NCBI GenBank assembly: GCA_038046585.1
Contig: JBBSVX010000013.1
Location: forward strand, 6,942 to 70,941
Reading direction: 5' to 3'
Length of the DNA stretch: 64,000 bases
Source: an archaeon
Lineage (GTDB): Archaea > Iainarchaeota > Iainarchaeia > Iainarchaeales > JAAZKV01
Shown here: positions 1 to 64,000 of the stretch, one piece after another
Numbering within the stretch: position 1 is the stretch's first letter
Layout of the letters: each line of letters starts with the position of its first letter
Position numbers and translations under genes: made by a program
Notes under the pieces: generated by a model
The model's input: only the letters and a program-made list of their open reading frames with translations
What the model was told of the DNA's origin: nothing
Databases searched by the model: none

Positions 1-245
1 CATTTCTGGTCATAGCACCCATAACCAATCCAGCCGTTTTTCCAAACACAACTTGAAGTTGCTGGGCTTCTCAAGCACTCATTCTTAGCATAATGACTAA
101 CGTCGCCAAAGCAGGCGTTGTATGAGCATAAGCCTGGATCAGCAGTGTTTCGGCAAACGCTTGCAGCGCTTACTGTACTAATAATAAAAACTAGAAAAAT
201 CAGAGCTGTAATAGCAAGTAAAAATGATTTATGACTCAAAACCAT
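1..245 (-). CDS. Partial secreted Cys-rich protein; N-terminal 81 aa, remainder runs off the window start
   Basis: Reverse-strand ATG at 245-243 opens a frame with no stop through position 1: MVLSHKSFLLAITALIFLVFIISTVSAASVCRNTADPGLCSYNACFGDVSHYAKNEC.... It has a signal-peptide-like hydrophobic N-terminus and a Cys-rich mature part. It is absent from the ORF track because no stop lies in the window. Confidence 0.4.
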   Translation of the reverse strand, partial: MVLSHKSFLLAITALIFLVFIISTVSAASVCRNTADPGLCSYNACFGDVSHYAKNECLRSPATSSCVWKNGWIGYGCYDQK

Positions 246-511
246 ACACCAGGCAATTATACCATATTGACCCATAAGGCTTATAAGGTTACTTCATAAC
301 TGAACTAAGTTAATAGATTCAATTACTTTTTTGAGTGCTCTTTTTGAGTACTCTAATACTATGTAACCCCTGGGGCGAAGATTTAAATGAGTACTGAAAA
401 GAGGCAGTAAATCGCACTATAATATATATAATATAAGAGAAAACGACAGCATTTCCTCAAGAAAAAACGAAAAATGCCTAAAATAAGGCAAATATGAGCT
501 TCTTTGACTAT

Positions 512-904
512 TTAGCCGATTCTTAGCACTAGTTCTTTTGACTTCTTGCTTTGAATATACTTGTAGTCACTGTTGAAGTGTTCCATTACAGTGATTAATA
601 TGGGCTGCTCCCCATTCTCTACGTTTGGTCTTGAGTAAACATCAAAGTAGTCCCTGGTCTTCTCCCCGGGCTGCATCTCATCAAATCTCTTTGTTTGGGC
701 GTTACTTCTCCCACCTTTGTCAAAAGCCAGCTGTGGACCAAGAACGATATCATAGGAGATCATCTGGATCTTGCTGGTGTTATTTACTATTTCCACCATT
801 AATTCTACCGGTTCCCTTTTTGCGAGTATCATTCTCAAAGGAGTTAGTTCTGTTTTGATATCAACCATTGTTACCACCAAAAATAATTCTACCAATATAC
901 GCAT
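512..904 (-). CDS. Hypothetical protein (130 aa)
   Basis: Complete ORF on the track with no recognisable motif. The + strand ORFs overlapping it (625..858, 771..983) look like antisense artefacts. Confidence 0.4.
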   Translation of the reverse strand: MRILVELFLVVTMVDIKTELTPLRMILAKREPVELMVEIVNNTSKIQMISYDIVLGPQLAFDKGGRSNAQTKRFDEMQPGEKTRDYFDVYSRPNVENGEQPILITVMEHFNSDYKYIQSKKSKELVLRIG

Positions 905-1007
905 CCAACATTTAAAAATCTTGTTAAAACGATTTTTTAGCGTTAAAATTCAAAAAAACGCCCCATCCCCCAAAAAGTATTAATACCCCCAAGGACCTTA
1001 CTTCTCA

Positions 1008-1157
1008 ATGGGGCTATCAAAAATACAAATGGCTGGAGCAGCAGTGCTTGTTGCGCTTGCTCTTATGTATGTGCCAGTACCTTTCGTCGACGGAAGAAGC
1101 ATTGCAGCAATAATTTTGCTGATAATCGGCATCTACCTTGTTGCGCTCGCCAAATGA
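1008..1157 (+). CDS. Small hydrophobic membrane protein (49 aa, two predicted TM segments)
   Basis: Hand-translated ORF: MGLSKIQMAGAAVLVALALMYVPVPFVDGRSIAAIILLIIGIYLVALAK*. It falls below the ORF-track size cut-off. The hairpin-of-two-helices architecture resembles Pmp3/YqaE-type small proteins, but no firm homology is claimed. Confidence 0.3.
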   Translation: MGLSKIQMAGAAVLVALALMYVPVPFVDGRSIAAIILLIIGIYLVALAK

Positions 1158-1183
1158 AAATCTTCTAACAAGGCTGACGCTCA

Positions 1184-1750
1184 ATGGGAAATTTTCCAGT
1201 AACCATTATTAATAGCTTCAGCCGTAAGAATATCAAGGAAAAAGAGTATTTCCTTTTATTTTTGGTGAAAAAAATGATACCTGAAGCAGAGCTCATTAGA
1301 AAAGAACTGACAATTAGGCAAATGGATTTTCCCAGTTCAGTTGCACTCACAAAAAATTCTCTCCTTAGATGGTGTGCGCTTTCGCTCGGACTTATCTCAA
1401 GCAATGAAAGCCGCGATAAGGGACTCCTTGCACTTGATGCACTTTTTACTTTTATTTTTACGAAGAAACAAAATCCGACAACGCTTGACATCCAAGAATA
1501 TATTATGTCAAAATCAAAGGTTGAGATGAGCGAAAAACTCATTCGCTATCATTTGAACAGGGTGATTGATCTCGGGCTAATACAACGAGAAGGACTCTCT
1601 TACAAAATCAATCCTTCCCCTACTTCTGAACAAAGAAACTCGATGAAAGAATCGTTTAACGCTTGGGTAAAAGATGCGCTCAACAAGGAAATGGAAAAAA
1701 CATCAGGCGCGCTTGACAAATTGCAGAAAATGTATGAAGAGAAAAAGTAA
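1184..1750 (+). CDS. Hypothetical protein with a probable winged-helix segment (possible DNA-binding protein)
   Basis: 188-aa ORF. The C-terminal half (IMSKSKVEMSEKLIRYHLNRVIDLGLIQREGLSYKINP) looks like a wHTH recognition helix plus wing. The overlapping - strand ORF 1165..1542 is low-complexity and was rejected. The start may be the internal Met at about 1274. Confidence 0.45.
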   Translation: MGNFPVTIINSFSRKNIKEKEYFLLFLVKKMIPEAELIRKELTIRQMDFPSSVALTKNSLLRWCALSLGLISSNESRDKGLLALDALFTFIFTKKQNPTTLDIQEYIMSKSKVEMSEKLIRYHLNRVIDLGLIQREGLSYKINPSPTSEQRNSMKESFNAWVKDALNKEMEKTSGALDKLQKMYEEKK

Positions 1751-1763
1751 GCCCGACAAAAAA

Positions 1764-2741
1764 TTAGCGGAGTTTAGTAACCCCGTTAACGCAGTTCTTC
1801 ACTTCGCCTTTTTTTAACGCAAGAACCATTTGTTCCGCAACTTCTAACCCTACGTTCTCCTGCGCTTCAAAAGTTGATGCGCCTAAGTGCGGCGTGCAGA
1901 CAACTTTTTCGTGCATTACAAGTTCTTTCTTCATTGGCGGCTCTTCGTTATATACATCTAAACCCGCAGCGGCTACTTTCCCTGAATTTAACGCGCGAAG
2001 GAGAGCATCTTCGTCTATTACTCCCCCTCTTGCAACATTTAGAATCCTCACGTTCTTTTTCATTATCTCAAACTGCGCATCAGAAATCATGTTCTTTGTC
2101 TTGTCAGTGAGCGGAACATGAACTGTAATATAATCTGCGTGCTTGTATATGCTCTCAAGCTCTGCTTTTTCCACTCCAAACTCTTTTAGCTTTGCAGCAT
2201 CGATAAACGGATCATAAACAAGAACTTTCATTTCAAATGCCAGAGCAACTTTTGCAACTTTCTTCCCAACATTTCCAAAACCGATTAGCCCGAGAGTCTT
2301 TGCTTTGAGCTCAGTTCCTTCAAAACTCTTTCTGTCCCACTTGCCTTCCTTCATTGTTTTGTGACTATGAATTATGTGTTTTGAAAGAAGAATCATTAAT
2401 GCGAGAGTGTGCTCCGCAGCAGCGTTAGTGTTCCCAAAAGGAGTGTTCTCAACGCAAATACCAACCGCTTTCGCAGCGTCCTTATCAACGTTATCTACTC
2501 CAACGCCCGCTCTTCCAATAACTTTTAATTTTCCTTTAGCGCCGGCTTCGAGGATTTTTTTCGTAATCTTTACTCCACTCCTTATAACAAAAGCGTCATA
2601 GTCCGCTGCAATAGATGCGAGCTCATCTTCCTTAAGGCCAATCTTAACATCAAGTAAAAGACCGGCTTCCCTCATTATGTCAAGAGCTGTTTCTGAAATA
2701 GGATCAGTTACCAAAATTTTTATTTCTGCCATTACAACCAC
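1764..2741 (-). CDS. serA: D-3-phosphoglycerate dehydrogenase / D-isomer-specific 2-hydroxyacid dehydrogenase
   Basis: NAD-binding GxGxxG (GLIGFGNVGKKVA) and a catalytic-domain signature (ARGGVIDEDALLRALNSGKVAAAGLDVYNEEP) typical of the D-2-hydroxyacid dehydrogenase family. It is adjacent to an aminotransferase, consistent with a serine pathway. Confidence 0.85.
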   Translation of the reverse strand: MVVMAEIKILVTDPISETALDIMREAGLLLDVKIGLKEDELASIAADYDAFVIRSGVKITKKILEAGAKGKLKVIGRAGVGVDNVDKDAAKAVGICVENTPFGNTNAAAEHTLALMILLSKHIIHSHKTMKEGKWDRKSFEGTELKAKTLGLIGFGNVGKKVAKVALAFEMKVLVYDPFIDAAKLKEFGVEKAELESIYKHADYITVHVPLTDKTKNMISDAQFEIMKKNVRILNVARGGVIDEDALLRALNSGKVAAAGLDVYNEEPPMKKELVMHEKVVCTPHLGASTFEAQENVGLEVAEQMVLALKKGEVKNCVNGVTKLR

Positions 2742-2747
2742 TCTAAA

Positions 2748-3833
2748 CTACAATTTCATTTCAACCGCTAGCGTATCAAGATATTTCTGCAATTCTTCCT
2801 TATTAAGAGTGCCCATGTGAGGTATCCTGAATGTGTCGGGTTTTCCTTGAGCCGCCAAATCATCGTTGAGTTTCCTATACCCCGCATCCATTACATACCC
2901 TTTGGTTTTCACTGCTTTCTTTACTTCTTCGAGATTTATTTTGCGAGTGTTTGAGATCGCAGTAACCGTCATTGAACGATACCCTTCTTCAGCAAATAAA
3001 TCAAGTCCTTTTGCTTTTGCCCACTCTTGGGTTTGTTTTGCGAGGCTCGCATGGCGAGTCCAAATATTGTCAAGCCCTTCAGCTATCATCGCATCGGTTC
3101 TTTGTTTTAATCCGAATATCAATCCCACCGCAGGAGTGTAAGGAGTTTGGTTTGAATCATACTCTTTTGCGAGCTCTACAAAATCAAAGTAATATCCTCT
3201 TGCTTTCACGTTTCTAGCTTTTGCTAGCGCACCCCCGCTAACTGATGCAAAGCTAAGTCCGGGCGGAAGAGCAAAACATTTTTGGGAACTTGAAATGCAA
3301 ACATCGATTCCTATCTTATCAACTTCCACTTTTGCTCCGCCAAGGGAGGAAACCGTGTCAACCATCATTAGTGCGCCGCTAGCTTTTATCACGGGCGCAA
3401 GTTCTGCCAAATTATTCATTACTCCAGTGGAAGTTTCGTTGTGGGTGATGCACACCGCTTCGTACTTCTTTTCTGAAAGTTTTTTTGCCAAAACTTCCGG
3501 CTTGATTGCTTTGCCGTCTTCGATTTTTAGCAGATCAGCTTCTTTTCCGCATGATTTTGCGATGTCATACCATTTTTTTCCAAATGCGCCACAGGAAACC
3601 ATTAACACGTCTTTCTCGACACAGTTACGTATCGCGCCTTCCATTAGGCCCGAACCGGAACTGGTTGAAATGAGAACTCTATTATTAGTGTAAAGTATTT
3701 TTTTCAAATTAGAGGTGCATGCGCCAAAGATTTCAGCGAATTCTTTCCCTCTATGTCCTATCATTTCTTTTTGCATTGCAGCCATTGTTTCGGCTGGAAC
3801 GCTTATAGGCCCCGGTATAAATAGTCTTGCCAA
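2748..3833 (-). CDS. Class V aminotransferase (archaeal phosphoserine / serine-glyoxylate aminotransferase type)
   Basis: PLP-lysine motif SSSQKCFALPPGLSF and overall AGT/SerC-like class V fold sequence. It is co-oriented with, and immediately upstream of, serA. Confidence 0.8.
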   Translation of the reverse strand: MARLFIPGPISVPAETMAAMQKEMIGHRGKEFAEIFGACTSNLKKILYTNNRVLISTSSGSGLMEGAIRNCVEKDVLMVSCGAFGKKWYDIAKSCGKEADLLKIEDGKAIKPEVLAKKLSEKKYEAVCITHNETSTGVMNNLAELAPVIKASGALMMVDTVSSLGGAKVEVDKIGIDVCISSSQKCFALPPGLSFASVSGGALAKARNVKARGYYFDFVELAKEYDSNQTPYTPAVGLIFGLKQRTDAMIAEGLDNIWTRHASLAKQTQEWAKAKGLDLFAEEGYRSMTVTAISNTRKINLEEVKKAVKTKGYVMDAGYRKLNDDLAAQGKPDTFRIPHMGTLNKEELQKYLDTLAVEMKL

Positions 3834-3935
3834 TAAATCACCCGTGTTTAGAAAACAAATCCCTTAAATGGTTAAAAAGCTTCCTCAATCCCGCGAAATG
3901 GCAAAGAAACTTTTGAAATGGCGACTCGCAATTCT

Positions 3936-5840
3936 CTACTTTAGCCTTACTGCGTCAAGATTTCTTATGGCGGTCGAGCTAATACCGAATTTTGCTGCGC
4001 AGTACTTGGAAAACTCAACACTCCTTGACGGATCGCCGTGATCTACAATGATTTTCTTTGGCTTTGGCTTCAGCGAAGCAACGTAAGCGCTTAGTTGGTT
4101 GAAATCGGAGTGCCCTGAGAACCCGTCGATTGTTTCTATTCTCATTTTTACGTCCACTCTTCTTGTTTTTCCGTTGTCGCTCACTGGGAGCGTCTTTAAT
4201 CCTTGCTGGATTTTTCTTCCAAATGTCCCTTCGGCCAAATATCCAACGAACACCAAAGTGTTTGACGGATTTTCCGCCATTTTGTAGAAATAATCTATTA
4301 CCGGTCCGCCATTCATCATTCCGCTCGTAGTTATTATTACTGCGCCGGAGTCTGCAACTATCTTGTCCCTCATATCTTTTTTTGCTTCGTTAAATACCGG
4401 ACTATCGAATGGAGAATCGTTTGTTAAAATTCTTTTTTCAAGGCTCTGTCGCAAGTATTCAGGGTACGCTGTGTGTATTGCGCTTGCTTCTCGCACCATT
4501 CCTTCAATGTAAATCTTGTTTTTGTCAGTTAGAACTCCTCTCTTGTAAGCATCTTCTATTACCATGCAGATTTCTTGCCCTCTTCCTACGCCGAATACCG
4601 GTATGAGAACATTTCCGCCAAATTGTGTTGTTTCAAGTATTATGTCAATTAGTTTTTGTTCCGATTCTTGTCTTGAGAGCTGCACTGCCGATTGAGAACC
4701 GTAAGTGCTTTCAACGATGAGTGTTTCAAGTCTTGGATATTTTATGTCCAAATTATCAAATAATCTTGTTGCACCGTATTTTATGTCTCCACTGTAAACG
4801 ACGTTATGCACCCCTTCTTTAATATTTATGTGCGCCGAGGCCGAGCCGAGTATGTGCGCTGCGTTATGCAGAGTAAGTCTCATGTCGGGGGCGATGTCAG
4901 TAACTTCCCTGTAATCTCGCGTGATGTTTTGCAAGAGCGCCTGTTTTACATCTTGTTCTGAGAATGGAACATCTTTTTCATTCGCTACGCTTACGTCCAA
5001 ATAATCAAAATGTAGTAGTGCCATTAAGTCTCTTGTCGGTTCGGTGCAATATATCGGTCCGTCAAATCCTAATCTTGTCAAGTAAGGTACTAGTCCAGTG
5101 TGGTCCGAGTGTGCGTGGGTTATTACCATCGCATCTATCTCGCTCATCGGGTATCCGAGTGAATCAATGTAAGGGTACGGATCGTCAGAGCTGAAGTTTA
5201 TCCCCGCATCGAGAAGTATTTTTGTGTGCTCTGTTTCAAGGAGCATACAGCTTCTTCCAACTTCTCTAAATCCACCAAGTGCAACGAGTCTTATCCATTC
5301 GTGTTTTGAGTGGGATACTTCTTCGTATATTTGTTCCGCGGTTTTTAAAAGGAATTTTTTTCGCTCATCGGCGTGTTTGTAGAGATGCCTTCTTATTCCG
5401 GATAGTATTTCTGATTTTGTTGTAGGAGCCCTTAATATTTTTGGGGTCCAACCGGTTTCAAGCACAATTCTCTTTGAGAGTTCTCCGCCTTTTCCTATTA
5501 CTAGTCCTTTTTTTACCGCTTCAATCACGACTTCGCTGAATGGTTCGTTGAAATAAACATCCTTTACATCCGCTTCCACAGGGATCATGGATAGGATCTG
5601 TTTCTTCGCTTGTTCTACGTTTGAAAGCAGTGTTTTGTCCGTTCTTATGTTAACTCTTTTTTTGAGTTCGAACGCAATTTTTGAGACAAGGTTATCTGCG
5701 CTAAAGAATGCTGCCGGGTTTCTGGTGTAAATTATTACTTCAGGCCCTTCCATCTCTACTTTTGTTATTTCGGCTTCTCTTGGAGCGATTCGCTTAAGAG
5801 CTTCATTGATGTCGTCAAGTATTTTCAGTTTTTGTACCAT
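3936..5840 (-). CDS. Archaeal CPSF1 homologue (KH + metallo-beta-lactamase + beta-CASP ribonuclease; transcription termination factor FttA/aCPSF1)
   Basis: N-terminal KH-like region, HxHxDH motif (VITHAHSDHTG), a 634-aa length, and the typical aCPSF1 C-terminal region. Confidence 0.9.
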   Translation of the reverse strand: MVQKLKILDDINEALKRIAPREAEITKVEMEGPEVIIYTRNPAAFFSADNLVSKIAFELKKRVNIRTDKTLLSNVEQAKKQILSMIPVEADVKDVYFNEPFSEVVIEAVKKGLVIGKGGELSKRIVLETGWTPKILRAPTTKSEILSGIRRHLYKHADERKKFLLKTAEQIYEEVSHSKHEWIRLVALGGFREVGRSCMLLETEHTKILLDAGINFSSDDPYPYIDSLGYPMSEIDAMVITHAHSDHTGLVPYLTRLGFDGPIYCTEPTRDLMALLHFDYLDVSVANEKDVPFSEQDVKQALLQNITRDYREVTDIAPDMRLTLHNAAHILGSASAHINIKEGVHNVVYSGDIKYGATRLFDNLDIKYPRLETLIVESTYGSQSAVQLSRQESEQKLIDIILETTQFGGNVLIPVFGVGRGQEICMVIEDAYKRGVLTDKNKIYIEGMVREASAIHTAYPEYLRQSLEKRILTNDSPFDSPVFNEAKKDMRDKIVADSGAVIITTSGMMNGGPVIDYFYKMAENPSNTLVFVGYLAEGTFGRKIQQGLKTLPVSDNGKTRRVDVKMRIETIDGFSGHSDFNQLSAYVASLKPKPKKIIVDHGDPSRSVEFSKYCAAKFGISSTAIRNLDAVRLK

Positions 5841-5845
5841 TTTTT

Positions 5846-6006
5846 CACTTCTGTATTTTGTATTTTTTCTCCGCTTCTTCGATTCTTTTCAATAAAAAGT
5901 TTATGTCATCCCGAATTCTTGTGAGTTCTTCTTTCATGTACTTTGCCATGTATTTTACTTCTTCGTTGCTCTTCGAACCATATTCTATTTTTGCTTCTTT
6001 TAGCAT
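5846..6006 (-). CDS. Small charged coiled-coil protein (about 53 aa), not on the ORF track
   Basis: Hand-translated: (MK)MLKEAKIEYGSKSNEEVKYMAKYMKEELTRIRDDINFLLKRIEEAEKKYKIQK*. It is preceded by an SD-like AGAGGA, and it fills the 280-nt gap between aCPSF1 and psmB on the same strand. Confidence 0.35.
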
Positions 6007-6119
6007 TTTCATTCCTCTAAAAAATTATTTCACCGCTAAAGGAGAGTTAAAGTCAAGGTTCCCTTGAAAAAAAATATTTGGCAATTAATTGATTTGATTT
6101 TTCTTTTAAGGCATTGATT

Positions 6120-6866
6120 TTAGTTTTTCTTGAAGTTGAGCTTTACTTTTGCCACTGCTTTTTCTATTTCTTTCTCGTCAACTTTCCTGTATTCTTTCTT
6201 ATCTATAATTACCATCGAAATCGTTCTTCCGCCAGTGTTAATGTCTCTGTTCTTTGAAACCATTATTGCTTTTACTGCGAGGCTTATAGCGTCTTCTTCT
6301 GCCATTTCCGGCCTAAAATCTGCGTCAAGTACTGCTATTGCGAACTCTGTTCCTGATCCGGTTACTGCATATTTTGTTTTCTTTGATATGCACCCGAATG
6401 GGGTGAGCTCATAGAGCTGTGGCTTGTTGTTTACTCCGCCGATTATTGGCATGAATATGAAAGGGTAGTATCTGTTTCCGTTTAAAACGTTTGAAAGCAA
6501 ATTTGAGATTGCTTTAGGAGTTATTTTTGTTCCTCGTTCTATTTCGTAGAGGTTCGCCTGCGCTTTTAGGTATCTTATCACCATCAGCGAGTCGCCTACT
6601 GCGCCTGAAATTGTAAGTCCAACCTTGCTTGTAATTTTATAAATCTTTTTTGCGTCGTCATCGGCGGCCATGTACCCCATTGTTGCCTGCTGATCCGCTG
6701 CTAGAACTACAAATTCTTTTCCTATTATGCCTACCGTAGTAGTGCCAGTCTTTTTCTGTTGTACTGTAATGTTTGCGTTTACTGGCCCGGCGGGAGGAGT
6801 GAATCTTACTCTCTCGCTTATGAGACTTATGGGCAATCCTTCTACTTCCTTAAAGTAGTTCATCAT
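6120..6866 (-). CDS. psmB: Proteasome subunit beta
   Basis: Propeptide followed by the catalytic Thr motif TTTVGI, then the Ntn-hydrolase fold sequence (GKEFVVLAADQQATMGYMAA...). Confidence 0.9.
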   Translation of the reverse strand: MMNYFKEVEGLPISLISERVRFTPPAGPVNANITVQQKKTGTTTVGIIGKEFVVLAADQQATMGYMAADDDAKKIYKITSKVGLTISGAVGDSLMVIRYLKAQANLYEIERGTKITPKAISNLLSNVLNGNRYYPFIFMPIIGGVNNKPQLYELTPFGCISKKTKYAVTGSGTEFAIAVLDADFRPEMAEEDAISLAVKAIMVSKNRDINTGGRTISMVIIDKKEYRKVDEKEIEKAVAKVKLNFKKN

Positions 6867-6971
6867 CGATCACAAAAATAAACAATTAGCTTTGTTACAA
6901 AGCTTTGATTCGAAAACCTTTATAAAGGTATTTGTGAAGTGCCCTAAAATCCATTAAAAATGGTTTTTGAG

Positions 6972-8003
6972 TCACTTCTTTGGCTTCGGTCTTTGTATGA
7001 TTGAAGCTGAATCTGATTTTATGTCAACATCCGCTCTTGTCGGGGCTTTCTTTTCTTTCACAACGTCACTGAATGTTCTTGCGAGCGATTTTTCTTTTTG
7101 AGGAATGGCTTTTCTCACTATTTCTTCTATGTCTTCGGCTTCTTCCTCTATTTCTTCGCTTATTTCTTGCCTTTCTAATTCTTCTTCAGCTTCTTCAAGC
7201 GCATCTTCTGTACTTTCTTGTTTTTCAACAATTTCTTTTGCCGGTGCAACTTGCGTTGCAACTGCTTTTGAGCCGTCCTTGTTCTCTTCAAATTTGATTG
7301 TAACCCCAAAAATCAGTCCGAGTCTTGCAACCGAGGCGTTTACTTTCTCAAGATTTGAATAGAATCTTGTCGGAAGTTTTATTGCTAATTTTCCTTGGGA
7401 ATATTCTTTTGTTACCCCTGGCAAAAGAGTGTAGTATTTGTCGTAAATTTCCTGCGCAACTTCATCAATGGCCGTTATTTCTTTTTCCACTTTTACTATA
7501 TATTCTATATCTCTTCCTGCGAGAGGGTGATTGAAATCAACTCTTACTCTTCCGCCTGATACGCTTTGTACTCTTCCGTAGTGTCCACCCGTTGCTATAA
7601 CCAGGCCTGGAACCGGATTCAATTTTTGATCTAAGAAAACTTTTATTGGTACTACTCTTACAAGATCAGCGATTCTTTCTCCAAAAGCGTCCTTTGGCGC
7701 GAGCTTCACTGTTTTTTCTTCGCCAACTTTCATCGTTGCAAGCTCTTTTTCCACAAGGGGAAGAAGTTCTTTTTCGCCCGTTATGATTGTAAGTGAACCA
7801 TATTTTCTTTTTTCGTCAAAAAGCTTGTTTGCTTTTGCTACTTCGGAATCGGTGCAGTCAAATACTCTTCCTTCGAGCGATTCTTTTCCGATAAAACTAA
7901 CTTGGAGCATTCTTTTTTTGATATTTAATTCGTCGTGATCATGCGAACAAGTAGGATCATCGCATTTATGGTTTTCTTCTTGGTTTCCAGTCAATTTAAA
8001 CAC
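6972..8003 (-). CDS. FKBP-type peptidyl-prolyl cis-trans isomerase (long archaeal FKBP) with Cys/His-rich N-terminus and acidic/basic C-terminal tail
   Basis: FKBP core (GRVFDCTDSE...PVPGLVIATGGHYGRVQSVSGGRVRVDFNHPLAGRDIEYIVKV) with an IF-like insertion. The N-terminus carries HKCDDPTCSHDHDE. Confidence 0.8.
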   Translation of the reverse strand: MFKLTGNQEENHKCDDPTCSHDHDELNIKKRMLQVSFIGKESLEGRVFDCTDSEVAKANKLFDEKRKYGSLTIITGEKELLPLVEKELATMKVGEEKTVKLAPKDAFGERIADLVRVVPIKVFLDQKLNPVPGLVIATGGHYGRVQSVSGGRVRVDFNHPLAGRDIEYIVKVEKEITAIDEVAQEIYDKYYTLLPGVTKEYSQGKLAIKLPTRFYSNLEKVNASVARLGLIFGVTIKFEENKDGSKAVATQVAPAKEIVEKQESTEDALEEAEEELERQEISEEIEEEAEDIEEIVRKAIPQKEKSLARTFSDVVKEKKAPTRADVDIKSDSASIIQRPKPKK

Positions 8004-8101
8004 CTTTTTTACATTTCAGCTTTCGCGCCTTAAGCGCATTCTACTAAATAAAGGGGTTCGGATGAACTCTTTTTAAAGGATTGCTTGGAATTCTTTTGTA
8101 G

Positions 8102-9211
8102 GTGTTTTTGGTGCAAAATAACGAAATGTTAAAATGGTTCGGACTTTTCATTGTCGCCGTAATGGCCCTAAGCATGCTCGCAGCAGGACTGCTATACAGA
8201 GAGAATGATACTAGCGGCGCTGATGTCGATGCCGCAAATATTTTGGCAAACCAAAACCAGGCGACTTTCAATTACACCATTACTTTTGACACTAATGCCC
8301 TAAAGGAACTTAACGCGCTTAGGTTTGCGGCAAAGACGAGTCTTACCGACAAGCAAACCATAGATGATGCTGTTCTCAAGGTTAGCGGGGTTTCAAAAAT
8401 TTCTTCAAAATTTGTAAAACAACCTAATGAAACCGACTGGTATTATTTTGCCGAAGTTTCTCTAAAGAGAGACTCTGATTCAAGCTTAATATCAAGCGAA
8501 ATTTCAAAGCTTGAAGTTTTCACATCCGATGCAAGCTCCTTTGAAGCGATGAAGTACATGACAATAAGTTCTCCAGGAAAAGTGTCGATACACAACACCG
8601 ATCTTAATGTTGACAGGGATTTTAATTTTGAAATCAGCACGCTTTCATCAATAGTTTCACTTGAAACTATTCCCAATGACAATATCACTGTTTCTGGAAC
8701 GATGACCCTTTCAGGAAATGCTATTCAATCGCTTGATCTTCTTGAGAAATTAAATAACACCAGTTCGCCTAAACAATTCTCTGCTTCAGGGAACTTCACA
8801 ATCGTTTCCGTTGAAAACGAACTTACGCTTGACGCAGAGAAAGACAGCAATGTTTTTGATGAGAATTATTTGAGAGCGGAAATAACAAAGCTTGATTCAA
8901 ACGCGCAAATGTATTTTGATTCTTCAAGCGGCGCAAAGGCAAGCATTCTTTTCACCACTGACAGTGCAGTCGCTTCTCTTGAAAAGCTTTTTACTGATGC
9001 AAATTTCTCTGTAACAACCGCAAGAACGGCCAACTTTGACGAAAATTATTTTACTGTTCCAGAAATTGGGCTTGATTTGAAATATCCTCAAGGAACTTTT
9101 ACTGCAAGCGTAAGCCCAAGCAAGAAAGCAGGCGATGAAGTTCTCCTGAACATAAACGGGTATTATTCAAGAGATAGCATTTTGTTTATTAGCGCGGAAG
9201 AAAAGAACTAA
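8102..9211 (+). CDS. Hypothetical secreted/membrane-anchored protein
   Basis: N-terminal hydrophobic signal/anchor (LKWFGLFIVAVMALSMLAAGLLY) and a Ser/Thr/Asn-rich ectodomain with many N-x-S/T sequons. Confidence 0.5.
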   Translation: MFLVQNNEMLKWFGLFIVAVMALSMLAAGLLYRENDTSGADVDAANILANQNQATFNYTITFDTNALKELNALRFAAKTSLTDKQTIDDAVLKVSGVSKISSKFVKQPNETDWYYFAEVSLKRDSDSSLISSEISKLEVFTSDASSFEAMKYMTISSPGKVSIHNTDLNVDRDFNFEISTLSSIVSLETIPNDNITVSGTMTLSGNAIQSLDLLEKLNNTSSPKQFSASGNFTIVSVENELTLDAEKDSNVFDENYLRAEITKLDSNAQMYFDSSSGAKASILFTTDSAVASLEKLFTDANFSVTTARTANFDENYFTVPEIGLDLKYPQGTFTASVSPSKKAGDEVLLNINGYYSRDSILFISAEEKN

Positions 9212-9218
9212 TTTTTAT

Positions 9219-9551
9219 TTATTCTTTTAGTTTCATTATTGCTTCTGCTATGTCGCCGCTTGATTCTTCAAGGGCTTTTTTTGCTTTTTCTTTTGTAACG
9301 CCTGCTTGTTCTGCAACCATTTGTATGTCATCTTCAGGTATCCCGGCCGCTTCTTCTTGCGGGTCGCCTATCACAGTATAAGTTCTTTTTCCTTGGACAT
9401 CCATCCACTGGACTTGGGGCGAGGAGAAAATCATTTTCTTTCCGCTCTCTTCCTCAATAATTACTTTTGTAGCTTTTACTTCGCCGCTCTTTATACCCAT
9501 CTGTCTCATCATTTGAGCCATTTGTTTTGGATTTACTCCGCCCGGAAACAT
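9219..9551 (-). CDS. nac: Nascent polypeptide-associated complex protein (NAC alpha homologue with C-terminal UBA)
   Basis: MFPGGVNPKQMAQMMRQMGI... NAC domain plus a UBA-like tail (VTKEKAKKALEESSGDIAEAIMKL). Confidence 0.85.
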   Translation of the reverse strand: MFPGGVNPKQMAQMMRQMGIKSGEVKATKVIIEEESGKKMIFSSPQVQWMDVQGKRTYTVIGDPQEEAAGIPEDDIQMVAEQAGVTKEKAKKALEESSGDIAEAIMKLKE

Positions 9552-9646
9552 ATCATCACGATTAATCTTGGATTGAAAAAGGTTAATAAATCGAATCTAA
9601 AAAGAAAGAAAGGGCCTATCGCGCCTGGGCGAAAGCCTTTCCGCAT

Positions 9647-9865
9647 TCATTCATCTTTTATTGCGACAAACTCGTACGCTTGCTGGAGCGCTAAGATTGC
9701 GCGAGGGAGATCGTCCACTCTGAGGGAATTGGTTTTCTTCCACTCTTCTCCATCCTTATAGTTCCTTTCAAGCGTGGTTGAGAAGAACTTTTTCCCATCT
9801 TTTGATGTGTTTTCCCATACCGCAACCTCTACCGGGCCTACTTTCAATGCTTTTGTTGGTTTCAT
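9647..9865 (-). CDS. Small PC4-like / YdbC-type putative ssDNA-binding protein (tentative)
   Basis: 72-aa ORF; GKKFFSTTLERNYKDGEEWKKTNSLRVDDLPRAI parallels the PC4/DUF3276 beta-beta-alpha pattern. An SD-like AGGAGGT lies 8 nt upstream. Confidence 0.45.
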   Translation of the reverse strand: MKPTKALKVGPVEVAVWENTSKDGKKFFSTTLERNYKDGEEWKKTNSLRVDDLPRAILALQQAYEFVAIKDE

Positions 9866-10206
9866 ACTTATTACCTCCTTGCCTAATTTTATGGCAAAAA
9901 ATTATTTTTGCTTTATTGCAATAAAAATGCAAAAAAAAGCAATTCACTGCTTCTTGAGTCGTGTGGAAGTCAAAGGAGCTGCCTAGTCAAAATAAAGCTA
10001 ATTTAGAGCTTTACGTAAGAAAAGTCAAACGCTTTTGAATTGCCTTCTACAAATCTGCAAATTCTTGATGAAAACATATCATACACCTCTTTACTACCCC
10101 TTCATTTTTGGTCTTTAAAAAGAAAAGAGAGGGTAGCGCGCCGGTGATCGGAAATATTTTATTTTAAAAAAAGTTTTTGTTAAAAACTCTCATTTCGTTT
10201 TGAAAA

Positions 10207-11280
10207 TTATCTTGGGAGCCTGTTTTTGTTTTGCTTTTTTTCTCTTTCAAATCTTTTCAACGCATATCCTGCGAATAACTTTACTTTTTTTGGATTTTCT
10301 TTTGCGATTGCCCTAAACCTTTGGTGCTTATCTTTTGCCGCAATGCTAACCATCCCAAGCCAGCCCTTGATTACGTTTATTTTGTAAGGCAAATTTGATT
10401 TGATTATGTCCTTAAGCGTTTCTCTTTTCCAACTGCCTATTGAGAACTGCGGCGCATGCAGCGCGCCAAGCCCAGAAAACAAATATGCTTTGCCGTCCGT
10501 GGCGAAATGCACAGTGACGGGCATTTTGGCCCCGTATAACGGCACAAGTCCGACGCCTAACGCAACATTTATTGGCGGCATGGGAGCGCCTTCCCCTCTA
10601 TGCAATTTGCCAAGCCAATTTTTCATGTCTTCGGTTCCTTTTTTGCTTGAATAAAATTCCCTCCTCCCGCTGTTGCTGTCTTGAGCCACTCGCGTTTTGA
10701 ATTCTTTTGGTATTAGTCTTGCTATGTTTTTTGGCCACCGGTATTTTTCTTGGTACTTTGTTTGGGCGACATTCTGAACGTTTGCCTTTGCACCTGCTGC
10801 TTTTGCTCCAGCAAAGAATGCGATAATTCTTGCTTCCATCTCCCGACCATAAAGCAAATGCTCCCTATCTATTGAGACGTTAACTCTTGGGAGCCCCATT
10901 CTTTTGAGGAGCGCCGCCGTCTCCGCAGGATTTGTGGGAAATAACGCAAGATTTGTTGTGATGCTGACATTTTTTCTCCCAAGGACGCGCACGGCGTATT
11001 GTGACATTTGTACGACTTCTTTATTGAGAAATGGCTCTCCGCCGGCGATGCAAATAAATTTCGAGTTCCCCAAAATTTTCCCCTGTTCTTTAATTTGATC
11101 TATTAGTTTTTTGAATTCTTCAAACTTCATATCGGGGCCCGTGTAATATTCTCTGCCGCGCTGGAAACAGAAGTTACAGTTCATGTTGCAACGGGAAGTC
11201 ACGTCAAAAGTGAAAAGCTTTATAGGAGGAATTTCTTCGCCAAAGGGCGTCTCTGGAATCTTGCTTAAAGCATCAACCAT
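10207..11280 (-). CDS. Radical SAM domain protein of unknown function
   Basis: CNMNCNFC (Cx3Cx2C) cluster near the N-terminus and a GGEPFL SAM-binding motif. The C-terminal 200 aa have no recognised motifs and end in a Lys-rich tail. Confidence 0.8.
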   Translation of the reverse strand: MVDALSKIPETPFGEEIPPIKLFTFDVTSRCNMNCNFCFQRGREYYTGPDMKFEEFKKLIDQIKEQGKILGNSKFICIAGGEPFLNKEVVQMSQYAVRVLGRKNVSITTNLALFPTNPAETAALLKRMGLPRVNVSIDREHLLYGREMEARIIAFFAGAKAAGAKANVQNVAQTKYQEKYRWPKNIARLIPKEFKTRVAQDSNSGRREFYSSKKGTEDMKNWLGKLHRGEGAPMPPINVALGVGLVPLYGAKMPVTVHFATDGKAYLFSGLGALHAPQFSIGSWKRETLKDIIKSNLPYKINVIKGWLGMVSIAAKDKHQRFRAIAKENPKKVKLFAGYALKRFEREKKQNKNRLPR

Positions 11281-11337
11281 ATGAAGAATTATGCGAAAGA
11301 ACTACTTAAGCTTTTTTGAGTATAATTAGAAAGAGGC

Positions 11338-12063
11338 TTATTCTCTTGTCCATCTTTGCATTTCGCGCAAGGCTTTTTCAGCAGTTTCAATTACTAAAAG
11401 TTTTTTGTCAAGATCCTTTACCTGTTTTCCTGCAGCTTCCATCCTAAAATCCTTTAATTCATCAGCGTATTTTGCAACTTTTTTGTCTTTTTTGTAGATG
11501 ATTGAGGTTGAAACTGTTTCAGAGAGCTGTTTTCGATAATCAAGATCTTTCACAAACATTTTCACCATCGGTTTCCATTTTTTGTCCGCTACAAGGTGCG
11601 CAGGAAGTTTTACAATGTCTGCATCTTTTCGGTAATCTGCATCCGAAGCCATTTTTGCCATGTGTTCCCAATAGAGCGGTTCTTTTAGTTTTTTCAACTG
11701 GTGAAACTGGTGGTACATTGATGCTGAAAGGTGGCTCTTTTTCCAGTCGCCAAGCTTTTCCTGATAAAGTTTCTTTTTCTCAACTATCTCGTCAATTTTT
11801 TTTCCTAGTACCATCGATTCAGGATAGGATAATTTCGGCCAGTCTTTTCCCGATTCGTGCGCTTTAATTACGCCGCCCAAGGAAAAATATTTTTCAAGAG
11901 CTGCCCTTCGTTCGCCTTCTTTTGGGGACTTAGGAAATCTTTTCTCAAATTCTACTATTGAGGCGATTACATCAGTCATTCTATCAACTAAAGAAAAGTC
12001 TTTTGTGGTTAAAAAGGATGCTGGTTTTAGATGGAAAATTAGGCTTAGGATGAGGCTTCGCAT
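11338..12063 (-). CDS. Hypothetical protein
   Basis: 241-aa ORF whose start overlaps the end of the 890-aa surface-protein gene; no recognisable motif. An internal Met (MTDVIAS...) is an alternative start. Confidence 0.45.
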   Translation of the reverse strand: MRSLILSLIFHLKPASFLTTKDFSLVDRMTDVIASIVEFEKRFPKSPKEGERRAALEKYFSLGGVIKAHESGKDWPKLSYPESMVLGKKIDEIVEKKKLYQEKLGDWKKSHLSASMYHQFHQLKKLKEPLYWEHMAKMASDADYRKDADIVKLPAHLVADKKWKPMVKMFVKDLDYRKQLSETVSTSIIYKKDKKVAKYADELKDFRMEAAGKQVKDLDKKLLVIETAEKALREMQRWTRE

Positions 12064-14717
12064 CCGAAAGTCGCGTCTTCAATCCCTATCTTGTGAGGAA
12101 TGCCATAATTGGTATTGTAGCTTATTGTGACATCTATTGTCCTTTGTGCGCCCACGTTTGCGCAAGTGTGGGTCGTGTCAATAGTTATTTTCTTTTCATC
12201 CCCCACATCTAAGAAAAAATTTTGTGTGGCGTTCTGATCATCAAATTTTATGTCTGTAATTGTAACTCCTCCGGAAGTGTTGTTCTGTAGGATTATGGTG
12301 TAATTTCCGTCAAGCGTGACCACTCCGTCCATTATCCCTATGGGGCTTGTCTGCATCTTTATTTTTGAAGATCCTTCTGATACGCTTGCGCCCGATTCAA
12401 AAAACCCAGTCATCATCCCGGTTACAAGAAGCGCGACAACGACAATAATTGCCATGAGCACTAAGTATTCTATTGTTCCTTGCGCACCAGGTGCACCCGA
12501 GGCGGGAGGGTTTGCGGGAGGCTTTGTTGGGGGTGATTTTGGAGGATTTTTCTTTGCAGCATTTTGTGCGTTGAACTCATTGAGCTGAAGCATGTATTGT
12601 TCCATTAGTCTTCTGTAAGTAGTTTCGTCCATCTGCCCTTTCATGTATCCTTGCTCAAGAAGCTTCATCTTTAATTTAATTTCCTTGATTTTCTTTTCAC
12701 GTTCGTTTCGCATATTAAAAGTGTAGACCAAGAATCCGAATCCCACAAGAATCAGTATCACTCCAATCCCTATTACGGCCATTACTACCGTGTCGAGTCC
12801 GTCAAGAGAATATTTTACGCTCGGTTTTTTTGACGATGAGGGGAGGGCATTCCATATCACTTTTCCTTCTTCGGGAAACGATTCGCCTTTAGGATCCGCC
12901 ATAGGATAAAATGAATTTATTTTTGCGCCATTGGGAACAATTATTGTCAGCGAACTTGCGCCAAGTGTGCTTTCAACGTTCCAATCCCTAAATGTTACTT
13001 CGTAGCTGTTCCCCATTAAAGGAGTGATTAGCATATCTGTTTGAGTGATAAAATCAAGGATTAGATTTCCGCCTGCAAATGAAGCGAGGCAGGTTGATTT
13101 TTCAGTTGTAAAGAAACCCATTTTTTCAAACATGGCGTCCTGCGCGTAGAGTGTGTAATTGGTGCAATCGAATGAAGCGTACTGTGCAGTGCTGATGCCT
13201 ACATAGGCAAGGCAGGCCTCATTATAGGGGAGCAAAATATTGAGATCCACATCAGCTATTCCTTCTTTGCTGACCTTGAAAGATAGATCGAATTTTGTTG
13301 CGAGCGTCGTATCTATCGAGCACTCTGCGTCGCCTAAGGAAGCATCAAACCTTGCGATAGGGGTTCCCATCGTGCCAAAGTCGTTTTGGTCTACCTCTTT
13401 TTCCACAGTGTACACTACTTCGGCTTTTCCTTCTGGAGCAATGAAGGGTATCACAAACGCGATCACGGGATCATCTTCGATAACGACCATATTGTAGTCG
13501 GAGCGTATTTCGCTTGCAGAAAGGGCGATTTCTTTCGGGATTGTTTCAATGATTTCGACCCCTTCTATCGCATTTTGCGAAGGGTTTGACACTTCAATCG
13601 ATATTGTTGATTGTTTTTGCGCGTTGTCGTCTGAAGAGCGACTTACGACTATCCCTCTCTTGAATTCGAAACTTTTTGTTTCTTCAGAAAATTCTTTTTG
13701 GGAATTCTCGTCTATAGCATCGCCCAGTTTTCCCACTTGGTCCAAAACGTCCTCTTCTTTTGGAGTATAGATAATCTCTTGAGAATAGATTTTCGTCCTT
13801 ATCTCGTCAGGGGAAAAATAGTACTCTCCGATTATTTGCGGCGGGGCAAAAACGGTTCCTGAGGTTGTGACACACACCTTGACTCCGGCCAGATCGCCCT
13901 GCTCGACTGATTTGCATTTGTAATCTCCGTCGGTGACAGACAATATTCTTACAATAATTGCCTGCCCAAAAGATTTTTCGCATTTTATAGCGGAATTTAA
14001 ATCGGCTGCAATACTGCACTTGGTTATCGTTTCAAGGTATGCTTCCGGATCGAATTTGTTCTCTCCCGAGTCGACCATAGCATTCGTATCGTTGATTTTG
14101 CTAGAAGCCGAATTTGTATCTAAAACACAGCCTTGTGAAGTTGTGCAATTCGTTTCCTGGTTTATATCAGAACTCTCGGGCGGATAATATGGATTCATTA
14201 GCTGTCCGTTGCACCAGTTCTCATCGTACCCCGCGAGGTTTTTGGTGATATTGCAGTCAAGTTTTTGGGTTTGAGAACAATCAGTCACTTTGTTAACATT
14301 AGGGCATTCCTTTATTGTGCACCCGTTTTGGTCAACGTATGTATTGCACTCAACCGCAGTTGCGGCGATGGCTTTCCACTGGCACTTGTTGTCAGAGCAG
14401 CCGCAGTAGAGATTGTAATCTACTGCCTTGTAGCAATCCGCGAATTGGCAGGTGGCGAGTGCATCAAACTTTTCATTAGCTCCTCCGCAATTACTGTCAT
14501 AGCAGCCTCCTGTTTTGCACTCAGAATCAAGTTTGCATAAGGCGTAAGTTGACGTTCCGCAGAACGAAGCGTTAGATGGAGCAGTATTTATGCTAGGGGT
14601 TGTGTTTGTATTCAAGTCCGCATCTGTTCCCTTTATAGGACTGTCAAGCGCAAGAACCGAGCCGGCAACTATCGCGACAAACAGAACTGCGAGTAGGACG
14701 AAAAGTGAGTTACTCAT
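12045..14717 (-). CDS. Large Sec-secreted, Cys-rich, membrane-anchored protein with an internal class III signal peptide and a complete pilin-like module fused at its C-terminus
   Basis: N-terminal signal peptide (MSNSLFVLLAVLFVAIVAGSVLA) and a Cys-rich ectodomain. A TM helix (VVMAVIGIGVILILVGFGFLVYTF) is followed by a basic coiled segment and a Pro-rich linker (KKNPPKSPPTKPPANPPASGAPGA). Then comes QGTIEYLVLMAIIVVVAL plus a 145-aa domain homologous to the N-terminal domains of the ORFs at 15693 and 32881. Confidence 0.7.
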   Translation of the reverse strand: MSNSLFVLLAVLFVAIVAGSVLALDSPIKGTDADLNTNTTPSINTAPSNASFCGTSTYALCKLDSECKTGGCYDSNCGGANEKFDALATCQFADCYKAVDYNLYCGCSDNKCQWKAIAATAVECNTYVDQNGCTIKECPNVNKVTDCSQTQKLDCNITKNLAGYDENWCNGQLMNPYYPPESSDINQETNCTTSQGCVLDTNSASSKINDTNAMVDSGENKFDPEAYLETITKCSIAADLNSAIKCEKSFGQAIIVRILSVTDGDYKCKSVEQGDLAGVKVCVTTSGTVFAPPQIIGEYYFSPDEIRTKIYSQEIIYTPKEEDVLDQVGKLGDAIDENSQKEFSEETKSFEFKRGIVVSRSSDDNAQKQSTISIEVSNPSQNAIEGVEIIETIPKEIALSASEIRSDYNMVVIEDDPVIAFVIPFIAPEGKAEVVYTVEKEVDQNDFGTMGTPIARFDASLGDAECSIDTTLATKFDLSFKVSKEGIADVDLNILLPYNEACLAYVGISTAQYASFDCTNYTLYAQDAMFEKMGFFTTEKSTCLASFAGGNLILDFITQTDMLITPLMGNSYEVTFRDWNVESTLGASSLTIIVPNGAKINSFYPMADPKGESFPEEGKVIWNALPSSSKKPSVKYSLDGLDTVVMAVIGIGVILILVGFGFLVYTFNMRNEREKKIKEIKLKMKLLEQGYMKGQMDETTYRRLMEQYMLQLNEFNAQNAAKKNPPKSPPTKPPANPPASGAPGAQGTIEYLVLMAIIVVVALLVTGMMTGFFESGASVSEGSSKIKMQTSPIGIMDGVVTLDGNYTIILQNNTSGGVTITDIKFDDQNATQNFFLDVGDEKKITIDTTHTCANVGAQRTIDVTISYNTNYGIPHKIGIEDATFGCEASS

Positions 14718-14740
14718 GAAACACTATCCGAGAATGTTGT

Positions 14741-14809
14741 ATATATTCCTTTGGAAGAGACAGAATTGCTTTAATTTTACCTTCCAAAAGAGCACCAAAA
14801 GGAATATAT
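14741..14809. promoter_or_regulatory. Divergent promoter region built as an imperfect palindrome carrying two inverted GGAATATAT TATA-like elements
   Basis: ATATATTCCTTTGG (14741-14754) and CCAAAAGGAATATAT (14796-14809) each lie about 24 nt upstream of divergent start codons (14717 on the - strand, 14833 on the + strand). A nested TTCCTTTGGAAG/CTTCCAAAAG inverted repeat lies between them. Confidence 0.45.
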
Positions 14810-14832
14810 CTTCTAAGAAAAATTACTTATTC

Positions 14833-15648
14833 ATGAGCAAACAAATCGGTATCGTTTATATGGTCGCGGGGCTTTCCTCGAGATTTGGGGGAAAGATAAA
14901 GCAGTTCGCGCGCGTTGGCCCTGTGGGCGAAACGCTAATTGAAGTGTCAATGAAACAAGCGGTAGCCGCGGGTTTTACAAAAATAATTTTCATTGTAGGA
15001 GAAAAAACTGAGGCTCCATTTAAGGAAATGTTTGGCACAAGTTATAGTGGAATCCCGATCGCTTATGCAAAACAGGAATTTGATCTGGCAAAAAGAGATA
15101 AGCCTTGGGGCACTGTTGATGCGCTCGTATCAGCAAAAGATGCGATAAATGGACCATTTGTGGTGTGCAATGGGGATGATATCTATGGAGAGAAAGCTTT
15201 CTCGCAGGCGCATGATTTCTTGAGCGCGAACGGAACCGATTGCGTCGCGGTCGGATACGAACTTGGAAAAGTGATTCCTGAGAAGGGAAAAACGAACAGA
15301 GGAATATTCAAGACCGACAGCAAAAATTTTGTCACAAACATGACAGAAGTTTTTGACATTGAAAAAGAAAAATTACACGAAAAGGGTTTGGAAGAAAGCA
15401 CCCTTTGCAGCATGAATCTTTTCGGACTACAACAAGAAGTTATTTGGATGCTTGCGGATAAATTAGGACATTTTAAGACGCAGCATAACGGAGATAGAAA
15501 GGCAGAGTGTCTTTTGCCAGTAGAGTTAAGCAATCTTATCAAGGAAAAAAAGATTTCACTGAGGCTTATCGCCACTGACGATAAGTGGTATGGTGTAACT
15601 AATCCTGAAGACGAGGAAAAGATAAGGCAAGAACTGGCGCAAAATTGA
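14833..15648 (+). CDS. Sugar-phosphate nucleotidyltransferase (NTP_transferase family)
   Basis: Motifs GLSSRFGG, KPWGTVDAL and VCNGDDIY match the nucleotidyl-transferase fold. The start is placed at the internal ATG 14833 (MSKQIG...), because the upstream part of track ORF 14590.. overlaps the convergent large gene and the intergenic promoter. Confidence 0.7.
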   Translation: MSKQIGIVYMVAGLSSRFGGKIKQFARVGPVGETLIEVSMKQAVAAGFTKIIFIVGEKTEAPFKEMFGTSYSGIPIAYAKQEFDLAKRDKPWGTVDALVSAKDAINGPFVVCNGDDIYGEKAFSQAHDFLSANGTDCVAVGYELGKVIPEKGKTNRGIFKTDSKNFVTNMTEVFDIEKEKLHEKGLEESTLCSMNLFGLQQEVIWMLADKLGHFKTQHNGDRKAECLLPVELSNLIKEKKISLRLIATDDKWYGVTNPEDEEKIRQELAQN

Positions 15649-15692
15649 CCTATGCCACAAGATTATTATAGATTGATAGCCCTTACTCCTCC

Positions 15693-17567
15693 ATGAAAAA
15701 CCATTCCGCGCAAGGAACAATAGAATACTTAGTAATCATCGCGGTCGTGGTAGTCATCTCGCTCGTTGTTGTCTCGATGCTTGTCGGATTCACGAACCAA
15801 GGGGAAAACGTTGCAACAGCAAGCTCACAAATATCAACAATGACCTCGCCAATAGCAATCGTTGATTCAGAATCAACACTCGACGGAAACATCTTTTTAG
15901 GATTCAAAAACAACACAGGAGAAACAATCACAATAACAGAAGTACTCGTAGGCGACGAATCACTACCAAACATCAACCAAACAATTACACAAGGCGCCCC
16001 CGCAAACATCGTAATCAACACCACAAAAAACTGCACACCCGGCACCACCATCACCACAACAATAACAACAAACTACACAACATCAACAGGCCTAACAAAA
16101 ACACAAAAACTAGAAAACATCCAAATCAACTGCAGCGACATAAACCTAAACGAAGGCATACTAGAGCAAACACAAGGCGGAACTCCCCCAACAGGGCCGG
16201 GAATTGATTTACAAAACGGATTAATCGCACACTACAAGATGAATGAAGACGCGATAGATACAACAGTTTCAGATAGCACAGGAAACAACGATGGAGTGCT
16301 AGTCAGAAATTTCGACTTAATATCAAGCACAAACTTAATGGCAACTTCAAAAATAAATGGCGCGCTAAGCTTTGATGGAAGCAGCGATTACATTGATACC
16401 GGCGCCCAACCGATTGGCGCAGGAAATAATCCTTTCTCAATTTCGTGCTGGTTTAAGACCACAAAACCTGACGGGGAAGAATATATGTGGGCAATAGGAG
16501 GAGACTTTTTCAGCGCCGACAACACTTATGCGACAGCAGGGGTCTCTTATGATGAAGATGCAGTGGGGATATTAATCTCAGGCAACTGGTTTGCGCGTGC
16601 TTACGCTTATGGAATCCGAGATGGGAAGTACCACCATTTTGTTTTTACGCATGATGGAAGTCAGGGAACTTTATGGCTGGATGACGTGAACGTGGGCTAT
16701 GGAAACACATCTTCACTGAATCTAGGAACGGCTAATCTACTTATTGGAAAAAATGCTACTTGGCCAACTTGGGATGGATCACTCGATGATTTTAGAGTAT
16801 ATAGCACAGCCCTTGGTCCAAGCGATATCGCAGCGCTATATAATTCAGGCGCAGGGACTGAAAGCGAAAGCGGCGCGCTTGGAACAAATCTTGTTGCGCA
16901 CTACAAGATGAATGACAATGCGGCAAGCACAACGGTTGTCGACAGCAGGGGAGATTATAACGGGACATCTCAAAGAGATACAAACATTTTGATTTCTTCT
17001 AAGATTAACGGTTCATTCAGTTTCAACGGAATCGGCGAATATGATCCAGATATAACTGCGGACTATATCGAAGCCGGGACCCCAAACGGGGACCTAAATA
17101 TAACTGGAGACAAACTTTCAGTATCTGCCTGGGTAAAAAGATCAACAGAAGACAGATATGATTGGATAGTCGGAAAAATGGGCTCAGGCGCAGGCTCTTG
17201 GTGGATGGACATTCAAGCATCCCACCTCGGAAATTTTGTAGACTTTGCAATAGACACTGACAGCGGACCAGGACTTGGCGGAGGAACAACGGACATTGCT
17301 TTACCTAATGATGGCACATGGCACCACGTCGTAGGAGTTTATGACGGAACCAATGTAATTGTATACGTGGACAATGCCGCATCCACCCCAATACCAACTA
17401 CAGGGAACATTGTTCCCAGAGAATATTCAACAAAAATTGGCTGGGAAGATGGATGGGACTCGCAAACATTCAAGGGAAGCATGGATGATCTTCGAATATA
17501 CAACAAAGCATTAAGTACAGAAGAAATTGCAGCAATCTATAACGACGGAAACGGAACAGAAAACTGA
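15693..17567 (+). CDS. Pilin-like adhesin: class III (type IV prepilin-like) signal peptide plus conserved pilin-like domain plus Thr-rich linker plus two LamG/concanavalin-A-like lectin domains
   Basis: MKNHSA|QGTIEYLVIIAVVVVI, with Q+1/E+5 as in EppA-type DUF361 prepilins. Two Laminin_G_3-like repeats (about 16206-16863 and 16875-17564) carry the 'W...K...HH.V..DG...LW.DDV' pattern. A TTATTATA box lies about 25 nt upstream. Confidence 0.8.
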   Translation: MKNHSAQGTIEYLVIIAVVVVISLVVVSMLVGFTNQGENVATASSQISTMTSPIAIVDSESTLDGNIFLGFKNNTGETITITEVLVGDESLPNINQTITQGAPANIVINTTKNCTPGTTITTTITTNYTTSTGLTKTQKLENIQINCSDINLNEGILEQTQGGTPPTGPGIDLQNGLIAHYKMNEDAIDTTVSDSTGNNDGVLVRNFDLISSTNLMATSKINGALSFDGSSDYIDTGAQPIGAGNNPFSISCWFKTTKPDGEEYMWAIGGDFFSADNTYATAGVSYDEDAVGILISGNWFARAYAYGIRDGKYHHFVFTHDGSQGTLWLDDVNVGYGNTSSLNLGTANLLIGKNATWPTWDGSLDDFRVYSTALGPSDIAALYNSGAGTESESGALGTNLVAHYKMNDNAASTTVVDSRGDYNGTSQRDTNILISSKINGSFSFNGIGEYDPDITADYIEAGTPNGDLNITGDKLSVSAWVKRSTEDRYDWIVGKMGSGAGSWWMDIQASHLGNFVDFAIDTDSGPGLGGGTTDIALPNDGTWHHVVGVYDGTNVIVYVDNAASTPIPTTGNIVPREYSTKIGWEDGWDSQTFKGSMDDLRIYNKALSTEEIAAIYNDGNGTEN

Positions 17568-17650
17568 CTCGGTTAAATTGCAGTCCGCCTCTTTGCGCCG
17601 GCACGCCCCCCACCCCTCATTTTTAATACTTTCAAATCCAAATTTATTCT

Positions 17651-19777
17651 ATGGTCAGCTCCGCCCATGACGTAGAAAAAATGGTTCTTGAAGCGAACAA
17701 ATTTCCTTCATTTAACGAAATGCAAAAAAAGTGCCTTGGCAAATTATCAAAAAACCTTGTAGTATCCGCGCCCACTGCGAGCGGAAAAACAATTATAGCA
17801 GAACTTTTTATTTTAGAATCTGCGATGAATGACAAGAAAAAAATAATTTACACTTGCCCTTTGCGCGCGCTCGCAAGCGAACACTACAAAGATTTCAAGA
17901 AAAAATATCCTGAACTAAAATTTGCTCTCTCAACTGGCGACCTTGATTCGTCATCATCTTATTTGAAGAAGTTTGACTGTATTTTTACGACGTACGAAAA
18001 GCTCGCTTCGCTTTTGAGGCATAATGCCGAGTGGCTTGTGGATGTCGGGTGCATTATTATTGACGAGGTGCACGAACTTGATTCAGATCGCGGGCCCGTG
18101 CTTGAAATCGCAATCACTCAGTTGAGAAATAGAAACAAAAATATTCGTACGCTTGCGCTAAGCGCAACAATTCCAAACGCGAACCAGCTCGCAAAGTGGC
18201 TCGACGCGGAGCTCATCGAAAGCAATTGGAGACCGGTGAAACTCCGCGAAGGGGTTTTGTTTGAGGAAACCTTGGAGTTTAATGACAAGACAAACGAAGA
18301 AGGAACACTAGAGGACGTAATTGAGAAAAACCTAGATGCAAAAAAACAATTTTTGTTTTTCATGAACTCGAGAAAGCGCGCCGAGGGAATGGCAAAGAGA
18401 CTCTCTGAACATACAACAAAAATGATTAAAGACAAGGAAAAGTTAGAGCTTGCAAAAATCGCTGATGATGCACTAAATGTTTTAGAGGCACCCACCGAGC
18501 AATGTTCCTCCCTCGCTGATTGCATTCGTGCCGGCGCGGCATTTCACCACGCAGGACTCATGGGAGAGCAGAGAGAAATTGTAGAGGAGAATTTCAGGAA
18601 TGGAAAAATAAAAATGATTTCTGCAACTCCAACGCTTGCGGCAGGAGTAAACACCCCCGCTGACATTGTAGTGATTCCGAGCATGTATCGTTTCGAAGAA
18701 TTCGGGATGGAGCTCATCTCGGTGCGCGAGTATAAGCAAATGTCGGGACGTTCAGGCAGACCGAAATTCTCTAGCGAGGGAAAAAGCATTGTTATCGCAA
18801 GTACCGAGAATCAGAAAGAGCTTTTCATGGAGAAATATATTAACGGTCCGATGGAGGCTGTTAGCTCGCAGCTCGGAACGATTTCAATTCTTAGGACGCA
18901 TATCCTCGCGCTCATCGCAACAGGAGACATACACAGCATCGAAAGCGCAGAGAAATTTTTTGAGGGCACTCTTTACGCGCATCAGTTACAGGAGATGGGT
19001 GAACTTATTGAAACAGTTGCCGAAGTGGTTGAGGCCTTGAAAGAATTTAATTTTGTTGTCGAAAAAGAGGAAAAGTGGAGTTGCACTCCGCTAGGAAAAA
19101 GAGTTAGTGATTTGTTCCTTGATCCCGAGAGTGCAAATAGTTTGGTGAAGGCGCTCGGGATGAGAAAAACTTTCACTCCTTTCTCTTATCTTTTCGCGTG
19201 GGTGAATTGCACAGAATTTTCTCCCTGGTTCACTACCCCAAGAAAACTTGAACCACTTATTAGGGAAGAATTTCATGACAGAATAATTGAAATCCCGTTC
19301 AGCGAGGAAGAGGCGTTATATTCTTCGGATGCACAACTCAACAAATTCTTTTCAGCGCTCATGCTTGAGCATTGGTGTAACGAGAAAAAAGAGCAAGAGC
19401 TTTTCAAGGACTATAATCTCGCGCCGGGAGTGCTTTTTGGAAAAACAAGGATCATTGAATGGCTTAGTTACTCTACAATCGAGCTTTCAAAGGTGCTCGC
19501 GCAGGAAAGGCATCTTACCCCTTCAATAAAACTCGGGTTAAGGGCGAAGTATGGGGTGAAGGAAGAATTATTGATGCTTGTTGAGCTTAAAGGCATCGGA
19601 AGGGTAAGAGCAAGGAAACTTTTTAACGCAGGAATAAAGCGCCCTAGCGAAATTAAGACAAATATGAAAAAGGTTGAAAATATTTTGGGTAAAAAAGTGT
19701 CGGATTCACTTGCAAAACAGCTAAATGTTGAAAAAACAAAAAACATTGCAGAGAAACTTGAAAGCTTTAAGCCCTAA
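17651..19777 (+). CDS. hel308: Ski2-like DNA helicase Hel308
   Basis: Walker A (APTASGKT), a DEVH box, helicase C motifs, and the winged-helix/ratchet region characteristic of archaeal Hel308/Hjm. Confidence 0.85.
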   Translation: MVSSAHDVEKMVLEANKFPSFNEMQKKCLGKLSKNLVVSAPTASGKTIIAELFILESAMNDKKKIIYTCPLRALASEHYKDFKKKYPELKFALSTGDLDSSSSYLKKFDCIFTTYEKLASLLRHNAEWLVDVGCIIIDEVHELDSDRGPVLEIAITQLRNRNKNIRTLALSATIPNANQLAKWLDAELIESNWRPVKLREGVLFEETLEFNDKTNEEGTLEDVIEKNLDAKKQFLFFMNSRKRAEGMAKRLSEHTTKMIKDKEKLELAKIADDALNVLEAPTEQCSSLADCIRAGAAFHHAGLMGEQREIVEENFRNGKIKMISATPTLAAGVNTPADIVVIPSMYRFEEFGMELISVREYKQMSGRSGRPKFSSEGKSIVIASTENQKELFMEKYINGPMEAVSSQLGTISILRTHILALIATGDIHSIESAEKFFEGTLYAHQLQEMGELIETVAEVVEALKEFNFVVEKEEKWSCTPLGKRVSDLFLDPESANSLVKALGMRKTFTPFSYLFAWVNCTEFSPWFTTPRKLEPLIREEFHDRIIEIPFSEEEALYSSDAQLNKFFSALMLEHWCNEKKEQELFKDYNLAPGVLFGKTRIIEWLSYSTIELSKVLAQERHLTPSIKLGLRAKYGVKEELLMLVELKGIGRVRARKLFNAGIKRPSEIKTNMKKVENILGKKVSDSLAKQLNVEKTKNIAEKLESFKP

Positions 19778-19850
19778 AAAAGCCCCAAATGCTTCAAAAC
19801 GCCCACAAAAAGCTTTATTAACTACTTAAGCCCATCTTGTTAATGGAATT

Positions 19851-22800
19851 TTGGCGGAAAATGAGCCAATTTTCATATTGCGCACATATAGTATATATAA
19901 TATAGAGAATTTTAGGGTTTTTTGGTCTTCTTTGGTGGACGTTGTGGGCTTTAACGAATTTGTTCAAAAAATCATCAATAAGGCTAAAAGCGTTTACTTC
20001 TTTTTCGAAGACAAATGGTATTCGGCGCTTGACCGAATCGACAAATACATTCCAATTTACAAAATAGTGGATCCAATCGACAAGGTCATTCCAAGCTTTG
20101 TGCTTTTCCTTCTCCTGCTACTTTTCTTACTTTTGTTGATGGGGTACCTCGCCAGGTTTTACGCGCCCTACGAAATCACTTTCCTTACTTACGATTCGAA
20201 GACAAGTAATTTCCTCCCGGGAGTAAAACTTAGCGGAGACATAGATGGCGATCCTTTTGATGGAGTAACCGACAAGAACGGACTTTCAAAAGTAACTGTA
20301 GAAGGGGAGGGGCGTAATTTTTTCGAGGCAGTGGCAAATATTTTCTTTCCTAGCAGCGAATATCCTCCGGCAAAAGTCTCTGCTGAAAAAATAGGGTATG
20401 TTTCAATCAAGGATAAAAACATAGAATTTGATTCTAAAGAATACAAGCTTCTTCTCCAACCAGCCCCTGAAGAAGATGTTCCCCAGTACAGTGATTTTGC
20501 GAATGTAAAACTAATTGATTCCACTACAAACGCAGCAATAGTTGATCAGAGCGGACAAGCTTATGTTAAGTTCAGCTGCAAAAACATTTCAAATTTCACT
20601 CCAAAAAGCGTGAGAGACAACGCTGATGGAAAAGTTGACGGAATTTTTAAGCTAACGGAAAACGCCTGCGATTTTGAAGTAACTAAAGCTTATTCCCCAG
20701 GATACGAAAGCCTAAGTATTACAACTTCGGTGAAAGGAGGAGACACAACAGAAATAGAAATGGATAAGGCCGAGACGGACGATACAGGGACTGCGAAGGT
20801 AAGGCTATACGAAAAAGGATCATCACCTGTAAAATATGTTGCAGGATCGAAAGTAGTATTTACAGGAGTAAATGAAACGCAAGAAGGAACAAGCGACTCG
20901 ACAGGATGGGTAAGAAAAGAAGGGATGAAAGTTGGAACATACACCATAACAGTAAAAGATTTGAATTATTATGAAATACTTCCCTCGGACAATGTAAAAA
21001 TAACAATCAAGGCAGGAGACACAAATGAAATAGAAATTGGGCTTACAAAAGTTAATCCGCAGGATATGAGAGTGGTTTACTTTAGAGTGATTGATTCAAA
21101 CAGCAGGACCGCTATTGCAAGCGCAACGGTTGATCTCATAACTCTTTACTACGATGCAAACAGAGGCTGCTACGCCGCCGACTCAAATAGAGACGGAGTG
21201 ATATATGAATCAAGCAACCCTACAATGACTGATTCAAACGGACTTTACAAAAAAGCAGCATTCACAATCAGAAGCGAAGGATATCTTGTAGCAGTAGTGC
21301 GAAAAGAAGGGTACATTTACAAGGTTTTTAAGCCAAAACTCTTTGATGTGAATTCGGGGCCCGAAACGGTAGAACTTAGTTTTGCAACAGAACAAAACAG
21401 CGGGAACGCAAAAATAATTGTTTCATCTGATTTGAATAGATATCTTGTCGGAGCGTCAACATATATTTACACTGATCTCAATTTGGGAACAGGAACATGT
21501 TCTAGCATCACAAACATAAAAGTCAACAAGGACGGAATATTAACTAACAGCGCGGGAGAAGCGCTTTACAAATATTTGCCAAGAGGAACTTACTCTGCTT
21601 CCGCTTGGTTTGATGACACGTTTTCAGGAATAACTCCAAAGCAGGATCTTGACATAAACCAGACAATTGTTTTTAATATCAGGATGAGCGTGAACGTTGC
21701 AAATCTTAGAGTAACTCTTAAGGATGCAATAACAGGAAGCATAATATCCTCCTCGAATGCAAGCGTAAAAGTATACACTGCCAGTGACGCAGAGTTCGAC
21801 ACACTTTACCTTTCAGAGACTCTAGCATATTCTAGCGGAAAGTTTGTAAGCAACGGCGGATATGCAAAGAAAAGCAGATTAGTGATTATGGCCGATTCGA
21901 ATGACTATGCGCCAAACAGCATTTATATTGACGGACCAATAACCCCTTTAGTTACAGGAAACAACGATTTCAATATGGCGCTTTACTCTGTCGCATCGCT
22001 TTATGATGTCAACATATTTTACATAAACGTCTTCACTACTAGTGACAATCTTTCAGGAACATCAAGCGTTGCAGGCCTAATGAGAGGAAACGATTATTAC
22101 GCGAAATTTGATGCAGTCATAGGAAAGAATCTCACATATCAAGAACTTCTTTCAATGATAAGAGTTGAAGGCCCTGTCGCGATAAAGAATGTCAAGCTTG
22201 TGAACATGTTGCCTTACAATTCAAAATCGCAATTGTACACTAAAAACACTTCGGCGATGGATTCACTGATAAGCCCTCACGATGACAACTACTACTTCCC
22301 GCCCACCTCGTCATACGTTGAGGCTGACAAGAGCTTAGTCCAGCTTGGAATTGATTGGACTTTGGTTAACGGAGTTTTGCCAAGAGGCACATACACTTTC
22401 GCGGTGAGATTCACAGTTGACTCAAATTCCTCCGACAACGACACGATGACGCTCAAATACAGAGCGAAGACAAAGCACTCTACTGGAACTGCTGAGACGC
22501 CTCTTGGATCCACAACTATCGCGCTCAACAAGGCAATCAAGACAGGCGTATTCTTCGTTGTCGAATACAAGGGAGTCAGCGAAATAATTGACAGCGGCGA
22601 CGCAAGCGACATTATGCTCCTTTCCTCAACCATAAGAAACGATATCAAAGTAACTCTCCAGAACAACACTTCCTCTGCGCTTTCTGGCGGAACATACAAC
22701 GTTTACTCTTATGACGGGCTGAAGAACACCTTCACTGAAAGCACAGGCGGAAGTGGATATGTTCACTTCAATTCAATTGATGGAAACAAAAAAAGTAATC

Positions 22801-24812
22801 TCTCAAACAGCCTCTCAATACCAACCGAACAAGGTTACACTACTACTCTAGCAGTTTACCCTGAAAAATTCAATTCAAGCAACTACATTGTTCTTTACGC
22901 TACATTTGGTTCTACTACTTACTCTACTTTCCTCGATGTTAAAGCATCAGGAAAACAACTCAACTTGCTTGCAGAATTTTTGGCTGGAGTGAACAACCAG
23001 AACTTCGATGGAGAAATATTCCCTAAAGATTCTGCCGATGTTGGAAGCCCTTTGGCACTTTCAGCAGTAACTCTTGCAACATACCGTTCATGCATAATAG
23101 ATTCCAATCACAGAGTATACAGCGAAACTCTTCCTTCTGCAAAAATGGCAGGGGACTTTTTCTCAACAATTGTAGACAACGTATATGAGTACAATGTTGA
23201 TTGCATAGTTGTCGACCTTGAAGCGGATGATGGAACATACAGCTATGAACCGCTCCACGAAGAAATAAAAGCTGGATCTGGCGGAACGTTTGACCCCACT
23301 CTTTCCTGCATCGACGTATCAACCCCCACGGGAGAAAAAATTATTTATCTTGAGTGGGATAAGAACCAAAAAATTGTTGTTACAAATAACTGCGCAAAAG
23401 ATGTTGTAGTAAAACTTGAAACAGGACTTGTTTGCACACCCGCTAGCGGAGTAACTTGCAGCGCGGATGCCACAATAAACGTTGGACAGGACAGAAATTA
23501 CACAATCACAGGAAAAAACATAGAATATGACCCCACAGCAGTAAAGCCAAACTTCACCGACATATTGGGATACTTCCCCGTGTTCGTTAAAGGAAGGTAC
23601 TATAGCGAAGGCAACAAGAAATTTGTTCTCGTTGATAAAGAAGAGGTTCACGTATCAAACTCGAACCAGTGCTTCGCAATATCAAAGGACATTTTTGATT
23701 TCACTGAATCAACTTCGCCGACAATTAACTTTGATGTTAACAGCTTTTGCCAGTACAATTTGATAGGCGACTTCTATGTCCCTCAGGCAAGCCTTTCCTC
23801 TTTTGGATATGACATCAACCTGGCCGTAGCAAAGCCTACCGCCAGCGTAACTTTCACCCCTTCACTAATGGTCACAGGAAACGGATACACCACTACAACT
23901 TATGATATAAATCTCTCAAGTTGGTGGGCTGCAATGATGATAGTGCCGAACAAAGCAACTTCGACTCTTGACACAACCAACCCGCTCTTGCCTTTCAGGA
24001 AATACTATAACATCAGCTTCAATGCGCTCGCATATGATCTGCCAGGGGATGCAAACAAATTACAGTTCACTTGGATAGATAAAAACAGCGAATACTTTAA
24101 CGAAAAGAAACCTTACGGGGCAGAGATAGATGGAAATGTCATTGTTACTTACACTAATGGGACAACTTACTCATTCATCCCTTCATATAATTTCTCAATA
24201 AAGAACGGCACAGTATCTTGCGTAAGCATTTCAACACCGCAATCAGGAGAGTACTGCGAACTTGGCGCTGATGTCGGCGAGAATAACCCTGACGGAGGAA
24301 AACTCGCATTCGGATTATTCTACATGAACATCCCAAGAGGAGACATAGCTAAAGTAGATTTCAACATTATAGGAGACTCAAACACTGAAAATCTCGAAAT
24401 AAAAATTAAGCCTTACACTAATTTCACTGAAACTAGAACATCCGTTACGCAGACAACAGGCGCATCAACTTACTCAATACCCCTAACGCCTTACTCCATT
24501 TATCCACTCGAAGATGTGGTGTACTTGCTTAAGCACATAAGCCAATTGAACACGTTCTCCGATTCGGCATTCTTAGGAGTAAATAATCCTACAACATACC
24601 TTGTAACGGACAATGCAAATGTTCTCGCTTGGGTTGAAGCGGGTTACCTCAAGGCAGCATATGTCGGAACTGATATCTCGCAGTATAACGACAAGTCTCT
24701 TGAATTCAAGCTTGTTAGAACATTCGGTCAAGGAATAGGGTACGGAATAGTGAACGTTGATGATTATGTTGCCACTGAATCTAGCAATGGCAAGGATATT
24801 AGCGGAGATTAA
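19851..24812 (+). CDS. Giant surface protein A (1653 aa): conserved cytoplasmic N-terminal 'KWY' motif, signal-anchor TM, then many carboxypeptidase-regulatory/transthyretin-like beta-sandwich repeats
   Basis: Paralogue of the 2216-aa ORF at 52423..59073. Their N-termini align (VYF..E.KWY..L.RI..Y.PI.K..D.ID.V.PSF.LFL) before a poly-Leu TM helix. Repeats of the type TDSNGLYK...GTYTI recur. The first 80 nt of the track ORF contain a TATATATAATATAG box and no in-frame ATG, so the true start is probably TTG/GTG at about 19932-19944. Confidence 0.8.
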   Translation: MAENEPIFILRTYSIYNIENFRVFWSSLVDVVGFNEFVQKIINKAKSVYFFFEDKWYSALDRIDKYIPIYKIVDPIDKVIPSFVLFLLLLLFLLLLMGYLARFYAPYEITFLTYDSKTSNFLPGVKLSGDIDGDPFDGVTDKNGLSKVTVEGEGRNFFEAVANIFFPSSEYPPAKVSAEKIGYVSIKDKNIEFDSKEYKLLLQPAPEEDVPQYSDFANVKLIDSTTNAAIVDQSGQAYVKFSCKNISNFTPKSVRDNADGKVDGIFKLTENACDFEVTKAYSPGYESLSITTSVKGGDTTEIEMDKAETDDTGTAKVRLYEKGSSPVKYVAGSKVVFTGVNETQEGTSDSTGWVRKEGMKVGTYTITVKDLNYYEILPSDNVKITIKAGDTNEIEIGLTKVNPQDMRVVYFRVIDSNSRTAIASATVDLITLYYDANRGCYAADSNRDGVIYESSNPTMTDSNGLYKKAAFTIRSEGYLVAVVRKEGYIYKVFKPKLFDVNSGPETVELSFATEQNSGNAKIIVSSDLNRYLVGASTYIYTDLNLGTGTCSSITNIKVNKDGILTNSAGEALYKYLPRGTYSASAWFDDTFSGITPKQDLDINQTIVFNIRMSVNVANLRVTLKDAITGSIISSSNASVKVYTASDAEFDTLYLSETLAYSSGKFVSNGGYAKKSRLVIMADSNDYAPNSIYIDGPITPLVTGNNDFNMALYSVASLYDVNIFYINVFTTSDNLSGTSSVAGLMRGNDYYAKFDAVIGKNLTYQELLSMIRVEGPVAIKNVKLVNMLPYNSKSQLYTKNTSAMDSLISPHDDNYYFPPTSSYVEADKSLVQLGIDWTLVNGVLPRGTYTFAVRFTVDSNSSDNDTMTLKYRAKTKHSTGTAETPLGSTTIALNKAIKTGVFFVVEYKGVSEIIDSGDASDIMLLSSTIRNDIKVTLQNNTSSALSGGTYNVYSYDGLKNTFTESTGGSGYVHFNSIDGNKKSNLSNSLSIPTEQGYTTTLAVYPEKFNSSNYIVLYATFGSTTYSTFLDVKASGKQLNLLAEFLAGVNNQNFDGEIFPKDSADVGSPLALSAVTLATYRSCIIDSNHRVYSETLPSAKMAGDFFSTIVDNVYEYNVDCIVVDLEADDGTYSYEPLHEEIKAGSGGTFDPTLSCIDVSTPTGEKIIYLEWDKNQKIVVTNNCAKDVVVKLETGLVCTPASGVTCSADATINVGQDRNYTITGKNIEYDPTAVKPNFTDILGYFPVFVKGRYYSEGNKKFVLVDKEEVHVSNSNQCFAISKDIFDFTESTSPTINFDVNSFCQYNLIGDFYVPQASLSSFGYDINLAVAKPTASVTFTPSLMVTGNGYTTTTYDINLSSWWAAMMIVPNKATSTLDTTNPLLPFRKYYNISFNALAYDLPGDANKLQFTWIDKNSEYFNEKKPYGAEIDGNVIVTYTNGTTYSFIPSYNFSIKNGTVSCVSISTPQSGEYCELGADVGENNPDGGKLAFGLFYMNIPRGDIAKVDFNIIGDSNTENLEIKIKPYTNFTETRTSVTQTTGASTYSIPLTPYSIYPLEDVVYLLKHISQLNTFSDSAFLGVNNPTTYLVTDNANVLAWVEAGYLKAAYVGTDISQYNDKSLEFKLVRTFGQGIGYGIVNVDDYVATESSNGKDISGD

Positions 24813-24857
24813 CAGATAGAAAAGAGATAAATAGTTGTAAGTTTTATTGGTGTTAAG

Positions 24858-26570
24858 ATGGATACAAGAAGGATTGTGGCGCTCTTCGCGTTGATACTTA
24901 TCGCGTTGCCGGCATTTGGATACTCTTTTGAGGACCTGCAGTGGAACGGATTAATGGAAATCAGCCTTGACAAGGAAGAATTCTTGGAAACTGAAGCGAT
25001 AACAGGAAATGTTGTGATAGATAATTTGGAACAATACCCCATAGTCGGGCAGAGGCTTGTGTTCCAGGTCGGCCAAGGAGCTTACACTTATCCATCCCAG
25101 TTCGCTTCGGATAACACCACCTCCGAACAAGCGATTAGCGATATCTGGGTTCTTCCTTCCTCAAACAAATCCATCCCTTTCTCAATCCCGGCTCAAAAAG
25201 CTGGAGAATACCACTTGGATGTTTACTCCTGGGTACTAAAATCAAAGTATGTCGGGGCAAGCGCGATAATGTACAACCCCCAGAGCGTAAACTTTAAAGT
25301 AAAAGGAAATAACGCAGAAGGCAAAGCGACAATAGTCAGATCCACAACAGTATTTGGAAATGGCGAGAAATGGATTGCTGGCCCGGTAGGATTCCCAATC
25401 AAAGCGGGAGAAAAATATGCAGGCAAAATATTTGTCAGAAATGATTCCACAAAAACAAAATCAGCAATGAAACTCTCAATTTCACTTTGCGATTGGGCGA
25501 TAGTATTTTGCGAAACCGCTGTGCAGAATGATTTTGAAGTCCCAACTCTAGCCCCCGGGCAGGAAACGCAAATAGATGTTGAACTCACAGCCCCAATGAT
25601 TCCTTCAGCTTATGAAATAAATATGATTCTAAAAGAAGGGGAAAGCATAGAGTCGATTTATAAAAACAGAATAATTGTTACAGGCGGAACCACAAAAGCA
25701 AGAAAAGTTTATGTTAACGGACTTGCAGATAGGAATTATCTGTTGAATGTATATATTGCAGGAAGCCCAGATCACTTCACAAATCCTGACTTCAATGATT
25801 TCACTTTAACCGTGGAAGTATATAACGAGGCCCAGCTTCTCGAAGAAAAATCAATAAATATTCAGGGAATCGGCCCTGAAGAAGTTTTAATGCACTCTTT
25901 TGATGTTACAGACCAGATGTTCACTAAAGCCTGCATCAAGGCAAAAAAAGGAGGCGAAGTGTTTGAAAGCGAATGCTTCACTGTTCCGCTAAAGGAACTC
26001 CAGGATGCTTATGATGCCGCTTTCCCAGAACTAGTGAAAGTAGAATGGAATTATGATGAAGCATTCTCTGCACTAAACGTCAACCTTACTAAGGAAACAA
26101 AACCTGTGAATGCGAGAGTGAGGATTTTTTCTTCAACAAAAACTTTGATTCTTGAAAACATAAGTCAGGCAAGCCCTTTTACAAAATCCTATACTATACA
26201 AAAAGGGGATCTCACAATGACTGTTGATGATCTTGACGCAAAGAAACAGCAGGTATTCAACCTTACCCTTAACTTGGGAGAAAAGACCCAGCTCGCCAGC
26301 GAAGTTGATCCTAACGCAGCTGAGGCAGGATACACCGGAAATTGTACAATGAATGTATGTTCCAACGCGCAAATTTGCGAAGGAATATCTTATAATTCAC
26401 CGCAAGGAGTGTGCTGCAGTGGAGCTTGCATTGAAGGAGTGAGCGGCACAGGATTAATTGAAGAAGAAATCCCATTCATATTCTTTATAGCACTAATAAT
26501 GATAATTCTTGCAGCAACAATTGGTGCGGGCGTTATGGTTAAAGCCAAAAAGAAGGGGGCGCTTAAATGA
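24858..26570 (+). CDS. Secreted protein with Sec signal peptide, C-terminal Cys-rich region and C-terminal TM anchor plus basic tail
   Basis: MDTRRIVALFALILIALPAFGYS signal peptide. The C-terminus reads ...CTMNVCSNAQICEG...CCSGACIEG...EEEIPFIFFIALIMIILAATIGAGVMVKAKKKGALK. It lies directly downstream of giant protein A. Confidence 0.7.
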   Translation: MDTRRIVALFALILIALPAFGYSFEDLQWNGLMEISLDKEEFLETEAITGNVVIDNLEQYPIVGQRLVFQVGQGAYTYPSQFASDNTTSEQAISDIWVLPSSNKSIPFSIPAQKAGEYHLDVYSWVLKSKYVGASAIMYNPQSVNFKVKGNNAEGKATIVRSTTVFGNGEKWIAGPVGFPIKAGEKYAGKIFVRNDSTKTKSAMKLSISLCDWAIVFCETAVQNDFEVPTLAPGQETQIDVELTAPMIPSAYEINMILKEGESIESIYKNRIIVTGGTTKARKVYVNGLADRNYLLNVYIAGSPDHFTNPDFNDFTLTVEVYNEAQLLEEKSINIQGIGPEEVLMHSFDVTDQMFTKACIKAKKGGEVFESECFTVPLKELQDAYDAAFPELVKVEWNYDEAFSALNVNLTKETKPVNARVRIFSSTKTLILENISQASPFTKSYTIQKGDLTMTVDDLDAKKQQVFNLTLNLGEKTQLASEVDPNAAEAGYTGNCTMNVCSNAQICEGISYNSPQGVCCSGACIEGVSGTGLIEEEIPFIFFIALIMIILAATIGAGVMVKAKKKGALK

Positions 26571-29023
26571 AAATGCATGCTCTCTTGATAATAGCAATAT
26601 TTTTAGCAGTGCTTTTGATAATTCCTACAGCAATGGCTGAGTGTGAGATAGCCCACTGCTGGTACATATCAGGAGAGATAAGCATTACCCCCACTAACAC
26701 TTGGAACGGATGCTACGCTTCAATGCCTTCCAACGTAAAAATTAACAACATATATTACCCTCTTTTGGTTTTACCCGGAAGCTACTTGTCTTCATCGGGA
26801 TTTGGAAACATTAACTTCCGATGCGATAATGGGGCAAGCGCAAGCTCGATGAACTTCGTACTGATGTACATCAATGGTGTCCGCTACACAACAAACGTTT
26901 CAGGTGGAGGGGCAGCGGTTGGTTCAGGTTATGAGTACTGTGGTAGTTCAGGGGGCTGCTATACACAAAGTGGGGTTGAGTCAGGATCAGGAAACCTCGA
27001 TCAAATGGTATCACAAACATTCTCGACAGCAGATATCGGCAAAGTATTCGATTATGCAATTAAATATATGAAGTACCCCATAGCGAACAGTTATGGAACA
27101 GAGGAAGCAAGCGACGGCTTTGGCACGGCCTATATTTCCCCTCCTCCATCACTTTTGGTTTTCGCCCAAGGGGACGAGAATTTCGGATTCTATGAAAAGA
27201 ACGGATACTACGAAAGAGAAGTGTTCTTCACTCTCGCAAACAAATTCCCGCTTGATGTGAACCTTGACGGGTACTCAATTAAATGTTCGCCTGGTGCGGA
27301 GTGCACAATAGACACAAGCAATATCGGATATACTATTAGCGGACAAAGCGGACTGATGATAATCCCCGGAAACATCAGAGTAAATAAAGGAAATTTGCCA
27401 GAATCGGTAACAATGTCACTCGACGTCAACTACAGCATCCCTCTTTTCAAAAACAAGGCCGCATGCGCCCCTTACGTAAAGAATTCGACAAGCTCAAAAC
27501 CAATGGTCTATGAGATTGGACTTCTTGACCAGCAGGACTTCCAAGTGGGACTTATTGCTGCGAAGGATCAGAACTTCTGCATAGGTGAAGACGGAATGAT
27601 AGGGCAGACAGGCCCAAGTTATGCGCCTAAAGTAAATATAGGGTTTGGCGGACCGACAAGCAATGTTGATCAGGAACTAATATCAGTGGATGAGTGCGAT
27701 TTGTACACCCCTTCATCTACCGGAACAAGAACTGATAATAATGACGCAGTATATTGTTCGCAAAGAGAGTTCCTGCTAGAACTTACAAGAAAAATTGCCG
27801 AAATCGCGCGCATAAGGGAACTAAAGGCAGCCGATAAAAATAGTACAGCACAAGAAGCCGTTTATGCTAATTTTGAAGCATACCTTAGAAAACAGGATTT
27901 TAGCACAACAAGCGTTACATCTTCCTCAAGCACTCTTGGAACTTACATCGGAGAATTCCAAAAAATAGGCCTTGAAAGCTACTTCGGGCAAACAAAAACT
28001 GAGCAGCTGGAAAAAGCTAAGAAAGTAATGGACAGCATAATATTTGAGAACACTGGAACTTTCCCCGCGGGCCTTTACACAGTAAGCATTGAGATAACCG
28101 AACTCTCTCCTCAAACAACCTCCACTTATCTCTTCAATGGAAATGCCCTGAACACCTTCTACCAGATAAAGATAAAACTCAACACAAAATCAACCCCCCA
28201 GTTCAACTGGATGTTTTACGAAATGGGAACTACAGAGCTTGATGAAAGCTCGATAGCAAGAGTACAAATAGGATCGGGAGACTATTATACTTCAAACAAC
28301 TCCAAAAGAGGGATTGTTCTTGAGATGGTTTATGACAAGAAACTCACTCACGCCGATTCAAACGCGCTCTACAATACTTTCGCAGTACCGATGATAATAA
28401 GGTCGGCAGATAAGAATGAAATTGTTGATAAGAACTTCGGGGTGGAAGTAAGAGCTGGAGTAAACCCAACTTCGCCTCCTCTTTTCACTTACTGGACCGC
28501 ATTTGCAAGCACTCTTGGAAGCGGGTGCGAAACAATAGAGAACACCGCCTTAACATCGCTCCCCTACAGAACCCCTGACACTGCGCTAGGCACATATGGA
28601 ACCGGTCTTTCGTTCAACATTGACTTCCTTAACTCGACAAAAAAGGACCAGAACATGTACTCTTCAACCGTGTTGTTCCTGCCAAAGGGCGTTGACAATA
28701 TAAACGAGGGCGTGAAAGTATACGCTCCTTTTAGGGTTATCACAAAAGACAAGACCTGTGATGGAAATTCAACTAATTTTTGCCAGACTGAAATCAATTC
28801 AGCGTCATCCACATACAATCTTTCAACATCAACTCCGCTTGCATCGGTATTCTCTAAAGTGTCTGATGGCAGTCTCTGTGTTTACCAGGGAATAAACGAT
28901 TCAGGAAAGAACCAGTGGACGGTGTTCTGGAACCAGGCACAAGTTCTAAGCGACCTTGATGCAAAGAAGAATGCAATTACTGATGCTAATATTTGCACTA
29001 CAAGAGCTATACTTGGATCTTAG
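26567..29023 (+). CDS. Large secreted hypothetical protein (818 aa)
   Basis: Signal peptide MKMHALLIIAIFLAVLLIIPTAMA. The start overlaps the previous stop (ATGA), indicating an operon with 19851 and 24858. Confidence 0.7.
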   Translation: MKMHALLIIAIFLAVLLIIPTAMAECEIAHCWYISGEISITPTNTWNGCYASMPSNVKINNIYYPLLVLPGSYLSSSGFGNINFRCDNGASASSMNFVLMYINGVRYTTNVSGGGAAVGSGYEYCGSSGGCYTQSGVESGSGNLDQMVSQTFSTADIGKVFDYAIKYMKYPIANSYGTEEASDGFGTAYISPPPSLLVFAQGDENFGFYEKNGYYEREVFFTLANKFPLDVNLDGYSIKCSPGAECTIDTSNIGYTISGQSGLMIIPGNIRVNKGNLPESVTMSLDVNYSIPLFKNKAACAPYVKNSTSSKPMVYEIGLLDQQDFQVGLIAAKDQNFCIGEDGMIGQTGPSYAPKVNIGFGGPTSNVDQELISVDECDLYTPSSTGTRTDNNDAVYCSQREFLLELTRKIAEIARIRELKAADKNSTAQEAVYANFEAYLRKQDFSTTSVTSSSSTLGTYIGEFQKIGLESYFGQTKTEQLEKAKKVMDSIIFENTGTFPAGLYTVSIEITELSPQTTSTYLFNGNALNTFYQIKIKLNTKSTPQFNWMFYEMGTTELDESSIARVQIGSGDYYTSNNSKRGIVLEMVYDKKLTHADSNALYNTFAVPMIIRSADKNEIVDKNFGVEVRAGVNPTSPPLFTYWTAFASTLGSGCETIENTALTSLPYRTPDTALGTYGTGLSFNIDFLNSTKKDQNMYSSTVLFLPKGVDNINEGVKVYAPFRVITKDKTCDGNSTNFCQTEINSASSTYNLSTSTPLASVFSKVSDGSLCVYQGINDSGKNQWTVFWNQAQVLSDLDAKKNAITDANICTTRAILGS

Positions 29024-29091
29024 TTAAAGAGAATAAACTAATTCTAAGAAAATAAACTAATCCTAAATAAAACAAAAATATCTAAATCAGC

Positions 29092-29925
29092 TTACCTAAA
29101 GAGCGCCAAGTAGATTAGTATCGCCGCAAGAACCATGATTATTAGCAGTATGATTCTGCTGTCAAAGAAAGAAAAATCAATTTTTGCTTTGCTTAATAGT
29201 GAAGGTTTTTTCTCACGCACTTCTTCCTTTGAAGAGGGCCCTTCTTTTATCATTGCTTTTTTTACTGCGTCGCCTGTTTCAAGCAATACACCGGCTGAAT
29301 ACTCAAGCCACTTTTCGGGGCTCTTTAAATCACGAAGTGTTTCGCGGGTTATTTCAACAGCGCTCTTTTCGCGGAGTGGGATATTCTCCAGGCCGCCCAT
29401 ATCCTTGCTTAACGCATTGTAAGTTATTCCATACTCATCTTCTTCTTTTTTTTCTTTTTTTATTGTAACCTGAGTCACATAAAACGGCATGAATATTTTT
29501 TTAGGATTTGAGATAACAACATTTTCTTTAGGCACGCCGAAGAACTGAGCAGTCTTTAGTTTTATCACATCATCCTGCTCTTTTTTTTCTATATTGTTCC
29601 ACTTGACATCATAATCAGAATTAGGCGCTTCGCTGAGAGCTTTTTTTAGATTTGATTTTATGAGTTCGACATTGTCAGGATCGACTGTGATCTTGTGTCC
29701 GTTAATCGAGAGCAAGCCGTCAACAGAATGTTTGATTACTCTATGACCTGCTTTTTCTTCTTCTAAATAATAGTGATAGTTGAAGAAGAAATATGGCACG
29801 AGATTGAGCCTAAGGGGGGCTAATTTATAATCGTGCCAGTTCTTTTCATTGAGCGCTTCCCTTATCTCTTTCTCAGCTTCCGTGTGCGGGACAGCCACAG
29901 GCAACAAGGGATTGCCCAAGTACAA
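29092..29925 (-). CDS. Hypothetical tail-anchored membrane protein
   Basis: 277-aa ORF with a single C-terminal TM helix (IILLIIMVLAAILIYLALFR). The rest is charged and soluble-looking. Confidence 0.5.
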   Translation of the reverse strand: MYLGNPLLPVAVPHTEAEKEIREALNEKNWHDYKLAPLRLNLVPYFFFNYHYYLEEEKAGHRVIKHSVDGLLSINGHKITVDPDNVELIKSNLKKALSEAPNSDYDVKWNNIEKKEQDDVIKLKTAQFFGVPKENVVISNPKKIFMPFYVTQVTIKKEKKEEDEYGITYNALSKDMGGLENIPLREKSAVEITRETLRDLKSPEKWLEYSAGVLLETGDAVKKAMIKEGPSSKEEVREKKPSLLSKAKIDFSFFDSRIILLIIMVLAAILIYLALFR

Positions 29926-29931
29926 TGATAA

Positions 29932-30267
29932 TCACTGTCCTTTTTTCTTTATGATCTTAACCTTTGATGGTGTAACGAGGAGTCTATCAGCGCTTACGCC
30001 TGCTATGTCTCCGTCGATTGCCTTTACTTCGGCTTTGATCTTCATTACTAGCTCCTTAAGCTTAGCCTTGTTTCTCTTATTGAGATCGGCTATTCCTACC
30101 AAAACAAGATTGCCTTGCTTTGCTTCTCTAATTATAGCGTCAGCGTCAGCATCAACAACCAAGTCTATTGGCTTAACGAATGCGTCTGCGTTCTCGTAAG
30201 TGTCTTCTTGAACTTCATCAAGGTTGTTCAAAAACTCTTCCAAGTCAACGTTGTCCTTTTTTGCCAT
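29932..30267 (-). CDS. sepF: SepF-like cell division protein (DUF552)
   Basis: Core FVKPIDLVVDADADAIIREAKQGNLVLVGIADLNKRNKAKLKELVMKIKAEVKAIDGDIAGVSADRLLVTPSKVKI matches the SepF fold pattern. The start is set at the internal Met (MAKKDN...), because the upstream 25 codons of the track ORF are Cys-rich junk. Confidence 0.6.
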   Translation of the reverse strand: MAKKDNVDLEEFLNNLDEVQEDTYENADAFVKPIDLVVDADADAIIREAKQGNLVLVGIADLNKRNKAKLKELVMKIKAEVKAIDGDIAGVSADRLLVTPSKVKIIKKKGQ

Positions 30268-30514
30268 TACTTTATCAAAGAAACCCAAATTAACCACCCC
30301 GCACAAATTCGTGCTTATACTACACTTTCCTATACAAAACATATAAAAAGCCCATCTCTATATCCAAAAATAAGTTCGCTTTCCTAACACCATACCTATT
30401 AATTGTTTTCAATCCAAGTAGTAGTGGAAGAGAGTGGACGGAAGTAAGCCTGCCTATAATACTTATTAATGCATTGGAAGAGAAGCTGTTTAGAAGCACA
30501 AGAAAAAAAAGGAT

Positions 30515-32830
30515 TTGGGAAAAATGGAAAATATTTTCGAAACACAGATGAACAAAAACACGGTTTTTCTTAACAAGGACATTATCTCTTCGCATTATAC
30601 TCCTGAAAAGCTTCCTTTCAGGGAAAAACAAATCAATGATATTACTCAAGGATTAGGCGCTGTGACAAACAACGCAAAACCAAACAATCTTTTTGTTTAT
30701 GGAAAGACCGGCTGCATCGCAGGAGACAGTCTTGTTTATACGAGCAATGGGTGGAAGAAAATAAAAAATGTCGACGCTTTGAGCGATCTTGTTTTAACTT
30801 TCAATAAGGAAACAAAAAGATATGAATGGTCCGAATTTGTATTCCTAAAGTTTGAGAACAAAGATCCCCTCCTCAAAGTTACCCTTCAAAACGGATATGA
30901 GCTCGTTGTCACCAAAGACCATCCCTTGCTTAAGTCAACAATGGAATGGTGCAAAGCAAACGAACTGCTGGCCGGAGATGAACTAGCTCTTGCGCACAAC
31001 TTGCCGTCGCTAAACGAACATGAGATGCCTCTCGCTTTGGCACGATTGCTAGGATTCACACTTAGCGATGGAAGCCTGAACAGAAGACAAAGAAGAACAA
31101 AAGACGGCAGAGGAAATTATTACAATTCCGACAGACAAAGATTTCGGTATTTTAGCATAGACAATGCCCTATTAAGCAAGGTACAGTCAGATGTCAGAAA
31201 TCTGTTCGGGGGAACACCTTCAATAATCTACCCAAAAGACAGGTGTTCACACGTCAACATCATCTCGCAGGAAGTCTGTCAGGTATTAAACTCATTAGGG
31301 GTACCATTCGGAGAGAAGAGTGGAATCATCGAAGTACCGGAGTCAGTGCTTGAGGCGTCCCCTCAAATACAAAAAGAATTTTTAAAGGCGCTTTTCTCCG
31401 GAGACGGCACAGTCAGTCAGCAAACATACCAAATAGAGTACTACTCAAATTCCAGAAAGTTTCTGCAACAAGTGGCGTGCCTGCTTTACCAAGAAGGAAT
31501 TGAATGCAAGGTAAAGTATAAGCCCGCCAAATTGAACGGTGTGACATATGATGCACACAGACTTTACATACAAGGCCAAGGAAACATAATGAAATACTAT
31601 TATAAGATAGGATTCTACAGCATTGCAAAACAGGAGAAGCTTGAAAAAATGATTGCAAAATATGTGAAGAATATGCCAGTAAACGAAAAAGGCTATGCTC
31701 TTTCACCAATAGCAAAGATTGAAGAAACATTTGAAGAATTTGTTTACGACCTCACTGTCCCAAAGAATCACAGCTTTATCGCTAATGGAATAATTTCCCA
31801 CAACACTGGAAAAACTAGTACTGTGAAGCATGTTCTTGAGCAGCTCGGAGAATTTGTAAAAAAAAGAGAGCTTTCAGTAGGCTCGGCTTACATTAACTGC
31901 AGAAGCCACTCCTCGAAATACAAAGTCTTATTGAAAGCAATAAGAGGGTTCTACCCTGAAAAAGATTTCTTGGGTTACAGCGCTTCTTTTGTTTATGAAA
32001 AACTCTTAGAATATGCGATTGAAAAGAAAGCGCACCTCATCCTAGTGCTTGATGAGATAGATAAGGTAAAGGATATTGATGATTTGGTTTACTCGCTTAG
32101 CAGGGGAAATGACGAACTCCACGGAGCAGGATCTGTTACTCTAATTGGAATCTCAAACAACCTTACTTTCAAAGAAAAGCTTGATCCTAGAACCAAGAGT
32201 TCTCTTTGCGAACGCGAAATGGTTTTTGATCCTTATAATGCGAACGAACTAAAAGAAATCTTGCACGAAAGGTGCGCCGTTGCTTTCAAAGAGAAAGCTG
32301 TTTCCGATAGCGCAATAGCGCTCGCCGCTGCTATTGCAGCACAGGAATCTGGCGACGCAAGAACCGCAGTAATGTTAATGCAGCGCGCGGGAGAAATAGC
32401 GGACAGTGAAGAAGTTACTATTGTAAGCGACAAGCATGTGGAAAAGGCAAAAGCAAGCGTTGAAGAGGAAATAATAATTTCAATGATATCAACTCTTCCC
32501 CAACAACAACAAATGGTGCTCTACGCAATTTCACAACTCACCACACAAAAGAAGGGTCTACGAAAAGTTAATGGAGAAATCGAAGAAGGAGTTCTTTACT
32601 CCGGAGAAATATTTGAATCTTATTTGGAACTTGCAAAGAAATTCGGCGAGCACACAATTACAAGCAGGTGGTATAGGCAATACATTAACGAGCTTGAAAT
32701 GTACGGACTCATATTTGTAACTAGTTCCGGAAAAGGAATCAAGGGACAAACAAGACTAATTAAACTCGGGTTTGATGCGATGAAGATAAAATCGGCGCTT
32801 GAGAAAGAACTTTTTAAGCAGATGAACTAG
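30515..32830 (+). CDS. orc1: Orc1/Cdc6 replication initiator, interrupted by an intein in the Walker A P-loop
   Basis: N-extein ...NLFVYGKTG, C-extein TGKTSTVKHVLEQL..., then AAA+ box motifs (LVLDEID), sensor regions and a C-terminal winged helix. The host protein is about 407 aa after splicing. Confidence 0.9.
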   Translation: MGKMENIFETQMNKNTVFLNKDIISSHYTPEKLPFREKQINDITQGLGAVTNNAKPNNLFVYGKTGCIAGDSLVYTSNGWKKIKNVDALSDLVLTFNKETKRYEWSEFVFLKFENKDPLLKVTLQNGYELVVTKDHPLLKSTMEWCKANELLAGDELALAHNLPSLNEHEMPLALARLLGFTLSDGSLNRRQRRTKDGRGNYYNSDRQRFRYFSIDNALLSKVQSDVRNLFGGTPSIIYPKDRCSHVNIISQEVCQVLNSLGVPFGEKSGIIEVPESVLEASPQIQKEFLKALFSGDGTVSQQTYQIEYYSNSRKFLQQVACLLYQEGIECKVKYKPAKLNGVTYDAHRLYIQGQGNIMKYYYKIGFYSIAKQEKLEKMIAKYVKNMPVNEKGYALSPIAKIEETFEEFVYDLTVPKNHSFIANGIISHNTGKTSTVKHVLEQLGEFVKKRELSVGSAYINCRSHSSKYKVLLKAIRGFYPEKDFLGYSASFVYEKLLEYAIEKKAHLILVLDEIDKVKDIDDLVYSLSRGNDELHGAGSVTLIGISNNLTFKEKLDPRTKSSLCEREMVFDPYNANELKEILHERCAVAFKEKAVSDSAIALAAAIAAQESGDARTAVMLMQRAGEIADSEEVTIVSDKHVEKAKASVEEEIIISMISTLPQQQQMVLYAISQLTTQKKGLRKVNGEIEEGVLYSGEIFESYLELAKKFGEHTITSRWYRQYINELEMYGLIFVTSSGKGIKGQTRLIKLGFDAMKIKSALEKELFKQMN
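30713..31804 (+). mobile_element. Intein (364 aa) with LAGLIDADG homing-endonuclease domain inserted in the orc1 P-loop
   Basis: Begins with Cys (CIAGDSLVYTSNGW...) and ends ...GIISHN followed by Thr. Two LAGLIDADG-like blocks (LLGFTLSDGSL, ALFSGDGTV) sit between the Hint halves. Confidence 0.8.
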
Positions 32831-32880
32831 AAAAATCGCATTCGAAAAAGGCTTAATAACAAAAAAAGCGTTGTTTACTC

Positions 32881-34539
32881 ATGCATTTGAGAAAGAAAAA
32901 TGCGCAAGGCACAATAGAATATCTTGTGATAATTGCGGTAGTGGTGGTCATAGGACTTATTGTCGTATCCATGCTAGCAAATTTTACTGGCCAAGGTTCG
33001 CAGATAACATCCGACAGCGTAAAAATCGGTTCCGCTTCGGCACCAATAAGCGTGACAAACTCGGCAGTTGACATCAGCGGAAACGGACTCCTAACAATAG
33101 GCAACAATACTGGGGAAAATGTGACCATAACAAAAGTCAAGACGGGGGACCTAGAGACTTCTTTCAACCAAACAATTCCTTCAGGAAGCCAGGATACATT
33201 CTCGCTTAGCAATCTCGGCCTCAACTGCGCCTGCGAATCGACAACAGCCGCCTCAAAAGAATGCGAATTCACCATATACACCACATCGCAATACGGAATT
33301 GTGAAGAGCGAAACAATCAAGGTAATCATTGATTGCGTGCAGAGCGCAAAAGCGAGTGATTCAAGAAGCCCGGTAGTGCTTGCAGTGCTTCCAGACATCA
33401 ATACTTGCGCGGGCTTCGGATTCACCGACGGAACGATAAGTTGTCTCACAAGAAACGGACCTGAGTGCACATCTTATGACGTGAATAATTGCTACAATGA
33501 TGGAAATATAAATGAAATTTACGACCCAAGCCTGAATGGCACTGATTATGTGATAGCCAATGATTGCTTCCAAGTGCCTACAAAGTTCTGTTCGGGTGGG
33601 GCAAGCAGCTGCGTTGGAAAAACCATTTCCATACTCTCAGGGCCCTTTCAGGGAAGTTATTCCATAAGCGAATCACTGAAATACACCAGCACATCAGGCC
33701 ACCCCGCGGGCTCCGATTATTATGACACTTACTCAGGCTACCCCGCATATTATTTTAGCGCTGATTCGCTTGATATGACTCCTAATTACTTAAGCACTAA
33801 CTGGCCCTACAAGCTTTACGGGCCAAACACCGGGGTCCCACGACCTGTTTGTGGAAACGGAGTAAGAGACGGAAACGAAGAATGTGACGGCTCTGATTTT
33901 GCATTTAATACCTGCACAATGATGGGAAAAGGATATGTTGGAGGAACGCTCGCATGCAGTTCGGAGTGCACATATAATCACGCAAGCGACAGCAATAATG
34001 TATACTGCATACCCCCTCTGACAAATTGCACTCCAAGCAATCCTTGCGAAATATTGTCCTGCGAACATCTGGCTCACATAGGCGACAGCGGCACGAGCAT
34101 GACTGGAAGCTATTACTTAAACAGAGACATTGATTGTAACAAGGGCGGCGGAAATATTGGCGCGTATGATGGTTTTGAATTTACAAGAAGATTCACAGGC
34201 ACTCTCGACGGGCGCAATCATACCATATACAACCTATTTCTGCAAAGCAGCGTGCTAGGCACAATATGGTGGACGGACATGCGCATGGGCTTATTCAGGT
34301 ACGTCGATACGGGAGGACTTGTGAAAGATTTGAATCTCGTAGACTCGAACGTCAACGGGTCCAGCAGGGTCGGATCTGTCTCCGGCGAATTTAGAGGCAC
34401 TCTCAATAACGTCCATGTTACGGGGCGCGTCTACGGCTACAGCTCGAGCTATTCTGTAGGGGGACTTGTGGGCAGGGACAACGGCGGAACTTTCATCAAT
34501 TCAACTTTCACAGGCCCCATAGAGTATTATACTTCATGA
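32881..34539 (+). CDS. Pilin-like adhesin: class III signal peptide, conserved pilin-like domain, Cys-rich myxo-type repeat and GLUG-motif beta-helix region
   Basis: MHLRKKNA|QGTIEYLVIIAVVVVIGLIVVSML. The pilin-like domain (SAPISVTNSAVDISGNGLLTIGNNTGENVTITKV) is homologous to 15693 and to the C-terminus of 12045. It carries CGNGVRDGNEECDGSDF and repeated GGLVG/GGLV motifs. The opposite-strand ORF 32853..33470 is an antisense artefact. Confidence 0.75.
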   Translation: MHLRKKNAQGTIEYLVIIAVVVVIGLIVVSMLANFTGQGSQITSDSVKIGSASAPISVTNSAVDISGNGLLTIGNNTGENVTITKVKTGDLETSFNQTIPSGSQDTFSLSNLGLNCACESTTAASKECEFTIYTTSQYGIVKSETIKVIIDCVQSAKASDSRSPVVLAVLPDINTCAGFGFTDGTISCLTRNGPECTSYDVNNCYNDGNINEIYDPSLNGTDYVIANDCFQVPTKFCSGGASSCVGKTISILSGPFQGSYSISESLKYTSTSGHPAGSDYYDTYSGYPAYYFSADSLDMTPNYLSTNWPYKLYGPNTGVPRPVCGNGVRDGNEECDGSDFAFNTCTMMGKGYVGGTLACSSECTYNHASDSNNVYCIPPLTNCTPSNPCEILSCEHLAHIGDSGTSMTGSYYLNRDIDCNKGGGNIGAYDGFEFTRRFTGTLDGRNHTIYNLFLQSSVLGTIWWTDMRMGLFRYVDTGGLVKDLNLVDSNVNGSSRVGSVSGEFRGTLNNVHVTGRVYGYSSSYSVGGLVGRDNGGTFINSTFTGPIEYYTS

Positions 34540-34714
34540 CAAATTAATTTGATAAAGGAAATTCAGATGAACCTTAGGCACTCAGCCCGAAAACTATTTG
34601 GAAAAGCCCACAACATAAAGCTAAAGCCATATTTTCTTGAAGAACGCCATCTTGGTAGTGGAAAATCCGGAAATGTAAATGAGGAACGGCTTCTTCTTAC
34701 TTGGAAAGGAAAAA

Positions 34715-34993
34715 CTATTTCTTGTAAATTCTTTTTTGCCAAACTTCCTTAAAATAAGGAAGCGAAAGGGTAGATAGCACAAATGCAGCGGAAGGCACAA
34801 GCGCATTAACAAACGGACTAGGCAAACCAGCTGCAAAAAAGAAGAGCACAACTACAAAGTAAGTAAGCACAGCTATTGCAACTTTGCGTGTCTTGCTCGT
34901 TTCCCACGCCTTGTCCATTTCCACGCGCGCGTTTCTTTCCTTTATTGAAACTATTTCTTTTTTCACGTTCATCTTCTTGGCCATATTCATCAC
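34715..34993 (-). CDS. Small membrane protein (2 TM), hypothetical
   Basis: 92-aa ORF with a basic N-terminus and two hydrophobic helices (VAIAVLTYFVVVLFFFAAGL, ALVPSAAFVLSTLSL). Confidence 0.4.
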   Translation of the reverse strand: MMNMAKKMNVKKEIVSIKERNARVEMDKAWETSKTRKVAIAVLTYFVVVLFFFAAGLPSPFVNALVPSAAFVLSTLSLPYFKEVWQKRIYKK

Positions 34994-35003
34994 CCATTAA
35001 ATG

Positions 35004-38000
35004 TCATGCAAAGTCAAACAAACTCTGCTGTTTCACGCTGTCGCTTTTGAACACCGAGTTTATTTCTTTCTCTATCATGTCAAGGCGCTGTATAAGATAT
35101 GGCGACAAGTTCTCTTGTCTTGCCATGTTCTGAGCAATCTTTAAGTATTTTCGAACGGATCCTTCGTGTATTGTAAGGATGATGGAATTCTTTCCGCACT
35201 TATAGCATTTGCCTGAAATTGGTATTCGCCTGTATTTTTCGTTGCAAGTAGTGCACCTAAATGTCTGGCGCGAAAACGCGCGCGCATTTCCAATTATGTC
35301 GGGCAAAAAGTGGGAGCCCATTACTTTCTCAAGCGCATCTTTGGCATCAACAGCCATTATTTTTTTCTGTAAAGCGTTTTGGCGCTGGATCTTTTCTTCC
35401 ATGGATTTTAATTGGACATATCTTGTGGTCTTTGGGCCTTCGTCAAACAAATCTGTGTCATGGGTGAAACCCATTCCGGTATATTGAGAAGGTTTTCCAA
35501 GGGTGTCTTTCACAAGAATTATCCCATCTACTGATGGTTCGCAAACGTTCGCAGATTTTTCGTAGAGCTCTAGAGGATATTCCCAATTGATTTCCATCTT
35601 GTGCACTTCGTCATCAACCTCTATCGGATTCACAACGAGAGTGAATACAAGGGGGGCATCCATTCTGCCGCCGCTCCTATTAGCCAAATACTTGTGGGAA
35701 AAATTAAGGAGGCCGTCCATTAGTAGCATTACCGAATCCTGATCTCCATCAACGTTTCTTCTTTTTGCGCAAATAAAATAAGGGTGACCAAACCCCAAAC
35801 GAGATTTTGTGTAACCTAGTATTCTTGAGGATACTGCAGCTGAAGTGTGAGGAGCAAGGCCGAGCACGAGTTCGCCTATTAGATCCTCTTTTTTTGAGAC
35901 GTTGTAGAAGCGCGGTTCTTTGTAATATTTTTCCAATAAATCGTCAACAAATTTACTTACTCTTACAAGCCAATCTCCGCATCCGTCGTTTACGATTATA
36001 TCCTGAACAAAAATCTCTATTATTTGGTCGTCGCGGGTGATATCTTCGCCGTGAATGTCTTTCTTGTATCCAAGCGATTTTACTTTTTCAACAGTGATCC
36101 CAATTTCTTTGGGTTTGAAGTGGGTGATTGTAGCATTGAGCAGTTCAAACCTGGAAGTGCCGTCTCTGAATATGTGGATGTCGTGCTTTGCGCGGAGGAA
36201 TCCTTTTTCTATCGGCTCGGCTTCTTTTGCGTCCGATATCAATCCTTTCACTCCTTTGATAATATCTGGAGTGGATTCTATTATGTTTGATTTTGCTTCA
36301 TCAAGCATTTGCTTAATATCTATCTCAAATGTCCCTGATTCGCGGGTTTTGTTTCCACAGGAACTGCATTTTTCTCCGACAACGCTTTTTTTGCAGTGAT
36401 CGCAATATTTGAGCCGCACTGATCTTGTATTGCAAGTGCGGCAATAACTTGTAAAGAGATATTTTTTGCAAGTTGTACAATAATACTGCGCGATTTCCAC
36501 AGATATTTTTCCGGTTTCGTTGTTGCTTGGGTCAGCCGCCTTGTTTATGCTTCTCATTGGGCCTCCGCGCAAACCCAAAGGAAATAATACATGCGGATTG
36601 CCTATCATTTGTCTTGGCTTTGCCTGTTCTGGTCTGCCCATTCTTCCACCGATAAAGGACCCGGCTTTGTCACGTATCAATAAACCTGAAAGTTCGGTGA
36701 GGTTTTCTAAAATATTTTCCTTATCACTCTTAATCTCTTTTTCTTTTCCAAGGGCGAAGGTTTCGGAGAAACTCAATGCAAAATCCTCTATCACAATCTT
36801 ATTGTCCAACAATTTGTGTGGAACCCCCATTCTTTCGAACATGTGTTTTATCTCATGCTTATTTTCAAGACTGATTTTTTTTACAACCCCCGCTTCTTTT
36901 TCAAGCAGCGCTGAGTTTAGTGCAATTTTTAGTTCACTAAATTCCTTCACATTAATTGCTTTATAAAAATGAATATAACTCGGGTGAAGCGGAACCCCAA
37001 TTTCCCTTGAAATAACAATCGCTTGCGCTTCGCCAACTTTTCTAGGTTCTTTTAGGGCGAAGTCCAACCCCAAATCAGAGAGCTTTTTCTTTTTTGTTTC
37101 ATCAAGAGAAATCGCTTTTTTAAGTTCAAGTACCCACCACTCTTCATTGTATCCAGCAGGTATGAGAGGATGCGCAGTTTTTTTGAAATCTCCGTAAGGG
37201 ATTAACAGGTCCCCTAAATAAATTATTTTGTCGAGCATCGCCTTGACTTCTTCCGCTCTTGCCATCGTGTTTATTCTTTCAACAGAGCCGTCTTTCATTA
37301 AGATTATGGGCCCATCAATAGTAGTGCAAGGAAAAAATTGCGTTGCTTTTCCCGGTCGTTCTATTCTTCCGTGGGTTCCAACCGCCAAAAATTCGTCAGT
37401 GAGAATCATTGTTGCGGGGCTAATCGCTTTTGCCATTATCCCTGTATTTCTTGCTCTCCCGTATCTTACTCTAAACCCACCCCACTGGCTCGGGTAAGCA
37501 AAGATTGGTCTCCCTGCGGCGAGTCTTTCAAGATAACTCTTATTTGGCTTTACTTCGATTTTTGTCTGGGTTTTTTCTACTTTGACAATTTTTTCCAAAA
37601 AATTCCAATCAAGGCCCAGTTCTTTCGCAGTTTCCATTACCCATAAGGCTTTGAGAGCTAATCCTTCTGCGACAACAAGCCCCATTCCGCCCCTGATTCT
37701 GTTTGTTGGAATTCGCGGAAGATCCCTATGCGCCGCCACTTCAAGCTCTTCGGTTGGAACACCGTTAATGCAAACTGGGCAATTATTTATGATGATTCTT
37801 ATCTCATCGTCTTTCATTGTGTATTGTCTTGAGATTACTTCTGTTTGGTAAAGCCCGATTTCTTCTACGTATCTTTCCACTTCGTCTTGTGTCGGCTTGT
37901 AACGATCAATGCCCAAAAATTTTCTCGCATAATCCGCAAGGATTAGCGGTATTACTGTTGATGATCCGCCTGCTGCCCTAATTGGGCCTGCAAAGTATAT

Positions 38001-38459
38001 GTCAATGTAACGGCTTCCGTCAGGGTTTTTGTTTATCTCAACTTTTGGTACTCCGTCAAGTGGTGCTACAACAACTCCTTCAGTTTCAATCAAAAGGCAT
38101 GTCTTGATTGCGGTTTCCACTCTTTTTTGTTCATCTGGGATTTTCCAGTCGCGCTGTTCAAGCATTTCTTTGAACAATTGGAAGTATGCTTTTCTCCTGT
38201 TTTTTTGATCAACAGTTATTTCACGAAATCTTTTTGCGAGTCCCGCAAGACCTATGATGGTTTCTGCTCTGTCTGCTAAGTCGAGCGCCGGCATTATTTC
38301 GACTTCGTCAGAAGTGTCAAATCCTTTTATTTTCGCTTTTTGTGCTGCGAGAAAAGCCGTTCTTGCTTTTGACTGCATGTGAACAAAATAATCTTTCACA
38401 TATGGTTCGCAGGGGAGAGTGATTTCTTTTGTTAATAGTTCGATTGCTTTTTCACTCAT
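35004..38459 (-). CDS. polD2: DNA polymerase II (PolD) large catalytic subunit DP2
   Basis: 1151 aa with Cys4 clusters (CTTCKKYLFTSYCRTCN...CDHCKK...CSSCG) and the DP2-specific C-terminal Zn-III (FRCTTCNEKYRRIPISGKCYKCGKNS). It overlaps the DP1 gene by 8 nt. Confidence 0.95.
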   Translation of the reverse strand: MSEKAIELLTKEITLPCEPYVKDYFVHMQSKARTAFLAAQKAKIKGFDTSDEVEIMPALDLADRAETIIGLAGLAKRFREITVDQKNRRKAYFQLFKEMLEQRDWKIPDEQKRVETAIKTCLLIETEGVVVAPLDGVPKVEINKNPDGSRYIDIYFAGPIRAAGGSSTVIPLILADYARKFLGIDRYKPTQDEVERYVEEIGLYQTEVISRQYTMKDDEIRIIINNCPVCINGVPTEELEVAAHRDLPRIPTNRIRGGMGLVVAEGLALKALWVMETAKELGLDWNFLEKIVKVEKTQTKIEVKPNKSYLERLAAGRPIFAYPSQWGGFRVRYGRARNTGIMAKAISPATMILTDEFLAVGTHGRIERPGKATQFFPCTTIDGPIILMKDGSVERINTMARAEEVKAMLDKIIYLGDLLIPYGDFKKTAHPLIPAGYNEEWWVLELKKAISLDETKKKKLSDLGLDFALKEPRKVGEAQAIVISREIGVPLHPSYIHFYKAINVKEFSELKIALNSALLEKEAGVVKKISLENKHEIKHMFERMGVPHKLLDNKIVIEDFALSFSETFALGKEKEIKSDKENILENLTELSGLLIRDKAGSFIGGRMGRPEQAKPRQMIGNPHVLFPLGLRGGPMRSINKAADPSNNETGKISVEIAQYYCTTCKKYLFTSYCRTCNTRSVRLKYCDHCKKSVVGEKCSSCGNKTRESGTFEIDIKQMLDEAKSNIIESTPDIIKGVKGLISDAKEAEPIEKGFLRAKHDIHIFRDGTSRFELLNATITHFKPKEIGITVEKVKSLGYKKDIHGEDITRDDQIIEIFVQDIIVNDGCGDWLVRVSKFVDDLLEKYYKEPRFYNVSKKEDLIGELVLGLAPHTSAAVSSRILGYTKSRLGFGHPYFICAKRRNVDGDQDSVMLLMDGLLNFSHKYLANRSGGRMDAPLVFTLVVNPIEVDDEVHKMEINWEYPLELYEKSANVCEPSVDGIILVKDTLGKPSQYTGMGFTHDTDLFDEGPKTTRYVQLKSMEEKIQRQNALQKKIMAVDAKDALEKVMGSHFLPDIIGNARAFSRQTFRCTTCNEKYRRIPISGKCYKCGKNSIILTIHEGSVRKYLKIAQNMARQENLSPYLIQRLDMIEKEINSVFKSDSVKQQSLFDFA

Positions 38460-39984
38460 TTATCTCACGCTCCACAGGGTCGCGCAAGAAATGCGTTTCA
38501 GTTATTTTTCTTGTTGCAAGATTAATTGTTGAAAATATGCAAGGGGTTGGGTTGTGGCCCATTTTTTTCTGAAAATCTGATTGTGCTTCCCAAGTGCCGG
38601 AATTGATTATGCTTGTTCCGCGATACATTGCATATCCGTTGTGGTGCATATCGCCGAAGAATACCAAATCGGGCTCTTCCTTTATTACCATATAATCTTT
38701 CTTTTCGGGAACGTAAGGATTTTTGCCGCCGTACTTTGGCATGAGGTCGCGCTTCTTTAGTAGCTCAACCATTCCGTCCTGCGGCTTTGACATTTCAAGA
38801 AAACTCACAGAACTTATTAAGTCGTGAACGCTCGGCCCGTGGTACACCAAAACTTTTAGTCCTTCAATTTCAACCCATGATGGGGAAGCGATGAAGTGGA
38901 AATTTTTTAATTTGCTTAGTCTTGGAACGAATTCTTTGTCTATTGCAGGCTGTGGTTCGGCCCTTCTAACGGCATCATGCTGGCCGGGGCAGATAAAGAC
39001 TTGGATATATTCAGGAATTCTTAGCATCAAATCTTCAAACACTTTGTATTGCCCGTAAACATCTTTTATCACAAGTTCGTCGTACTGACCCGGGTACACT
39101 CCGATTCCTGCAACGTTATCCCCCGTAACAAACAAGTATTGTATTTTGCCCACTCTTTCAAGCTGGGCGGGGGTTAGCCCTTGTCCGTTAATATAGTCAA
39201 GAAATTTTATGAATTGTTCTTCATAGAAAAGTTTTGATCCTATGTGAAGATCTGAAATCGCCCCGACTATCACTTCATCTCTTATAGTCTTAGGAGGTCT
39301 TATTGGCAAATCAGGCCAATAAATTTCTTTTACTAAAACAAGTTCTCCTTTCTTTGAGCCTTTAACTCCGACAACATTGTCTTCTAATATTCTTTCGGCT
39401 TTTCTTATCATTTCTCGATCCGATTCCATCACTAGCGCTATGCATTTGCCGGTCATGTCTTCTATCTCGTATGCAGTGTGTCCCTTTTTTGTTATCCATT
39501 TTCTGTTTACTATCCCAATGACGTCCACCATCTGATTGTCGGGTCTTTTTAGCAATACTTCCACTGTGACAGGTGAAAGATTGTGTCTTGATTTTAGCAT
39601 TCCTGAAAGTATCTCAAACTTGCTTCTAAACAGTCTCAAAAAGTCCTGCACAGTTCCTTCAGAATTGCTTTGCCCGGTGACATCATATTCTTCCATCACA
39701 TGGAAATTTGGAGGGCGATCTCTTGCTTGAGAAGCGAATGACGCTTTTTTCACTTCAATTTCCACCGAAGCAGAATCAAGTTTTGTGTGCGTCAGTTTTT
39801 TTTCAAGAATTGAAAGCTCTACTACAAAGTGCCCTTCAGCTATAAGTTCATCGATGATTTTTTGCCAATCTTCTTTTTTTGAGAGAAGTTCGGCGGATTC
39901 TTTTGAAATAATTATGCCTTTTTTTTCAGCGTATGTGAGAATGTCTTGCATGCCTTCACTGCTCGTTGCTTTGTGCGCATTCAT
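38452..39984 (-). CDS. polD1: DNA polymerase II (PolD) small subunit DP1 (calcineurin-like phosphoesterase / 3'-5' exonuclease)
   Basis: Phosphoesterase motifs (GDNVAGIGVYPGQ, FICPGQHD, FFGDMHHNG), an OB domain, and a DP1 N-terminal region. It is in an operon with DP2. Confidence 0.9.
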   Translation of the reverse strand: MNAHKATSSEGMQDILTYAEKKGIIISKESAELLSKKEDWQKIIDELIAEGHFVVELSILEKKLTHTKLDSASVEIEVKKASFASQARDRPPNFHVMEEYDVTGQSNSEGTVQDFLRLFRSKFEILSGMLKSRHNLSPVTVEVLLKRPDNQMVDVIGIVNRKWITKKGHTAYEIEDMTGKCIALVMESDREMIRKAERILEDNVVGVKGSKKGELVLVKEIYWPDLPIRPPKTIRDEVIVGAISDLHIGSKLFYEEQFIKFLDYINGQGLTPAQLERVGKIQYLFVTGDNVAGIGVYPGQYDELVIKDVYGQYKVFEDLMLRIPEYIQVFICPGQHDAVRRAEPQPAIDKEFVPRLSKLKNFHFIASPSWVEIEGLKVLVYHGPSVHDLISSVSFLEMSKPQDGMVELLKKRDLMPKYGGKNPYVPEKKDYMVIKEEPDLVFFGDMHHNGYAMYRGTSIINSGTWEAQSDFQKKMGHNPTPCIFSTINLATRKITETHFLRDPVEREINE

Positions 39985-40035
39985 TTACGCCGAGTGAGGC
40001 CCTAAAAAGAGATTTAGCCTTTTGTAATCTTTTTG

Positions 40036-40284
40036 TCACTTCATCTTTTCTTTCGCTGCTTCGATGAGTGAGATAGCGTGCCATATGTCCGTTCTTGTAT
40101 GGTCCGGCATATTGACATCGTTACTGATATCATCGAGGAAATATATCGCTTCGCTAAGCGTTGTGACATTGTTAGATGTTATTTTTTTTGCGGCTTCTTC
40201 TACTTTTGCCCTGATGTTCCTAGGAACTCCTCTATCGTTGAGAATCTCGTTTAAGATAGATGTTATTTCTTCGTTCATATTCAC
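40036..40284 (-). CDS. UPF0147 family small conserved archaeal protein
   Basis: 82 aa: ...ILNEILNDRGVPRNIRAKVEEAAKKI...FLDDISNDVNMPDHTRTDIWHAISLIEAA matches the UPF0147 pattern (VPRNIRR...QDPNMPLHTRT.IW). Confidence 0.7.
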   Translation of the reverse strand: MNMNEEITSILNEILNDRGVPRNIRAKVEEAAKKITSNNVTTLSEAIYFLDDISNDVNMPDHTRTDIWHAISLIEAAKEKMK

Positions 40285-40432
40285 ACCAGCACCCGGCGAA
40301 AAAATGAATTATCATTCGCCTTCAGCTAAAACAGATAGGGGGCAAAAAGCCTTATAAACAAGGGCTTAATTAGATAAAATTGTGCAAATTTGCCCGGAAA
40401 AATGTTATAAACAAGTAAAGCCTCATTAGTGC

Positions 40433-41094
40433 ATGAAAAAAAGAAGAAATGAAACTATGCCCGCGCAAAATGAAATTATGCCTGCCCACAAATTATTTGC
40501 CGGACTGATGCGCAAAGTACTAATCAAACCTTTCTTCAAAGCACTTTTCGGCTACAAGTACCCCAAGCTCACCCTAATGATGATATCCATAGTATTTGCA
40601 TATCTCACTTTTAGCGACCCTAACATGGTGAACTACCTTTCGCACTTAAATGATCTGAGCTATTTGGGAGTTCTGTTTGGAGGATTGCTTTTTTCTTTCG
40701 GATTCACTTCCCCTTTTGCAGCAGGAATTTTTCTCGAAATTAGCCCCCAAATATACTCCTTGCAGCCATTATTGGCGGGCTTGGGGCGGCCGCAGGAGAC
40801 ATGCTGATATTCCCTGTGGTGCGAATCTCTTTCCAAAAAGAAATAAATCGCGTGAAGAGACACTTCGTGCTTAAGACTCTAAACCATGCAATCGAATGGA
40901 GCCTTGGAAAAAGGCTAAAGCACTACCTGATGTGGATTTTTGCGGGAATCTTAATAGCTTCCCCTTGGCTACCTGACGAAGCGGGAATGACTGTGCTTTC
41001 AGGACTGACAAAAATTAAACCCCTAACACTCGCAATACTTTGCTTTGTGCTTAACACGCTCGGAATATTTATCCTGCTCGTAGCCCCATTATGA
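40433..41094 (+). pseudogene. Membrane protein gene split by a frameshift at a C5 homopolymer (track ORFs 40433..40807 and 40801..41094)
   Basis: Frame 2 reads ...FAAGIFLEISPQ... into a stop, while frame 1 reads cleanly from just after the CCCCC run at 40744-40748 (PPNILLAAIIGGLGAAAGDMLIFPV...). The two halves together make one about 220-aa polytopic membrane protein. Confidence 0.4.
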
Positions 41095-41099
41095 ATGGG

Positions 41100-41714
41100 C
41101 TACTTAATCACAATTATTCTGTCTGTGACCAAGTGAGTCGCATATCCTAGCGCCCCCAATAATGCAAAGAATAATGCATCCCACCACGTAAAAAATACAA
41201 GCAGACCCACTACAAATAAAAATGCAGAAAATATGAGCATAGAATTTGTCCTATGAAAATATTTGTAAGGCATATGCAGAGGTTTTATCTTTTCAGAAAG
41301 CATATAATATATTATAATTGGCGCAAACAAGAGCACTATCACTCGCTGAAGGCGGGTCGCATACTTAGAGGGCGCCCTTTCATTAAAGAAGCTGTCTAAA
41401 TCAATCATGAAGGCAGCATAGAAGAATATTGCAACACCAAATATTGTGGGGCTCAAACGAAACCTTTCAAACACACATATGTTCAGCACCGCATGGAATA
41501 TTATTATAGGAAGGATAACTCTCACAAAAACCCATATGGCAAAATCCTTATGCTCAAGAAACTCGCCCAATACTTTCTCAAAGGTTGCAAATCCCGGAAG
41601 ATGGCTCGTCATGTCAGAGAAAAATTTGTTCATTTGACCGAAGGCATTCTTTTTCTTTTTCATATAATTAATAGAACAAAGAAATATATAATTGTTTTCA
41701 TAAAAAGGTTTCAT
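41100..41714 (-). CDS. Membrane-bound metal-dependent hydrolase family protein (DUF457/YdjM-like)
   Basis: Polytopic membrane protein with the DUF457-like His pattern (MTSHLPG..., IIFHAVLN, GYATHLVTDRI). The ATG overlaps the Nog1 stop (ATGA); the internal Met at 41612 is an alternative start. Confidence 0.55.
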   Translation of the reverse strand: MKPFYENNYIFLCSINYMKKKKNAFGQMNKFFSDMTSHLPGFATFEKVLGEFLEHKDFAIWVFVRVILPIIIFHAVLNICVFERFRLSPTIFGVAIFFYAAFMIDLDSFFNERAPSKYATRLQRVIVLLFAPIIIYYMLSEKIKPLHMPYKYFHRTNSMLIFSAFLFVVGLLVFFTWWDALFFALLGALGYATHLVTDRIIVIK

Positions 41715-42679
41715 TTCTTTGTAAGTTCTGTTTTAAGAGCATCAAGCCCTTTTCCTTCAAGTATTGTAAAGTGATCGGCGAACTTTTCCTTAGCATCTTC
41801 TATTTGCTTGGGGTTTGCAATGTCGGTTTTGTTAATCACTACAATAAATCCTTGAGTGGTGAAAAGCTTTTTCATTTCCTCTAAAAGATTTCTTTGAATT
41901 TCAAGATCGTCAAGCGGATCTACCACAAAAAGAACGGTGCCTTTGAGATGTTGGAGCGCAGCAATCGCCTTTAGTTCAATCTTATTTCTTGCGTGAAGCG
42001 GCCTGTCTAAAAGTCCTGGGGTGTCTATCACTTGAACAGGCATGTATTTTCTCTGGAAATATCCAACGTTAAGTCCTTTTGTTGTGAAAGGATATGCTGC
42101 AACTTCCGGTTTTGACTCGGTCACTTTTGAAAGCAAAGTGCTTTTTCCAACATTAGGAAACCCCGCCAAAATGTAAGTGTCATTCTTTGAGTCAATGCTT
42201 GGAAGCTCTTTTAGTTTTCTCACGTTGTCGTTGTATCTGTCTATTGGACCTTTGAGCCCGTCTATTAGGGAAGAAACTCTTCCAATGTATTGGTGGGTTA
42301 TTTTTTTCGCAACTTTATCAGCGCCGTTTGAAAACTTTAATTCTTTCATTTTTACTAAACTCTCTCTTCTAACTCTCATAACTAATTTTGTTACCGAGTA
42401 AATGCTTGAAAGCGCTTTTTTTACGTCATCAATATCGATTATGCAAGTGTAAAGGTCGTAGTAAAACGGTTCAAGTTTTTCAATACTAGGGAATTCTTTC
42501 ACGGTTTTTTCAAGTACTTCTTCAATGTACGCTGCGGAGGCGTCAATAAAAGCCATTTCTTTCCCCTTGATTGTGTAAAAGGAAGTTTTTTGCTGAGGGT
42601 AGAGCGAAGAGTTCTTTCTTCCCCTGTTGAATGCCGCGTCAATTAATACCTGCGGTTTTTCCAGATGTTTCAAGCTCAT
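41711..42679 (-). CDS. NOG1-family GTPase (archaeal Nog1 homologue)
   Basis: G1 (GFPNVGKST), G2 T in FTTKGLNVGY, G3 (DTPGLLDRP) and G4 (NKTD), plus the N-terminal NOG1 helical region. Confidence 0.8.
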   Translation of the reverse strand: MSLKHLEKPQVLIDAAFNRGRKNSSLYPQQKTSFYTIKGKEMAFIDASAAYIEEVLEKTVKEFPSIEKLEPFYYDLYTCIIDIDDVKKALSSIYSVTKLVMRVRRESLVKMKELKFSNGADKVAKKITHQYIGRVSSLIDGLKGPIDRYNDNVRKLKELPSIDSKNDTYILAGFPNVGKSTLLSKVTESKPEVAAYPFTTKGLNVGYFQRKYMPVQVIDTPGLLDRPLHARNKIELKAIAALQHLKGTVLFVVDPLDDLEIQRNLLEEMKKLFTTQGFIVVINKTDIANPKQIEDAKEKFADHFTILEGKGLDALKTELTKK

Positions 42680-42708
42680 TTTTTATCCCTTCAAAATCTC
42701 AATTATAA

Positions 42709-43197
42709 TTATTTTTTTCCTTTGCCTTCATTTCTTTTTTGCTCGAATTCCTTTATTATTTCCCTAAACAATGCTGGTCTTTCTTGCCTTATTTCTCGCA
42801 TAACTTCAGGATACTGATTGATTGCAAGCTTTACATACTTCAGGTCATATCTTGCGCCAAGAGAACCCCTGTCTCTCTCCGCAAATCTTTCCAAAAATCT
42901 AAGGATAGACATCTTCGCTGCCTGCTTGTCCTCTTTTCTCGCTTTCTTTTCAACCAAAAGTTTTGCTTTCAGTAGAACCGCCGACTTTTTGCCTTTCTGT
43001 GCCTGTTCTTGTCTAAGTTTGTTTATTGCCTTTTCTTTCTCTTGTTTAGCCAAGTATTCTTGTCCGGCTTTGCTTTCAAAAAACATCAATTTGCCTATTT
43101 CTTCCTTCTGCAAGGAAGTAAGTCCAGGCCGATATTTGCTCTTTCTTTGAGCCCTATCCCTTACAGTCTTTGGCAAATGAGATTTTCTCACAGGCAT
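42709..43197 (-). CDS. Lys/Arg-rich hypothetical protein (possible ribosome/RNA-associated)
   Basis: 162 aa, highly basic, coiled-coil-like, downstream of Nog1; no specific family recognised. Confidence 0.45.
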   Translation of the reverse strand: MPVRKSHLPKTVRDRAQRKSKYRPGLTSLQKEEIGKLMFFESKAGQEYLAKQEKEKAINKLRQEQAQKGKKSAVLLKAKLLVEKKARKEDKQAAKMSILRFLERFAERDRGSLGARYDLKYVKLAINQYPEVMREIRQERPALFREIIKEFEQKRNEGKGKK

Positions 43198-43272
43198 AAC
43201 ATATTTAAGGGTTAGCCAGGTTTTTAATCTATACTAAGCACTTATTTGTGAGAAAAGCGCTTTAAGAAAGCA

Positions 43273-44340
43273 TTGGTTAAAGTTGGTTTTATGAAAGACT
43301 TTTACGGCAAGGATTACAAGAAAATGATGATAATCCCGCTCATAATGCTACTACCCATGCTATTTTTGATATTTGTTTTTCCGGGCGTATCACCAGGAAC
43401 TGATCTTACTGGAGGAAACGTAATAATCGTTCGCTCCGAATCAGCAATTACCGATATACAAATCAAGGACGCTCTCGCAGAATTCTCTTTACCTGAACTG
43501 AAGGTTTCAACAATTGCTTCCCCAACCGGGTTTGGGGCATGGATATCATACAGCAAGGATCCAAAAGTTACTCAAGTAGAAGATCTTCTTTCAAAGGCCG
43601 AAACAAGTATTGACACTGATGCTGACTCTATTGCATTTTCAAATCAGGCGCTTATAGTTCTTGGAAAACCAGAACAGCAATTTGCAAACGCAAAACTTGC
43701 AATGATTGCGGCACAGGATGCGCTTGCGGCTTACAAGGAAAATTTCTCGCAGAAACTGCAGGACACACTCACAACAAAACTTAGCCTCGGGGAAAATGCA
43801 GAATTTCAGAAGAGAGAAGTTTCTCCGACTCTTGGCGGAGCAACAATGCAATCCTCAATATTCATGGTACTTTTAGGATTTGTACTAATTACAATAATAG
43901 TTTTCATTTCATTCAGACAATTCATACCTTCCGTTGCAATAATACAAGCGATGACTTTCGATGTAATAGCAGGAGTAGCGGGAATGGCAATACTCAATAT
44001 ACCTCTTTCACTAACAACTCTCCCAGCGCTTTTGATGTTAATCGGGTACTCGGTTGACACTGATATTATGCTTACTTCAAGAGTACTAAAAGGAAAGGAC
44101 GGAACTCCTGCTTCAAGAGCGTCATCTTCTGTTTTGACTGGATTGACTATGAGCGGAACAACAATAGTTGCACTTCTAGCGATGCTTGTAATTTCCTATT
44201 TTTACCAAATAGAAGTTATTTACCAAATCTCAGCAATATTACTCTTCGGACTCATAGGAGACGTAATCTCCACTTGGTTAATGAACGGACCTATACTATT
44301 ATGGTTCATGGAAAAGAAAGAAAAGGGTGAATTCAAATGA
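43273..44340 (+). CDS. secF: Protein-export membrane protein SecF (SecDF family, smaller subunit)
   Basis: N-terminal TM, periplasmic domain with TDLTGGNVIIV, and a C-terminal 5-TM RND-like bundle. ATGA overlap with the next gene. The F/D assignment rests on size and the usual archaeal secF-secD order. Confidence 0.65.
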   Translation: MVKVGFMKDFYGKDYKKMMIIPLIMLLPMLFLIFVFPGVSPGTDLTGGNVIIVRSESAITDIQIKDALAEFSLPELKVSTIASPTGFGAWISYSKDPKVTQVEDLLSKAETSIDTDADSIAFSNQALIVLGKPEQQFANAKLAMIAAQDALAAYKENFSQKLQDTLTTKLSLGENAEFQKREVSPTLGGATMQSSIFMVLLGFVLITIIVFISFRQFIPSVAIIQAMTFDVIAGVAGMAILNIPLSLTTLPALLMLIGYSVDTDIMLTSRVLKGKDGTPASRASSSVLTGLTMSGTTIVALLAMLVISYFYQIEVIYQISAILLFGLIGDVISTWLMNGPILLWFMEKKEKGEFK

Positions 44341-45983
44341 CTAACCCTCTCCTAAGAAACTGGCAAATCACTTTTGTCGTGGCTCTTGTAATAATTTCAA
44401 TTTTGCTTGTGGCAACTATGGGAATAAAGCTTGGCCTTGACTTTCAGGGCGGGACTCTTTACCAGGTTGAACTGCAGAAACAAGTTTCAAACGAAGAGAT
44501 AGCTAGAATATCAAATATCATTTCACAAAGAATTGATCCTTCGGGATTAATGGATGCTTCTGTGACACCAGTAGGAGGACAATTTATCGTCGTCCAATTA
44601 TCAGAGACCGATCCTGTGATGCTTGAAAAAATAGAATCTAGGATGAGACAGCAAGGAAAATTCGAAGCAACTCTCAACGGAGAGATAGTATTCACCGGAG
44701 ATGAGATAAAGAAAGTTCTTAGAGGGGACAATTATTACGGCGTGGCAAAAATAGCTAGCACTTACGAGTGGAGATTGCCTTTTGTACTTAACGACGTTGC
44801 AGCAAAGAGATTCGCGGAAAAGACTTTCCACCAGTGCACAGCAACATCATTCGCAGCAAACGGAACCCCTACATACGACTGCGAAAAGACAGTGTTTTTC
44901 TTGGACAAGCCTAACGCACTAATTGTTCTTACTCAAGATGAATATGACCTAGACTCTGACCTCCTCGCTACAGGAAACCGAAACGCAAACATCCCCGCAG
45001 GAACTGAGATTGAGTCGCTCATACAAGACGCTAACACAATAATAGCAATAGTTGACGCAAATAATTCAATTGATTTGAATTTGATCAGCGCAGCACTCGC
45101 AAGAACAGATATTGCGATAGTTTCACCTAAAGTTTTGGAATCAGTCAAGAACGACCTTAACGCCGCAGGATTTGAAGTAAGAAATGGCGCAAGCGTTAAT
45201 GGAGAACCTTGGATTTGGAGTAACTTAAACGCAAGACAAATCATCAGCCTTACAGAAAATATTACTAACGAAGACAAATCAGATCCTGCTCAGGCTGAAA
45301 TATTCAGCCAGTTAAGCATCAGCGGCGGAAGAGAGACACTGGATGTCGCTAAAGCAGATCTTGAAGAATTGACAATCCTCCTAGAATCGGGCTCGCTTCC
45401 CACTCCAGTAAAAAGCATTTCAAAGGAAACAATATCTCCTTCGCTAGGAGAATCATTCCTCAACAACATCATACTAATGGGGGTACTAGCACTCATAGCG
45501 GTTGCACTTGTAATTGTAATCAGGTATAGGGCTCCAAAACTCGTTATCCCAATAGTATTCACAGGAATGAGCGAGATAATTATACTAATGGGATTCATGT
45601 CTTTCATCCAAAGACCTTTAGATCTCGCAGCATTCGCGGGAATAATTGCAGCGATAGGAACAGGAGTAGATTCAGAAATTGTAATAACTGATGAGATACT
45701 TGGAAAATCAAAGCACGCAACTGAATCGCTCGTACAAAGAGCAAAAGCAGCGCTCTTCATCATCATGACTTCTGCTTTCACGGTTCTTGGAGTAATGGGG
45801 CCAATAATTCTCTTCTCAAGAAGTCTACCGGGCCTTGACAGATTATTCGGTTTTGCAGTAGTAACAATATTTGGAGCACTTGTAGGAGTATTCATTACTA
45901 GACCTGCTTTTACAAAGATAGTTGAAAAGATTGTTGGCTCGCATGAGAGAAAGCAGGCAAAAAAAGAAGAAACTAACAACTAA
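44337..45983 (+). CDS. secD: Protein-export membrane protein SecD
   Basis: GLDFQGGT motif after the first TM, a large periplasmic domain, and a C-terminal TM bundle (MGVLALIAVALVIVIRY...). The antisense ORF 45290..45979 was rejected. Confidence 0.65.
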   Translation: MTNPLLRNWQITFVVALVIISILLVATMGIKLGLDFQGGTLYQVELQKQVSNEEIARISNIISQRIDPSGLMDASVTPVGGQFIVVQLSETDPVMLEKIESRMRQQGKFEATLNGEIVFTGDEIKKVLRGDNYYGVAKIASTYEWRLPFVLNDVAAKRFAEKTFHQCTATSFAANGTPTYDCEKTVFFLDKPNALIVLTQDEYDLDSDLLATGNRNANIPAGTEIESLIQDANTIIAIVDANNSIDLNLISAALARTDIAIVSPKVLESVKNDLNAAGFEVRNGASVNGEPWIWSNLNARQIISLTENITNEDKSDPAQAEIFSQLSISGGRETLDVAKADLEELTILLESGSLPTPVKSISKETISPSLGESFLNNIILMGVLALIAVALVIVIRYRAPKLVIPIVFTGMSEIIILMGFMSFIQRPLDLAAFAGIIAAIGTGVDSEIVITDEILGKSKHATESLVQRAKAALFIIMTSAFTVLGVMGPIILFSRSLPGLDRLFGFAVVTIFGALVGVFITRPAFTKIVEKIVGSHERKQAKKEETNN

Positions 45984-46008
45984 CCTTGTCTTGTTCTAAT
46001 GTTGCTCC

Positions 46009-46542
46009 TCAGAGTAGTTCTGAGAAATCTTTTACTTTCCCCATCTTCTTTGTTCCATAATACCATATCAGAAGTATTATCGCGCTCATCAAGAACCAGG
46101 TAAGTGTGTGAACCATATTGGCATCAAACCCGGCTTTTGCGGCAACTAGTACAAGCATTACTCGGGGGATGTTTGCAAGCAATAGTATTAGCGTTCCTGC
46201 AATGAACAACATTACTTTTTTTACAAGTTCTGGCTTCTTGAGCGAGAATATTACTGCCGCCAAGATTGATGCACTGGCTAGACCTGTGCATGAATTTGAG
46301 ATTGTATAAGTGTGCCCATTTATTTGAACAATGCTGCCAGATACTGCCATTCCTAATGCATCGCCGGCAATCTTTGCTATGGCTTGAGTAAGAAATGAAA
46401 GATCAGCCAATTCAATAAGGATTGTGAGTGCGAAATATATCCCGAAGAACTTTGCTAAGAACCACAAGAGCTTTTCCTTTTTGTTTTGTGTACTTTGAGG
46501 GCTTGAAATTGCGCGTTTAGTTTGCTTTTTTGCCTTTTTCAT
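46009..46542 (-). CDS. Short exosortase/archaeosortase-family membrane protein (putative)
   Basis: 177 aa, 4-5 TM, with the family's candidate active-site motifs: Cys in SCTGLAS and Asn/Arg in ANIPRV about 42 residues apart (compare CSG...ANxxRV in exosortases/ArtA). Confidence 0.45.
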   Translation of the reverse strand: MKKAKKQTKRAISSPQSTQNKKEKLLWFLAKFFGIYFALTILIELADLSFLTQAIAKIAGDALGMAVSGSIVQINGHTYTISNSCTGLASASILAAVIFSLKKPELVKKVMLFIAGTLILLLANIPRVMLVLVAAKAGFDANMVHTLTWFLMSAIILLIWYYGTKKMGKVKDFSELL

Positions 46543-46546
46543 GAGC

Positions 46547-47062
46547 TCACCAAGGCACTTTCTTTAGCTTCATCTTAAATGCAGCAAAATTTGTCGCCAA
46601 GTGTATTACTATGGTGGCTATCAGTAGAAATGCAGCCACTTCGAGTTCGGGGACCCTCACAATCAGGCTAAGGAGTAATCCGCCTAAGACAAAATCGAGT
46701 TGGTCAAAAAGAAGCCAGTGTGCTCCGCTTTCTATTCCCGCTCTTCTTTTTATGAAGCTTTTTAGCATGTCGCCTAAGATTGCTCCTACTGAAAGAGCTA
46801 CTGCGAAAAGAAAATAATTAGGAACGAGAATCTCAATAGTTGGGTAAAAAAATAAAAGAACTATTCCTGCGACTATCCCTCCGCCTATTCCGGAAAATGT
46901 TCCAAGAACTGTTTTTCCGTCCCCGAATATTCTTTTTTTGCCTATTTTTTTGCCAAAATCAATCGGCTTTTTGCCATGTATAACTATAGGAGTGGCGTTT
47001 GCAAAATACATTGGCACAGCGTAGGCGAAAACTAGTGTGACAAAATCAATTATTGTTACCAA
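46547..47062 (-). CDS. carS: CDP-archaeol synthase (DUF46)
   Basis: 171-aa polytopic protein: PMYFANATPIVIHGKKPIDFGKK...FGDGKTVLGTFSGIGGGIVAG matches the CarS signature region. Confidence 0.7.
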   Translation of the reverse strand: MVTIIDFVTLVFAYAVPMYFANATPIVIHGKKPIDFGKKIGKKRIFGDGKTVLGTFSGIGGGIVAGIVLLFFYPTIEILVPNYFLFAVALSVGAILGDMLKSFIKRRAGIESGAHWLLFDQLDFVLGGLLLSLIVRVPELEVAAFLLIATIVIHLATNFAAFKMKLKKVPW

Positions 47063-47091
47063 ACAAATCGCCTAAAAACTTTATTTTAACT

Positions 47092-47784
47092 TTATAAAAA
47101 TAAGCCCGTCAATAATGCGAATATCGCACCTGATGCGCATCCAATGAGATTAACGTGTGTGTTGTTTAAAATCTTTCTTGTTTCAAATATCGCGCCCGCG
47201 AGGGAGTCTATGTTTGTTCCAACCATCCCTGCCCCAATTATTATTAGCGCTGAAAATACATCAGAGTATGCGTAAAAGTGGAGCGCGGCAATTACTATTG
47301 CCCCAAAGAGCGCTGCAATTTCGCCCAAAAGAGTTATCCCCCCATCTGTCCCCCTTGGCACTTTTTTGAAGGTAGTTATCATTATCGGCTTTGATTTTGA
47401 AAAGTATCCTATTTCTGAAGATAAAGTGTCTGATAGTGCCGCAGATATTGCGCCAAAGAATGCGAGCTGCCAAAGCATTGCCTGTTCACTGTATATCGCT
47501 GTCATTGCTATGACAACTAGGGCCGGCAAAGAATTCCCCACAACATTCCAAATTGTTCTTTGCTCATGCTTCTTTGATTTGATGTTGCTTGCAAGTTCTC
47601 CAATCAAAAAGAATGTTACTACTGCCGCGAAGCAAATCAGCGGATTAGGCGTGTATATCACTGCTGCAATCCCGACAGCGTTTGCGATTAATACTCCTTC
47701 AAAGTCGAGGAGTTTTAGTTTGTATGAGATTATTGAGAATAATGCTAGGAAAACTAGCACAACAATCAGTTCTTCTATAATCAT
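47092..47784 (-). CDS. DUF92 (TMEM19-like) integral membrane protein
   Basis: 230 aa, multi-TM, with the DUF92-like SAALSDTLSSEIG block. It is adjacent to carS. Confidence 0.55.
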   Translation of the reverse strand: MIIEELIVVLVFLALFSIISYKLKLLDFEGVLIANAVGIAAVIYTPNPLICFAAVVTFFLIGELASNIKSKKHEQRTIWNVVGNSLPALVVIAMTAIYSEQAMLWQLAFFGAISAALSDTLSSEIGYFSKSKPIMITTFKKVPRGTDGGITLLGEIAALFGAIVIAALHFYAYSDVFSALIIIGAGMVGTNIDSLAGAIFETRKILNNTHVNLIGCASGAIFALLTGLFL

Positions 47785-47832
47785 AAGAAAAACCGCTTAA
47801 AGCCCTTAGCAGGCTTAAGCAGAGGGTTGCTT

Positions 47833-48456
47833 TTACTTGGTTTCAAGGAATGTTGACTTTGAAACTATTACTTTTTTTACTCTGCAAATCTTAGAAGCTT
47901 TCTTGAAAATTTCGTTTGAGAATTCTTGTCCCAATAGTATTTGAACAAGCTCTTCAAAATCCTTGCCTTTAAGTGAAGCGTACTCTTCGTGTATCATCTT
48001 TCTAATAGCCGCTTCTTGGCTTTGAGTAGCCTTTCTGTCTGTAATTGCCATGATTGTTGACTTTGCTTCTCCGCCTATTGAAGGGATTGTGCCAACTATT
48101 GCAACTTTTGAGTTTCTTCTTCTAACTGTTCTTCCCAAAGATCCTCTGTTAACTGCGAATTCTGATATTTTTGTAGACGCTGTCTGTCCCTGAACATCAA
48201 AAACTTTGAATGTTAACATGTAATCTCTTTTCATTCTCTGTCCTGTGAGAACGTCAAGAGTGACTTTCATTGTTCTGTTGATTAAATTCTTTGGCTTTTC
48301 AACCGGAGTTTCGCCTAAAACTTTCTTGTCAAATATTCTTGAAGAAAGTATTGTGTACCATTTCTTCTTCTTCCACTTGTCAACGGTTTTTCTTCCGCCT
48401 GTCCCCTTTGCAACTGGGGCTTTCTGTTCTGCTTTTGTGTCAACCATTGCCGGCAT
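47833..48456 (-). CDS. rps3ae: 30S ribosomal protein S3Ae (eS1)
   Basis: KWKKKKWYTILSSRIFDKKVLGETPV... matches the eS1 N-terminal region; 207 aa. Confidence 0.9.
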   Translation of the reverse strand: MPAMVDTKAEQKAPVAKGTGGRKTVDKWKKKKWYTILSSRIFDKKVLGETPVEKPKNLINRTMKVTLDVLTGQRMKRDYMLTFKVFDVQGQTASTKISEFAVNRGSLGRTVRRRNSKVAIVGTIPSIGGEAKSTIMAITDRKATQSQEAAIRKMIHEEYASLKGKDFEELVQILLGQEFSNEIFKKASKICRVKKVIVSKSTFLETK

Positions 48457-48586
48457 AATATCTCAACTCAAATCATTTCAACAAATCATCAATCTTCTTC
48501 AAACTTTCAATTCCTTGCCCCTCAAACAATTTTTCCTTGTCTTTTGAGAGTTTGGCTTTTATTTTCAACAAGTAACACCTTTTATT

Positions 48587-49006
48587 TTACTTTACTAAAA
48601 GTGCAGCTTGTTCTGGCGTGTACCTCCAACCAGTAGGTATTCTTTTCTTTTCAGCGTAATATTTTGTAAGTCTTCTTATCTTAGAAACTGTAAGTTCGTA
48701 ACCTCTTTTTGCGGAATAGTCTTTCTTGTTCTTTTCCATGTGTCTGAAGAGAACTACGCTTCTTCTGATTAGGTTAAGCAAGTCTTCTGGCATTTCGCCT
48801 ATGAGCTTGTGCTCTTTAAGTATCATTTGAACGCTTTTTCCGCTGGCTTCAACTATTTCTTTTACTCCGTGTTCGTCTCTAAGTATTACTCCTATTGCGC
48901 TTGGAGAGTGACCTGCGTTAGCTAAGGATACAACTATCTCTTCGATTTCAGCGCTTGAAATTGCAGCCTTATCTGTCTTTTTTGTTTTCTTAGCCATTTC
49001 TATCAC
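48587..49006 (-). CDS. rps15: 30S ribosomal protein S15 (uS15/S13e)
   Basis: 139 aa; ...LLNLIRRSVVLFRHMEKNKKDYSAKRGYELTVSKIRRLTKYY... matches archaeal uS15. Confidence 0.9.
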   Translation of the reverse strand: MIEMAKKTKKTDKAAISSAEIEEIVVSLANAGHSPSAIGVILRDEHGVKEIVEASGKSVQMILKEHKLIGEMPEDLLNLIRRSVVLFRHMEKNKKDYSAKRGYELTVSKIRRLTKYYAEKKRIPTGWRYTPEQAALLVK

Positions 49007-49156
49007 ATTTAACCTTCCTAACCTTTTCTTTGGGCTTAGGAAAGAACAACAAAATTATGATATATTTAGTGAAAATAACATTTATAAAGCTACCATTTTG
49101 TCCGAGAAAAAACGCCTTTTGCCACTCATCCCCTGACACATGAAGAAGAGGTCATT

Positions 49157-49774
49157 TCAGTGGTATCTCGCTCTCTTTTCAATCGCTTCCATTTTGAGAA
49201 TCATTTCCTGGCCAGGAGAATACCCTTTGAGCACCTTGCTCCAGCCGTTCTTCAGCGAGGAGTGGGTGGCGTTGAATGTTTTTTTGAATACTATTAGATC
49301 GGTCGCTTTGTCTTCAACTTTTTTTGAAAAAGATCCAAGACCAAAGTCCACGAATACTAAATTTGATTTTCTTCCTTTTGATGAATCAAGTTTGTCCGAC
49401 ACAATAATGTTTGAGGTTGTCAAGTCGCCATGAATTATTCCCGCATCGTGCAGTTTTTTTATTTCTCTTCCAGCCTCTTCGCAAAGAGCAGGGGTTTTTT
49501 CAATTGCTTCTTTTAGCGCGACCCCTTCAACAAATTCCATTATTATTTCGCATGATTTATCGTCCACTTTCAATATGTGAGGAACATTTACTGCACTAGC
49601 GGCTTCTTTGATGAGTTTTGCTTCGGATCTTGTGCGAAGTTTTCTTATCGAATCGTCAAGCGTTTTTTCGCGATAACCTTTTGAGATTCTTTTTTTTGAA
49701 AGAGCACATATTCCTTCAAAATCTGTTTTTGAGAGCTCGGCTTCTGCGCCTTTTTTGTAAAAGTTTTTTGGCAT
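49157..49774 (-). CDS. bud32: Bud32/PRPK atypical Ser/Thr kinase (KEOPS subunit)
   Basis: 205-aa mini-kinase: glycine-loop region, catalytic HGDLTTSNII, DFG (VDFGLG); sized like archaeal Bud32. Confidence 0.8.
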   Translation of the reverse strand: MPKNFYKKGAEAELSKTDFEGICALSKKRISKGYREKTLDDSIRKLRTRSEAKLIKEAASAVNVPHILKVDDKSCEIIMEFVEGVALKEAIEKTPALCEEAGREIKKLHDAGIIHGDLTTSNIIVSDKLDSSKGRKSNLVFVDFGLGSFSKKVEDKATDLIVFKKTFNATHSSLKNGWSKVLKGYSPGQEMILKMEAIEKRARYH

Positions 49775-49793
49775 AAGTGGAATTTTTGCGATT

Positions 49794-50312
49794 TTATTGT
49801 TCGCCGCATGCGCTCTCTATAGAATCTTTTATTTCAATCGCAGTTATGCGGTATTCTCTCACAGAATCGAGCTGATATAATCTTAATTTTGCAATATCGT
49901 CAGGCCCTAGCGAAGACATTAGAGAAATTGCCTTGTCAGCATAGGAAATTGAGAGCGATACATAATCGCGTGTCGCAAGAACCTCTTTTGATTCGCATCT
50001 CATGCCGTCATAACTAAATGAGCTTGAAGAATCAAGCGCTTTGAAAAGATAATACAGAGTTTGCGCGGATTCAAGTTCAGAGTCTATTACTCTTGAAGCC
50101 ATCATGGAAGATTTTCCCCTCAATCTTGATAGTGCGCTGATATAATCATTCATTACGCTCTGATCGGAAGAGAACTTATCAACCACATCGTATTTTTGCT
50201 TTAACGAAGATAATTCGTTGAATGTGGCTGTATCGCTTTGTGTTCCAAGGCATCCGCCAAGGAAAACTAGTGCAAGTAACGCTGCAAGAAATACTGGCGC
50301 CGCGAGCTTCAT
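49794..50312 (-). CDS. Secreted / lipoprotein-like hypothetical protein
   Basis: Signal peptide MKLAAPVFLAALLALVFLGGCLG. It is the last gene of the operon headed by giant protein B. Confidence 0.5.
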   Translation of the reverse strand: MKLAAPVFLAALLALVFLGGCLGTQSDTATFNELSSLKQKYDVVDKFSSDQSVMNDYISALSRLRGKSSMMASRVIDSELESAQTLYYLFKALDSSSSFSYDGMRCESKEVLATRDYVSLSISYADKAISLMSSLGPDDIAKLRLYQLDSVREYRITAIEIKDSIESACGEQ

Positions 50313-50370
50313 AATGACAATATGAGGCGAAAAGGAGTATTAAATGCTTTTGATTGCCTGCTAAAAACCG

Positions 50371-52320
50371 CTAAATTTGCTTGATTTGTCTCTTCTTAGA
50401 AGCCATAGAAATAAGGGCTATTGAAATCATAGCCACTGCAAGCGCTAAAAATACTGAGTTGTCAGGGATGCTTGCTTGTATTTCTTTTTGTTTTGGGGCA
50501 AGAGTGATTGTTTTACTGCAAATATCACAAGGAGCCGGAATTGTTGCTGTCAAATTATAAATAGTGTTTTCATCAAGACCCAAAGTCGAACTCACTGTAA
50601 AATCTGATTTTATCAAAGGACAGGGAATTTTCGTTTGTGTCATTGGGATGCTTTGTCCATTTGCACCGACAAACAATAAATTCGCATCAAGATTAGATGA
50701 ACATTTTATCGACCCAGATATTTTGTTTCCGTCAAGGGTTCCTTCAAAAATCTCTATTGATTTAGCTCCGCCTGTTGGGTCGATAAGCGTCCCGGTACCT
50801 CCAGGAACAGAGGACACTACGCATAGCCCATTATTGAAGCCATATCCGCTTGCACAGTAGTACTCGCACTTGTCTTTAAGGGTGCAGGAGTAAGATGTCG
50901 AGCCGACAAGCTTTCTATTCGCATTCGCCAAAAGCCCTTGGTTGTCGTTTGTGCAAAGGACTGCGTTTGAGGGCATCTCCCCGGTGCATAAAAATAGCCC
51001 AACCGGTATCTCTGTACACGATGAGCCTGAGATTTCATACCTCTCTTTGCAGTAATACTCGCATTTTGACGCATCAGTGCAGGAGTTTACTACGGTTCTC
51101 GGAGTTGGAGCCGACAAATTTTGATCATCATAATCGCACATGATTGCGTTGGCATCTATGGTTTCTGTGCACGAATATTTAGTCGCAACACAGGCTCCCC
51201 CAACATAGGCATATCCTTCCTTGCAATAGTATTGGCATTTTGCAGCAGCGGTGCATGCGCTTTTTGAGGACACCATGGTTCTGGAAGTATTTGCTGTCAG
51301 GTTAGAATCATCTCCGTCGCAGACAACCGCGGCACCAGTCGCCTCCGCCTCACCCGTACAATAATAACAATTGGCCGCATTTGTTCGCTTGAATTGGCAC
51401 ACCGCACCGAAATCAGAGCCTCCTCCGTCATTCATCCGTGCATTTTCATCGATACATTTTTCCAATACAAATGATGTGAAGGCCATCGACGATACCGAGC
51501 AATTTATTCTTCCAAGCTTCCCCCCGTCTGAGTAAAGATAAGGATAAGTCGCGGCTGGAAATGCGCTCACGAGTTGATTGCAAGTGTCGTTTATCTGCAG
51601 ACCTAAAGGGTATGTTGAAATCGAGCAGGGAAGGCGATTTGGAGCATAATTTCCTTTTACAGTTAATATGTGCTGGAGACGTTCAGAAGTGGAAGAAACA
51701 TTTGCGGTAAAATTTGTCATTCCTACTGTTGTGTATCCTGCGAATGAATATCCTTTGCACGCCGTGTCTTTGGCAGTCATATCCTTGCCTGTACTATAGT
51801 CGAGACAATATCTAATGTTGTTGACATCAAAATACTCGTTGTCCGCACAGGAATAGCAATCTCTATTTGCGAGATCCCCTGCGGTACATTCAGAAGACTG
51901 AGGGGCAAAGCATACACAAACTCCGTTTTCGTCCACGCTTCCGTCGCAGTCATTGTCCGCCCCATCGCATATCTCAGTCAGAGGGGTGCAGCAAGATTCA
52001 GTTTGTGTGCTGGTGCTGTCCGAGATCCATGCATTACAATGACCTGTAGGACTACAACCGCTTCCGGAAACGTCACCACAATTTCCATAATAATTAGTGC
52101 ATGTCTGGCTATGAAGGCCGTTTGTGCATGCGCTCCAGGCGCCGCAACTTGGCTGAGGGACTGTATTGCTATTAGGGCTTGAAGTGCAGCCACTTTCTAC
52201 CGGACCACATGAATAGGATGTACCGGCGCTTATCCCTCCTGTGCCGCAAGATACTGAAAAAGAAAAAGAGACGATAAAAATTACAAGAAGGACTATTGAA
52301 AGCAACGCTCTTGGAAACAT
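50371..52320 (-). CDS. Cys-rich secreted surface protein with MopE-like CDGxDNDCDG motif, tandem about 60-aa 'KCEYYC' modules and C-terminal TM anchor
   Basis: Signal peptide; ICDGADNDCDGSVDENGVC. Three repeats carry ...C..DDxNL.A.T.RT.V.S...C...KC(Q/E)YYC..GY...G.C (DNA about 50815-51366). It ends ...IPDNSVFLALAVAMISIALISMASKKRQIKQI. Confidence 0.7.
   Translation of the reverse strand: MFPRALLSIVLLVIFIVSFSFSVSCGTGGISAGTSYSCGPVESGCTSSPNSNTVPQPSCGAWSACTNGLHSQTCTNYYGNCGDVSGSGCSPTGHCNAWISDSTSTQTESCCTPLTEICDGADNDCDGSVDENGVCVCFAPQSSECTAGDLANRDCYSCADNEYFDVNNIRYCLDYSTGKDMTAKDTACKGYSFAGYTTVGMTNFTANVSSTSERLQHILTVKGNYAPNRLPCSISTYPLGLQINDTCNQLVSAFPAATYPYLYSDGGKLGRINCSVSSMAFTSFVLEKCIDENARMNDGGGSDFGAVCQFKRTNAANCYYCTGEAEATGAAVVCDGDDSNLTANTSRTMVSSKSACTAAAKCQYYCKEGYAYVGGACVATKYSCTETIDANAIMCDYDDQNLSAPTPRTVVNSCTDASKCEYYCKERYEISGSSCTEIPVGLFLCTGEMPSNAVLCTNDNQGLLANANRKLVGSTSYSCTLKDKCEYYCASGYGFNNGLCVVSSVPGGTGTLIDPTGGAKSIEIFEGTLDGNKISGSIKCSSNLDANLLFVGANGQSIPMTQTKIPCPLIKSDFTVSSTLGLDENTIYNLTATIPAPCDICSKTITLAPKQKEIQASIPDNSVFLALAVAMISIALISMASKKRQIKQI
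50815..51366 (-). repeat. Three tandem about 60-codon Cys-rich modules inside the 50371..52320 gene
   Basis: Protein-level repeats ending AAKCQYYCKEGYAYVGGACVA / ASKCEYYCKERYEISGSSCTE / KDKCEYYCASGYGFNNGLCVV. Confidence 0.6.
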
Positions 52321-52422
52321 GCACTATTAAGCAGTTTTATCCTTAATAAATGTTTGAGTCAATGCTTTTCAAATATCTTGCCAAAGAATAGATTCCTAAA
52401 TGTTTAATAAGTTTATATAAAT

Positions 52423-55400
52423 TTAGTCGCAGCCGTATGAGCTGCCCGAGGTCACGTCATCTATCATTTCTAGCAGGTGCTCTTCATTCCACCATACTTT
52501 GAGCGATTTATCTGATGATTGGCTTATGCACATCGTTTCTTCTCTGACGCTGTCAAGCACGAATTGTAGTGTGTCGTAATCTTCAACCCTGGGGTAGTCG
52601 TCAGGATCAATTTTTTCTGCATCAAAATTGTTTAAAACTAGCGAAGTTGTGTGGGGCCTGTTTGGATTTCTTAACTTAGCATAGCTGTCGAGCGAATTGT
52701 TTTGTTCGTCAGCTATTCTTGCGGCGGCTATCATTGAGGAAGCTACTTTTGGGGCGAAGAAGGTGGTCGCAAGGTTTATTGTTCCCGCTTCTGTCCCGGT
52801 CCAGCTCATGGATTTTACCCCATTTTCCGTTTCGGATTCAATGAATCTTCTTATGCTTTCCCCCGAAAAGTCAATGCATTCTCTGCCACCCATTGTTGAA
52901 CCTAGCATATACCATTCTTTGTTTGGCGCTTGAACTATTGGCTGAGATTGCTGTGAAAGATTTATCAAAGAATAGCTTGCTTTAGCTTTGCCATCGGCGC
53001 TTTTCACATTCATTATCATCGGCGAAGGGTTTGACGGGTTGAATATCATTCTCTTCGAAGCAGTGTCATAAGTCAACACTATTCCTGATGCCAAGTCATC
53101 AAGGGCCTGCGAAGAATCATAATCTATTGTAGTTGTTGCGCCAGAATATGAATGTGCTTTTGTTGTAGAATTGAGTTTTAGTTCGCCTCCGCTTATTGAT
53201 GCCCCAAATCCGGTTCTTGCGAAATTAGTTCCATTCGTTCCTATCTCGCCGTCGAATGGAGTTTCATATAAAGGAGTATAATTAGGGGCTTTTCTTATCG
53301 GAGCAAGTGTCACAGTTATTGTCGCATTAGGAGCGTTGTTATCAAAGAGATTTAAGTAATCAGGATTATCAAGTTCTAATCCTATTTCGACTCTGTATAA
53401 TCCACCATAAGGAAGTTGTGTCTCGCTAGCCCCATCTTTTCTTAGCTGGAACTTGAGTCTGTTTGAAGTTATGAACTGGTCAAATCCTCTTATAGTGCCT
53501 ACAGTATTAAAGTACGAATCTGCGTTTGCGAGTTCCTGAGAGTAATATTCATCAAACGAAGTCAAGAAATCTTGCGAGTAATTGTCCGCAATAAGCATCG
53601 CGTTATATACGCTAAGTTCGGCAACTTCATTAGGCTTGTTTGCAATCAAGTAGCGCTGCATTAATGCGAGTTTCTTAAAGAGCGTGACAGTGAACTGTGC
53701 CGCGTCGCAATATACTGCTTGATCGTTTTGCGAGTCGCAAGCTTCGTCGTCTATTTGCTGCCAGTTCCAATTGAACAATACTTTGGGAACAAATTCTTCT
53801 CCTGTTGCTCCGGCAGTTCCATCGGCTGCGTAACAAAGTGACGGCTGACCAACGAGTTTCACTTGGAACACGCGTTCGCTCTTTACTAACACCCCATTCT
53901 CATCCATTATCCAATCGGCAACTGTTACGGCGGCGTATTCTTGGCCTAGCAAATTATTTTTTGAAACATTGAAATCGATTGTGTTCGAATCTATTTCGGG
54001 AAGGCCAATATATTCGGCGTACACGTGGCCGTTTTTTAGGAACATTCTCAAATATTGCTTTCCTTCGTTGTTTACTGGTATTGTGTCAGTTGGGATGTAG
54101 TACATTGCGTTCCCTGTTCCATCATATTCTACTAACGGGTCGGCTGCCGGTCTTATTACCCATTTCATCCAGCCACAGTTTGTTTCTGTGCTATTTCTGC
54201 AATTTTCAATGTCATCTATTGTCCAATTTACTTTGCTTTCGCATGTAGTATCGCCAACGACGCATCCTTGTGTATAATCAACTGCAGCGTGCTCAGGATT
54301 TACAAAACCGTTAGAATACATCGGACCCATAGTGTAATAACTGTAAGGGAATGCTTTCCCTTCTCCTGATGCGTATCCGTCGGAGCTCTCGTCGACTTCG
54401 GTCCATTGTGGAATAGGGGAGGCTTCGCCGTACGAACCTAAATCGTGAACTACTCCTTCTTCGGCGTTGATGCTAACATTCTTATCAAAGTATCCTCTTC
54501 TTTCATGAATTATTTCTCCGCCTCTCATGAGCTCGAACTGGATATAGAGATCTGCCGGCTCGTCGTCACATCCGAAGAGAGAGCAATCAGTGTCTCCGTC
54601 TGCAGAAGTTTTGAAGTAGTGGAGTCCGCCCCCAAGATAACCTGCTTCAACTAATTGACAATCTTCGCACCCGCTTGTCCCAAGAACTACATAGCACATA
54701 TCGCCTTTTTCGGTTATCCCAAGCCACAATGGAGAATTTCTATACCATCTTTGAGGAGAAGCTAAGTCATACCACTTTCCATCAGAGCCTTTCCAAACAG
54801 TCCCTATGTGGGTGCCGGATTTGCTCATTACATTTGGATCCAACGACAACCCTATACTGCCTGAAGCGGATATCCTTTCAGTATCCTCATTATTCCAAAG
54901 GAATACGGGCCAACCCAAATATTCTATGTATTGGTCCCAAGGGTAAAGCATATTTTTGCATGGAGCTCCAGAGTCACCGGCGGATGAAGTACTTGGGCAA
55001 GTATTTGCGTCATTATAAGTATAGGCTCCTGAAGTGGTCTCATAAGTCGAAGGAAGCTCTGCTGTTCCTGCAACAAATTCACCATACAGTCCAACAGAAG
55101 GAGTTATTGGCCACCCCCCAGAATCTACTTGCGTAGTAAGAGTAGTTGCTTGAAATGAAGCTTTTTTTGCTTTGGCATTTATATTTTCTTTTGAAGACAT
55201 TTCTCCCGAATCTGCGGAAGTATCGCTTGTTTCCCAATCTGAAGGAATTGGCAATCTATAAAGAGGCAAATCTGGATTTGTGATATTTAGATCCGGTTCT
55301 GGTTTTTCAATCGATTCACCATTATACTCAAAAGTGTTTGCGGTGTCTTCAAAATCCGAAAAACAATTCAGTTCCTCAGCTTTTGAACCTGGAACAGGCT

Positions 55401-58400
55401 GTGCTTCTGCATCTCCGCCATCGCCATCACTCTTGTGATGGAAAATTGATGACCCAATTGTGCTTTGCCAGAATCCTTCAAGAGCCGAACCGATTACTGT
55501 GACATTGAAATCAATCTTCTTCGGATTGCCCGGCTTTTTGTATTGAAGCGAAACGCTGCCGGTACTGATATCCATCTTTGGGTAAAAATTATCATATCTT
55601 CCTTCAAAGCACTTGTTGATTATTTTTCCGGGCAAGAGTGTGTTTGTTCTTAAATCATAAATTGCTTCTGTGAGTTCAAAGCAGGAAGATGGGTCTGATA
55701 TTACTATGTCAAACGAGGCTACTCTTTTTGCATTGTTTGAATCTGTAACTGATATTGGGTATGCTCCAAGCATTGGATAATTTTCAGGAGCTACAAGTCT
55801 GGCGTTTGCAAGTACTGAAATCTCGATTGATGAATCGGCGGGGATTGTTGCGGTCATCGGGGATACTATTGCGCCATCACTTTGAACCGAAATGTTTCTT
55901 GCTGAAGGACAACTGGATTCTATTGTGAATGTTTTTGTTGCATCGTTTTCAATGTTTAGGCGAGGATTAGCTTGAGTGGATATATCTACGCCGGCAATCT
56001 TGATTGAAAGGCACTCTGTTTCTGCCACCGGCAAAGAAGGGGCGAGTTTTGAAAGTTTTATTGTAAGGGTTCCGGGTAATGCGCCCTCATCATCCCATGT
56101 GGTGAAAAGGACATCTGTTCCTGCCGAATAATTCAAAAAGCTTAATGAAGTCAATTGTATTCCATTTTGATCAGTAGTGCCTTCGCTCACAAGTTCTTTT
56201 TCTCCGCCTGAAAGTATTGTTTCTGCTTTCCAGTGAGCCGTAACCCTATTATTGCCTGAAGTGTATTTTGTTTTTATGTACACAAAAGGGTTTTCTGAAT
56301 TTGCTTGCATGCTTTCAGGAGCGACAATTATTTGTAATTGATCTTTTTTGGCTATCCAAAGCCTGAAGGGAGCGCTGTTTCCCGCGTACCATTTTAACCT
56401 ATCTTGGCCGTCTTTCATTTGCTCTACTGATTCATACGCTTTTGCCGAGGAAGATGCAGTCTTTAGCATCAATGAAAACTCTTTTGGCAAGGCGTCCGAT
56501 AATGGGCCCAAGTTTATTTGCATAGAAGATGAATTTTTGTCTGTGTCAAAAGCCAATCTGTCATAAACTTCAGCCTTGACAAAAAGCAACAGATCCGATA
56601 ACCCTATTGCTTCATCAGTCGTGTTCGAAACAATAACCTTCACTTTATAATCGTCGCCAATCAAAACGCGGTAAGGTTCTTCTCCCATTGGAACGTATGC
56701 CCGCTGGTTCCACTTTATGTAATTGCTGAAAAGGAAAACTGGGCAGTCTCTGAGGCAAAACTCCTGCCCAATATTAAAGTCTTTTGAGTATAGCAAGCTG
56801 TTGTCGTCGCCAAAAAGCCCTTGCCAAGATATCTTCGCTGGGCCAATTGCGTTTGCGTCAACTTTTATTGAAACCACTATCGGGATTGATTTTGGTCCTT
56901 GGAGGGTAGCTATTGAAACGTTTGCTTGTTTTGCTAGCGAAGAAACTAGAGAATTTGAGTCAATTGAGATTCTCATCGAATCCATGTTTGAGGAAAGCAG
57001 ATTAATTGCACCCGATATTGATTGGACGGAATTAATTGAAATGTTGTCGTTGATGTCGAGTGTTTTTTTAAGCGCATTTCCAATATAAAAGTTTGAGAGC
57101 AGATCAAGTGACTCTTCCTTGTTTGCTACAAAAGTGAATAGCAAGAAGTATTCGTTGTTTGGCAAAAGAGTATCTGCAACTGCGGCTTGGGTTGATAGGG
57201 GGTTTGATTTGTACACTTGATTTAGGAATATCTGTGGAACTCGAGCGTTAGGAAGCTGGGTTGGTATTAGGTATATTTCTCTTTGCTGATTCCCTCTTTT
57301 TATCCTAAACACTGTTGTTTCATAGCTAAAGAAATTGGAATCATTTATGAGCAGCATTAATTCTGTGTTAACTTTCAGGGTCTTTGTAGTATACATTCCG
57401 CTTTTCGCCAGGGCTGATTCGGCTTTAATAAACTGGCCTCCGAATTCACGGGTGTAAAGTTCAAGCGCCGGACTCACCGAGTCCCCTTTTTGGGAGTAAA
57501 ATTTGAACTTGTAAGTTCCAGTCCCAAGTATTATCATGACGTTGATATCTAGTTTTGAATTTGACCCTAGGGAAGTATTTGCTTCGCCTTCGGAATCTTT
57601 AGAACTAGCCTTTATTGTATAACTTGATTCAGGCAGGGATTTGAATATTGCTTTTCCGTTCCTGTCCGAAACGTCATTTTCTATTTCAAAGGGGATTCCG
57701 GGGATGTAAAGCATCACTCTTGCTTCCGAAACTTTTTCATACGCATCATCTATAACGCTTATATCTATCTCTGATCCGCCCTGGTTCAGCTGTACTTCTT
57801 GTGGATTGGAATTTGAGTCTAAAAGGTTCACAAGTACTACCGCGGTTTTATAGCCCGGTTTTTTTATTAGCGCCCTTAGGGTTGTTGAAAAATCAATCGA
57901 TTTTTCTAGAATAGTTCTTTTCTGGATTTCGCCGGATCCGGAAGTTGAAAGATCGGGAGATATCGTGTTCGCATCTGAAAATAATTTTACTTTTGCCCCG
58001 GCAACTGGAGTGTTTCCGTCAAGGATTTTGACCCAAATATATTTGTTGTTACTATGGTCCACTGGTTTTGTTGCATCAACTTCGAACTCTACCCTAATGT
58101 CTTTGATTTCCTTTGCGAGTATTTCAAATGAACCTTTTTGCATTTCTCCGCTGATCTTGCTTATCGCCACAAAAGAATATTCCCCGGCATTTATCTTCTC
58201 CGTCGCCACTCCACTTTTGTCTGTGTAAAGCGTCAGTGATTTTTTTGTGAGCGCACTTGTAAGAACAATTTCAATTTCTGACTGGGCTTTGCTTTTGCTT
58301 TCTGCCGAAAATATTACTGTGCCTTCAGTGATTGTTTTTTCTAAAGCAATTGAAAGTCGCTGATCGGTTGGATTAAGAGTTATTGTTTTTTCATCATACC

Positions 58401-59073
58401 CTGAAGCGAAAGCTTTTGCTTGAAGATTTACACACCCTGATTTTATCACAACATCAAATCCTTTTTCAGGCTGATCTTTATAGTAGAATTTGTTTGAGTC
58501 TGTGAGGCAGGTTAATTCAAGAGAAGCTCCTTTCACTAGCGCTTTGTCAATATCTGTTACTTGAATAAACAATTTCTTTTCAGGAAGTGGCGCACTTGAA
58601 AGGAACACTTTTGCAGATAGTGTTTCGTCAAAAGAAATGTTTTTGTCTAGCGGGAGATAAAGTTTTTTTGTGATGCTGAGTAAAACTGTTTTTGAGCATG
58701 CTTCAAACACCGCAACCCCCGAAGAATCACTTGTCGCTTCTTGAATCACTTCTTCGCCCGAGCAAATCATTTTGGCTTCTACTTTTGCGCCAAAAAGCGC
58801 AAGACCGGAAGATGAGAAAACTGTTACTTGGGCGTCATATAGCTCCGACTGCGGGCCAAACATAGGGAGCAAAACAAAAGCTAGCAGGGAGAGCAAAAGT
58901 ATTGCTAGAAATATTAGAAAGAGTGCAAAACTTGGGACAACTGCATCTATCTTGTCAGTAACCTTAAGGATGGGGACATAATCGTTGATTCTCTCAAGAA
59001 CATCGTACCATTTTTGCTCGAGGCCGAAGTATACTTCTTTAATCGAATCAGAAATGTTAGACTTCAAGCCCAT
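52423..59073 (-). CDS. Giant surface protein B (2216 aa), paralogue of 19851..24812
   Basis: The same conserved N-terminal KWY motif plus poly-Leu signal-anchor, then many beta-sandwich repeats and N-glycosylation sequons. A GATTATTAATG TATA-like box lies about 30 nt upstream. Confidence 0.85.
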   Translation of the reverse strand: MGLKSNISDSIKEVYFGLEQKWYDVLERINDYVPILKVTDKIDAVVPSFALFLIFLAILLLSLLAFVLLPMFGPQSELYDAQVTVFSSSGLALFGAKVEAKMICSGEEVIQEATSDSSGVAVFEACSKTVLLSITKKLYLPLDKNISFDETLSAKVFLSSAPLPEKKLFIQVTDIDKALVKGASLELTCLTDSNKFYYKDQPEKGFDVVIKSGCVNLQAKAFASGYDEKTITLNPTDQRLSIALEKTITEGTVIFSAESKSKAQSEIEIVLTSALTKKSLTLYTDKSGVATEKINAGEYSFVAISKISGEMQKGSFEILAKEIKDIRVEFEVDATKPVDHSNNKYIWVKILDGNTPVAGAKVKLFSDANTISPDLSTSGSGEIQKRTILEKSIDFSTTLRALIKKPGYKTAVVLVNLLDSNSNPQEVQLNQGGSEIDISVIDDAYEKVSEARVMLYIPGIPFEIENDVSDRNGKAIFKSLPESSYTIKASSKDSEGEANTSLGSNSKLDINVMIILGTGTYKFKFYSQKGDSVSPALELYTREFGGQFIKAESALAKSGMYTTKTLKVNTELMLLINDSNFFSYETTVFRIKRGNQQREIYLIPTQLPNARVPQIFLNQVYKSNPLSTQAAVADTLLPNNEYFLLFTFVANKEESLDLLSNFYIGNALKKTLDINDNISINSVQSISGAINLLSSNMDSMRISIDSNSLVSSLAKQANVSIATLQGPKSIPIVVSIKVDANAIGPAKISWQGLFGDDNSLLYSKDFNIGQEFCLRDCPVFLFSNYIKWNQRAYVPMGEEPYRVLIGDDYKVKVIVSNTTDEAIGLSDLLLFVKAEVYDRLAFDTDKNSSSMQINLGPLSDALPKEFSLMLKTASSSAKAYESVEQMKDGQDRLKWYAGNSAPFRLWIAKKDQLQIIVAPESMQANSENPFVYIKTKYTSGNNRVTAHWKAETILSGGEKELVSEGTTDQNGIQLTSLSFLNYSAGTDVLFTTWDDEGALPGTLTIKLSKLAPSLPVAETECLSIKIAGVDISTQANPRLNIENDATKTFTIESSCPSARNISVQSDGAIVSPMTATIPADSSIEISVLANARLVAPENYPMLGAYPISVTDSNNAKRVASFDIVISDPSSCFELTEAIYDLRTNTLLPGKIINKCFEGRYDNFYPKMDISTGSVSLQYKKPGNPKKIDFNVTVIGSALEGFWQSTIGSSIFHHKSDGDGGDAEAQPVPGSKAEELNCFSDFEDTANTFEYNGESIEKPEPDLNITNPDLPLYRLPIPSDWETSDTSADSGEMSSKENINAKAKKASFQATTLTTQVDSGGWPITPSVGLYGEFVAGTAELPSTYETTSGAYTYNDANTCPSTSSAGDSGAPCKNMLYPWDQYIEYLGWPVFLWNNEDTERISASGSIGLSLDPNVMSKSGTHIGTVWKGSDGKWYDLASPQRWYRNSPLWLGITEKGDMCYVVLGTSGCEDCQLVEAGYLGGGLHYFKTSADGDTDCSLFGCDDEPADLYIQFELMRGGEIIHERRGYFDKNVSINAEEGVVHDLGSYGEASPIPQWTEVDESSDGYASGEGKAFPYSYYTMGPMYSNGFVNPEHAAVDYTQGCVVGDTTCESKVNWTIDDIENCRNSTETNCGWMKWVIRPAADPLVEYDGTGNAMYYIPTDTIPVNNEGKQYLRMFLKNGHVYAEYIGLPEIDSNTIDFNVSKNNLLGQEYAAVTVADWIMDENGVLVKSERVFQVKLVGQPSLCYAADGTAGATGEEFVPKVLFNWNWQQIDDEACDSQNDQAVYCDAAQFTVTLFKKLALMQRYLIANKPNEVAELSVYNAMLIADNYSQDFLTSFDEYYSQELANADSYFNTVGTIRGFDQFITSNRLKFQLRKDGASETQLPYGGLYRVEIGLELDNPDYLNLFDNNAPNATITVTLAPIRKAPNYTPLYETPFDGEIGTNGTNFARTGFGASISGGELKLNSTTKAHSYSGATTTIDYDSSQALDDLASGIVLTYDTASKRMIFNPSNPSPMIMNVKSADGKAKASYSLINLSQQSQPIVQAPNKEWYMLGSTMGGRECIDFSGESIRRFIESETENGVKSMSWTGTEAGTINLATTFFAPKVASSMIAAARIADEQNNSLDSYAKLRNPNRPHTTSLVLNNFDAEKIDPDDYPRVEDYDTLQFVLDSVREETMCISQSSDKSLKVWWNEEHLLEMIDDVTSGSSYGCD

Positions 59074-59196
59074 AACCCCTTCTAGGAATAAGACTCATTC
59101 CCCCATTAATAATCCTTACTTCCGGCTTTTTTTGAGTTCAACCCACCCAAAAGTCCTATTCCGGCCCTCCAAAATCATTATTAAGCCCAAATTCTT

Positions 59197-61944
59197 TTGT
59201 ATTTAATGCGCACTTCGCTAAAAATACTAATTTTGCTTTTTACATTTGCTTTGTTGACTCAGGTGGCTTTTGCTGAAGGCTGGCAAATGGTTTTTAGAGA
59301 TGATTTCACTACCGCCCTTGATTACTCAAAATGGGAAGTGACAAAATCTTCTGATTCAGGATTTAGTGGATCAGATGGCGGATTTTTTTTTATTGATGGG
59401 AGAGCCTGGCTATTCTCAATAGGAAAAGTTTTCCCCTCGCTGAAAAGCATCGCTGGAAAGATACCCAAATCGAAGAGGCTAAGAGTTGGAACAAATATAA
59501 CTTATGACCGATATGGGGGATATGGTGCCGGAATTTATTTTGTCGGAACAAACAATGAACTTTTAGGGCAGGTTTGGGAAAGCTCCGACCCTGCAAGAAC
59601 GAACTGGGATCCTGGAACAGGAATAATTTGCCTACAACTTTCAAGCGGAGAGAAATGCTTCTACCCAACAGACGCTTACAAAACTTACACCTTCACAAGA
59701 GACGGCAGCAATTATTCAATAATGGACAACTATCCTTCAGGAGGAAGTGTATATGCTACTACTAACACCAGTTATGACTCGCCAGGTTCAACAAACCCCT
59801 ATATTATTATAGGAAATCCTAACGTAGTGGCCACTGCATCAAACTGGGTGAAGTTTGGAATTGATTGGATACAAGTGGATTGCTATTCAAGCGCTGAAGA
59901 ATGCAACGGTTGGGATGATGACTGCGACAAAACAGTGGATAACGGACTCATAGTCCCTTCAACAACTTGTACAGCTGGAATTGGAGAATGCGCAAGAACA
60001 GGAACAAAAAACAAAACATGCCTTGGCGCACAAGGATGGAGTACATCATATGGAAATTGCTCAGTAAGTGCCGGCCCTACTTCAACTGAAACCTGTGACG
60101 GAAAAGACAATGACTGCGACGGAAGCACTGATGAAACATTTACTTGCATACAAAATAGCACAGGATGCACTAGTTCCTGCGCCTGGAAAACTCAAAATGG
60201 AACTTGCTCAGGAAGTATTCCTGCAAATGCAATATCAAACAGCGGTTCTAGCGGAACCCAATTTGTTCAGACAGCTAATTCAAGCGGAACATTTTTGCCA
60301 ACTACGAAAACTTATACTTACAACACCACTGTTGGAGAATGTAATTGGAAATGCGCTTCTTCAGATTATCTTTACTCCTCATCCACAAACACTTGCATTG
60401 CCAACGCAAGAGAGGCTACTTGTTCTTCAAGCAAACCCTCAAATTCTGATTGGAATGATTTCGGACAAAACGGAAAATACACCCAGACAAGCGTGAACGG
60501 ATCTTACACTCCTTCTGGACTTGTTTCACATTATAGTGAAGTCGCACAGGATTGTGCATGGAATTGCAAACAAGGGTATTACCAGTCTGGGGGAAGCTGT
60601 CTTCTTGCGACAAGAACAACTGATTGCCAAATAACTGCAGTGGGGGGAAATCTCCCTGAGAATGCAAAATGGAATGACAACGGGCAAAGTGGAGATTACT
60701 TGCAAACATACACTAACGGGGCTTGGCCAACTACTCTTATTGCTTCATACAATGAAACCCCAGGCGACTGCAAATATTCATGCAAAGCACTTTTCCGCGA
60801 TTGTACCCCTAATCAGGGGACGTATTGCGGAACTGGAACGCAAAACTGCGATCAGGGAAATTGGGGAACTTGCCAGCAAGGTAATTCAGTAGTGTGCACA
60901 ATAAACCAATACTGCCAAAACAGCTTGTGCAAGTTCTGCGCAACTGATACGAAGAACTGTGATATGAATCTTACAAACGGATGCGAAACAAACACTAATA
61001 CTAATTCAGATAATTGCGGCACCTGCGGCACAAAATGCGCGAGCGGGAAAAGGTGCTCAAATGGATTGTGCACAAAAAGCGCTCTTCAAATAGATACAAA
61101 CAAATGCGCAGGAATAACATGCGGAACAAACTCCACTTGTTCGACTGCAACAGGGATCTGCCAATGCAAGACAGGATATTATGATTGCGATGGAAGTTCA
61201 CTAAATGGTTGTGAGGGAGCTGGCACATGCAACCAAACCCCAGATACAAATGATGACGCTAATGTTTCAACCCCAGAATGCGAAGTGGATGGAGAGTGCG
61301 GCATAGATGAACAATGTGCCAATAATATTTGCCAGGCCATAAGCGCCGGAAATCCTTGCTCCATACAAAGTGATTGCATGGATGACGAGAAATGCATTGC
61401 GGAACAATGTGAAAAACTTGACTGCGGATCAAGTTATTCGCTTGAAAATCACTCTTGCGTCTGCAAAGGAACTGTTTGCGGAGGAAATTGTTTTGAGGAA
61501 AACGGGGCATGTTGCACAAATATTTGGAACAAGGGGCTTGTTAGCTGCACATTTTCAGTGGAAAACATTGTCCCTCTAGTTGAAAGCGCAAATGACATTG
61601 AAGCAAGCAGTTTGCTTGATGATGCCCAAAGTTCAATAAAGAAAGGAAATATTTCAAGGGCTCGGGCTCAGGCAGCGCTAGCAGAACTAAAAGCGCTAAT
61701 CACAAAAACAAATGATTCGGAAGCTCTTTTGGAGAAATATGATGCCGCAATTCTTGCACTTAATGACGGAAACTATTCTAATGCGGAAGAGCTTGCAAGA
61801 GCAGCCATAGGAGATGCAAAAGATACTTTAGCGGGGCTTAACGCAATCCAAATAATAATGATAGTACTGGCAATTGTCGCTTTGGTACCGCTTGGATTTT
61901 TGGGTTATAAGAAGTTCTTTGGCAAAAAGAAGGTTGAAGAATAG
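59197..61944 (+). CDS. Cys-rich secreted surface protein: N-terminal ConA-like lectin/glucanase-like domain, MopE-like CDG.DNDCDG motifs, EGF-like Cys modules, helical stalk and C-terminal TM anchor
   Basis: Signal peptide MYLMRTSLKILILLFTFALLTQVAFA. It carries DDFTTALDYSKWEV (GH16/LamG-like) and ECNGWDDDCDKTVDNG / CDGKDNDCDGSTDE. It ends IIMIVLAIVALVPLGFLGYKKFFGKKKVEE. It is divergent from giant protein B. Confidence 0.75.
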   Translation: MYLMRTSLKILILLFTFALLTQVAFAEGWQMVFRDDFTTALDYSKWEVTKSSDSGFSGSDGGFFFIDGRAWLFSIGKVFPSLKSIAGKIPKSKRLRVGTNITYDRYGGYGAGIYFVGTNNELLGQVWESSDPARTNWDPGTGIICLQLSSGEKCFYPTDAYKTYTFTRDGSNYSIMDNYPSGGSVYATTNTSYDSPGSTNPYIIIGNPNVVATASNWVKFGIDWIQVDCYSSAEECNGWDDDCDKTVDNGLIVPSTTCTAGIGECARTGTKNKTCLGAQGWSTSYGNCSVSAGPTSTETCDGKDNDCDGSTDETFTCIQNSTGCTSSCAWKTQNGTCSGSIPANAISNSGSSGTQFVQTANSSGTFLPTTKTYTYNTTVGECNWKCASSDYLYSSSTNTCIANAREATCSSSKPSNSDWNDFGQNGKYTQTSVNGSYTPSGLVSHYSEVAQDCAWNCKQGYYQSGGSCLLATRTTDCQITAVGGNLPENAKWNDNGQSGDYLQTYTNGAWPTTLIASYNETPGDCKYSCKALFRDCTPNQGTYCGTGTQNCDQGNWGTCQQGNSVVCTINQYCQNSLCKFCATDTKNCDMNLTNGCETNTNTNSDNCGTCGTKCASGKRCSNGLCTKSALQIDTNKCAGITCGTNSTCSTATGICQCKTGYYDCDGSSLNGCEGAGTCNQTPDTNDDANVSTPECEVDGECGIDEQCANNICQAISAGNPCSIQSDCMDDEKCIAEQCEKLDCGSSYSLENHSCVCKGTVCGGNCFEENGACCTNIWNKGLVSCTFSVENIVPLVESANDIEASSLLDDAQSSIKKGNISRARAQAALAELKALITKTNDSEALLEKYDAAILALNDGNYSNAEELARAAIGDAKDTLAGLNAIQIIMIVLAIVALVPLGFLGYKKFFGKKKVEE

Positions 61945-61958
61945 TCTCCAGAATTAAA

Positions 61959-63086
61959 CTAGTCTTTCCCAAATATCTTGTCAAAGAATCCTTTACGTTT
62001 CTTTGCAGCCCCTTCATCTTTTAAGAATTCTTCTAAAATCTCTTTTTGTCTCTTTGAAAGTTTTTTAGGAGTCTCGATTATTACTTTCACATACTCGTCG
62101 CCGTGAGATTCTGATTTGAGGCTCTTTATCCCTTTCCCTTTCATCTTGAATATTGTTCCAGTCTGGGTTCCCGCGGGGATTTTTAGGTCGGCTTTGCCTT
62201 GTAGTGTTGGAACTTCGATTTCTGATCCAAGTGCCGCTTCTGCAAAAGAGAGGGGAACTTCTGCGTAAATGTCTTCGCCGTCTCTTTTGAATACTTCATG
62301 AGTGTGAACAAATATTATGACATACAAGTCTCCAGCCCCGTCTCTTCCTTGGTTCCCTTTGTTTTGGAGGCGCAAATGATTTCCCGTGTTCACGCCGGCT
62401 GGAATCTTAACAGATACATTTGCTGTTGATCTGACAAATCCTTGACCCGAACAGGCGGAGCATGAATTCTCAGCAACTTCTCCTCTTCCGTTGCATGTTC
62501 TGCAAGTAGTTTGCATTCGCATTGTGCCAAAGGGAGTTCTCTGTTCGCGTATTGTTGCGCCTGATCCTTTGCATTGAGAGCATGTCTTTAGTTTTGCTCC
62601 TTCTGCGCCTGTGCCCTCGCATTTTTCGCAGCGCTCAATTTTTTCGTAAGAGATATCTTTTGTTGTTCCAAATACTGCTTCTTCAAAAGTGAGAGTAAGG
62701 TTGACTTTTATGTCTTCCCCATAGTCTCCGCGCGATTGTGATCTTCTTTGCCCTCCGCGCTGTTCACCGAAAATGTCCCCAAAACCTGAGAAGCCCGAGA
62801 ACTGATTGAATATGTCCTCAAAATCAAAGTCCATCTTCTGGCCATATCCGCCCTGGTACCCTTCGAAGTTCTGGTACTTGTCGCCATAGTTGTCATAATT
62901 TTGTTTCTTTTCAGAATCAGACAGTATGGAATAAGCTTCAACTACTTCTTTGAATTTTTTTTCAGCGTTCTCTTCTTTTGATACGTCAGGGTGATATTTT
63001 TTTGCAAGCTCCTTATATGCTCGTTTCACTTCTTCTATTGGGGCGCCTTTTTTTAGGCCGAGAATCTCGTAGTAATCCTTTGCCAT
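61959..63086 (-). CDS. dnaJ: Chaperone DnaJ (Hsp40)
   Basis: J domain (DYYEILGL...HPD), G/F-rich region, four CxxCxGxG zinc-finger repeats, and a C-terminal peptide-binding domain. SD-like AAGAGG lies 9 nt upstream. Confidence 0.95.
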   Translation of the reverse strand: MAKDYYEILGLKKGAPIEEVKRAYKELAKKYHPDVSKEENAEKKFKEVVEAYSILSDSEKKQNYDNYGDKYQNFEGYQGGYGQKMDFDFEDIFNQFSGFSGFGDIFGEQRGGQRRSQSRGDYGEDIKVNLTLTFEEAVFGTTKDISYEKIERCEKCEGTGAEGAKLKTCSQCKGSGATIREQRTPFGTMRMQTTCRTCNGRGEVAENSCSACSGQGFVRSTANVSVKIPAGVNTGNHLRLQNKGNQGRDGAGDLYVIIFVHTHEVFKRDGEDIYAEVPLSFAEAALGSEIEVPTLQGKADLKIPAGTQTGTIFKMKGKGIKSLKSESHGDEYVKVIIETPKKLSKRQKEILEEFLKDEGAAKKRKGFFDKIFGKD

Positions 63087-63247
63087 TTTTTTAGTCGCCT
63101 CTTATTTTGTTTCTTTCAGAGCCAAATCCGAAAGGGTTTAATAAATGTGCTCGCGGGAGCCTTTACGAAGCGAGCCACAATTGGTTCATATTTGGGGCGG
63201 ATGCCCCTTTGGCATCAGCCTTTTGGCACTTAGGTGCCAATCGAATT

Positions 63248-64000
63248 TCACTTTTTTGATTTGTTGTCTTTTTCTTTGAATTCTGCGTCAACGACATTGT
63301 CATCCTTTTCGCCTCCGCTATCTTCTCCTACTTCAGGCTCTTCGGTAACGTTTGTCTTTTCCTGTTGTACTTTTCCGTATACTTCTGAACCTATCTCCAT
63401 GAGCTTCTTGTTCAAGGCTTCGATCTTTGATTTCATTGCCTTGGCATCTTTCTTCTCTTTTGCAAGCTCTTCCTTAAGATCCTTAAGGTTGCTTTCAATG
63501 TCGGCCTTATTCTTGTCGCTTACCTTTCCGGCCAAATCTACAAGCATCTTTTCTGTGCTGTAAACCGTCGAATCGGCTTCGTTGTATATTTCAATTTCTT
63601 CTTTTACTTTCTTGTCTTCGTCCGCGTGCGATTCAGCTTCCTTCTTCATCTTTTCGACTTCTTCGTCGTTAAGTTTCTGCGATGAAACAATCTTTATGCT
63701 TGTTTCTTTTCCTGTTCCTTTGTCTTTTGCGGTTACGTGAACTATTCCGTTCGCATCAATGTCGAAAGATACTTCAATTTGAGGCATTCCTCTTGAAGCT
63801 GGCAAGATACCGGATAGTTGGAATTTTCCCAAAGTTTTATTGTCCCTTGAAAGAGGTCTTTCTCCTTGGAGAACATGTATGTCAACAGTGGTTTGATTGT
63901 CTGCCGCCGTTGAAAATACCTGCGACTTCTTTGTCGGGATTGTTGTGTTTCTTTCAATTATCTTTGTTGATACTCCCCCGAGAGTTTCAATTCCTAAGCT
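63248..64000 (-). CDS. dnaK: Chaperone DnaK (Hsp70), C-terminal part; N-terminus lies beyond the window end
   Basis: ...[60 protein letters not shown]... is the Hsp70 substrate-binding domain/lid. The frame is open to position 64000. The 'M' at 63832 on the track is a TTG inside the gene. Confidence 0.95.

What the first reader, a model, noticed from the sequence alone, without database searches (positions are those of the whole stretch)
12045..12790. Complete prepilin-like module with internal class III signal peptide fused to the C-terminus of a Sec-secreted membrane protein (possible prepilin-peptidase-processed polyprotein)
The 890-aa ORF has an ordinary Sec signal peptide, an about 610-aa Cys-rich ectodomain, and one TM helix. 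After that helix come a cytoplasmic basic/coiled stretch and a Pro-rich linker (KKNPPKSPPTKPPANPPASGAPGA). The linker is followed immediately by A|QGTIEYLVLMAIIVVVAL and a 145-aa domain. This final segment matches, residue for residue, what the two stand-alone pilin-like genes (15693, 32881) carry at their N-termini. A positively charged cytoplasmic region followed by a Q+1/E+5 hydrophobic helix is exactly what an archaeal prepilin peptidase (EppA/PibD/FlaK) recognises. Cleavage would release a mature pilin-like subunit from a larger membrane protein. I know of no described archaeal pilin made this way. The alternative reading is a recent fusion or sequencing indel joining two genes.
Basis: partly seen in the sequence, partly recalled or inferred. 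Interest (0 to 1): 0.8.

Follow-up and report, generated by a model that had tools for sequence, protein, structure and literature searches.

The report
Pilin gene fused behind a membrane-protein gene
In one uncultured groundwater archaeon, a complete pilus-subunit gene has become fused in frame to the end of an unrelated surface-protein gene, which buries the pilin's normally N-terminal cleavage signal 745 residues inside a larger protein; the fusion is real and so far unique, but nobody has tested whether the pilin is still cut free.

Summary
ORF 12045-14717 (-) encodes 890 aa: signal peptide, Cys-rich ectodomain, TM helix, a net-basic tail, a Pro-rich linker, then A|QGTIEYLVLMAIIVVVAL plus a 118-aa domain.

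- **Pilin identity.** The last 145 aa belong to a large DPANN family of class III signal-peptide (type IV pilin-like) proteins. They are 37% and 31% identical to the two stand-alone genes. The AF2 model (pLDDT 90.5) is a helix plus beta-sandwich, and archaeal pilins are the top PDB hits.
- **Two genes fused.** All homologues of the upstream part stop 8-20 aa after the motif MDETTYRRLMEQYxLQLNE. The motif starts within residue 61 in all 167 family proteins held that carry it.
- **Route to fusion.** Two relatives have the two gene types adjacent on one strand. In one they are in frame, 27 nt apart.
- **Not an artefact.** The exact 890-aa product is called on 4 contigs of several length classes (NCBI MAG, ENA Hainich groundwater). 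No start codon lies in the 36 codons before Q746.
- **Processing.** Topology puts the site on the cytoplasmic face and the motif is intact, so cleavage is plausible. It is untested; the leader lacks nearby K/R and no peptidase gene lies in the window.

Verdict: a real, lineage-specific fusion, a new variant of a known kind. Interest is moderate.

The parts
12045..14717 (-). Fused ORF, 890 aa. Identical to NCBI MEK6958629.1, 'MAG: hypothetical protein AABW59_01145 [archaeon]'.
14646..14717 (-). aa 1-24, N-terminal hydrophobic signal-peptide-like segment (MSNSLFVLLAVLFVAIVAGSVLA).
   Evidence: Hydropathy. The Sec assignment is inferred; no signal-peptide predictor was available.
14343..14645 (-). 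aa ~25-125, Cys-rich N-terminal ectodomain module. It also occurs on its own in other proteins.
   Evidence: hits such as P0072, P0079 and P0087 match only query residues ~5-125.
13338..14048 (-). aa ~224-460, middle ectodomain region shared with the large homologues P0001-P0005.
12798..13337 (-). aa ~461-640, conserved ectodomain with 4 conserved Cys. It also exists as stand-alone ~290-aa proteins.
   Evidence: AF2 gives a mostly beta ectodomain with a few short helices, pLDDT 84.
12720..12788 (-). aa 644-666, TM1 (stop-transfer helix).
12573..12719 (-). aa 667-715, conserved net-basic helical tail, inferred to be cytoplasmic, ending in ...KMKLLEQGYMKGQMDETTYRRLMEQYMLQLNEF. Homologues end 8-20 aa after this motif.
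12483..12572 (-). aa 716-745, linker NAQNAAKKNPPKSPPTKPPANPPASGAPGA. Homologue similarity runs to about aa 723-732, so the fusion joint lies within about aa 733-745. There is no in-frame ATG, GTG or TTG here.
12502..12526 (.). 12-nt tandem duplication (2.1 copies, 92% match) inside the linker, encoding (K)PPA-(N)PPA.
12402..12482 (-). aa 746-772, class III-type mature N-terminus QGTIEYLVLMAIIVVVALLVTGMMTGF (Q+1, E+5, hydrophobic helix). The predicted cleavage is between A745 and Q746 (nt 12483|12482).
12048..12401 (-). aa 773-890, pilin globular domain: the rest of the long helix plus a 7-strand beta-sandwich with 2 conserved Cys and 4 N-X-S/T sequons.
   Evidence: dN/dS is 0.07 against a 78%-identical relative.
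15693..17567 (+). Stand-alone paralogue: MKNHSA|QGTIEYL pilin module followed by two LamG domains (624 aa).
32881..34539 (+). Stand-alone paralogue: MHLRKKNA|QGTIEYL pilin module followed by an M26-N-like region (552 aa).

Best explanation
This is a genuine, lineage-specific, in-frame fusion of two genes that are separate in every other genome examined.

- **Gene A** belongs to an uncharacterised DPANN (Iainarchaeum-like) family of exported single-pass membrane proteins. They consist of a signal peptide, an ectodomain with conserved Cys, one TM helix and a conserved helical tail ending in MDETTYRRLMEQYxLQLNE plus a short K/P-rich end.
- **Gene B** is a complete small class III signal-peptide protein (archaeal type IV pilin-like, UPF0333/PF04021 type).

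The stop codon of A, the intergenic spacer and the start codon with the short leader of B have been replaced by a Pro-rich stretch (PPANPPASGAPGA).

Proposed mechanism:
1. The N-terminal signal peptide exports the ectodomain.
2. TM1 stops transfer.
3. The net-basic 79-aa tail stays in the cytoplasm.
4. The pilin helix inserts N-in/C-out as the second arm of a helical hairpin. This puts A745|Q746 at the cytoplasmic membrane face, where class III signal peptidases (A24, GxGD aspartyl proteases of the EppA/PibD type) cut.
5. Cleavage would yield a 745-aa type I membrane protein and a 145-aa mature pilin starting QGTIEYL, in 1:1 amounts.

What is shown: the fusion, its reproducibility across assemblies, the homology and fold of both halves, and the hydropathy-based topology. 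What is inferred: the membrane insertion order, the existence of the peptidase in this genome, and the cleavage itself.

My confidence that the fusion is real is about 0.9. My confidence that it is cleaved as proposed is about 0.45.
For: **The two halves are separate genes elsewhere**
- Exhaustive phmmer against 1.84 billion representatives gave 1258 hits, and none of the 150 listed covers both halves. Ectodomain homologues P0001-P0009 (28-44% identity) end at query residues 718-732. In every listed hit to residues ~745-887 that match begins within the first 55 residues of the protein.
- The homologue sequences end ...LNELEAEFVKKKI*...SKKKAPAPPTKKM* and ...SQKPKQVTPPKSNN*.
- All 24 loci from the genome and metagenome scans are unfused.
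- Among 167 family proteins carrying the motif, its largest start position is 61.

**A route to fusion exists**
- L024 has the family-A gene ending in TAA, then 27 nt in frame, then ATG-NSRKG|QGAIEYL.
- L012 (Ca. Iainarchaeum sp.) has a 321-aa A homologue, 103 nt of spacer, and then a 165-aa pilin of the same subfamily.

**The fusion is not an artefact**
- The exact 890-aa sequence is in NCBI and ENA. It is carried on 4 contigs in length classes of 10-20 kb, 50-200 kb and 0.2-1 Mb.
- ENA contig ERZ1292640 Hain_H43_02um_R1_8 is 100% identical over window 11045-15717, junction included. That assembly is broken at different places from the window.
- A Logan contig from run ERR3858135 is 100% identical over 11206-12397.
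- There is no in-frame start codon in the 36 codons upstream of Q746, so one base error cannot explain the fusion.

**The pilin module is intact and constrained**
- AQGTIEYLV is identical to the family consensus.
- AF2 gives pLDDT 90.5, a helix at model residues 13-56 and a 7-strand sandwich.
- The top Foldseek PDB hits are the S. acidocaldarius Aap pilin 8q30, the Pyrobaculum pilins 8fk7 and 6w8u, and the archaellin 9eq7.
- dN/dS is 0.07 against a 78%-identical fragment from another metagenome.

**Topology fits**
- There are three hydrophobic segments and a net +7 tail between TM1 and the site.

**The site context is within the family range**
- Position -1 is A in 127 of 167 members. Position -2 is G in 12 of 167. 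In 25 of 167 the nearest K/R is more than 6 residues away or absent.
- EppA substrates are characterised by Q at +1 and an acidic residue at +5 (PMC4187195).
Against: - The arrangement is a singleton. No fused orthologue exists to show that selection maintains it, and the closest relative (L002) is cut off at aa 810.
- The residues before the site lack the basic residue found within 6 positions in 85% of family members. Pro at -3 is rare (3 of 167).
- The longest archaeal leader found in the papers searched is 26 aa and is called 'unusually long' there (PMC12448462). Here the leader would be 745 aa with its own TM helix, and nothing shows that a peptidase tolerates that.
- No A24 peptidase, TFF ATPase or platform gene lies in the 64-kb window.
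- Pilin genes directly downstream of family-A genes occur in only 2 of 22 loci. That is about what chance gives if roughly 4% of genes are such pilins, so there is no evidence that A and B work together.
- Assembly coverage is low: the contig names say cov_6 and cov_7.
Confidence: 0.5

Rival explanations
1. The fusion is real but the site is not cut. The product is a two-TM hairpin membrane protein with both large domains outside. The pilin module can no longer enter a filament, so it is either a surface-displayed domain or dead weight from a recent neutral or slightly deleterious fusion.
For: - It is a singleton among 167 family members and all loci examined.
- There is no K/R within 13 residues before the site, and Pro sits at -3.
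- FlaK-type enzymes need basic residues at -2 and -3 (PMC4187195).
- A 745-aa TM-tethered leader has no precedent in the papers searched.
Against: - The processing and assembly motif (A-1, Q+1, G+2, E+5) is perfectly intact.
- The globular domain is under strong purifying selection relative to a 73%-nt-identical relative. It is unknown, however, whether that relative is fused.
- Family members with no basic residue in the leader exist, for example MANG|, MVDSA| and MNAHA|.
- PibD-type enzymes are described as permissive.
Confidence: 0.3
2. The pilin is made separately by internal translation initiation at M705 or M709 inside the long ORF. This would give a prepilin with a 37-41-aa leader that is then processed normally. 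In that case the fusion is only apparent at the level of the ORF.
For: - In-frame ATG codons lie 37 and 41 codons upstream of Q746.
- Type IVb-like and some archaeal leaders reach about 26-30 aa (for archaea; my own knowledge for bacterial type IVb).
Against: - Reading, I saw no Shine-Dalgarno-like sequence and no TATA-like element at a sensible distance from these ATGs. This rests on inspection only; no archaeal promoter tool was available.
- The region is the most conserved coding part of gene A (MDETTYRRLMEQY), so its sequence is set by that function.
- Such a leader would still be longer than any documented in archaea.
Confidence: 0.1
3. It is an assembly or sequencing artefact: two adjacent genes were wrongly joined by an indel, a collapsed repeat or a chimeric join.
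For: - Coverage is low (about 6-7x).
- The linker holds a short 12-nt tandem duplication.
- A 26-nt stretch is shared with the gene at 15693.
- The Logan contig stops 85 nt short of the junction.
Against: - The same 890-aa product appears on 4 contigs of different lengths from NCBI and ENA.
- The sequence is 100% identical across the junction in an assembly with different contig breaks.
- No start-codon or stop-codon remnant appears in frame, so several coordinated changes would be needed.
- The 26-nt shared stretch lies inside the motif, downstream of the joint, so it cannot create the upstream linker.
Confidence: 0.05

Closest known systems
EppA-type archaeal type IV pilins and class III signal-peptide proteins (Pfam PF04021 Class_IIIsignal / UPF0333; M. 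maripaludis EpdA-C and MMP1685)
   Same: - Small residue at -1, Gln at +1, acidic residue at +5 and a ~20-aa hydrophobic helix.
- A small beta-sandwich head, with archaeal pilins as the top structural matches.
- Properties of EppA substrates are taken from PMC4187195.
   Different: - The signal is at residue 746 instead of the N-terminus.
- There is no start Met and no short basic leader.
- The upstream 'leader' contains an exported ectodomain and a TM helix.
- The Pfam score is below the gathering threshold, as it also is for the stand-alone paralogues.
Modular type IV pilins: a pilin module with extra domains, such as the window's own LamG pilin at 15693, the GLUG and LamG pilin-like proteins of DPANN MAGs, and Streptococcus sanguinis PilB/PilC (the last from my own knowledge)
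   Same: A pilin module is combined with unrelated extracellular domains in one polypeptide.
   Different: In all of these the extra modules follow the pilin module, so the class III signal stays N-terminal. Here the extra protein precedes it, which changes the biogenesis problem entirely.
Prepilins and pre-archaellins with long leaders: the Oxyplasma meridianum ArlB 26-aa leader, and bacterial type IVb pilins with ~15-30 aa (the latter from my own knowledge)
   Same: They have an extended cytoplasmic N-terminal extension before the cleavage site.
   Different: A 26-aa leader is already called 'unusually long' in archaea (PMC12448462). Here the extension is 745 aa, is membrane-anchored and is mostly extracellular.
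Adjacent unfused gene pairs in relatives: L024 (metagenome contig Ga0265595_1020918) and L012 (Ca. Iainarchaeum sp. STD2_255)
   Same: The same two gene families sit in the same order on the same strand. In L024 they are in the same frame, 27 nt apart.
   Different: The stop codon, the spacer and the pilin's own ATG plus K/R-containing leader are all present there. The pilin in L024 is a larger one, and the A genes are only 28-49% identical to the window's.
Polyproteins cut at internal signal sequences by membrane signal peptidases, such as flavivirus structural polyproteins (own knowledge; an analogy of mechanism only)
   Same: An internal hydrophobic segment re-initiates translocation, and a membrane protease separates the two products.
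   Different: The protease family and the face of the membrane differ: type I signal peptidase cuts on the outside, A24 peptidases on the cytoplasmic side. No homology is implied.

Membership tests
Archaeal class III signal-peptide / type IV pilin-like proteins (PF04021, UPF0333, EppA-type) | Cleavage motif: small residue at -1, Q at +1, acidic residue at +5, followed by a ~20-residue hydrophobic helix. | tested here: met
   The site reads A745|QGTIEYLVLMAIIVVVALLVTGMM. It is identical to the family consensus over AQGTIEYLV.
Archaeal class III signal-peptide / type IV pilin-like proteins (PF04021, UPF0333, EppA-type) | Pfam PF04021 match at or above the gathering score. | tested here: inconclusive
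   The score is 18.2 bits against a cut-off of 23.7 (E = 0.0024). The stand-alone paralogues score 14.0 and 21.8 bits, so the 27-position model is weak for this whole subfamily.
Archaeal class III signal-peptide / type IV pilin-like proteins (PF04021, UPF0333, EppA-type) | The signal lies at the N-terminus behind a short, usually basic leader. | tested here: not met
   The motif starts at residue 746. The maximum start in 167 family members is 61. The nearest K/R is 14 residues upstream.
Archaeal class III signal-peptide / type IV pilin-like proteins (PF04021, UPF0333, EppA-type) | Pilin fold: a long N-terminal alpha-helix plus a beta-rich head. | tested here: met
   AF2 gives pLDDT 90.5 with a helix and a 7-strand sandwich. 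The top Foldseek PDB hits are 8q30, 8fk7, 6w8u and 9eq7. TM-scores are low (0.30-0.40) because the helix orientation differs.
Archaeal class III signal-peptide / type IV pilin-like proteins (PF04021, UPF0333, EppA-type) | Homology of the whole module to bona fide N-terminal family members. | tested here: met
   The best listed phmmer E-values for pilin-module hits are about 1e-21 to 1e-20 over residues ~745-887. Identity is 25-37% across 38 members.
Archaeal class III signal-peptide / type IV pilin-like proteins (PF04021, UPF0333, EppA-type) | Cleavage by an A24 class III signal peptidase and incorporation into a filament. | not testable with these tools
   This needs biochemistry or proteomics.
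Archaeal class III signal-peptide / type IV pilin-like proteins (PF04021, UPF0333, EppA-type) | An A24 peptidase and TFF assembly genes in the same genome. | tested here: inconclusive
   None appears among the ~45 largest ORFs of the 64-kb window (Pfam).
Unnamed DPANN membrane-protein family with the MDETTYRRLMEQY tail (P0001-P0009, L003-L026) | Signal peptide, ectodomain with conserved Cys, single TM helix and a conserved helical tail. | tested here: met
   Alignments A3 and A6 show 3-4 invariant Cys and an invariant tail motif. The AF2 model has pLDDT 84.
Unnamed DPANN membrane-protein family with the MDETTYRRLMEQY tail (P0001-P0009, L003-L026) | The protein ends 8-20 residues after the ...LQLNE motif. 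| tested here: not met
   The window protein continues for 175 more residues. In the family alignment the nine homologues end 8-20 residues after the motif. In all the homologous loci where the gene end is on the contig, the gene likewise stops shortly after the motif.

The most novel reading that the evidence does not exclude
This would be the first natural case of an internal class III signal peptide. A type IV prepilin peptidase (a GxGD aspartyl protease) would process a membrane polyprotein, cutting on the cytoplasmic face between the two arms of a TM hairpin. That would release a mature pilin from a Sec-exported surface protein. It would show that the enzyme reads only the local [A/G]|Q..E-helix motif, whatever lies upstream, and it would couple production of a pilin and a membrane protein 1:1.
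Probability: 0.4. Interest if true: 0.75.

Novelty: new variant of a known kind. Interest (0 to 1): 0.5.

Why it matters
Class III signal peptides are defined, predicted (FlaFind-type tools, PF04021) and studied only as N-terminal elements with leaders of a few to about 30 residues.

- **If cleavage occurs.** A naturally occurring substrate with the site 745 residues in, behind an exported domain and a TM helix, would be a ready-made test of what archaeal prepilin peptidases actually recognise. It would also be the first polyprotein-type route to a pilin.
- **If cleavage fails.** The case would still show how pilin genes in fast-evolving DPANN surface-protein repertoires are captured by neighbouring genes.
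- **Practical point.** N-terminus-restricted pilin predictors miss such modules.

The caveat is that this is one lineage-specific event with no experimental support.

Tried and rejected
- **The search for homologous proteins with single sequences.** Two queries (the full protein, and aa 690-890) returned nothing. The word index evidently fails on these sequences. The exhaustive search and a profile query worked.
- **Search for a fused orthologue.**
  - The genome contigs and metagenome-contig scans with the family-A alignment gave 24 loci, all unfused and none more than 46% identical over the ectodomain and tail.
  - The closest relative of the pilin half (L002, 78% aa identity) is a 1.2-kb contig that starts at aa 810.
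  - The Logan contig from ERR3858135 stops 85 nt short of the junction.
- **Functional linkage of the two gene families.** I rejected it as unproven. A pilin sits directly downstream in only 2 of 22 loci, close to chance expectation.
- **SHOCT-like identity of the cytoplasmic tail.** I considered this from memory, but Pfam gives no such hit at E <= 1, so I dropped it.
- **Frame +2 upstream of the motif.** It reads (V)HLVRKEQ*, reminiscent of the MHLRKKNA leader of gene 32881. The codons overlap the AQG codons, so no single indel can restore a separate gene. I rejected it as coincidence (reading).
- **Fold of the ectodomain.** There are only weak matches (TM-score about 0.3) to ribophorin I/Ost1 and LppM, which are not informative.
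- **An apparent 13-nt difference between the window and ENA contig_114.** It turned out to be a run of N in that scaffold, not a variant.
- **Extending beyond the window to look for an A24 peptidase.** One look-up failed. The other added 9 kb with no peptidase.

Full report
**1. What is in the sequence**

The minus-strand ORF 12045-14717 encodes 890 aa. A 19-residue Kyte-Doolittle scan finds three clearly hydrophobic segments:
- an N-terminal signal-like segment, aa 1-24;
- TM1, about aa 644-666;
- a third helix at about aa 749-772.

Between TM1 and the third helix lies a net-basic stretch, aa 664-745, with 15 K+R against 8 D+E. It ends in NAQNAAKKNPPKSPPTKPPANPPASGAPGA and is followed directly by QGTIEYLVLMAIIVVVALLVTGMM and a 118-aa domain.

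A six-frame scan finds the QGTIEYLV motif only three times in the window. Two copies sit 6 and 8 residues behind start codons (genes 15693-17567 and 32881-34539). The third is internal at residue 746. Its nearest in-frame Met is 37 residues upstream, and the 36 codons before Q746 contain no ATG, GTG or TTG.

**2. The C-terminal module is a complete pilin-like protein**

- It aligns end to end with the N-terminal ~150 residues of the two stand-alone genes, at 37% and 31% identity. This includes the globular part and two conserved Cys.
- At the DNA level only 26 nt around the motif are identical. This is old paralogy, not a recent copy.
- In the exhaustive search against 1.84 billion representatives, residues ~745-887 matched more than a hundred of the 150 listed proteins. 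In every listed hit that match begins within the first 55 residues of the protein.
- An AlphaFold2 model built on 39 family sequences has pLDDT 90.5. It shows one long helix followed by a seven-strand beta-sandwich.
- The best PDB matches are archaeal type IV pilins (S. acidocaldarius Aap 8q30; Pyrobaculum 8fk7 and 6w8u), an archaellin (9eq7) and FlaF. TM-scores are low because the helix orientation differs.
- Pfam's 27-position Class_IIIsignal model scores 18.2 bits, below its 23.7 cut-off. The two stand-alone genes are also below it.
- Against a 78%-identical fragment from another metagenome (L002), the last 80 codons give dN/dS = 0.07 with saturated dS. The module is a functional gene product, not a decaying remnant.

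**3. The upstream 730 residues are a different protein family that normally ends there**

- The best homologues (P0001-P0009, 28-44% identity) match query residues up to 718-732 and then stop.
- Their C-termini read ...MDETTYRRLMEQYQLQLNELEAEFVKKKI*...SELSKKKAPAPPTKKM* and ...LFSQKPKQVTPPKSNN*. The PPTK and PPKS motifs of the window's linker are therefore part of the ancestral tail.
- The joint lies in roughly aa 733-745 (PPANPPASGAPGA). That region also holds a 12-nt tandem duplication.
- Scans of GTDB species genomes and JGI metagenomes with the family alignment returned 24 loci. Those that carry an organism name are Candidatus Iainarchaeum; the rest are labelled only as uncultured archaeon MAGs. 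In every locus the homologue terminates shortly after the motif.
- An AF2 model of aa 456-745 (pLDDT 84) shows a mostly beta ectodomain with a few short helices, a TM helix continuing into a long helix, and a second helix. Fold matches (ribophorin I/Ost1, LppM) are weak and not informative.
- The family has no Pfam or NCBIfam model.

**4. How the fusion could arise**

In two divergent relatives a pilin gene follows the family-A gene on the same strand.
- In L012 (Ca. Iainarchaeum sp. STD2_255) there is a 103-nt spacer and then a 165-aa pilin of the same subfamily.
- In L024 the TAA stop is followed by 27 nt in the same frame and then ATG AAT TCT AGA AAA GGA CAG GGC GCA ATA GAA TAC. Loss of one stop codon there would already create an analogous fusion.

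Only 2 of 22 loci show this adjacency. Such pilin genes make up roughly 4% of genes in these genomes, so this is close to chance. I therefore do not claim that the two families function together.

**5. Real or artefact?**

- The exact 890-aa sequence is deposited as MEK6958629.1 (MAG archaeon, AABW59_01145) and also occurs in ENA assemblies.
- It is carried on 4 contigs falling in three length classes.
- The ENA contig Hain_H43_02um_R1_8 (226,588 nt, Hainich groundwater) is 100% identical to the window across 11045-15717. That assembly breaks at different positions from the window: contig_8 would end at about window position 39,650, and contig_114 ends at 53,602. The assemblies are therefore not copies of one another.
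- A Logan contig from run ERR3858135 is also 100% identical, but it stops 85 nt short of the joint.
- No start-codon or stop-codon remnant is left, so one sequencing error cannot explain the ORF.
- I put the artefact reading at about 5%. Coverage is low (about 6-7x), so read-level confirmation is still worthwhile.

**6. Is it unique?**

Its start position never exceeds residue 61, and most of the longer 'leaders' look like over-extended start calls. No homologue among the 150 listed covers both halves.

Literature searches found no description of an internal class III signal peptide. A 26-residue archaellin leader is described as unusually long (PMC12448462). These searches cover open-access text only.

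**7. Mechanism**

The topology implied by the three hydrophobic segments and the net-basic tail is ectodomain out, tail in, pilin head out. This puts A745|Q746 at the cytoplasmic face, where A24 peptidases act. That location is established knowledge for PilD, FlaK and PibD.

The motif fits EppA-type substrates, which have Q at +1 and an acidic residue at +5 (PMC4187195).

Within the family:
- position -1 is A in 127 of 167 members;
- position -2 is K/R in 54%, but G occurs in 12 of 167;
- 85% have a K/R within six residues, yet leaders with none exist (MANG|, MVDSA|, MNAHA|).

The fused site (…PPASGAPGA|QG, nearest K at -14, P at -3) is therefore atypical but inside the observed range. The Pro-rich ~30-residue linker should leave the site accessible.

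I consider cleavage the single most likely outcome (about 0.45). The main rival is an uncleaved two-TM hairpin protein (about 0.3). Internal initiation at M705 or M709 is a minor possibility (about 0.1). No A24 peptidase or TFF assembly gene lies in the window, and the rest of the genome could not be examined.

**8. Verdict**

Its 'fusion of two genes' alternative is in fact the origin of the architecture, and the 'sequencing indel' reading is largely excluded. The polyprotein-processing idea remains a reasonable but untested inference. This is a new variant (architecture) of a known kind of protein, seen once in one DPANN lineage. Interest is moderate, and it would be high if cleavage were demonstrated.

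Noticed in passing
window 12483-13352 (-) and loci L003-L026: The upstream half defines an uncharacterised DPANN (Iainarchaeum-like) membrane-protein family. It has a signal peptide, a ~190-aa ectodomain with 4 conserved Cys, a TM helix and an almost invariant tail, KMKxLExxYLxGxMDETTYRRLMEQYxLQLNE. It often occurs as stand-alone ~290-aa proteins. There is no Pfam or NCBIfam model, and the only fold resemblance is a weak one to ribophorin I/Ost1 and LppM.
   Followed up: partly
L024 1887-1919 (metagenome contig Ga0265595_1020918): A family-A gene and a class III signal-peptide gene are separated by only 27 nt and lie in the same frame (TAA ... ATG AAT TCT AGA AAA GGA CAG GGC). A single stop-codon change there would create the same kind of fusion.
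   Followed up: yes
window 30515-32830 (+): The Cdc6/Orc1 gene is interrupted by an intein with a LAGLIDADG homing-endonuclease domain (Intein_splicing 5e-19, LAGLIDADG_3 4e-13). It lies right next to the pilin-like gene at 32881.
   Followed up: no
window 46009-46542 (-): A small (177 aa) exosortase/archaeosortase-family protein passes the exo_archaeo signature model. Its best matches are archaeosortase D and pacearchaeosortase, both below their cut-offs. It sits next to the CDP-archaeol synthase gene. This suggests a second surface-protein anchoring route in the same organism.
   Followed up: no
window 15693-17567 (+): This stand-alone pilin-like protein carries two LamG domains. Its C-terminal part matches the NCBIfam model for TafC, a subunit of haloarchaeal Tat-fimbriae (E = 3e-15, far below the equivalog cut-off).
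   Followed up: no
window 19851-24812 (+), 52423-59073 (-), 50371-52320 (-), 59197-61944 (+): There are several very large predicted surface proteins (1653, 2216, 649 and 915 aa) with only faint CarboxypepD_reg, MG3 or MopE-motif hits. The window is unusually rich in giant, fast-evolving envelope proteins, as is typical for DPANN.
   Followed up: no
window ~54140; L029 18947-18959: The ENA scaffold Hain_H43_02um_R1_114 has a run of 10 N here, where the window sequence is continuous. As a result the 2216-aa ORF is called as 1654 + 168 aa in that assembly. This is a scaffolding gap, not a biological variant.
   Followed up: yes
window 11338-12063 (-): The gene downstream of the fused ORF probably starts at the internal Met (MTDVIASIVEF..., 213 aa, as NCBI annotates it and as in the relative L002, 83% identity). 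If so, it does not overlap the fused ORF's stop codon. It has no family assignment.
   Followed up: partly

Follow-up and report, generated by a model that had tools for sequence, protein, structure and literature searches.

Two of three related genes in a 64,000-nucleotide stretch of DPANN-type archaeal DNA (here called the window) probably encode archaeal modular type IV pilins of the Epd/System 1 kind, which display adhesive modules on a pilus. The third gene encodes a membrane-anchored surface protein fused to a short pilin and is the unusual one of the three. All three belong, with nothing exceptional about their membership, to a very large and previously undescribed family of likely attachment proteins. 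DPANN archaea are thought to need contact with a host cell, yet few of the molecules responsible for it are known. An earlier note on this DNA had interpreted the three proteins as a small new family of pilus-associated adhesins, an interpretation that our analysis supports in part.

Three genes share a class III signal motif and a homologous head

Protein A (624 aa; positions 15693-17567, forward strand) and protein B (552 aa; 32881-34539, forward strand) begin with MKNHSA↓QGTIEYLVIIAVVVVI and MHLRKKNA↓QGTIEYLVIIAVVVVI, respectively (arrows mark the −1/+1 junction of the motif), and protein C (890 aa; 12045-14717, reverse strand) contains the internal sequence ...SGAPGA↓QGTIEYLVLMAIIVVV, with Gln746 at nucleotide 12482. 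A six-frame regular-expression search of the window found exactly three copies of the motif, against a mean of 0.03 copies in 300 mononucleotide shuffles and 0.05 in 300 triplet shuffles (maximum, 1). They lie in the three ORFs whose N-termini the earlier note had listed, where AQGTIEYLV is joined to a hydrophobic helix and to a domain of ~100 aa that is homologous in all three. Gln at +1 and Glu at +5 are present in A, B, and C, confirming the class III layout that had been read from them. The leaders of A (6 aa) and B (8 aa) both end in Ala and are followed by a hydrophobic stretch; C has no such short N-terminal leader, its motif beginning at residue 745. In none of the three is the −2 residue Lys or Arg.

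The label "EppA-type" attached to these proteins describes no more than a resemblance. EppA substrates are defined by Q+1/E+5 (PMC3875500), and in this the three resemble them, but the −1 residue is Ala in all three instead of the Gly of the Epd type, and no EppA-type peptidase is annotated in the relatives' operons inspected. The proposed check with Pfam Class_IIIsignal/DUF361 (PF04021) went against the label as well, with A scoring 14.0 bits and B 21.8 bits against a gathering score of 23.7 and C giving no match.

The heads of the three proteins are homologous across ~150 aa, with 38 to 42% identity (A versus B, BLASTP E = 2e-20) and 35 invariant alignment columns, including P-I, G-N, N-N-T, T-I-T, and one Cys. 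The conserved block pattern drawn up previously describes A and B well but C only loosely (NNTSGG, not NNTGE). Over their first 32 codons, A and B differ by 17 synonymous and 5 nonsynonymous substitutions, indicating that the helix is under purifying selection. With 17 synonymous differences in this region, recent gene conversion was discarded as an explanation for the identical helices of A and B.

Predicted pilin fold of A and modules appended to A and B

In A, a predicted class III leader (MKNHSA, 6 aa; 15693..15710, forward strand), with predicted cleavage after Ala6, precedes a pilin module (15711..16142, forward strand) composed of an alpha-1 helix (residues 7-49, starting QGTIEYLVIIAVVVVI...) and a seven-strand beta-sandwich (residues 54-147), in which an NNT sequon is conserved and Cys114 pairs with Cys147. 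The interval 15693-16142 corresponds to residues 1-150, i.e., the entire head. The AF2 model of the head confidently shows a 43-residue N-terminal helix and the beta-sandwich (pLDDT 90.6), and Foldseek ranks type IV pilins and archaellins of archaea as most similar to it. The predicted structure is that of a pilin, with an extended N-terminal helix joined to a globular, beta-rich head, and bears out the suggestion that the shared domain is pilin-like.

The remainder of A (16143..17567, forward strand) consists of a Gly/Pro/Thr linker (~residues 157-178) and two Laminin_G_3 (ConA-like lectin) modules separated by a Ser/Gly linker. The two LamG domains previously noticed were readily recovered (PF13385, E = 6.7e-40 over two stretches, the best at residues 457-613), and the same head-plus-LamG arrangement recurs at six of the relatives' loci. 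A pilin module is here followed by a domain not specific to pilus biology, as in a modular pilin. The NCBIfam TafC model also matches the LamG region of A (E = 2.9e-15); kinship with TafC was rejected because the LamG part alone is matched, with 56 bits against a cut-off of 410.

The leader of B (MHLRKKNA, 8 aa) and its pilin module (residues 9 to ~155) occupy 32881..33345 (forward strand), as delimited by alignment and the Class_IIIsignal hit. They are followed (33346..34539, forward strand) by a Cys-rich region (~residues 176-400) and a C-terminal Peptidase_M26_N/GLUG-like region (residues 406-552). The GLUG beta-helix attributed to this region is backed weakly: Peptidase_M26_N scores 24.5 to 27.9 bits around a cut-off of 27.7 (E = 1.9e-5; 1.8e-6 at 27.9 bits when scanned alone), a single Glug motif at 15.8 bits lies under its cut-off, and the match to the IgA1 protease 6xjb has E = 0.027. 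As to the myxo-type Cys repeats, one CGNGVRDGNEECDG-type copy can be spotted by eye, but no model matches it. A Cys-rich tail like that of B stands behind the head at a further six loci of relatives. B thus weakly shows the modular arrangement, with an extra nonpilus domain after the pilin module.

The head defines a very large family

An exhaustive profile search placed the three proteins in a family of at least 2,239 clusters at 50% identity, spread over many Iainarchaeota/Diapherotrites-type genomes and with at least 8 to 9 copies per genome in related ~1-Mb genomes. A and B themselves are already present in public collections, and for some members the name "class III signal peptide-containing protein" is in use. 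The idea of a new three-member family had therefore to be abandoned. About 75% of the members are long, and most of these are dispersed, away from the pilus operon. In a set of 91 long members, GLUG (24/91), LamG (21/91), and Lcl_C (16/91) tails are the most frequent, so that A, with two LamG modules, and B, with its Cys-rich and GLUG-like regions, represent the two commonest architectures.

A logo of 117 copies, in which Gln+1 and Glu+5 are present by construction since the search pattern required them, shows near invariance at the residues left free: Gly+2 (97%), Thr+3 (93%), Ile+4 (94%), Tyr+6 (97%), and Leu+7 (99%). At −1, 87% of the copies have Ala and 13% have Gly. Identity outside the AQGTIEYL signature is ~35 to 40%. 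PF04021 matches 44 of the 91 long relatives (E ≤ 1e-3). Because neither Pfam nor NCBIfam offers a model for the globular head, most members, A and B among them, are labeled hypothetical. A family model for the head would reannotate thousands of proteins.

Linkage to pilus assembly genes in relatives and proposed role of A and B

Short members of the family lie directly downstream of a T2SSE-T2SSF-T2SSF gene set, encoding an ATPase and two platform proteins, in loci L025, L035, L041, L045, L051, and L079/L080, with variants of this layout in L086, L087, and L091. Small DUF361-like proteins (MDRKG↓QISMEF) are encoded in the same operons, as is a LamG protein of 718 to 1,631 aa with a class III N-terminus of its own. 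System 1 (Epd type), which occurs in methanogens, Thermococcales, and DPANN, is characterized by one ATPase gene together with two platform genes (bioRxiv 10.64898/2026.04.22.720090). The proposal of pilus-borne or pilin-anchored adhesins fits these relatives, in both the placement of the short paralogues and the LamG class III protein of the operon, but the architecture of C departs from it.

The window maps to the Hainich groundwater contigs R1_8 (226.6 kb) and R1_114 (65 kb), from sample H43 (0.2 um; ENA ERZ1292640), with ~6-7x coverage. No pilus assembly gene or peptidase was found in the window or in the 10 kb beyond its flank markers FttA (3936-5840, left) and DnaJ (61959-63086, right), and a crude screen for GxGD(x)K in polytopic ORFs, a weak negative at most, detected no prepilin peptidase in the window or in ~1.1 Mb of relatives' loci. 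A 204-aa ORF with four transmembrane segments (41100-41714) was rejected as a divergent peptidase because it has neither a Pfam/NCBIfam match nor a GxGD motif. Four likely ATPase loci proved to belong to other organisms; one of them, from Hainich well H51, was rejected as the source genome's own on account of its GC content (48 to 52% versus 41%) and lack of nucleotide similarity.

We propose that a prepilin (class III signal) peptidase would remove the short leader of A and B after Ala−1 on the cytoplasmic side, exposing Gln+1 and leaving the hydrophobic alpha-1 helix with Glu+5. A machine of the Epd/System 1 type, with one PilB/FlaI-like ATPase and two PilC/FlaJ-like platform proteins, would then pull the helix from the membrane and pack it into the core of a pilus made mostly of the short (~145-aa) paralogues, whose helix is almost the same. 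The bulky C-terminal modules (two LamG in A, Cys-rich and GLUG-like in B) would be displayed, most likely at the pilus tip, where they may attach to glycans or to the surface of host cells. A single pilus drawing on a large set of interchangeable subunits (in relatives, 8 or more for each ~1-Mb genome) could in this way provide a small, probably host-dependent archaeon with a varied attachment repertoire. Leader cleavage, polymerization, tip location, and ligand binding of A and B are all steps we infer, whereas the motif, the homology, the domains in the tails, the size of the family, and, in relatives, the linkage to operons are direct observations and the fold is a structure prediction.

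An unlikely alternative is that the class III signal is processed without long pili being formed, the proteins building short pseudopili or being anchored in the envelope through the alpha-1 helix. The head would then be a sorting or anchoring device for lectin-like ectodomains, as proposed for the Sulfolobus Bas sugar-binding proteins. The predominance of long, mostly dispersed members is consistent with such an arrangement, as is the fact that a single tip holds few subunits while genomes encode at least eight; class III signals on archaeal nonfilament proteins are, moreover, established (Szabo 2007 and Zolghadr 2007, as cited in PMC3875500). However, the long forms and the short pilins linked to the operons have nearly the same alpha-1 helix, which suggests packing in one polymer; the tails are lectin or beta-helix modules and not substrate-binding proteins, and no Bas-like accessory genes were seen. 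That the N-terminus is never cleaved and acts as a plain type II membrane anchor for surface adhesins, its class III likeness reflecting shared ancestry rather than present use of a pilus machine, is quite improbable, for although the peptidase and assembly genes missing from the window and flanks, the subthreshold PF04021 scores, and the −2 residues would agree with it, the near invariance of AQGTIEYL at pattern-free residues is far above what a membrane anchor needs and the short paralogues are tightly linked to ATPase/platform operons in several genomes.

Protein C is a fusion with reversed module order

The claim that each head is followed by a divergent adhesive tail does not hold for C, which ends with the head and in which the order of modules is reversed relative to a modular pilin. 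All parts of C lie on the reverse strand. Residues 1-23 form a signal peptide and residues 24-643 a large Cys-rich ectodomain (together 12789..14717), as delimited by NCBIfam matches and hydropathy; the ectodomain includes a heavy_Cys (eight-cysteine-cluster) domain (TIGR04289, E = 8.1e-9, residues 61-114), and no Pfam family matched the rest of it. At 12564..12788 follow residues 644-667, a transmembrane segment, and residues 668-718, a cytoplasmic tail rich in Lys and Arg that contains ...MKGQMDETTYRRLMEQYMLQLNEF, as predicted from hydropathy and from similarity to L068, one of the relatives, where a separate 321-aa membrane protein has a similar C-terminal tail (49% identity over 51 aa, E = 4e-12). 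A Pro-rich linker, NAAKKNPPKSPPTKPPANPPASGAPGA (12486..12563), leads to the internal class III-like site between Ala745 and Gln746 and, at 12045..12485, to a short-type pilin module (145 aa, Gln746-Ser890) identified by motif and alignment. This module resembles a stand-alone 165-aa pilin encoded directly downstream of the tail gene in L068 (33% identity, E = 2e-8). The membrane-protein and pilin parts of C are thus separate, adjacent genes in that relative, with a stop codon, a ~100-nt spacer, and a GTG start at the position matching the linker. In C, a direct reading of the DNA shows no in-frame ATG, GTG, or TTG within the linker, the nearest upstream Met lying 37 residues before the Gln.

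There is an even chance that the internal site of C is not processed as such, and that C is one two-pass hairpin protein with both large domains outside, or yields the pilin from an internal start (Met ~37 to 41 residues upstream), or represents a population-level fusion mutation that inactivated the pair. No other copy with the head far from the N-terminus was found among 119 motif matches in the loci examined or in the top 150 representatives, positions −2 and −3 are occupied by Gly and Pro and lack a charge close by, and L068 keeps the two parts as separate genes, all of which favors this explanation. Against it, the identical 890-aa ORF is present on at least four contigs, the linker is G+C rich, Pro rich, and in frame, not a decayed AT-rich spacer, and the predicted topology sets the site correctly, on the cytoplasmic face after the Lys/Arg-rich tail.

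Only tentatively do we suggest that C is a pilin "polyprotein," in which a type I membrane protein (ectodomain, transmembrane segment, and conserved cytoplasmic DETTYRRL tail) would serve as a 745-residue leader and a prepilin peptidase would cut between Ala and Gln to release a 145-aa pilin. If true, this would couple production of the pilin and its partner 1:1. C also offers a simple test case for whether an archaeal prepilin peptidase can cut internally. With the same reserve, Iainarchaeota-type DPANN more broadly may use one pilus machine with a large library of interchangeable modular tip adhesins for host recognition.

Relation to known systems

The family supplies cloneable candidates for host contact, combining a pilin handle with LamG, GLUG, Lcl_C, propeller, and other binding modules, and extends to archaea, at large scale, the "modular pilin" idea so far catalogued for bacteria only. 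In bacteria, modular pilins with ConA-like/PF13385 modules have been proposed to be tip adhesins; PilC of Streptococcus sanguinis, which with PilB belongs to this group, bears a lectin module of the ConA-like type, and PF13385 ranks among the domains most often grafted (Raynaud et al. 2021, PMC8179133; Shahin et al. 2023, PMC9934059). The bacterial proteins are defined by IPR012902 and have Gly−1 and an N-methylated Phe or Met at +1, whereas the family described here has Ala−1, Gln+1, and a beta-sandwich head, and the archaeal motif AQGTIEY is unlike the bacterial G↓F/M-x-x-x-E. The present family is also far more expanded per genome and is known here from sequence and models.

The Epd pilins of Methanococcus maripaludis (EppA, DUF361/PF04021) share with it the short leader, Gln+1, and Glu+5, and the Epd system and the relatives' locus have in common the System 1 hallmark. 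Pilin genes are dispersed there too, and larger class III proteins with adhesin-like domains occur. However, Epd leaders end in Gly and those described here in Ala, the ~100-aa beta-sandwich of the pilins studied here has no counterpart in the major Epd pilin, which is without a globular domain, eppA lies inside the epd operon while no peptidase was seen in the relatives' operons, and A, B, and C fall under the PF04021 threshold.

The Sulfolobus bindosome (Bas) likewise involves functional ectodomains with class III signals and a type IV pilus-like assembly system for surface localization. Its ectodomains are ABC-transporter sugar-binding proteins without a shared pilin beta-domain, in contrast to the conserved pilin head with lectin or beta-helix modules found here; Pfam identified no solute-binding-protein family in A, B, or the long relatives, which instead have LamG and M26_N/GLUG-type domains. 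TafC of the Haloarcula hispanica Tat-fimbriae is an archaeal filament subunit with a structural domain at its N-terminus and, behind this, a laminin-G-like module proposed to be the adhesin, but it is exported by Tat and assembled by donor-strand exchange, whereas the route proposed for A and B is the type IV pilus machinery. Finally, the PilY1/minor-pilin complex places a large adhesin at the tip of bacterial type IV pili, much as the relatives' operon combines small pilin-like genes with a giant LamG protein; PilY1 itself is not a pilin, whereas the adhesive modules described here are fused straight to the pilin module.

The pilin-like head of proteins A, B, and C

The window is archaeal and DPANN-like in character (GC content, 41%), with genes for FttA, a proteasome subunit, NAC, PolD DP1 and DP2, Orc1/Cdc6, SecD/F, CDP-archaeol synthase, and SepF. 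Three of its proteins contain an AQGTIEYLV-type class III motif: A (positions 15693 to 17567, + strand, 624 aa), B (32881 to 34539, + strand, 552 aa), and C (12045 to 14717, − strand, 890 aa), in which the motif is internal (Gln746, at nt 12482). All three sequences, i.e., the N-termini of A and B and the internal copy in C, were present exactly as given in the earlier note. A six-frame scan with Q[GAS][ST][ILVT]E[YFL][LIVM] found exactly three copies in the window, compared to a mean of 0.03 to 0.05 (maximum, one) in shuffled sequence.

The shared head domain that the note had described was also borne out. A, B, and C align over ~150 residues with 38 to 42% identity and 35 invariant columns (A versus B heads, BLASTP E = 2e-20). 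The helix is identical in A and B, yet their first 32 codons from Ala-1 differ by 17 synonymous and only 5 nonsynonymous changes, so the identity is held by selection; the 17 synonymous differences rule out recent gene conversion. AlphaFold2, with a 60-sequence alignment, predicted for the A head a 43-residue N-terminal helix (residues 7 to 49) followed by a seven-strand beta-domain (pLDDT 90.6, pTM 0.74). A conserved pair of Cys residues (C114/C147 in A) may be disulfide-bonded within the final hairpin. An NNT sequon is invariant in position in the three heads (15909 to 15917, 33103 to 33111, and 12276 to 12284 [− strand]), its Asn being nearly invariant across the family; N-x-S/T sequons total 13 in A, 9 in B, and 10 in C.

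The globular part of the head matched no Pfam or NCBIfam model in A, B, or C. Pfam Class_IIIsignal (PF04021) scored 14.0 bits in A and 21.8 bits in B, both under the gathering score, and did not match C; it matched 44 of 91 long relatives (E ≤ 1e-3). The designation "EppA-type" thus stands for a resemblance only: the Methanococcus maripaludis EppA substrates share Q+1 and E+5, but their leaders end in Gly (PMC3875500).

A large modular family

The earlier note took A, B, and C for a new three-member family. A three-head profile retrieved 217 proteins in a word-indexed search. Run exhaustively against 1.84 billion cluster representatives, it retrieved 2,239 (E ≤ 0.001), A and B themselves among them; tightening the threshold to E ≤ 1e-10 left 1,349, and to E ≤ 1e-30, 474. 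The family is therefore large and already existing, though unnamed and mostly unannotated, with some members labeled "class III signal peptide-containing protein" or UPF0333. Where the source of a member is named, it is "Candidatus Iainarchaeum," "Ca. Forterrea," Diapherotrites, or "archaeon," and fetched stretches of individual ~1-Mb genomes hold at least 8 to 9 copies (78 loci, reference genomes). The head begins within 80 residues of the N-terminus in all of the best 150 matches, which are 138 to 1,790 aa long overall. In 117 copies, Gln at +1 and Glu at +5 being imposed by the search pattern, the predicted cleavage site is preceded by Lys/Arg at −2 (59%) and Ala (87%) or Gly (13%) at −1 and followed by G-T-I (+2 to +4) and Y-L (+6 to +7), every one of these residues being ≥93% conserved. 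Short ORFs (mature length, ≤215 aa) make up 24 of the 96 that are complete, and 65 reach at least 400 aa.

The two LamG domains proposed for A were confirmed as two Laminin_G_3 domains (E = 6.7e-40), Gly/Pro/Ser/Thr linkers separating them from the head and from one another. B has a Cys-rich middle region and a C-terminal region with one subthreshold GLUG motif. The C-terminal region passes the Peptidase_M26_N threshold only when scanned alone (27.9 bits versus a cutoff of 27.7) and also weakly matches pneumococcal IgA1 protease in that enzyme's N-terminal region. The commonest tail families in the 91 long members are Glug (24), Laminin_G_3 (21), Lcl_C (16), and Peptidase_M26_N (8), with propellers, Ig domains, and others being rarer. 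Since Glug and Laminin_G_3 lead these counts and many reference loci have further heads followed by A- or B-type tails, A and B are typical of the two commonest architectures. Their kind is already known, being that of modular type IV pilins and of archaeal proteins with class III signals.

In some relatives a degenerate second cleavage motif lies just upstream of the real one (locus L023, ~199; L042, ~1256 and ~4479; also L016, L017, and L061; e.g., AQGTIEPLKAASIAQGTIEYL and TQGTIAPSRRTSIAQGTIEYL), which could mean that the leader/cleavage region has been duplicated in tandem or that the ORF has a long extension.

Protein C

The architecture attributed to C was not upheld, its pilin being the C-terminus, behind a membrane protein. 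C begins with a signal peptide and a Cys-rich ectodomain of 620 aa that includes a heavy_Cys domain; a transmembrane segment then leads to a cytoplasmic tail rich in Lys and Arg. Behind a Pro-rich linker, which lacks an in-frame start codon, come the class III-like site and, as the last part, a short-type pilin of 145 aa. The related NCBIfam model TIGR04292, which matches C weakly, assigns the heavy_Cys domain to a CGP-CTERM-anchored protein.

In L068, the sole other genome where such a pair was found, the counterparts are two adjacent genes, encoding a 321-aa membrane protein (tail 49% identical to that of C over 51 aa, E = 4e-12) and, ~100 nt downstream, a 165-aa pilin (33% identity to the C head, E = 2e-8). 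Among the loci compared, the tail motif MK.Q.DETTYRRL.EQY.L.LN occurs in these two genomes only (window 12564 to 12716, − strand; L068 3030 to 3217), ending a membrane-anchored surface protein that adjoins (L068) or is fused to (C) a short pilin. The fused 890-aa ORF is identical on at least four contigs, and no distant internal head was seen in the other family copies examined. Because its predicted topology would place the site on the cytoplasmic face, for the peptidase, C could be a polyprotein cut at the internal class III-like site; it could equally stay uncut, or its pilin could equally be made from an internal start.

Pilus operons

No ATPase, platform, or peptidase genes were found in the window. 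The window maps to two Hainich groundwater contigs, which showed no pilus genes in the 10 kb past FttA (left) and DnaJ (right) and, among the 120 best ATPase matches, no close ATPase homologue; none of the loci inspected showed an A24 peptidase. A Hainich-derived pilus operon was rejected as the source genome's own, its GC content differing and indicating another organism.

In relatives, a 983-kb "Ca. Iainarchaeum" contig carries a T2SSE assembly ATPase gene and two T2SSF platform genes followed directly by two tandem 149-aa family members. Short family members likewise come directly after these genes in L025, L035, L041, L045, and L051, and slightly variant pilins (QGTTEYL) follow the T2SSE-T2SSF-T2SSF operon in L086, L087, and L091. 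The opposite strand encodes small proteins with class III-like N-termini (e.g., MDRKG|QISMEF). The operons also include a LamG protein of 718 to 1,631 aa whose own N-terminus is K(A/G)|Q(S/T)TIE; in L089 three LamG genes lie next to the operon. The giant LamG proteins, with K(A/G)Q(S/T)TIE(S/L) unlike the AQGTIEYL family, are a second, operon-bound class of LamG-bearing pilin-like proteins. Their grouping with the small class III-like proteins is conserved (L080 11310 to 18553, − strand; L035, L041, and L051).

Other genes in the window

The Walker A loop encoded by the Orc1/Cdc6 gene (30515 to 32830, + strand) is split at GKTG|C...HN|TGKT by an intein (Intein_splicing, E = 5e-19) that carries a LAGLIDADG endonuclease (LAGLIDADG_3, E = 4e-13). 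Beside CDP-archaeol synthase lies a 177-aa archaeosortase/exosortase-like membrane protein (46009 to 46542, − strand; Exosortase_EpsH, E = 1.3e-7). Two giant surface proteins (19851 to 24812, + strand, 1,653 aa; 52423 to 59073, − strand, 2,216 aa) are paralogues sharing an N-terminal cytoplasmic motif plus transmembrane segment, KWY..L.RI..Y.PI.K..D.ID.V.PSF.LFL (BLASTP E = 7e-17), with only weak CarboxypepD_reg/MG3-like matches. The window extends over two ENA contigs that are separate from each other, R1_8 and R1_114. Gene calling on R1_114 (L081 14014 to 19498) gives, in place of the 2,216-aa ORF, one of 1,654 aa with a further gene behind it, which means that the assemblies or strains are not the same within this giant gene.

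A model for A and B

The feature is real and the pilin-adhesin reading of it reasonable, within a large existing family for which "EppA-type" marks a resemblance. The best-supported interpretation treats A and B as archaeal modular pilins. A prepilin peptidase would remove the leader, the conserved alpha-1 helix would pack into the core of a pilus made of short paralogues, and the C-terminal modules would be displayed outward for binding, probably at the tip; we infer cleavage, polymerization, tip position, and ligands alike. The archaeal TFF "System 1" (Epd type), reported from methanogens, Thermococcales, and DPANN, has as its stated hallmark one ATPase combined with two platform genes; the same paper also notes class III proteins with adhesin-like domains (bioRxiv 10.64898/2026.04.22.720090). 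The model for A and B parallels bacterial modular pilins such as Streptococcus sanguinis PilC, which presents a pilin module plus a ConA-like lectin module at the tip, and the >1,200 bacterial proteins cataloged with comparable architectures, PF13385 fusions among them (PMC8179133, PMC9934059).

What the first reader, a model, noticed from the sequence alone, without database searches (positions are those of the whole stretch)
19851..20170. Two giant surface proteins share a conserved cytoplasmic N-terminal 'KWY' motif plus signal-anchor that I do not recognise as a known sorting signal
A (1653 aa) reads ..KSVYFFFEDKWYSALDRIDKYIPIYKIVDPIDKVIPSFVLFLLLLLFLLLL. B (2216 aa, 52423..59073, N-terminus encoded at about 58930-59073) reads ..KEVYFGLEQKWYDVLERINDYVPILKVTDKIDAVVPSFALFLIFLAILLLSLL. 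This is about 45 well-conserved residues in front of the first hydrophobic helix, while the huge ectodomains have diverged. Conservation of a cytoplasmic pre-TM segment argues for a functional targeting, anchoring or secretion-recognition signal, perhaps for a dedicated export or assembly machinery. It does not look like a generic signal peptide.
Basis: seen in the sequence. Interest (0 to 1): 0.75.

Follow-up and report, generated by a model that had tools for sequence, protein, structure and literature searches.

The report
Conserved N-terminal anchor of giant archaeal proteins
The shared 'KWY' segment is real: it is an undescribed, strongly conserved ~45-residue module plus membrane helix at the very start of hundreds of giant surface proteins of one group of tiny archaea (Iainarchaeota). 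It most likely acts as that family's membrane anchor, and a general export signal has not been shown.

Summary
A and B share 23 of 40 residues just before the first hydrophobic helix, against about 25% identity elsewhere. Fourteen of those identical residues use different codons, so the duplication is old.

The same ungapped motif, [LI]K..Y[YF]..E[DE][KR][YW]Y..LDK[ILV][DN]..[IV]P[IV]YK[IV][IV]DPIDK..PSF followed by a ~25-residue helix, heads giant genes in 53 loci of Iainarchaeota/Diapherotrites genomes. An exhaustive profile search found 616 protein clusters at E<=1e-10.

The motif always sits at the extreme N-terminus, with the invariant Glu at a median of residue 15. Complete carriers are 1,500-3,250 aa, often in tandem arrays. 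No Pfam, NCBIfam or PDB entry matches it.

AlphaFold2 (pLDDT 93) predicts a 30-residue amphipathic helix, a short helix, the membrane helix, then a beta-sandwich stalk.

All carriers belong to one homologous superfamily: anchor, beta-sandwich repeats, and a conserved ~520-aa C-terminal module. In A's operon that module is encoded as a separate secreted protein.

The best reading is a family-specific, uncleaved N-in signal anchor with a structured cytoplasmic part. A dedicated sorting machinery is neither shown nor excluded.

The parts
19944..24812 (+). Gene A: giant membrane-anchored protein, 1622 aa from the likely GTG start. The mechanical ORF begins at TTG 19851.
   Evidence: Orthologues L053, L054, L024, L040 and L047 (1600-1820 aa) start with M-x-x about 14 residues before the motif.
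19892..19939 (+). Putative promoter and ribosome-binding region of A: TATA-like TATATATAATATAG at 19892-19905 and GGTGGA at 19934-19939, 4 nt before the GTG. This is inferred, not tested.
Evidence: Read from the sequence.
19944..20099 (+). N-terminal cytoplasmic module of A. The conserved motif KSVYFFFEDKWYSALDRIDKYIPIYKIVDPIDKVIPSF lies at 19986-20099.
   Evidence: (HMM score 94.9, E 5e-29)
20100..20168 (+). Signal-anchor transmembrane helix of A (VLFLLLLLFLLLLMGYLARFYAP).
24858..26570 (+). 570-aa protein with a Sec signal peptide, a C-terminal TM and a KKKG tail. It is a conserved operon partner of A-type giants (cluster C2, 11 loci, often with overlapping stop and start codons).
26567..29023 (+). 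818-aa secreted protein. Its residues 268-798 are homologous to the C-terminal module of B, so the module is encoded separately in the A operon (cluster C0).
   Evidence: (E 8e-10)
52423..59073 (-). Gene B: giant membrane-anchored protein, 2216 aa (NCBI locus tag AABW59_01295, annotated 'hypothetical protein').
58927..59073 (-). N-terminal cytoplasmic module of B (MGLKSNISDSIKEVYFGLEQKWYDVLERINDYVPILKVTDKIDAVVPSF). AF2 places helix 1 at residues 3-32 and helix 2 at 36-43.
   Evidence: HMM score 89.7; pLDDT 92.9
58858..58926 (-). Signal-anchor transmembrane helix of B (ALFLIFLAILLLSLLAFVLLPMF; AF2 helix 48-72).
52426..54000 (-). Conserved C-terminal ~520-aa module of B (residues 1692-2216), with invariant Cys, Trp and Gly positions. 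The fold is not recognisable.

Best explanation
The 'KWY' segment is the N-terminal membrane-anchor module of a large, lineage-specific superfamily of giant surface proteins of Iainarchaeota (Diapherotrites, DPANN archaea).

The module has four parts, starting within about 10 residues of Met1:
- a ~30-residue amphipathic helix carrying a conserved Tyr-Glu-Tyr-Asp face;
- a short helix (IYKIIDPIDK);
- a Pro-Ser-Phe boundary;
- a ~25-residue hydrophobic helix.

Inferred mechanism. The hydrophobic helix acts as an uncleaved type II signal anchor, inserted through the SRP/Sec route. SecF and SecD are encoded in the window. The structured pre-TM segment stays in the cytoplasm. There it would fix the N-in/C-out orientation of a helix whose flanking charges are weak. 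It would also act as a cleat holding a 1,500-3,200-residue stalk of beta-sandwich repeats and its distal ~520-aa module on the cell surface.

The near-invariant polar positions suggest an additional specific contact, either self-association or a conserved membrane or cytoplasmic partner. That partner has not been identified.

Shown: the motif, its position, its distribution, its restriction to giant homologous proteins and the predicted secondary structure.
Inferred: the topology, the lack of cleavage and the anchoring role.
For: Distribution. The motif occurs in 53 loci of GTDB species genomes, nearly all labelled Iainarchaeum or Diapherotrites, including the complete AR10 genome. The exhaustive profile search gave 1025 clusters at E<=1e-3 and 616 at E<=1e-10, and every one of the best 150 matches lies at the N-terminus.

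Position. The invariant Glu sits at a median of residue 15, IQR 13-18.

Carriers. Complete carriers are 1,500-3,251 aa. The 79-aa L029_2 is a split gene and the 488-aa L013_10 is unresolved. There are 74 motif genes in the loci plus window, often as tandem arrays.

Conservation. Median identity is 55% over 42 ungapped residues, against 26% for the best ectodomain HSP. The logo shows about 10 positions at >=0.85 frequency, with the caveat that four of them were fixed by the selecting regex.

Structure. AF2 gives pLDDT 92.9 with helix 3-32, helix 36-43, TM helix 48-72, then a beta-sandwich. Helix 1 has a hydrophobic moment of 0.37, against 0.20 for shuffled sequences.

Topology. K+R counts are 1.62 in the 15 residues before the helix and 0.86 after it. 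The uncharged stretch has a median of 25 residues. 98 of 120 long proteins have a single TM. The C-terminal module has invariant cysteines and the stalk resembles CarboxypepD_reg, MG and CnaB domains.

Family-specific rather than generic. All 126 long carriers form one similarity component. The C-terminal module is present fused or as a separate protein across the family.
Against: No experiment or proteomic datum shows the topology or that the segment is retained.

Conservation this strong, with near-invariant Tyr, Glu, Tyr, Asp, Pro, Asp and Pro-Ser-Phe, exceeds what simple anchoring or orientation would need. It hints at specific recognition that this model leaves unexplained.

The charge bias across the helix is modest, and both flanks are net negative.

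The single similarity component could be driven partly by shared beta-sandwich repeats.

Degenerate variants of the motif exist on related giants, so the full motif is not strictly required.
Confidence: 0.55

Rival explanations
1. Dedicated sorting or assembly signal. The cytoplasmic module is recognised by a specific, still unidentified machinery (a membrane complex, chaperone or targeting factor) that exports, positions or assembles these giant proteins. This would resemble signal-specific sorting systems such as YSIRK or accessory-Sec signals, or sortase-type systems.
For: Conservation is extreme and ungapped, and includes polar residues. The position at the N-terminus is fixed. The motif is used only on giant proteins.

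Small multi-TM proteins of unknown function lie directly beside the giant genes in subsets of loci: C10/C18 (~160 aa, hydrophobic multi-TM, by eye) in 8 loci, and C14-C17 in up to 4 loci.
Against: No neighbour is conserved across all loci and no ATPase is linked. None of these small membrane proteins lies next to A or B in the window.

All carriers are homologous, so there is no evidence of a transferable tag.

Operon partners of A are exported with ordinary Sec signal peptides.
Confidence: 0.2
2. Kinetic extension of a Sec signal, analogous to ESPR. The N-terminal helix would modulate SRP or translocon engagement, or slow release from the membrane. This would let very long ectodomains be translocated and folded in an orderly way, with no dedicated partner.
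For: Like the ESPR of type V secreted proteins, it is a conserved extension N-terminal to the hydrophobic core, and it is found on very large surface proteins. The ESPR properties come from PMC8151025. Restriction to proteins above 1,300 aa is shown.
Against: There is no sequence match to PF13018. The hydrophobic segment has the length of a membrane anchor (median 25 residues), with no conserved small-x-small cleavage site after it. ESPR is dispensable in several autotransporters, whereas here conservation is very tight.
Confidence: 0.12
3. Cleaved leader of an atypical class III (prepilin-like) substrate. An A24 peptidase would cut at the cytoplasmic Pro-Ser-Phe boundary. The giant protein would then behave as a modular pilin-like subunit, assembled on or with a type IV pilus-like fibre.
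For: An A24 prepilin-type peptidase gene lies directly downstream of the giant gene in 5 loci. A 500-570-aa protein whose N-terminus (KGFNLFSAL / KAFNLFTAL) looks like a class III leader to the eye precedes tandem giants in 7 loci; Pfam gave no hit on its representative. The conserved boundary sits where class III signals are cut.
Against: A and B do not match the Class_IIIsignal model, although another protein of the window does. The boundary lacks the [KR]-[GA] cleavage motif. The leader is acidic or neutral and 45 aa long. The linkage is seen only in related sub-lineages and could be inherited synteny.
Confidence: 0.06
4. Not a functional feature. The similarity would reflect a recent duplication or gene conversion, or untranslated sequence upstream of the true starts.
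For: None found.
Against: 14 of 23 identical residues use different codons. The motif is conserved in hundreds of clusters. The start codons are conserved upstream of it. Without this segment the proteins would have no signal or anchor at all.
Confidence: 0.01

Closest known systems
ESPR (extended signal peptide region, Pfam PF13018) of type V secreted proteins in Proteobacteria
   Same: A conserved extension N-terminal to the hydrophobic core, phylogenetically restricted, and found on very large surface proteins (PMC8151025).
   Different: There is no sequence similarity. ESPR is ~25 aa and is followed by a canonical cleavable signal peptide. Here ~45 structured residues precede a ~25-residue, apparently uncleaved anchor. 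The host is archaeal, not bacterial.
Type II (N-in) signal-anchor membrane proteins inserted by SRP/Sec
   Same: A single long N-terminal hydrophobic helix, more basic residues on the N-terminal flank, and the bulk of the protein outside the cell.
   Different: Generic signal anchors have no conserved sequence before the helix. Here the pre-TM part is the most conserved region of the protein.
Giant fibrillar adhesins with a conserved N-terminal retention module (e.g. LapA, MpIBP and SiiE-type RTX adhesins). This comparison rests on my own knowledge.
   Same: The overall layout: a conserved N-terminal anchor, a long stalk of Ig-like repeats, then a distal functional module.
   Different: Those adhesins are anchored in an outer-membrane pore after type I secretion. 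Here the anchor is a cytoplasmic-membrane helix in an archaeon. There is no sequence or fold relation.
Archaeal class III (type IV pilin-like) signal peptides
   Same: A conserved feature at the cytoplasmic edge of an N-terminal hydrophobic helix. Pilin-like and A24 peptidase genes lie near some family members.
   Different: No PF04021 match and no [KR]G cleavage motif. The leader is long and not basic.
YSIRK-G/S and KxYKxGKxW signal peptides of Gram-positive surface proteins. This comparison rests on my own knowledge.
   Same: A conserved motif in the N-terminal part of the signal of large surface proteins, which influences where or how they are secreted.
   Different: Those signals are cleaved Sec signal peptides in bacteria. 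There is no sequence relation.

Membership tests
ESPR (PF13018) | Sequence match to the ESPR profile | tested here: not met
   No PF13018 hit at E<=1 on the full proteins, or at E<=10 on 15 N-terminal fragments.
ESPR (PF13018) | Followed by a canonical n-h-c signal peptide with a signal peptidase I site | tested here: not met
   The uncharged stretch has a median of 25 residues, and the alignment shows no conserved small-x-small motif after it. No dedicated cleavage predictor was available.
Class III (prepilin-like) signal peptide | Match to PF04021, or a short basic leader ending in [KR]-[GA] directly before the hydrophobic stretch | tested here: not met
   No PF04021 hit on A or B, whereas window ORF 32881-34539 does hit it. 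The boundary consensus is K[VI][VIF]PSF.
Class III (prepilin-like) signal peptide | Cleavage by an A24 peptidase | not testable with these tools
   Only gene adjacency to an A24 peptidase in 5 loci is known.
Type II signal-anchor membrane protein | A single N-terminal hydrophobic helix of at least 20 residues | tested here: met
   AF2 places the helix at residues 48-72 with pLDDT above 90. 98 of 120 long family members have one TM.
Type II signal-anchor membrane protein | Positive-inside charge bias consistent with N-in | tested here: inconclusive
   K+R is 1.62 before the helix and 0.86 after it, but both flanks are net negative.
Type II signal-anchor membrane protein | The anchor is not cleaved in the mature protein | not testable with these tools
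   This needs N-terminal proteomics.
Fibrillar adhesin-like architecture | A stalk of repeated Ig-like or beta-sandwich domains | tested here: met
   CarboxypepD_reg and bMG3 hits. The first domain after the TM resembles CnaB2 and macroglobulin domains at prob ~0.9, although the E-values are weak.
Fibrillar adhesin-like architecture | A distal ligand-binding domain | tested here: inconclusive
PGF-CTERM / archaeosortase sorting signal | A C-terminal tripartite signal: motif, TM helix, basic tail | tested here: not met
   The Pro-Ser-Phe plus helix is N-terminal. The C-termini of A and B are not hydrophobic.

The most novel reading that the evidence does not exclude
The module is a bona fide archaeal protein-sorting signal. 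It would be a cytoplasmic N-terminal recognition domain read by a dedicated, still unknown membrane or cytosolic machinery. Candidates are the small multi-TM proteins or the A24 peptidase found beside some family members. That machinery would insert, process or assemble giant cell-surface fibres in Iainarchaeota. This would be a new sorting system specific to DPANN archaea.
Probability: 0.18. Interest if true: 0.85.

Novelty: new variant of a known kind. Interest (0 to 1): 0.55.

Why it matters
Iainarchaeota are uncultivated archaea with small genomes. Their members carry several of these giant genes; three lie in tandem in the 1.24-Mb AR10 genome, and at least three are present in this MAG. 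These proteins are therefore probably central to how the cells contact surfaces or partners.

A short, sharply defined sequence signature gives three practical things:
- a way to find and count these proteins in metagenomes;
- a correct start-codon call for them;
- a handle (peptide, antibody or reporter fusion) for asking how archaea insert and hold proteins of 2,000-3,000 residues in a single membrane.

If the module turns out to be read by a specific partner, it would add a new archaeal sorting signal to the few already known: Sec, Tat, class III and PGF-CTERM.

Tried and rejected
- A word-index protein search with the 75-aa N-terminus of B found nothing. The full-length search gave only three distant giants. 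Only the alignment-based searches opened up the family.
- Pfam, NCBIfam and PDB sequence searches with the N-terminal module gave only scattered single hits at E>0.01.
- Foldseek with the N-terminal model matched only the beta-sandwich part.
- N-glycosylation sequons are not enriched in the ectodomains, so they give no topology evidence.
- Literature searches on Iainarchaeota or Diapherotrites combined with surface or giant proteins found no description of this motif. A preprint assigns the Iainarchaeota S-layer to a different, 1039-aa protein, so I did not pursue an S-layer reading.
- Neighbourhood clustering found no universally linked gene. The Hel308-like helicase upstream of A-type genes is treated as inherited synteny.

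Full report
**Observation**

The two ORFs are as described: A is 19851..24812 (+) and B is 52423..59073 (-). BLASTP aligns their first ~55 residues closely. The following ~580 residues are only ~25% identical, and the remainder is barely alignable.

In the 40 residues from K..VYF to PSF[AV]L, 23 are identical. Of these, 14 use different codons. The similarity is therefore old and maintained at the protein level. A six-frame scan and an HMM scan find no further copy in the window.

A's start is probably GTG 19944 rather than TTG 19851. That start gives MGFNEF..., like B (MGLKSN...) and most relatives. GGTGGA lies 4 nt upstream of it and a TATA-like run lies at 19892-19905. The extra 31 residues of the longer ORF are not conserved in orthologues.

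**How wide it is**

The short N-terminus alone found nothing in the word-indexed database. Full-length B found three distant giants of 2397-2910 aa, and all of them begin with the same motif.

A five-sequence alignment then retrieved 13 N-terminal fragments. It also retrieved 53 loci in the GTDB species genomes. Nearly all are labelled Candidatus Iainarchaeum or Diapherotrites, and they include the complete genome GW2011_AR10.

An exhaustive HMMER search of 1.84 billion cluster representatives gave 1025 proteins at E<=1e-3 and 616 at E<=1e-10. In all of the best 150, the match lies at the N-terminus.

Source names for family members are only 'hypothetical protein' or 'carboxypeptidase regulatory-like domain-containing protein'. 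A third member is present in the same MAG as the window. The window shares a long syntenic block with Iainarchaeum loci, so it comes from this phylum.

**Anatomy of the module**

The alignment is essentially ungapped over ~45 residues. From 189 non-redundant sequences the consensus is:

[LI]K..Y[YF]..E[DE][KR][YW]Y..LDK[ILV][DN]..[IV]P[IV]YK[IV][IV]DPIDK[VI][VIF]PSF

About ten positions have a frequency of 0.85 or more. Part of that figure is by construction, because a regular expression was used to set the register. However, 221 of ~230 sequences fit it.

The invariant Glu sits at a median of residue 15 (IQR 13-18), and Gly is the commonest second residue. An uncharged stretch with a median of 25 residues follows.

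AlphaFold2 on B 1-125 with 67 sequences gives pLDDT 92.9. It predicts helix 3-32, helix 36-43, a transmembrane helix at 48-72, and then a beta-sandwich. Helix 1 is amphipathic, with a hydrophobic moment of 0.37 against 0.20 for shuffled sequences.

The module has no match in Pfam-A, NCBIfam or PDB sequences. Foldseek matches only the beta-sandwich, to CnaB2 and macroglobulin-type domains.

**Who carries it**

74 genes in the loci and window carry the motif. Where complete they are 1,300-2,978 aa, and up to 3,251 aa in the wider set. There are two exceptions. The 79-aa L029_2 is evidently the head of a split gene. The 488-aa L013_10 may be one as well.

Many loci hold two or three motif genes in tandem. 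AR10 has three in a row.

The ectodomains of all 126 long carriers fall into a single similarity component. Across pairs, the 42-residue module is 55% identical (median), against 26% for the best ectodomain segment.

A conserved ~520-aa C-terminal module with invariant Cys, Trp and Gly positions ends most members. A-type proteins (1,500-1,830 aa) lack it. They are instead followed, often with overlapping stop and start codons, by two genes. One encodes a ~565-aa protein with a Sec signal peptide and a C-terminal TM. The other encodes an ~820-aa secreted protein that contains the module. In the window these are 24858-26570 and 26567-29023. The A operon is thus a split version of the B architecture.

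Divergent relatives carry shortened or degenerate versions of the N-terminal motif, for example LKERWEDFMFWLEEHHIPKP followed by the TM.

**Topology**

Basic residues are about twice as frequent in the 15 residues before the helix as in the 15 after it (1.62 versus 0.86). 98 of 120 long members have only this one TM.

The helix has the length of an anchor, and no conserved small-x-small site follows it. The C-terminal module has invariant cysteines.

I infer an N-in, uncleaved type II signal anchor. This is not demonstrated. Sequon counts were uninformative.

**Mechanism**

The best-supported reading is a family-specific anchor module, with three steps.
- The helix is inserted by SRP/Sec. SecF and SecD are in the window.
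- The structured pre-TM part stays in the cytoplasm and fixes the orientation.
- That part also holds the very long stalk in the membrane.

The overall layout, anchor then repeat stalk then distal module, is that of fibrillar adhesins.

Conservation of the polar positions goes beyond what anchoring needs. It suggests self-association or a partner.

No universally linked gene was found. Subsets of loci have the following neighbours:
- ~160-aa multi-TM proteins just upstream of the giant gene (8 loci);
- a run of small 2-3-TM proteins downstream (up to 4 loci);
- a 500-570-aa protein with a class III-like (pilin-type) N-terminus upstream of tandem giants (7 loci);
- an A24 prepilin-type peptidase plus a radical SAM/SPASM gene downstream (5 loci).

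None of these adjoins A or B. These neighbours keep the sorting-signal and class III-like processing readings alive as minority possibilities. Against processing, A and B do not match the class III model, although another protein of the window does.

**Comparison with what is known**

Functionally, the nearest analogue is the ESPR extension of type V secretion signals. ESPR is conserved, N-terminal to the hydrophobic core, phylogenetically restricted and found on very large proteins (PMC8151025). However, the profile does not match, the hydrophobic segment here is an anchor and not a cleavable signal, and the host is an archaeon.

The module is not a class III signal and not a PGF-CTERM signal. 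A preprint assigns the Iainarchaeota S-layer to a different protein of 1039 aa. No paper in the searchable library describes this motif.

**Verdict**

Its interpretation is only partly supported. The segment is a conserved, functional N-terminal module that does not resemble any catalogued signal. The evidence favours a family-specific membrane anchor over a general targeting signal, and no dedicated machinery has been identified.

I rate it a new variant of a known kind (a signal anchor with a conserved cytoplasmic extension), of moderate interest. I give a real but minority chance (~0.18) that it marks a new archaeal sorting system.

Noticed in passing
window 19944-29023 (+): The A operon is a split form of the B-type architecture. 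The anchored stalk protein (A), a 570-aa protein with a signal peptide and C-terminal TM, and an 818-aa secreted protein carrying the family's C-terminal module are encoded as three adjacent genes. This order is conserved in about 10 other genomes.
   Followed up: partly
L004 (GW2011_AR10, CP010424.1) 1225-20137; also L011, L033, L002, L007, L049: Two to three giant motif-bearing genes stand head to tail. In several loci they are preceded by a 500-570-aa protein with a class III-like (pilin-type) N-terminus, and a ~156-aa multi-TM protein lies between the giants.
   Followed up: partly
L006, L008, L016, L030, L036 (downstream of the giant gene): An A24 (prepilin-type) peptidase gene and a radical SAM/SPASM gene directly follow one subfamily of giants (2219-2272 aa).
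   Followed up: partly
L002 17097-19250; L007 18147-19858; L038 7390-9014; L048 16044-16779: A run of four to five small (90-140 aa) proteins with 2-3 TM helices, of unknown function, lies downstream of tandem giants.
   Followed up: no
P0002, P0030, P0047, P0057, P0103 (residues ~1460-1550): Some family members have one or two extra hydrophobic helices in the middle of the protein. This would change the topology of their C-terminal half.
   Followed up: no
L021 2413-9843 and 18918-20120; L028; L015; L009 2157-7916: Related giants carry shortened or degenerate N-terminal motifs, for example MGLKERWEDFMFWLEEHHIPKP followed by the TM. These are natural variants that could show which parts of the module are essential.
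   Followed up: partly
window 30515-32830 (+): A Cdc6/Orc1 gene is interrupted by an intein with a LAGLIDADG domain.
   Followed up: no
window 32881-34539 (+): A 552-aa protein has a class III (pilin-type) signal peptide and a region weakly resembling the M26 peptidase N-terminal domain. It is a large modular pilin-like protein.
   Followed up: no
window 50371-52320 (-) and 59197-61944 (+): Two Cys-rich secreted proteins with MopE-type metal-binding motifs flank gene B. A B-like locus (L012) also has a Cys-rich secreted protein downstream.
   Followed up: no
window 43273-45983 (+): SecF and SecD genes are present, so the organism has the Sec accessory complex, which could assist translocation of long ectodomains.
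   Followed up: no
window 12045-14717 (-): An 890-aa ORF has no family match. Its 5' end overlaps the start of the nucleotidyltransferase ORF on the opposite strand (14590-15648). The start codons here were not checked.
   Followed up: no
same MAG, outside the window (NCBI AABW59_00575, P0157): A third motif-bearing giant of the ~2,900-aa type exists in this organism, partial at a contig end.
   Followed up: no
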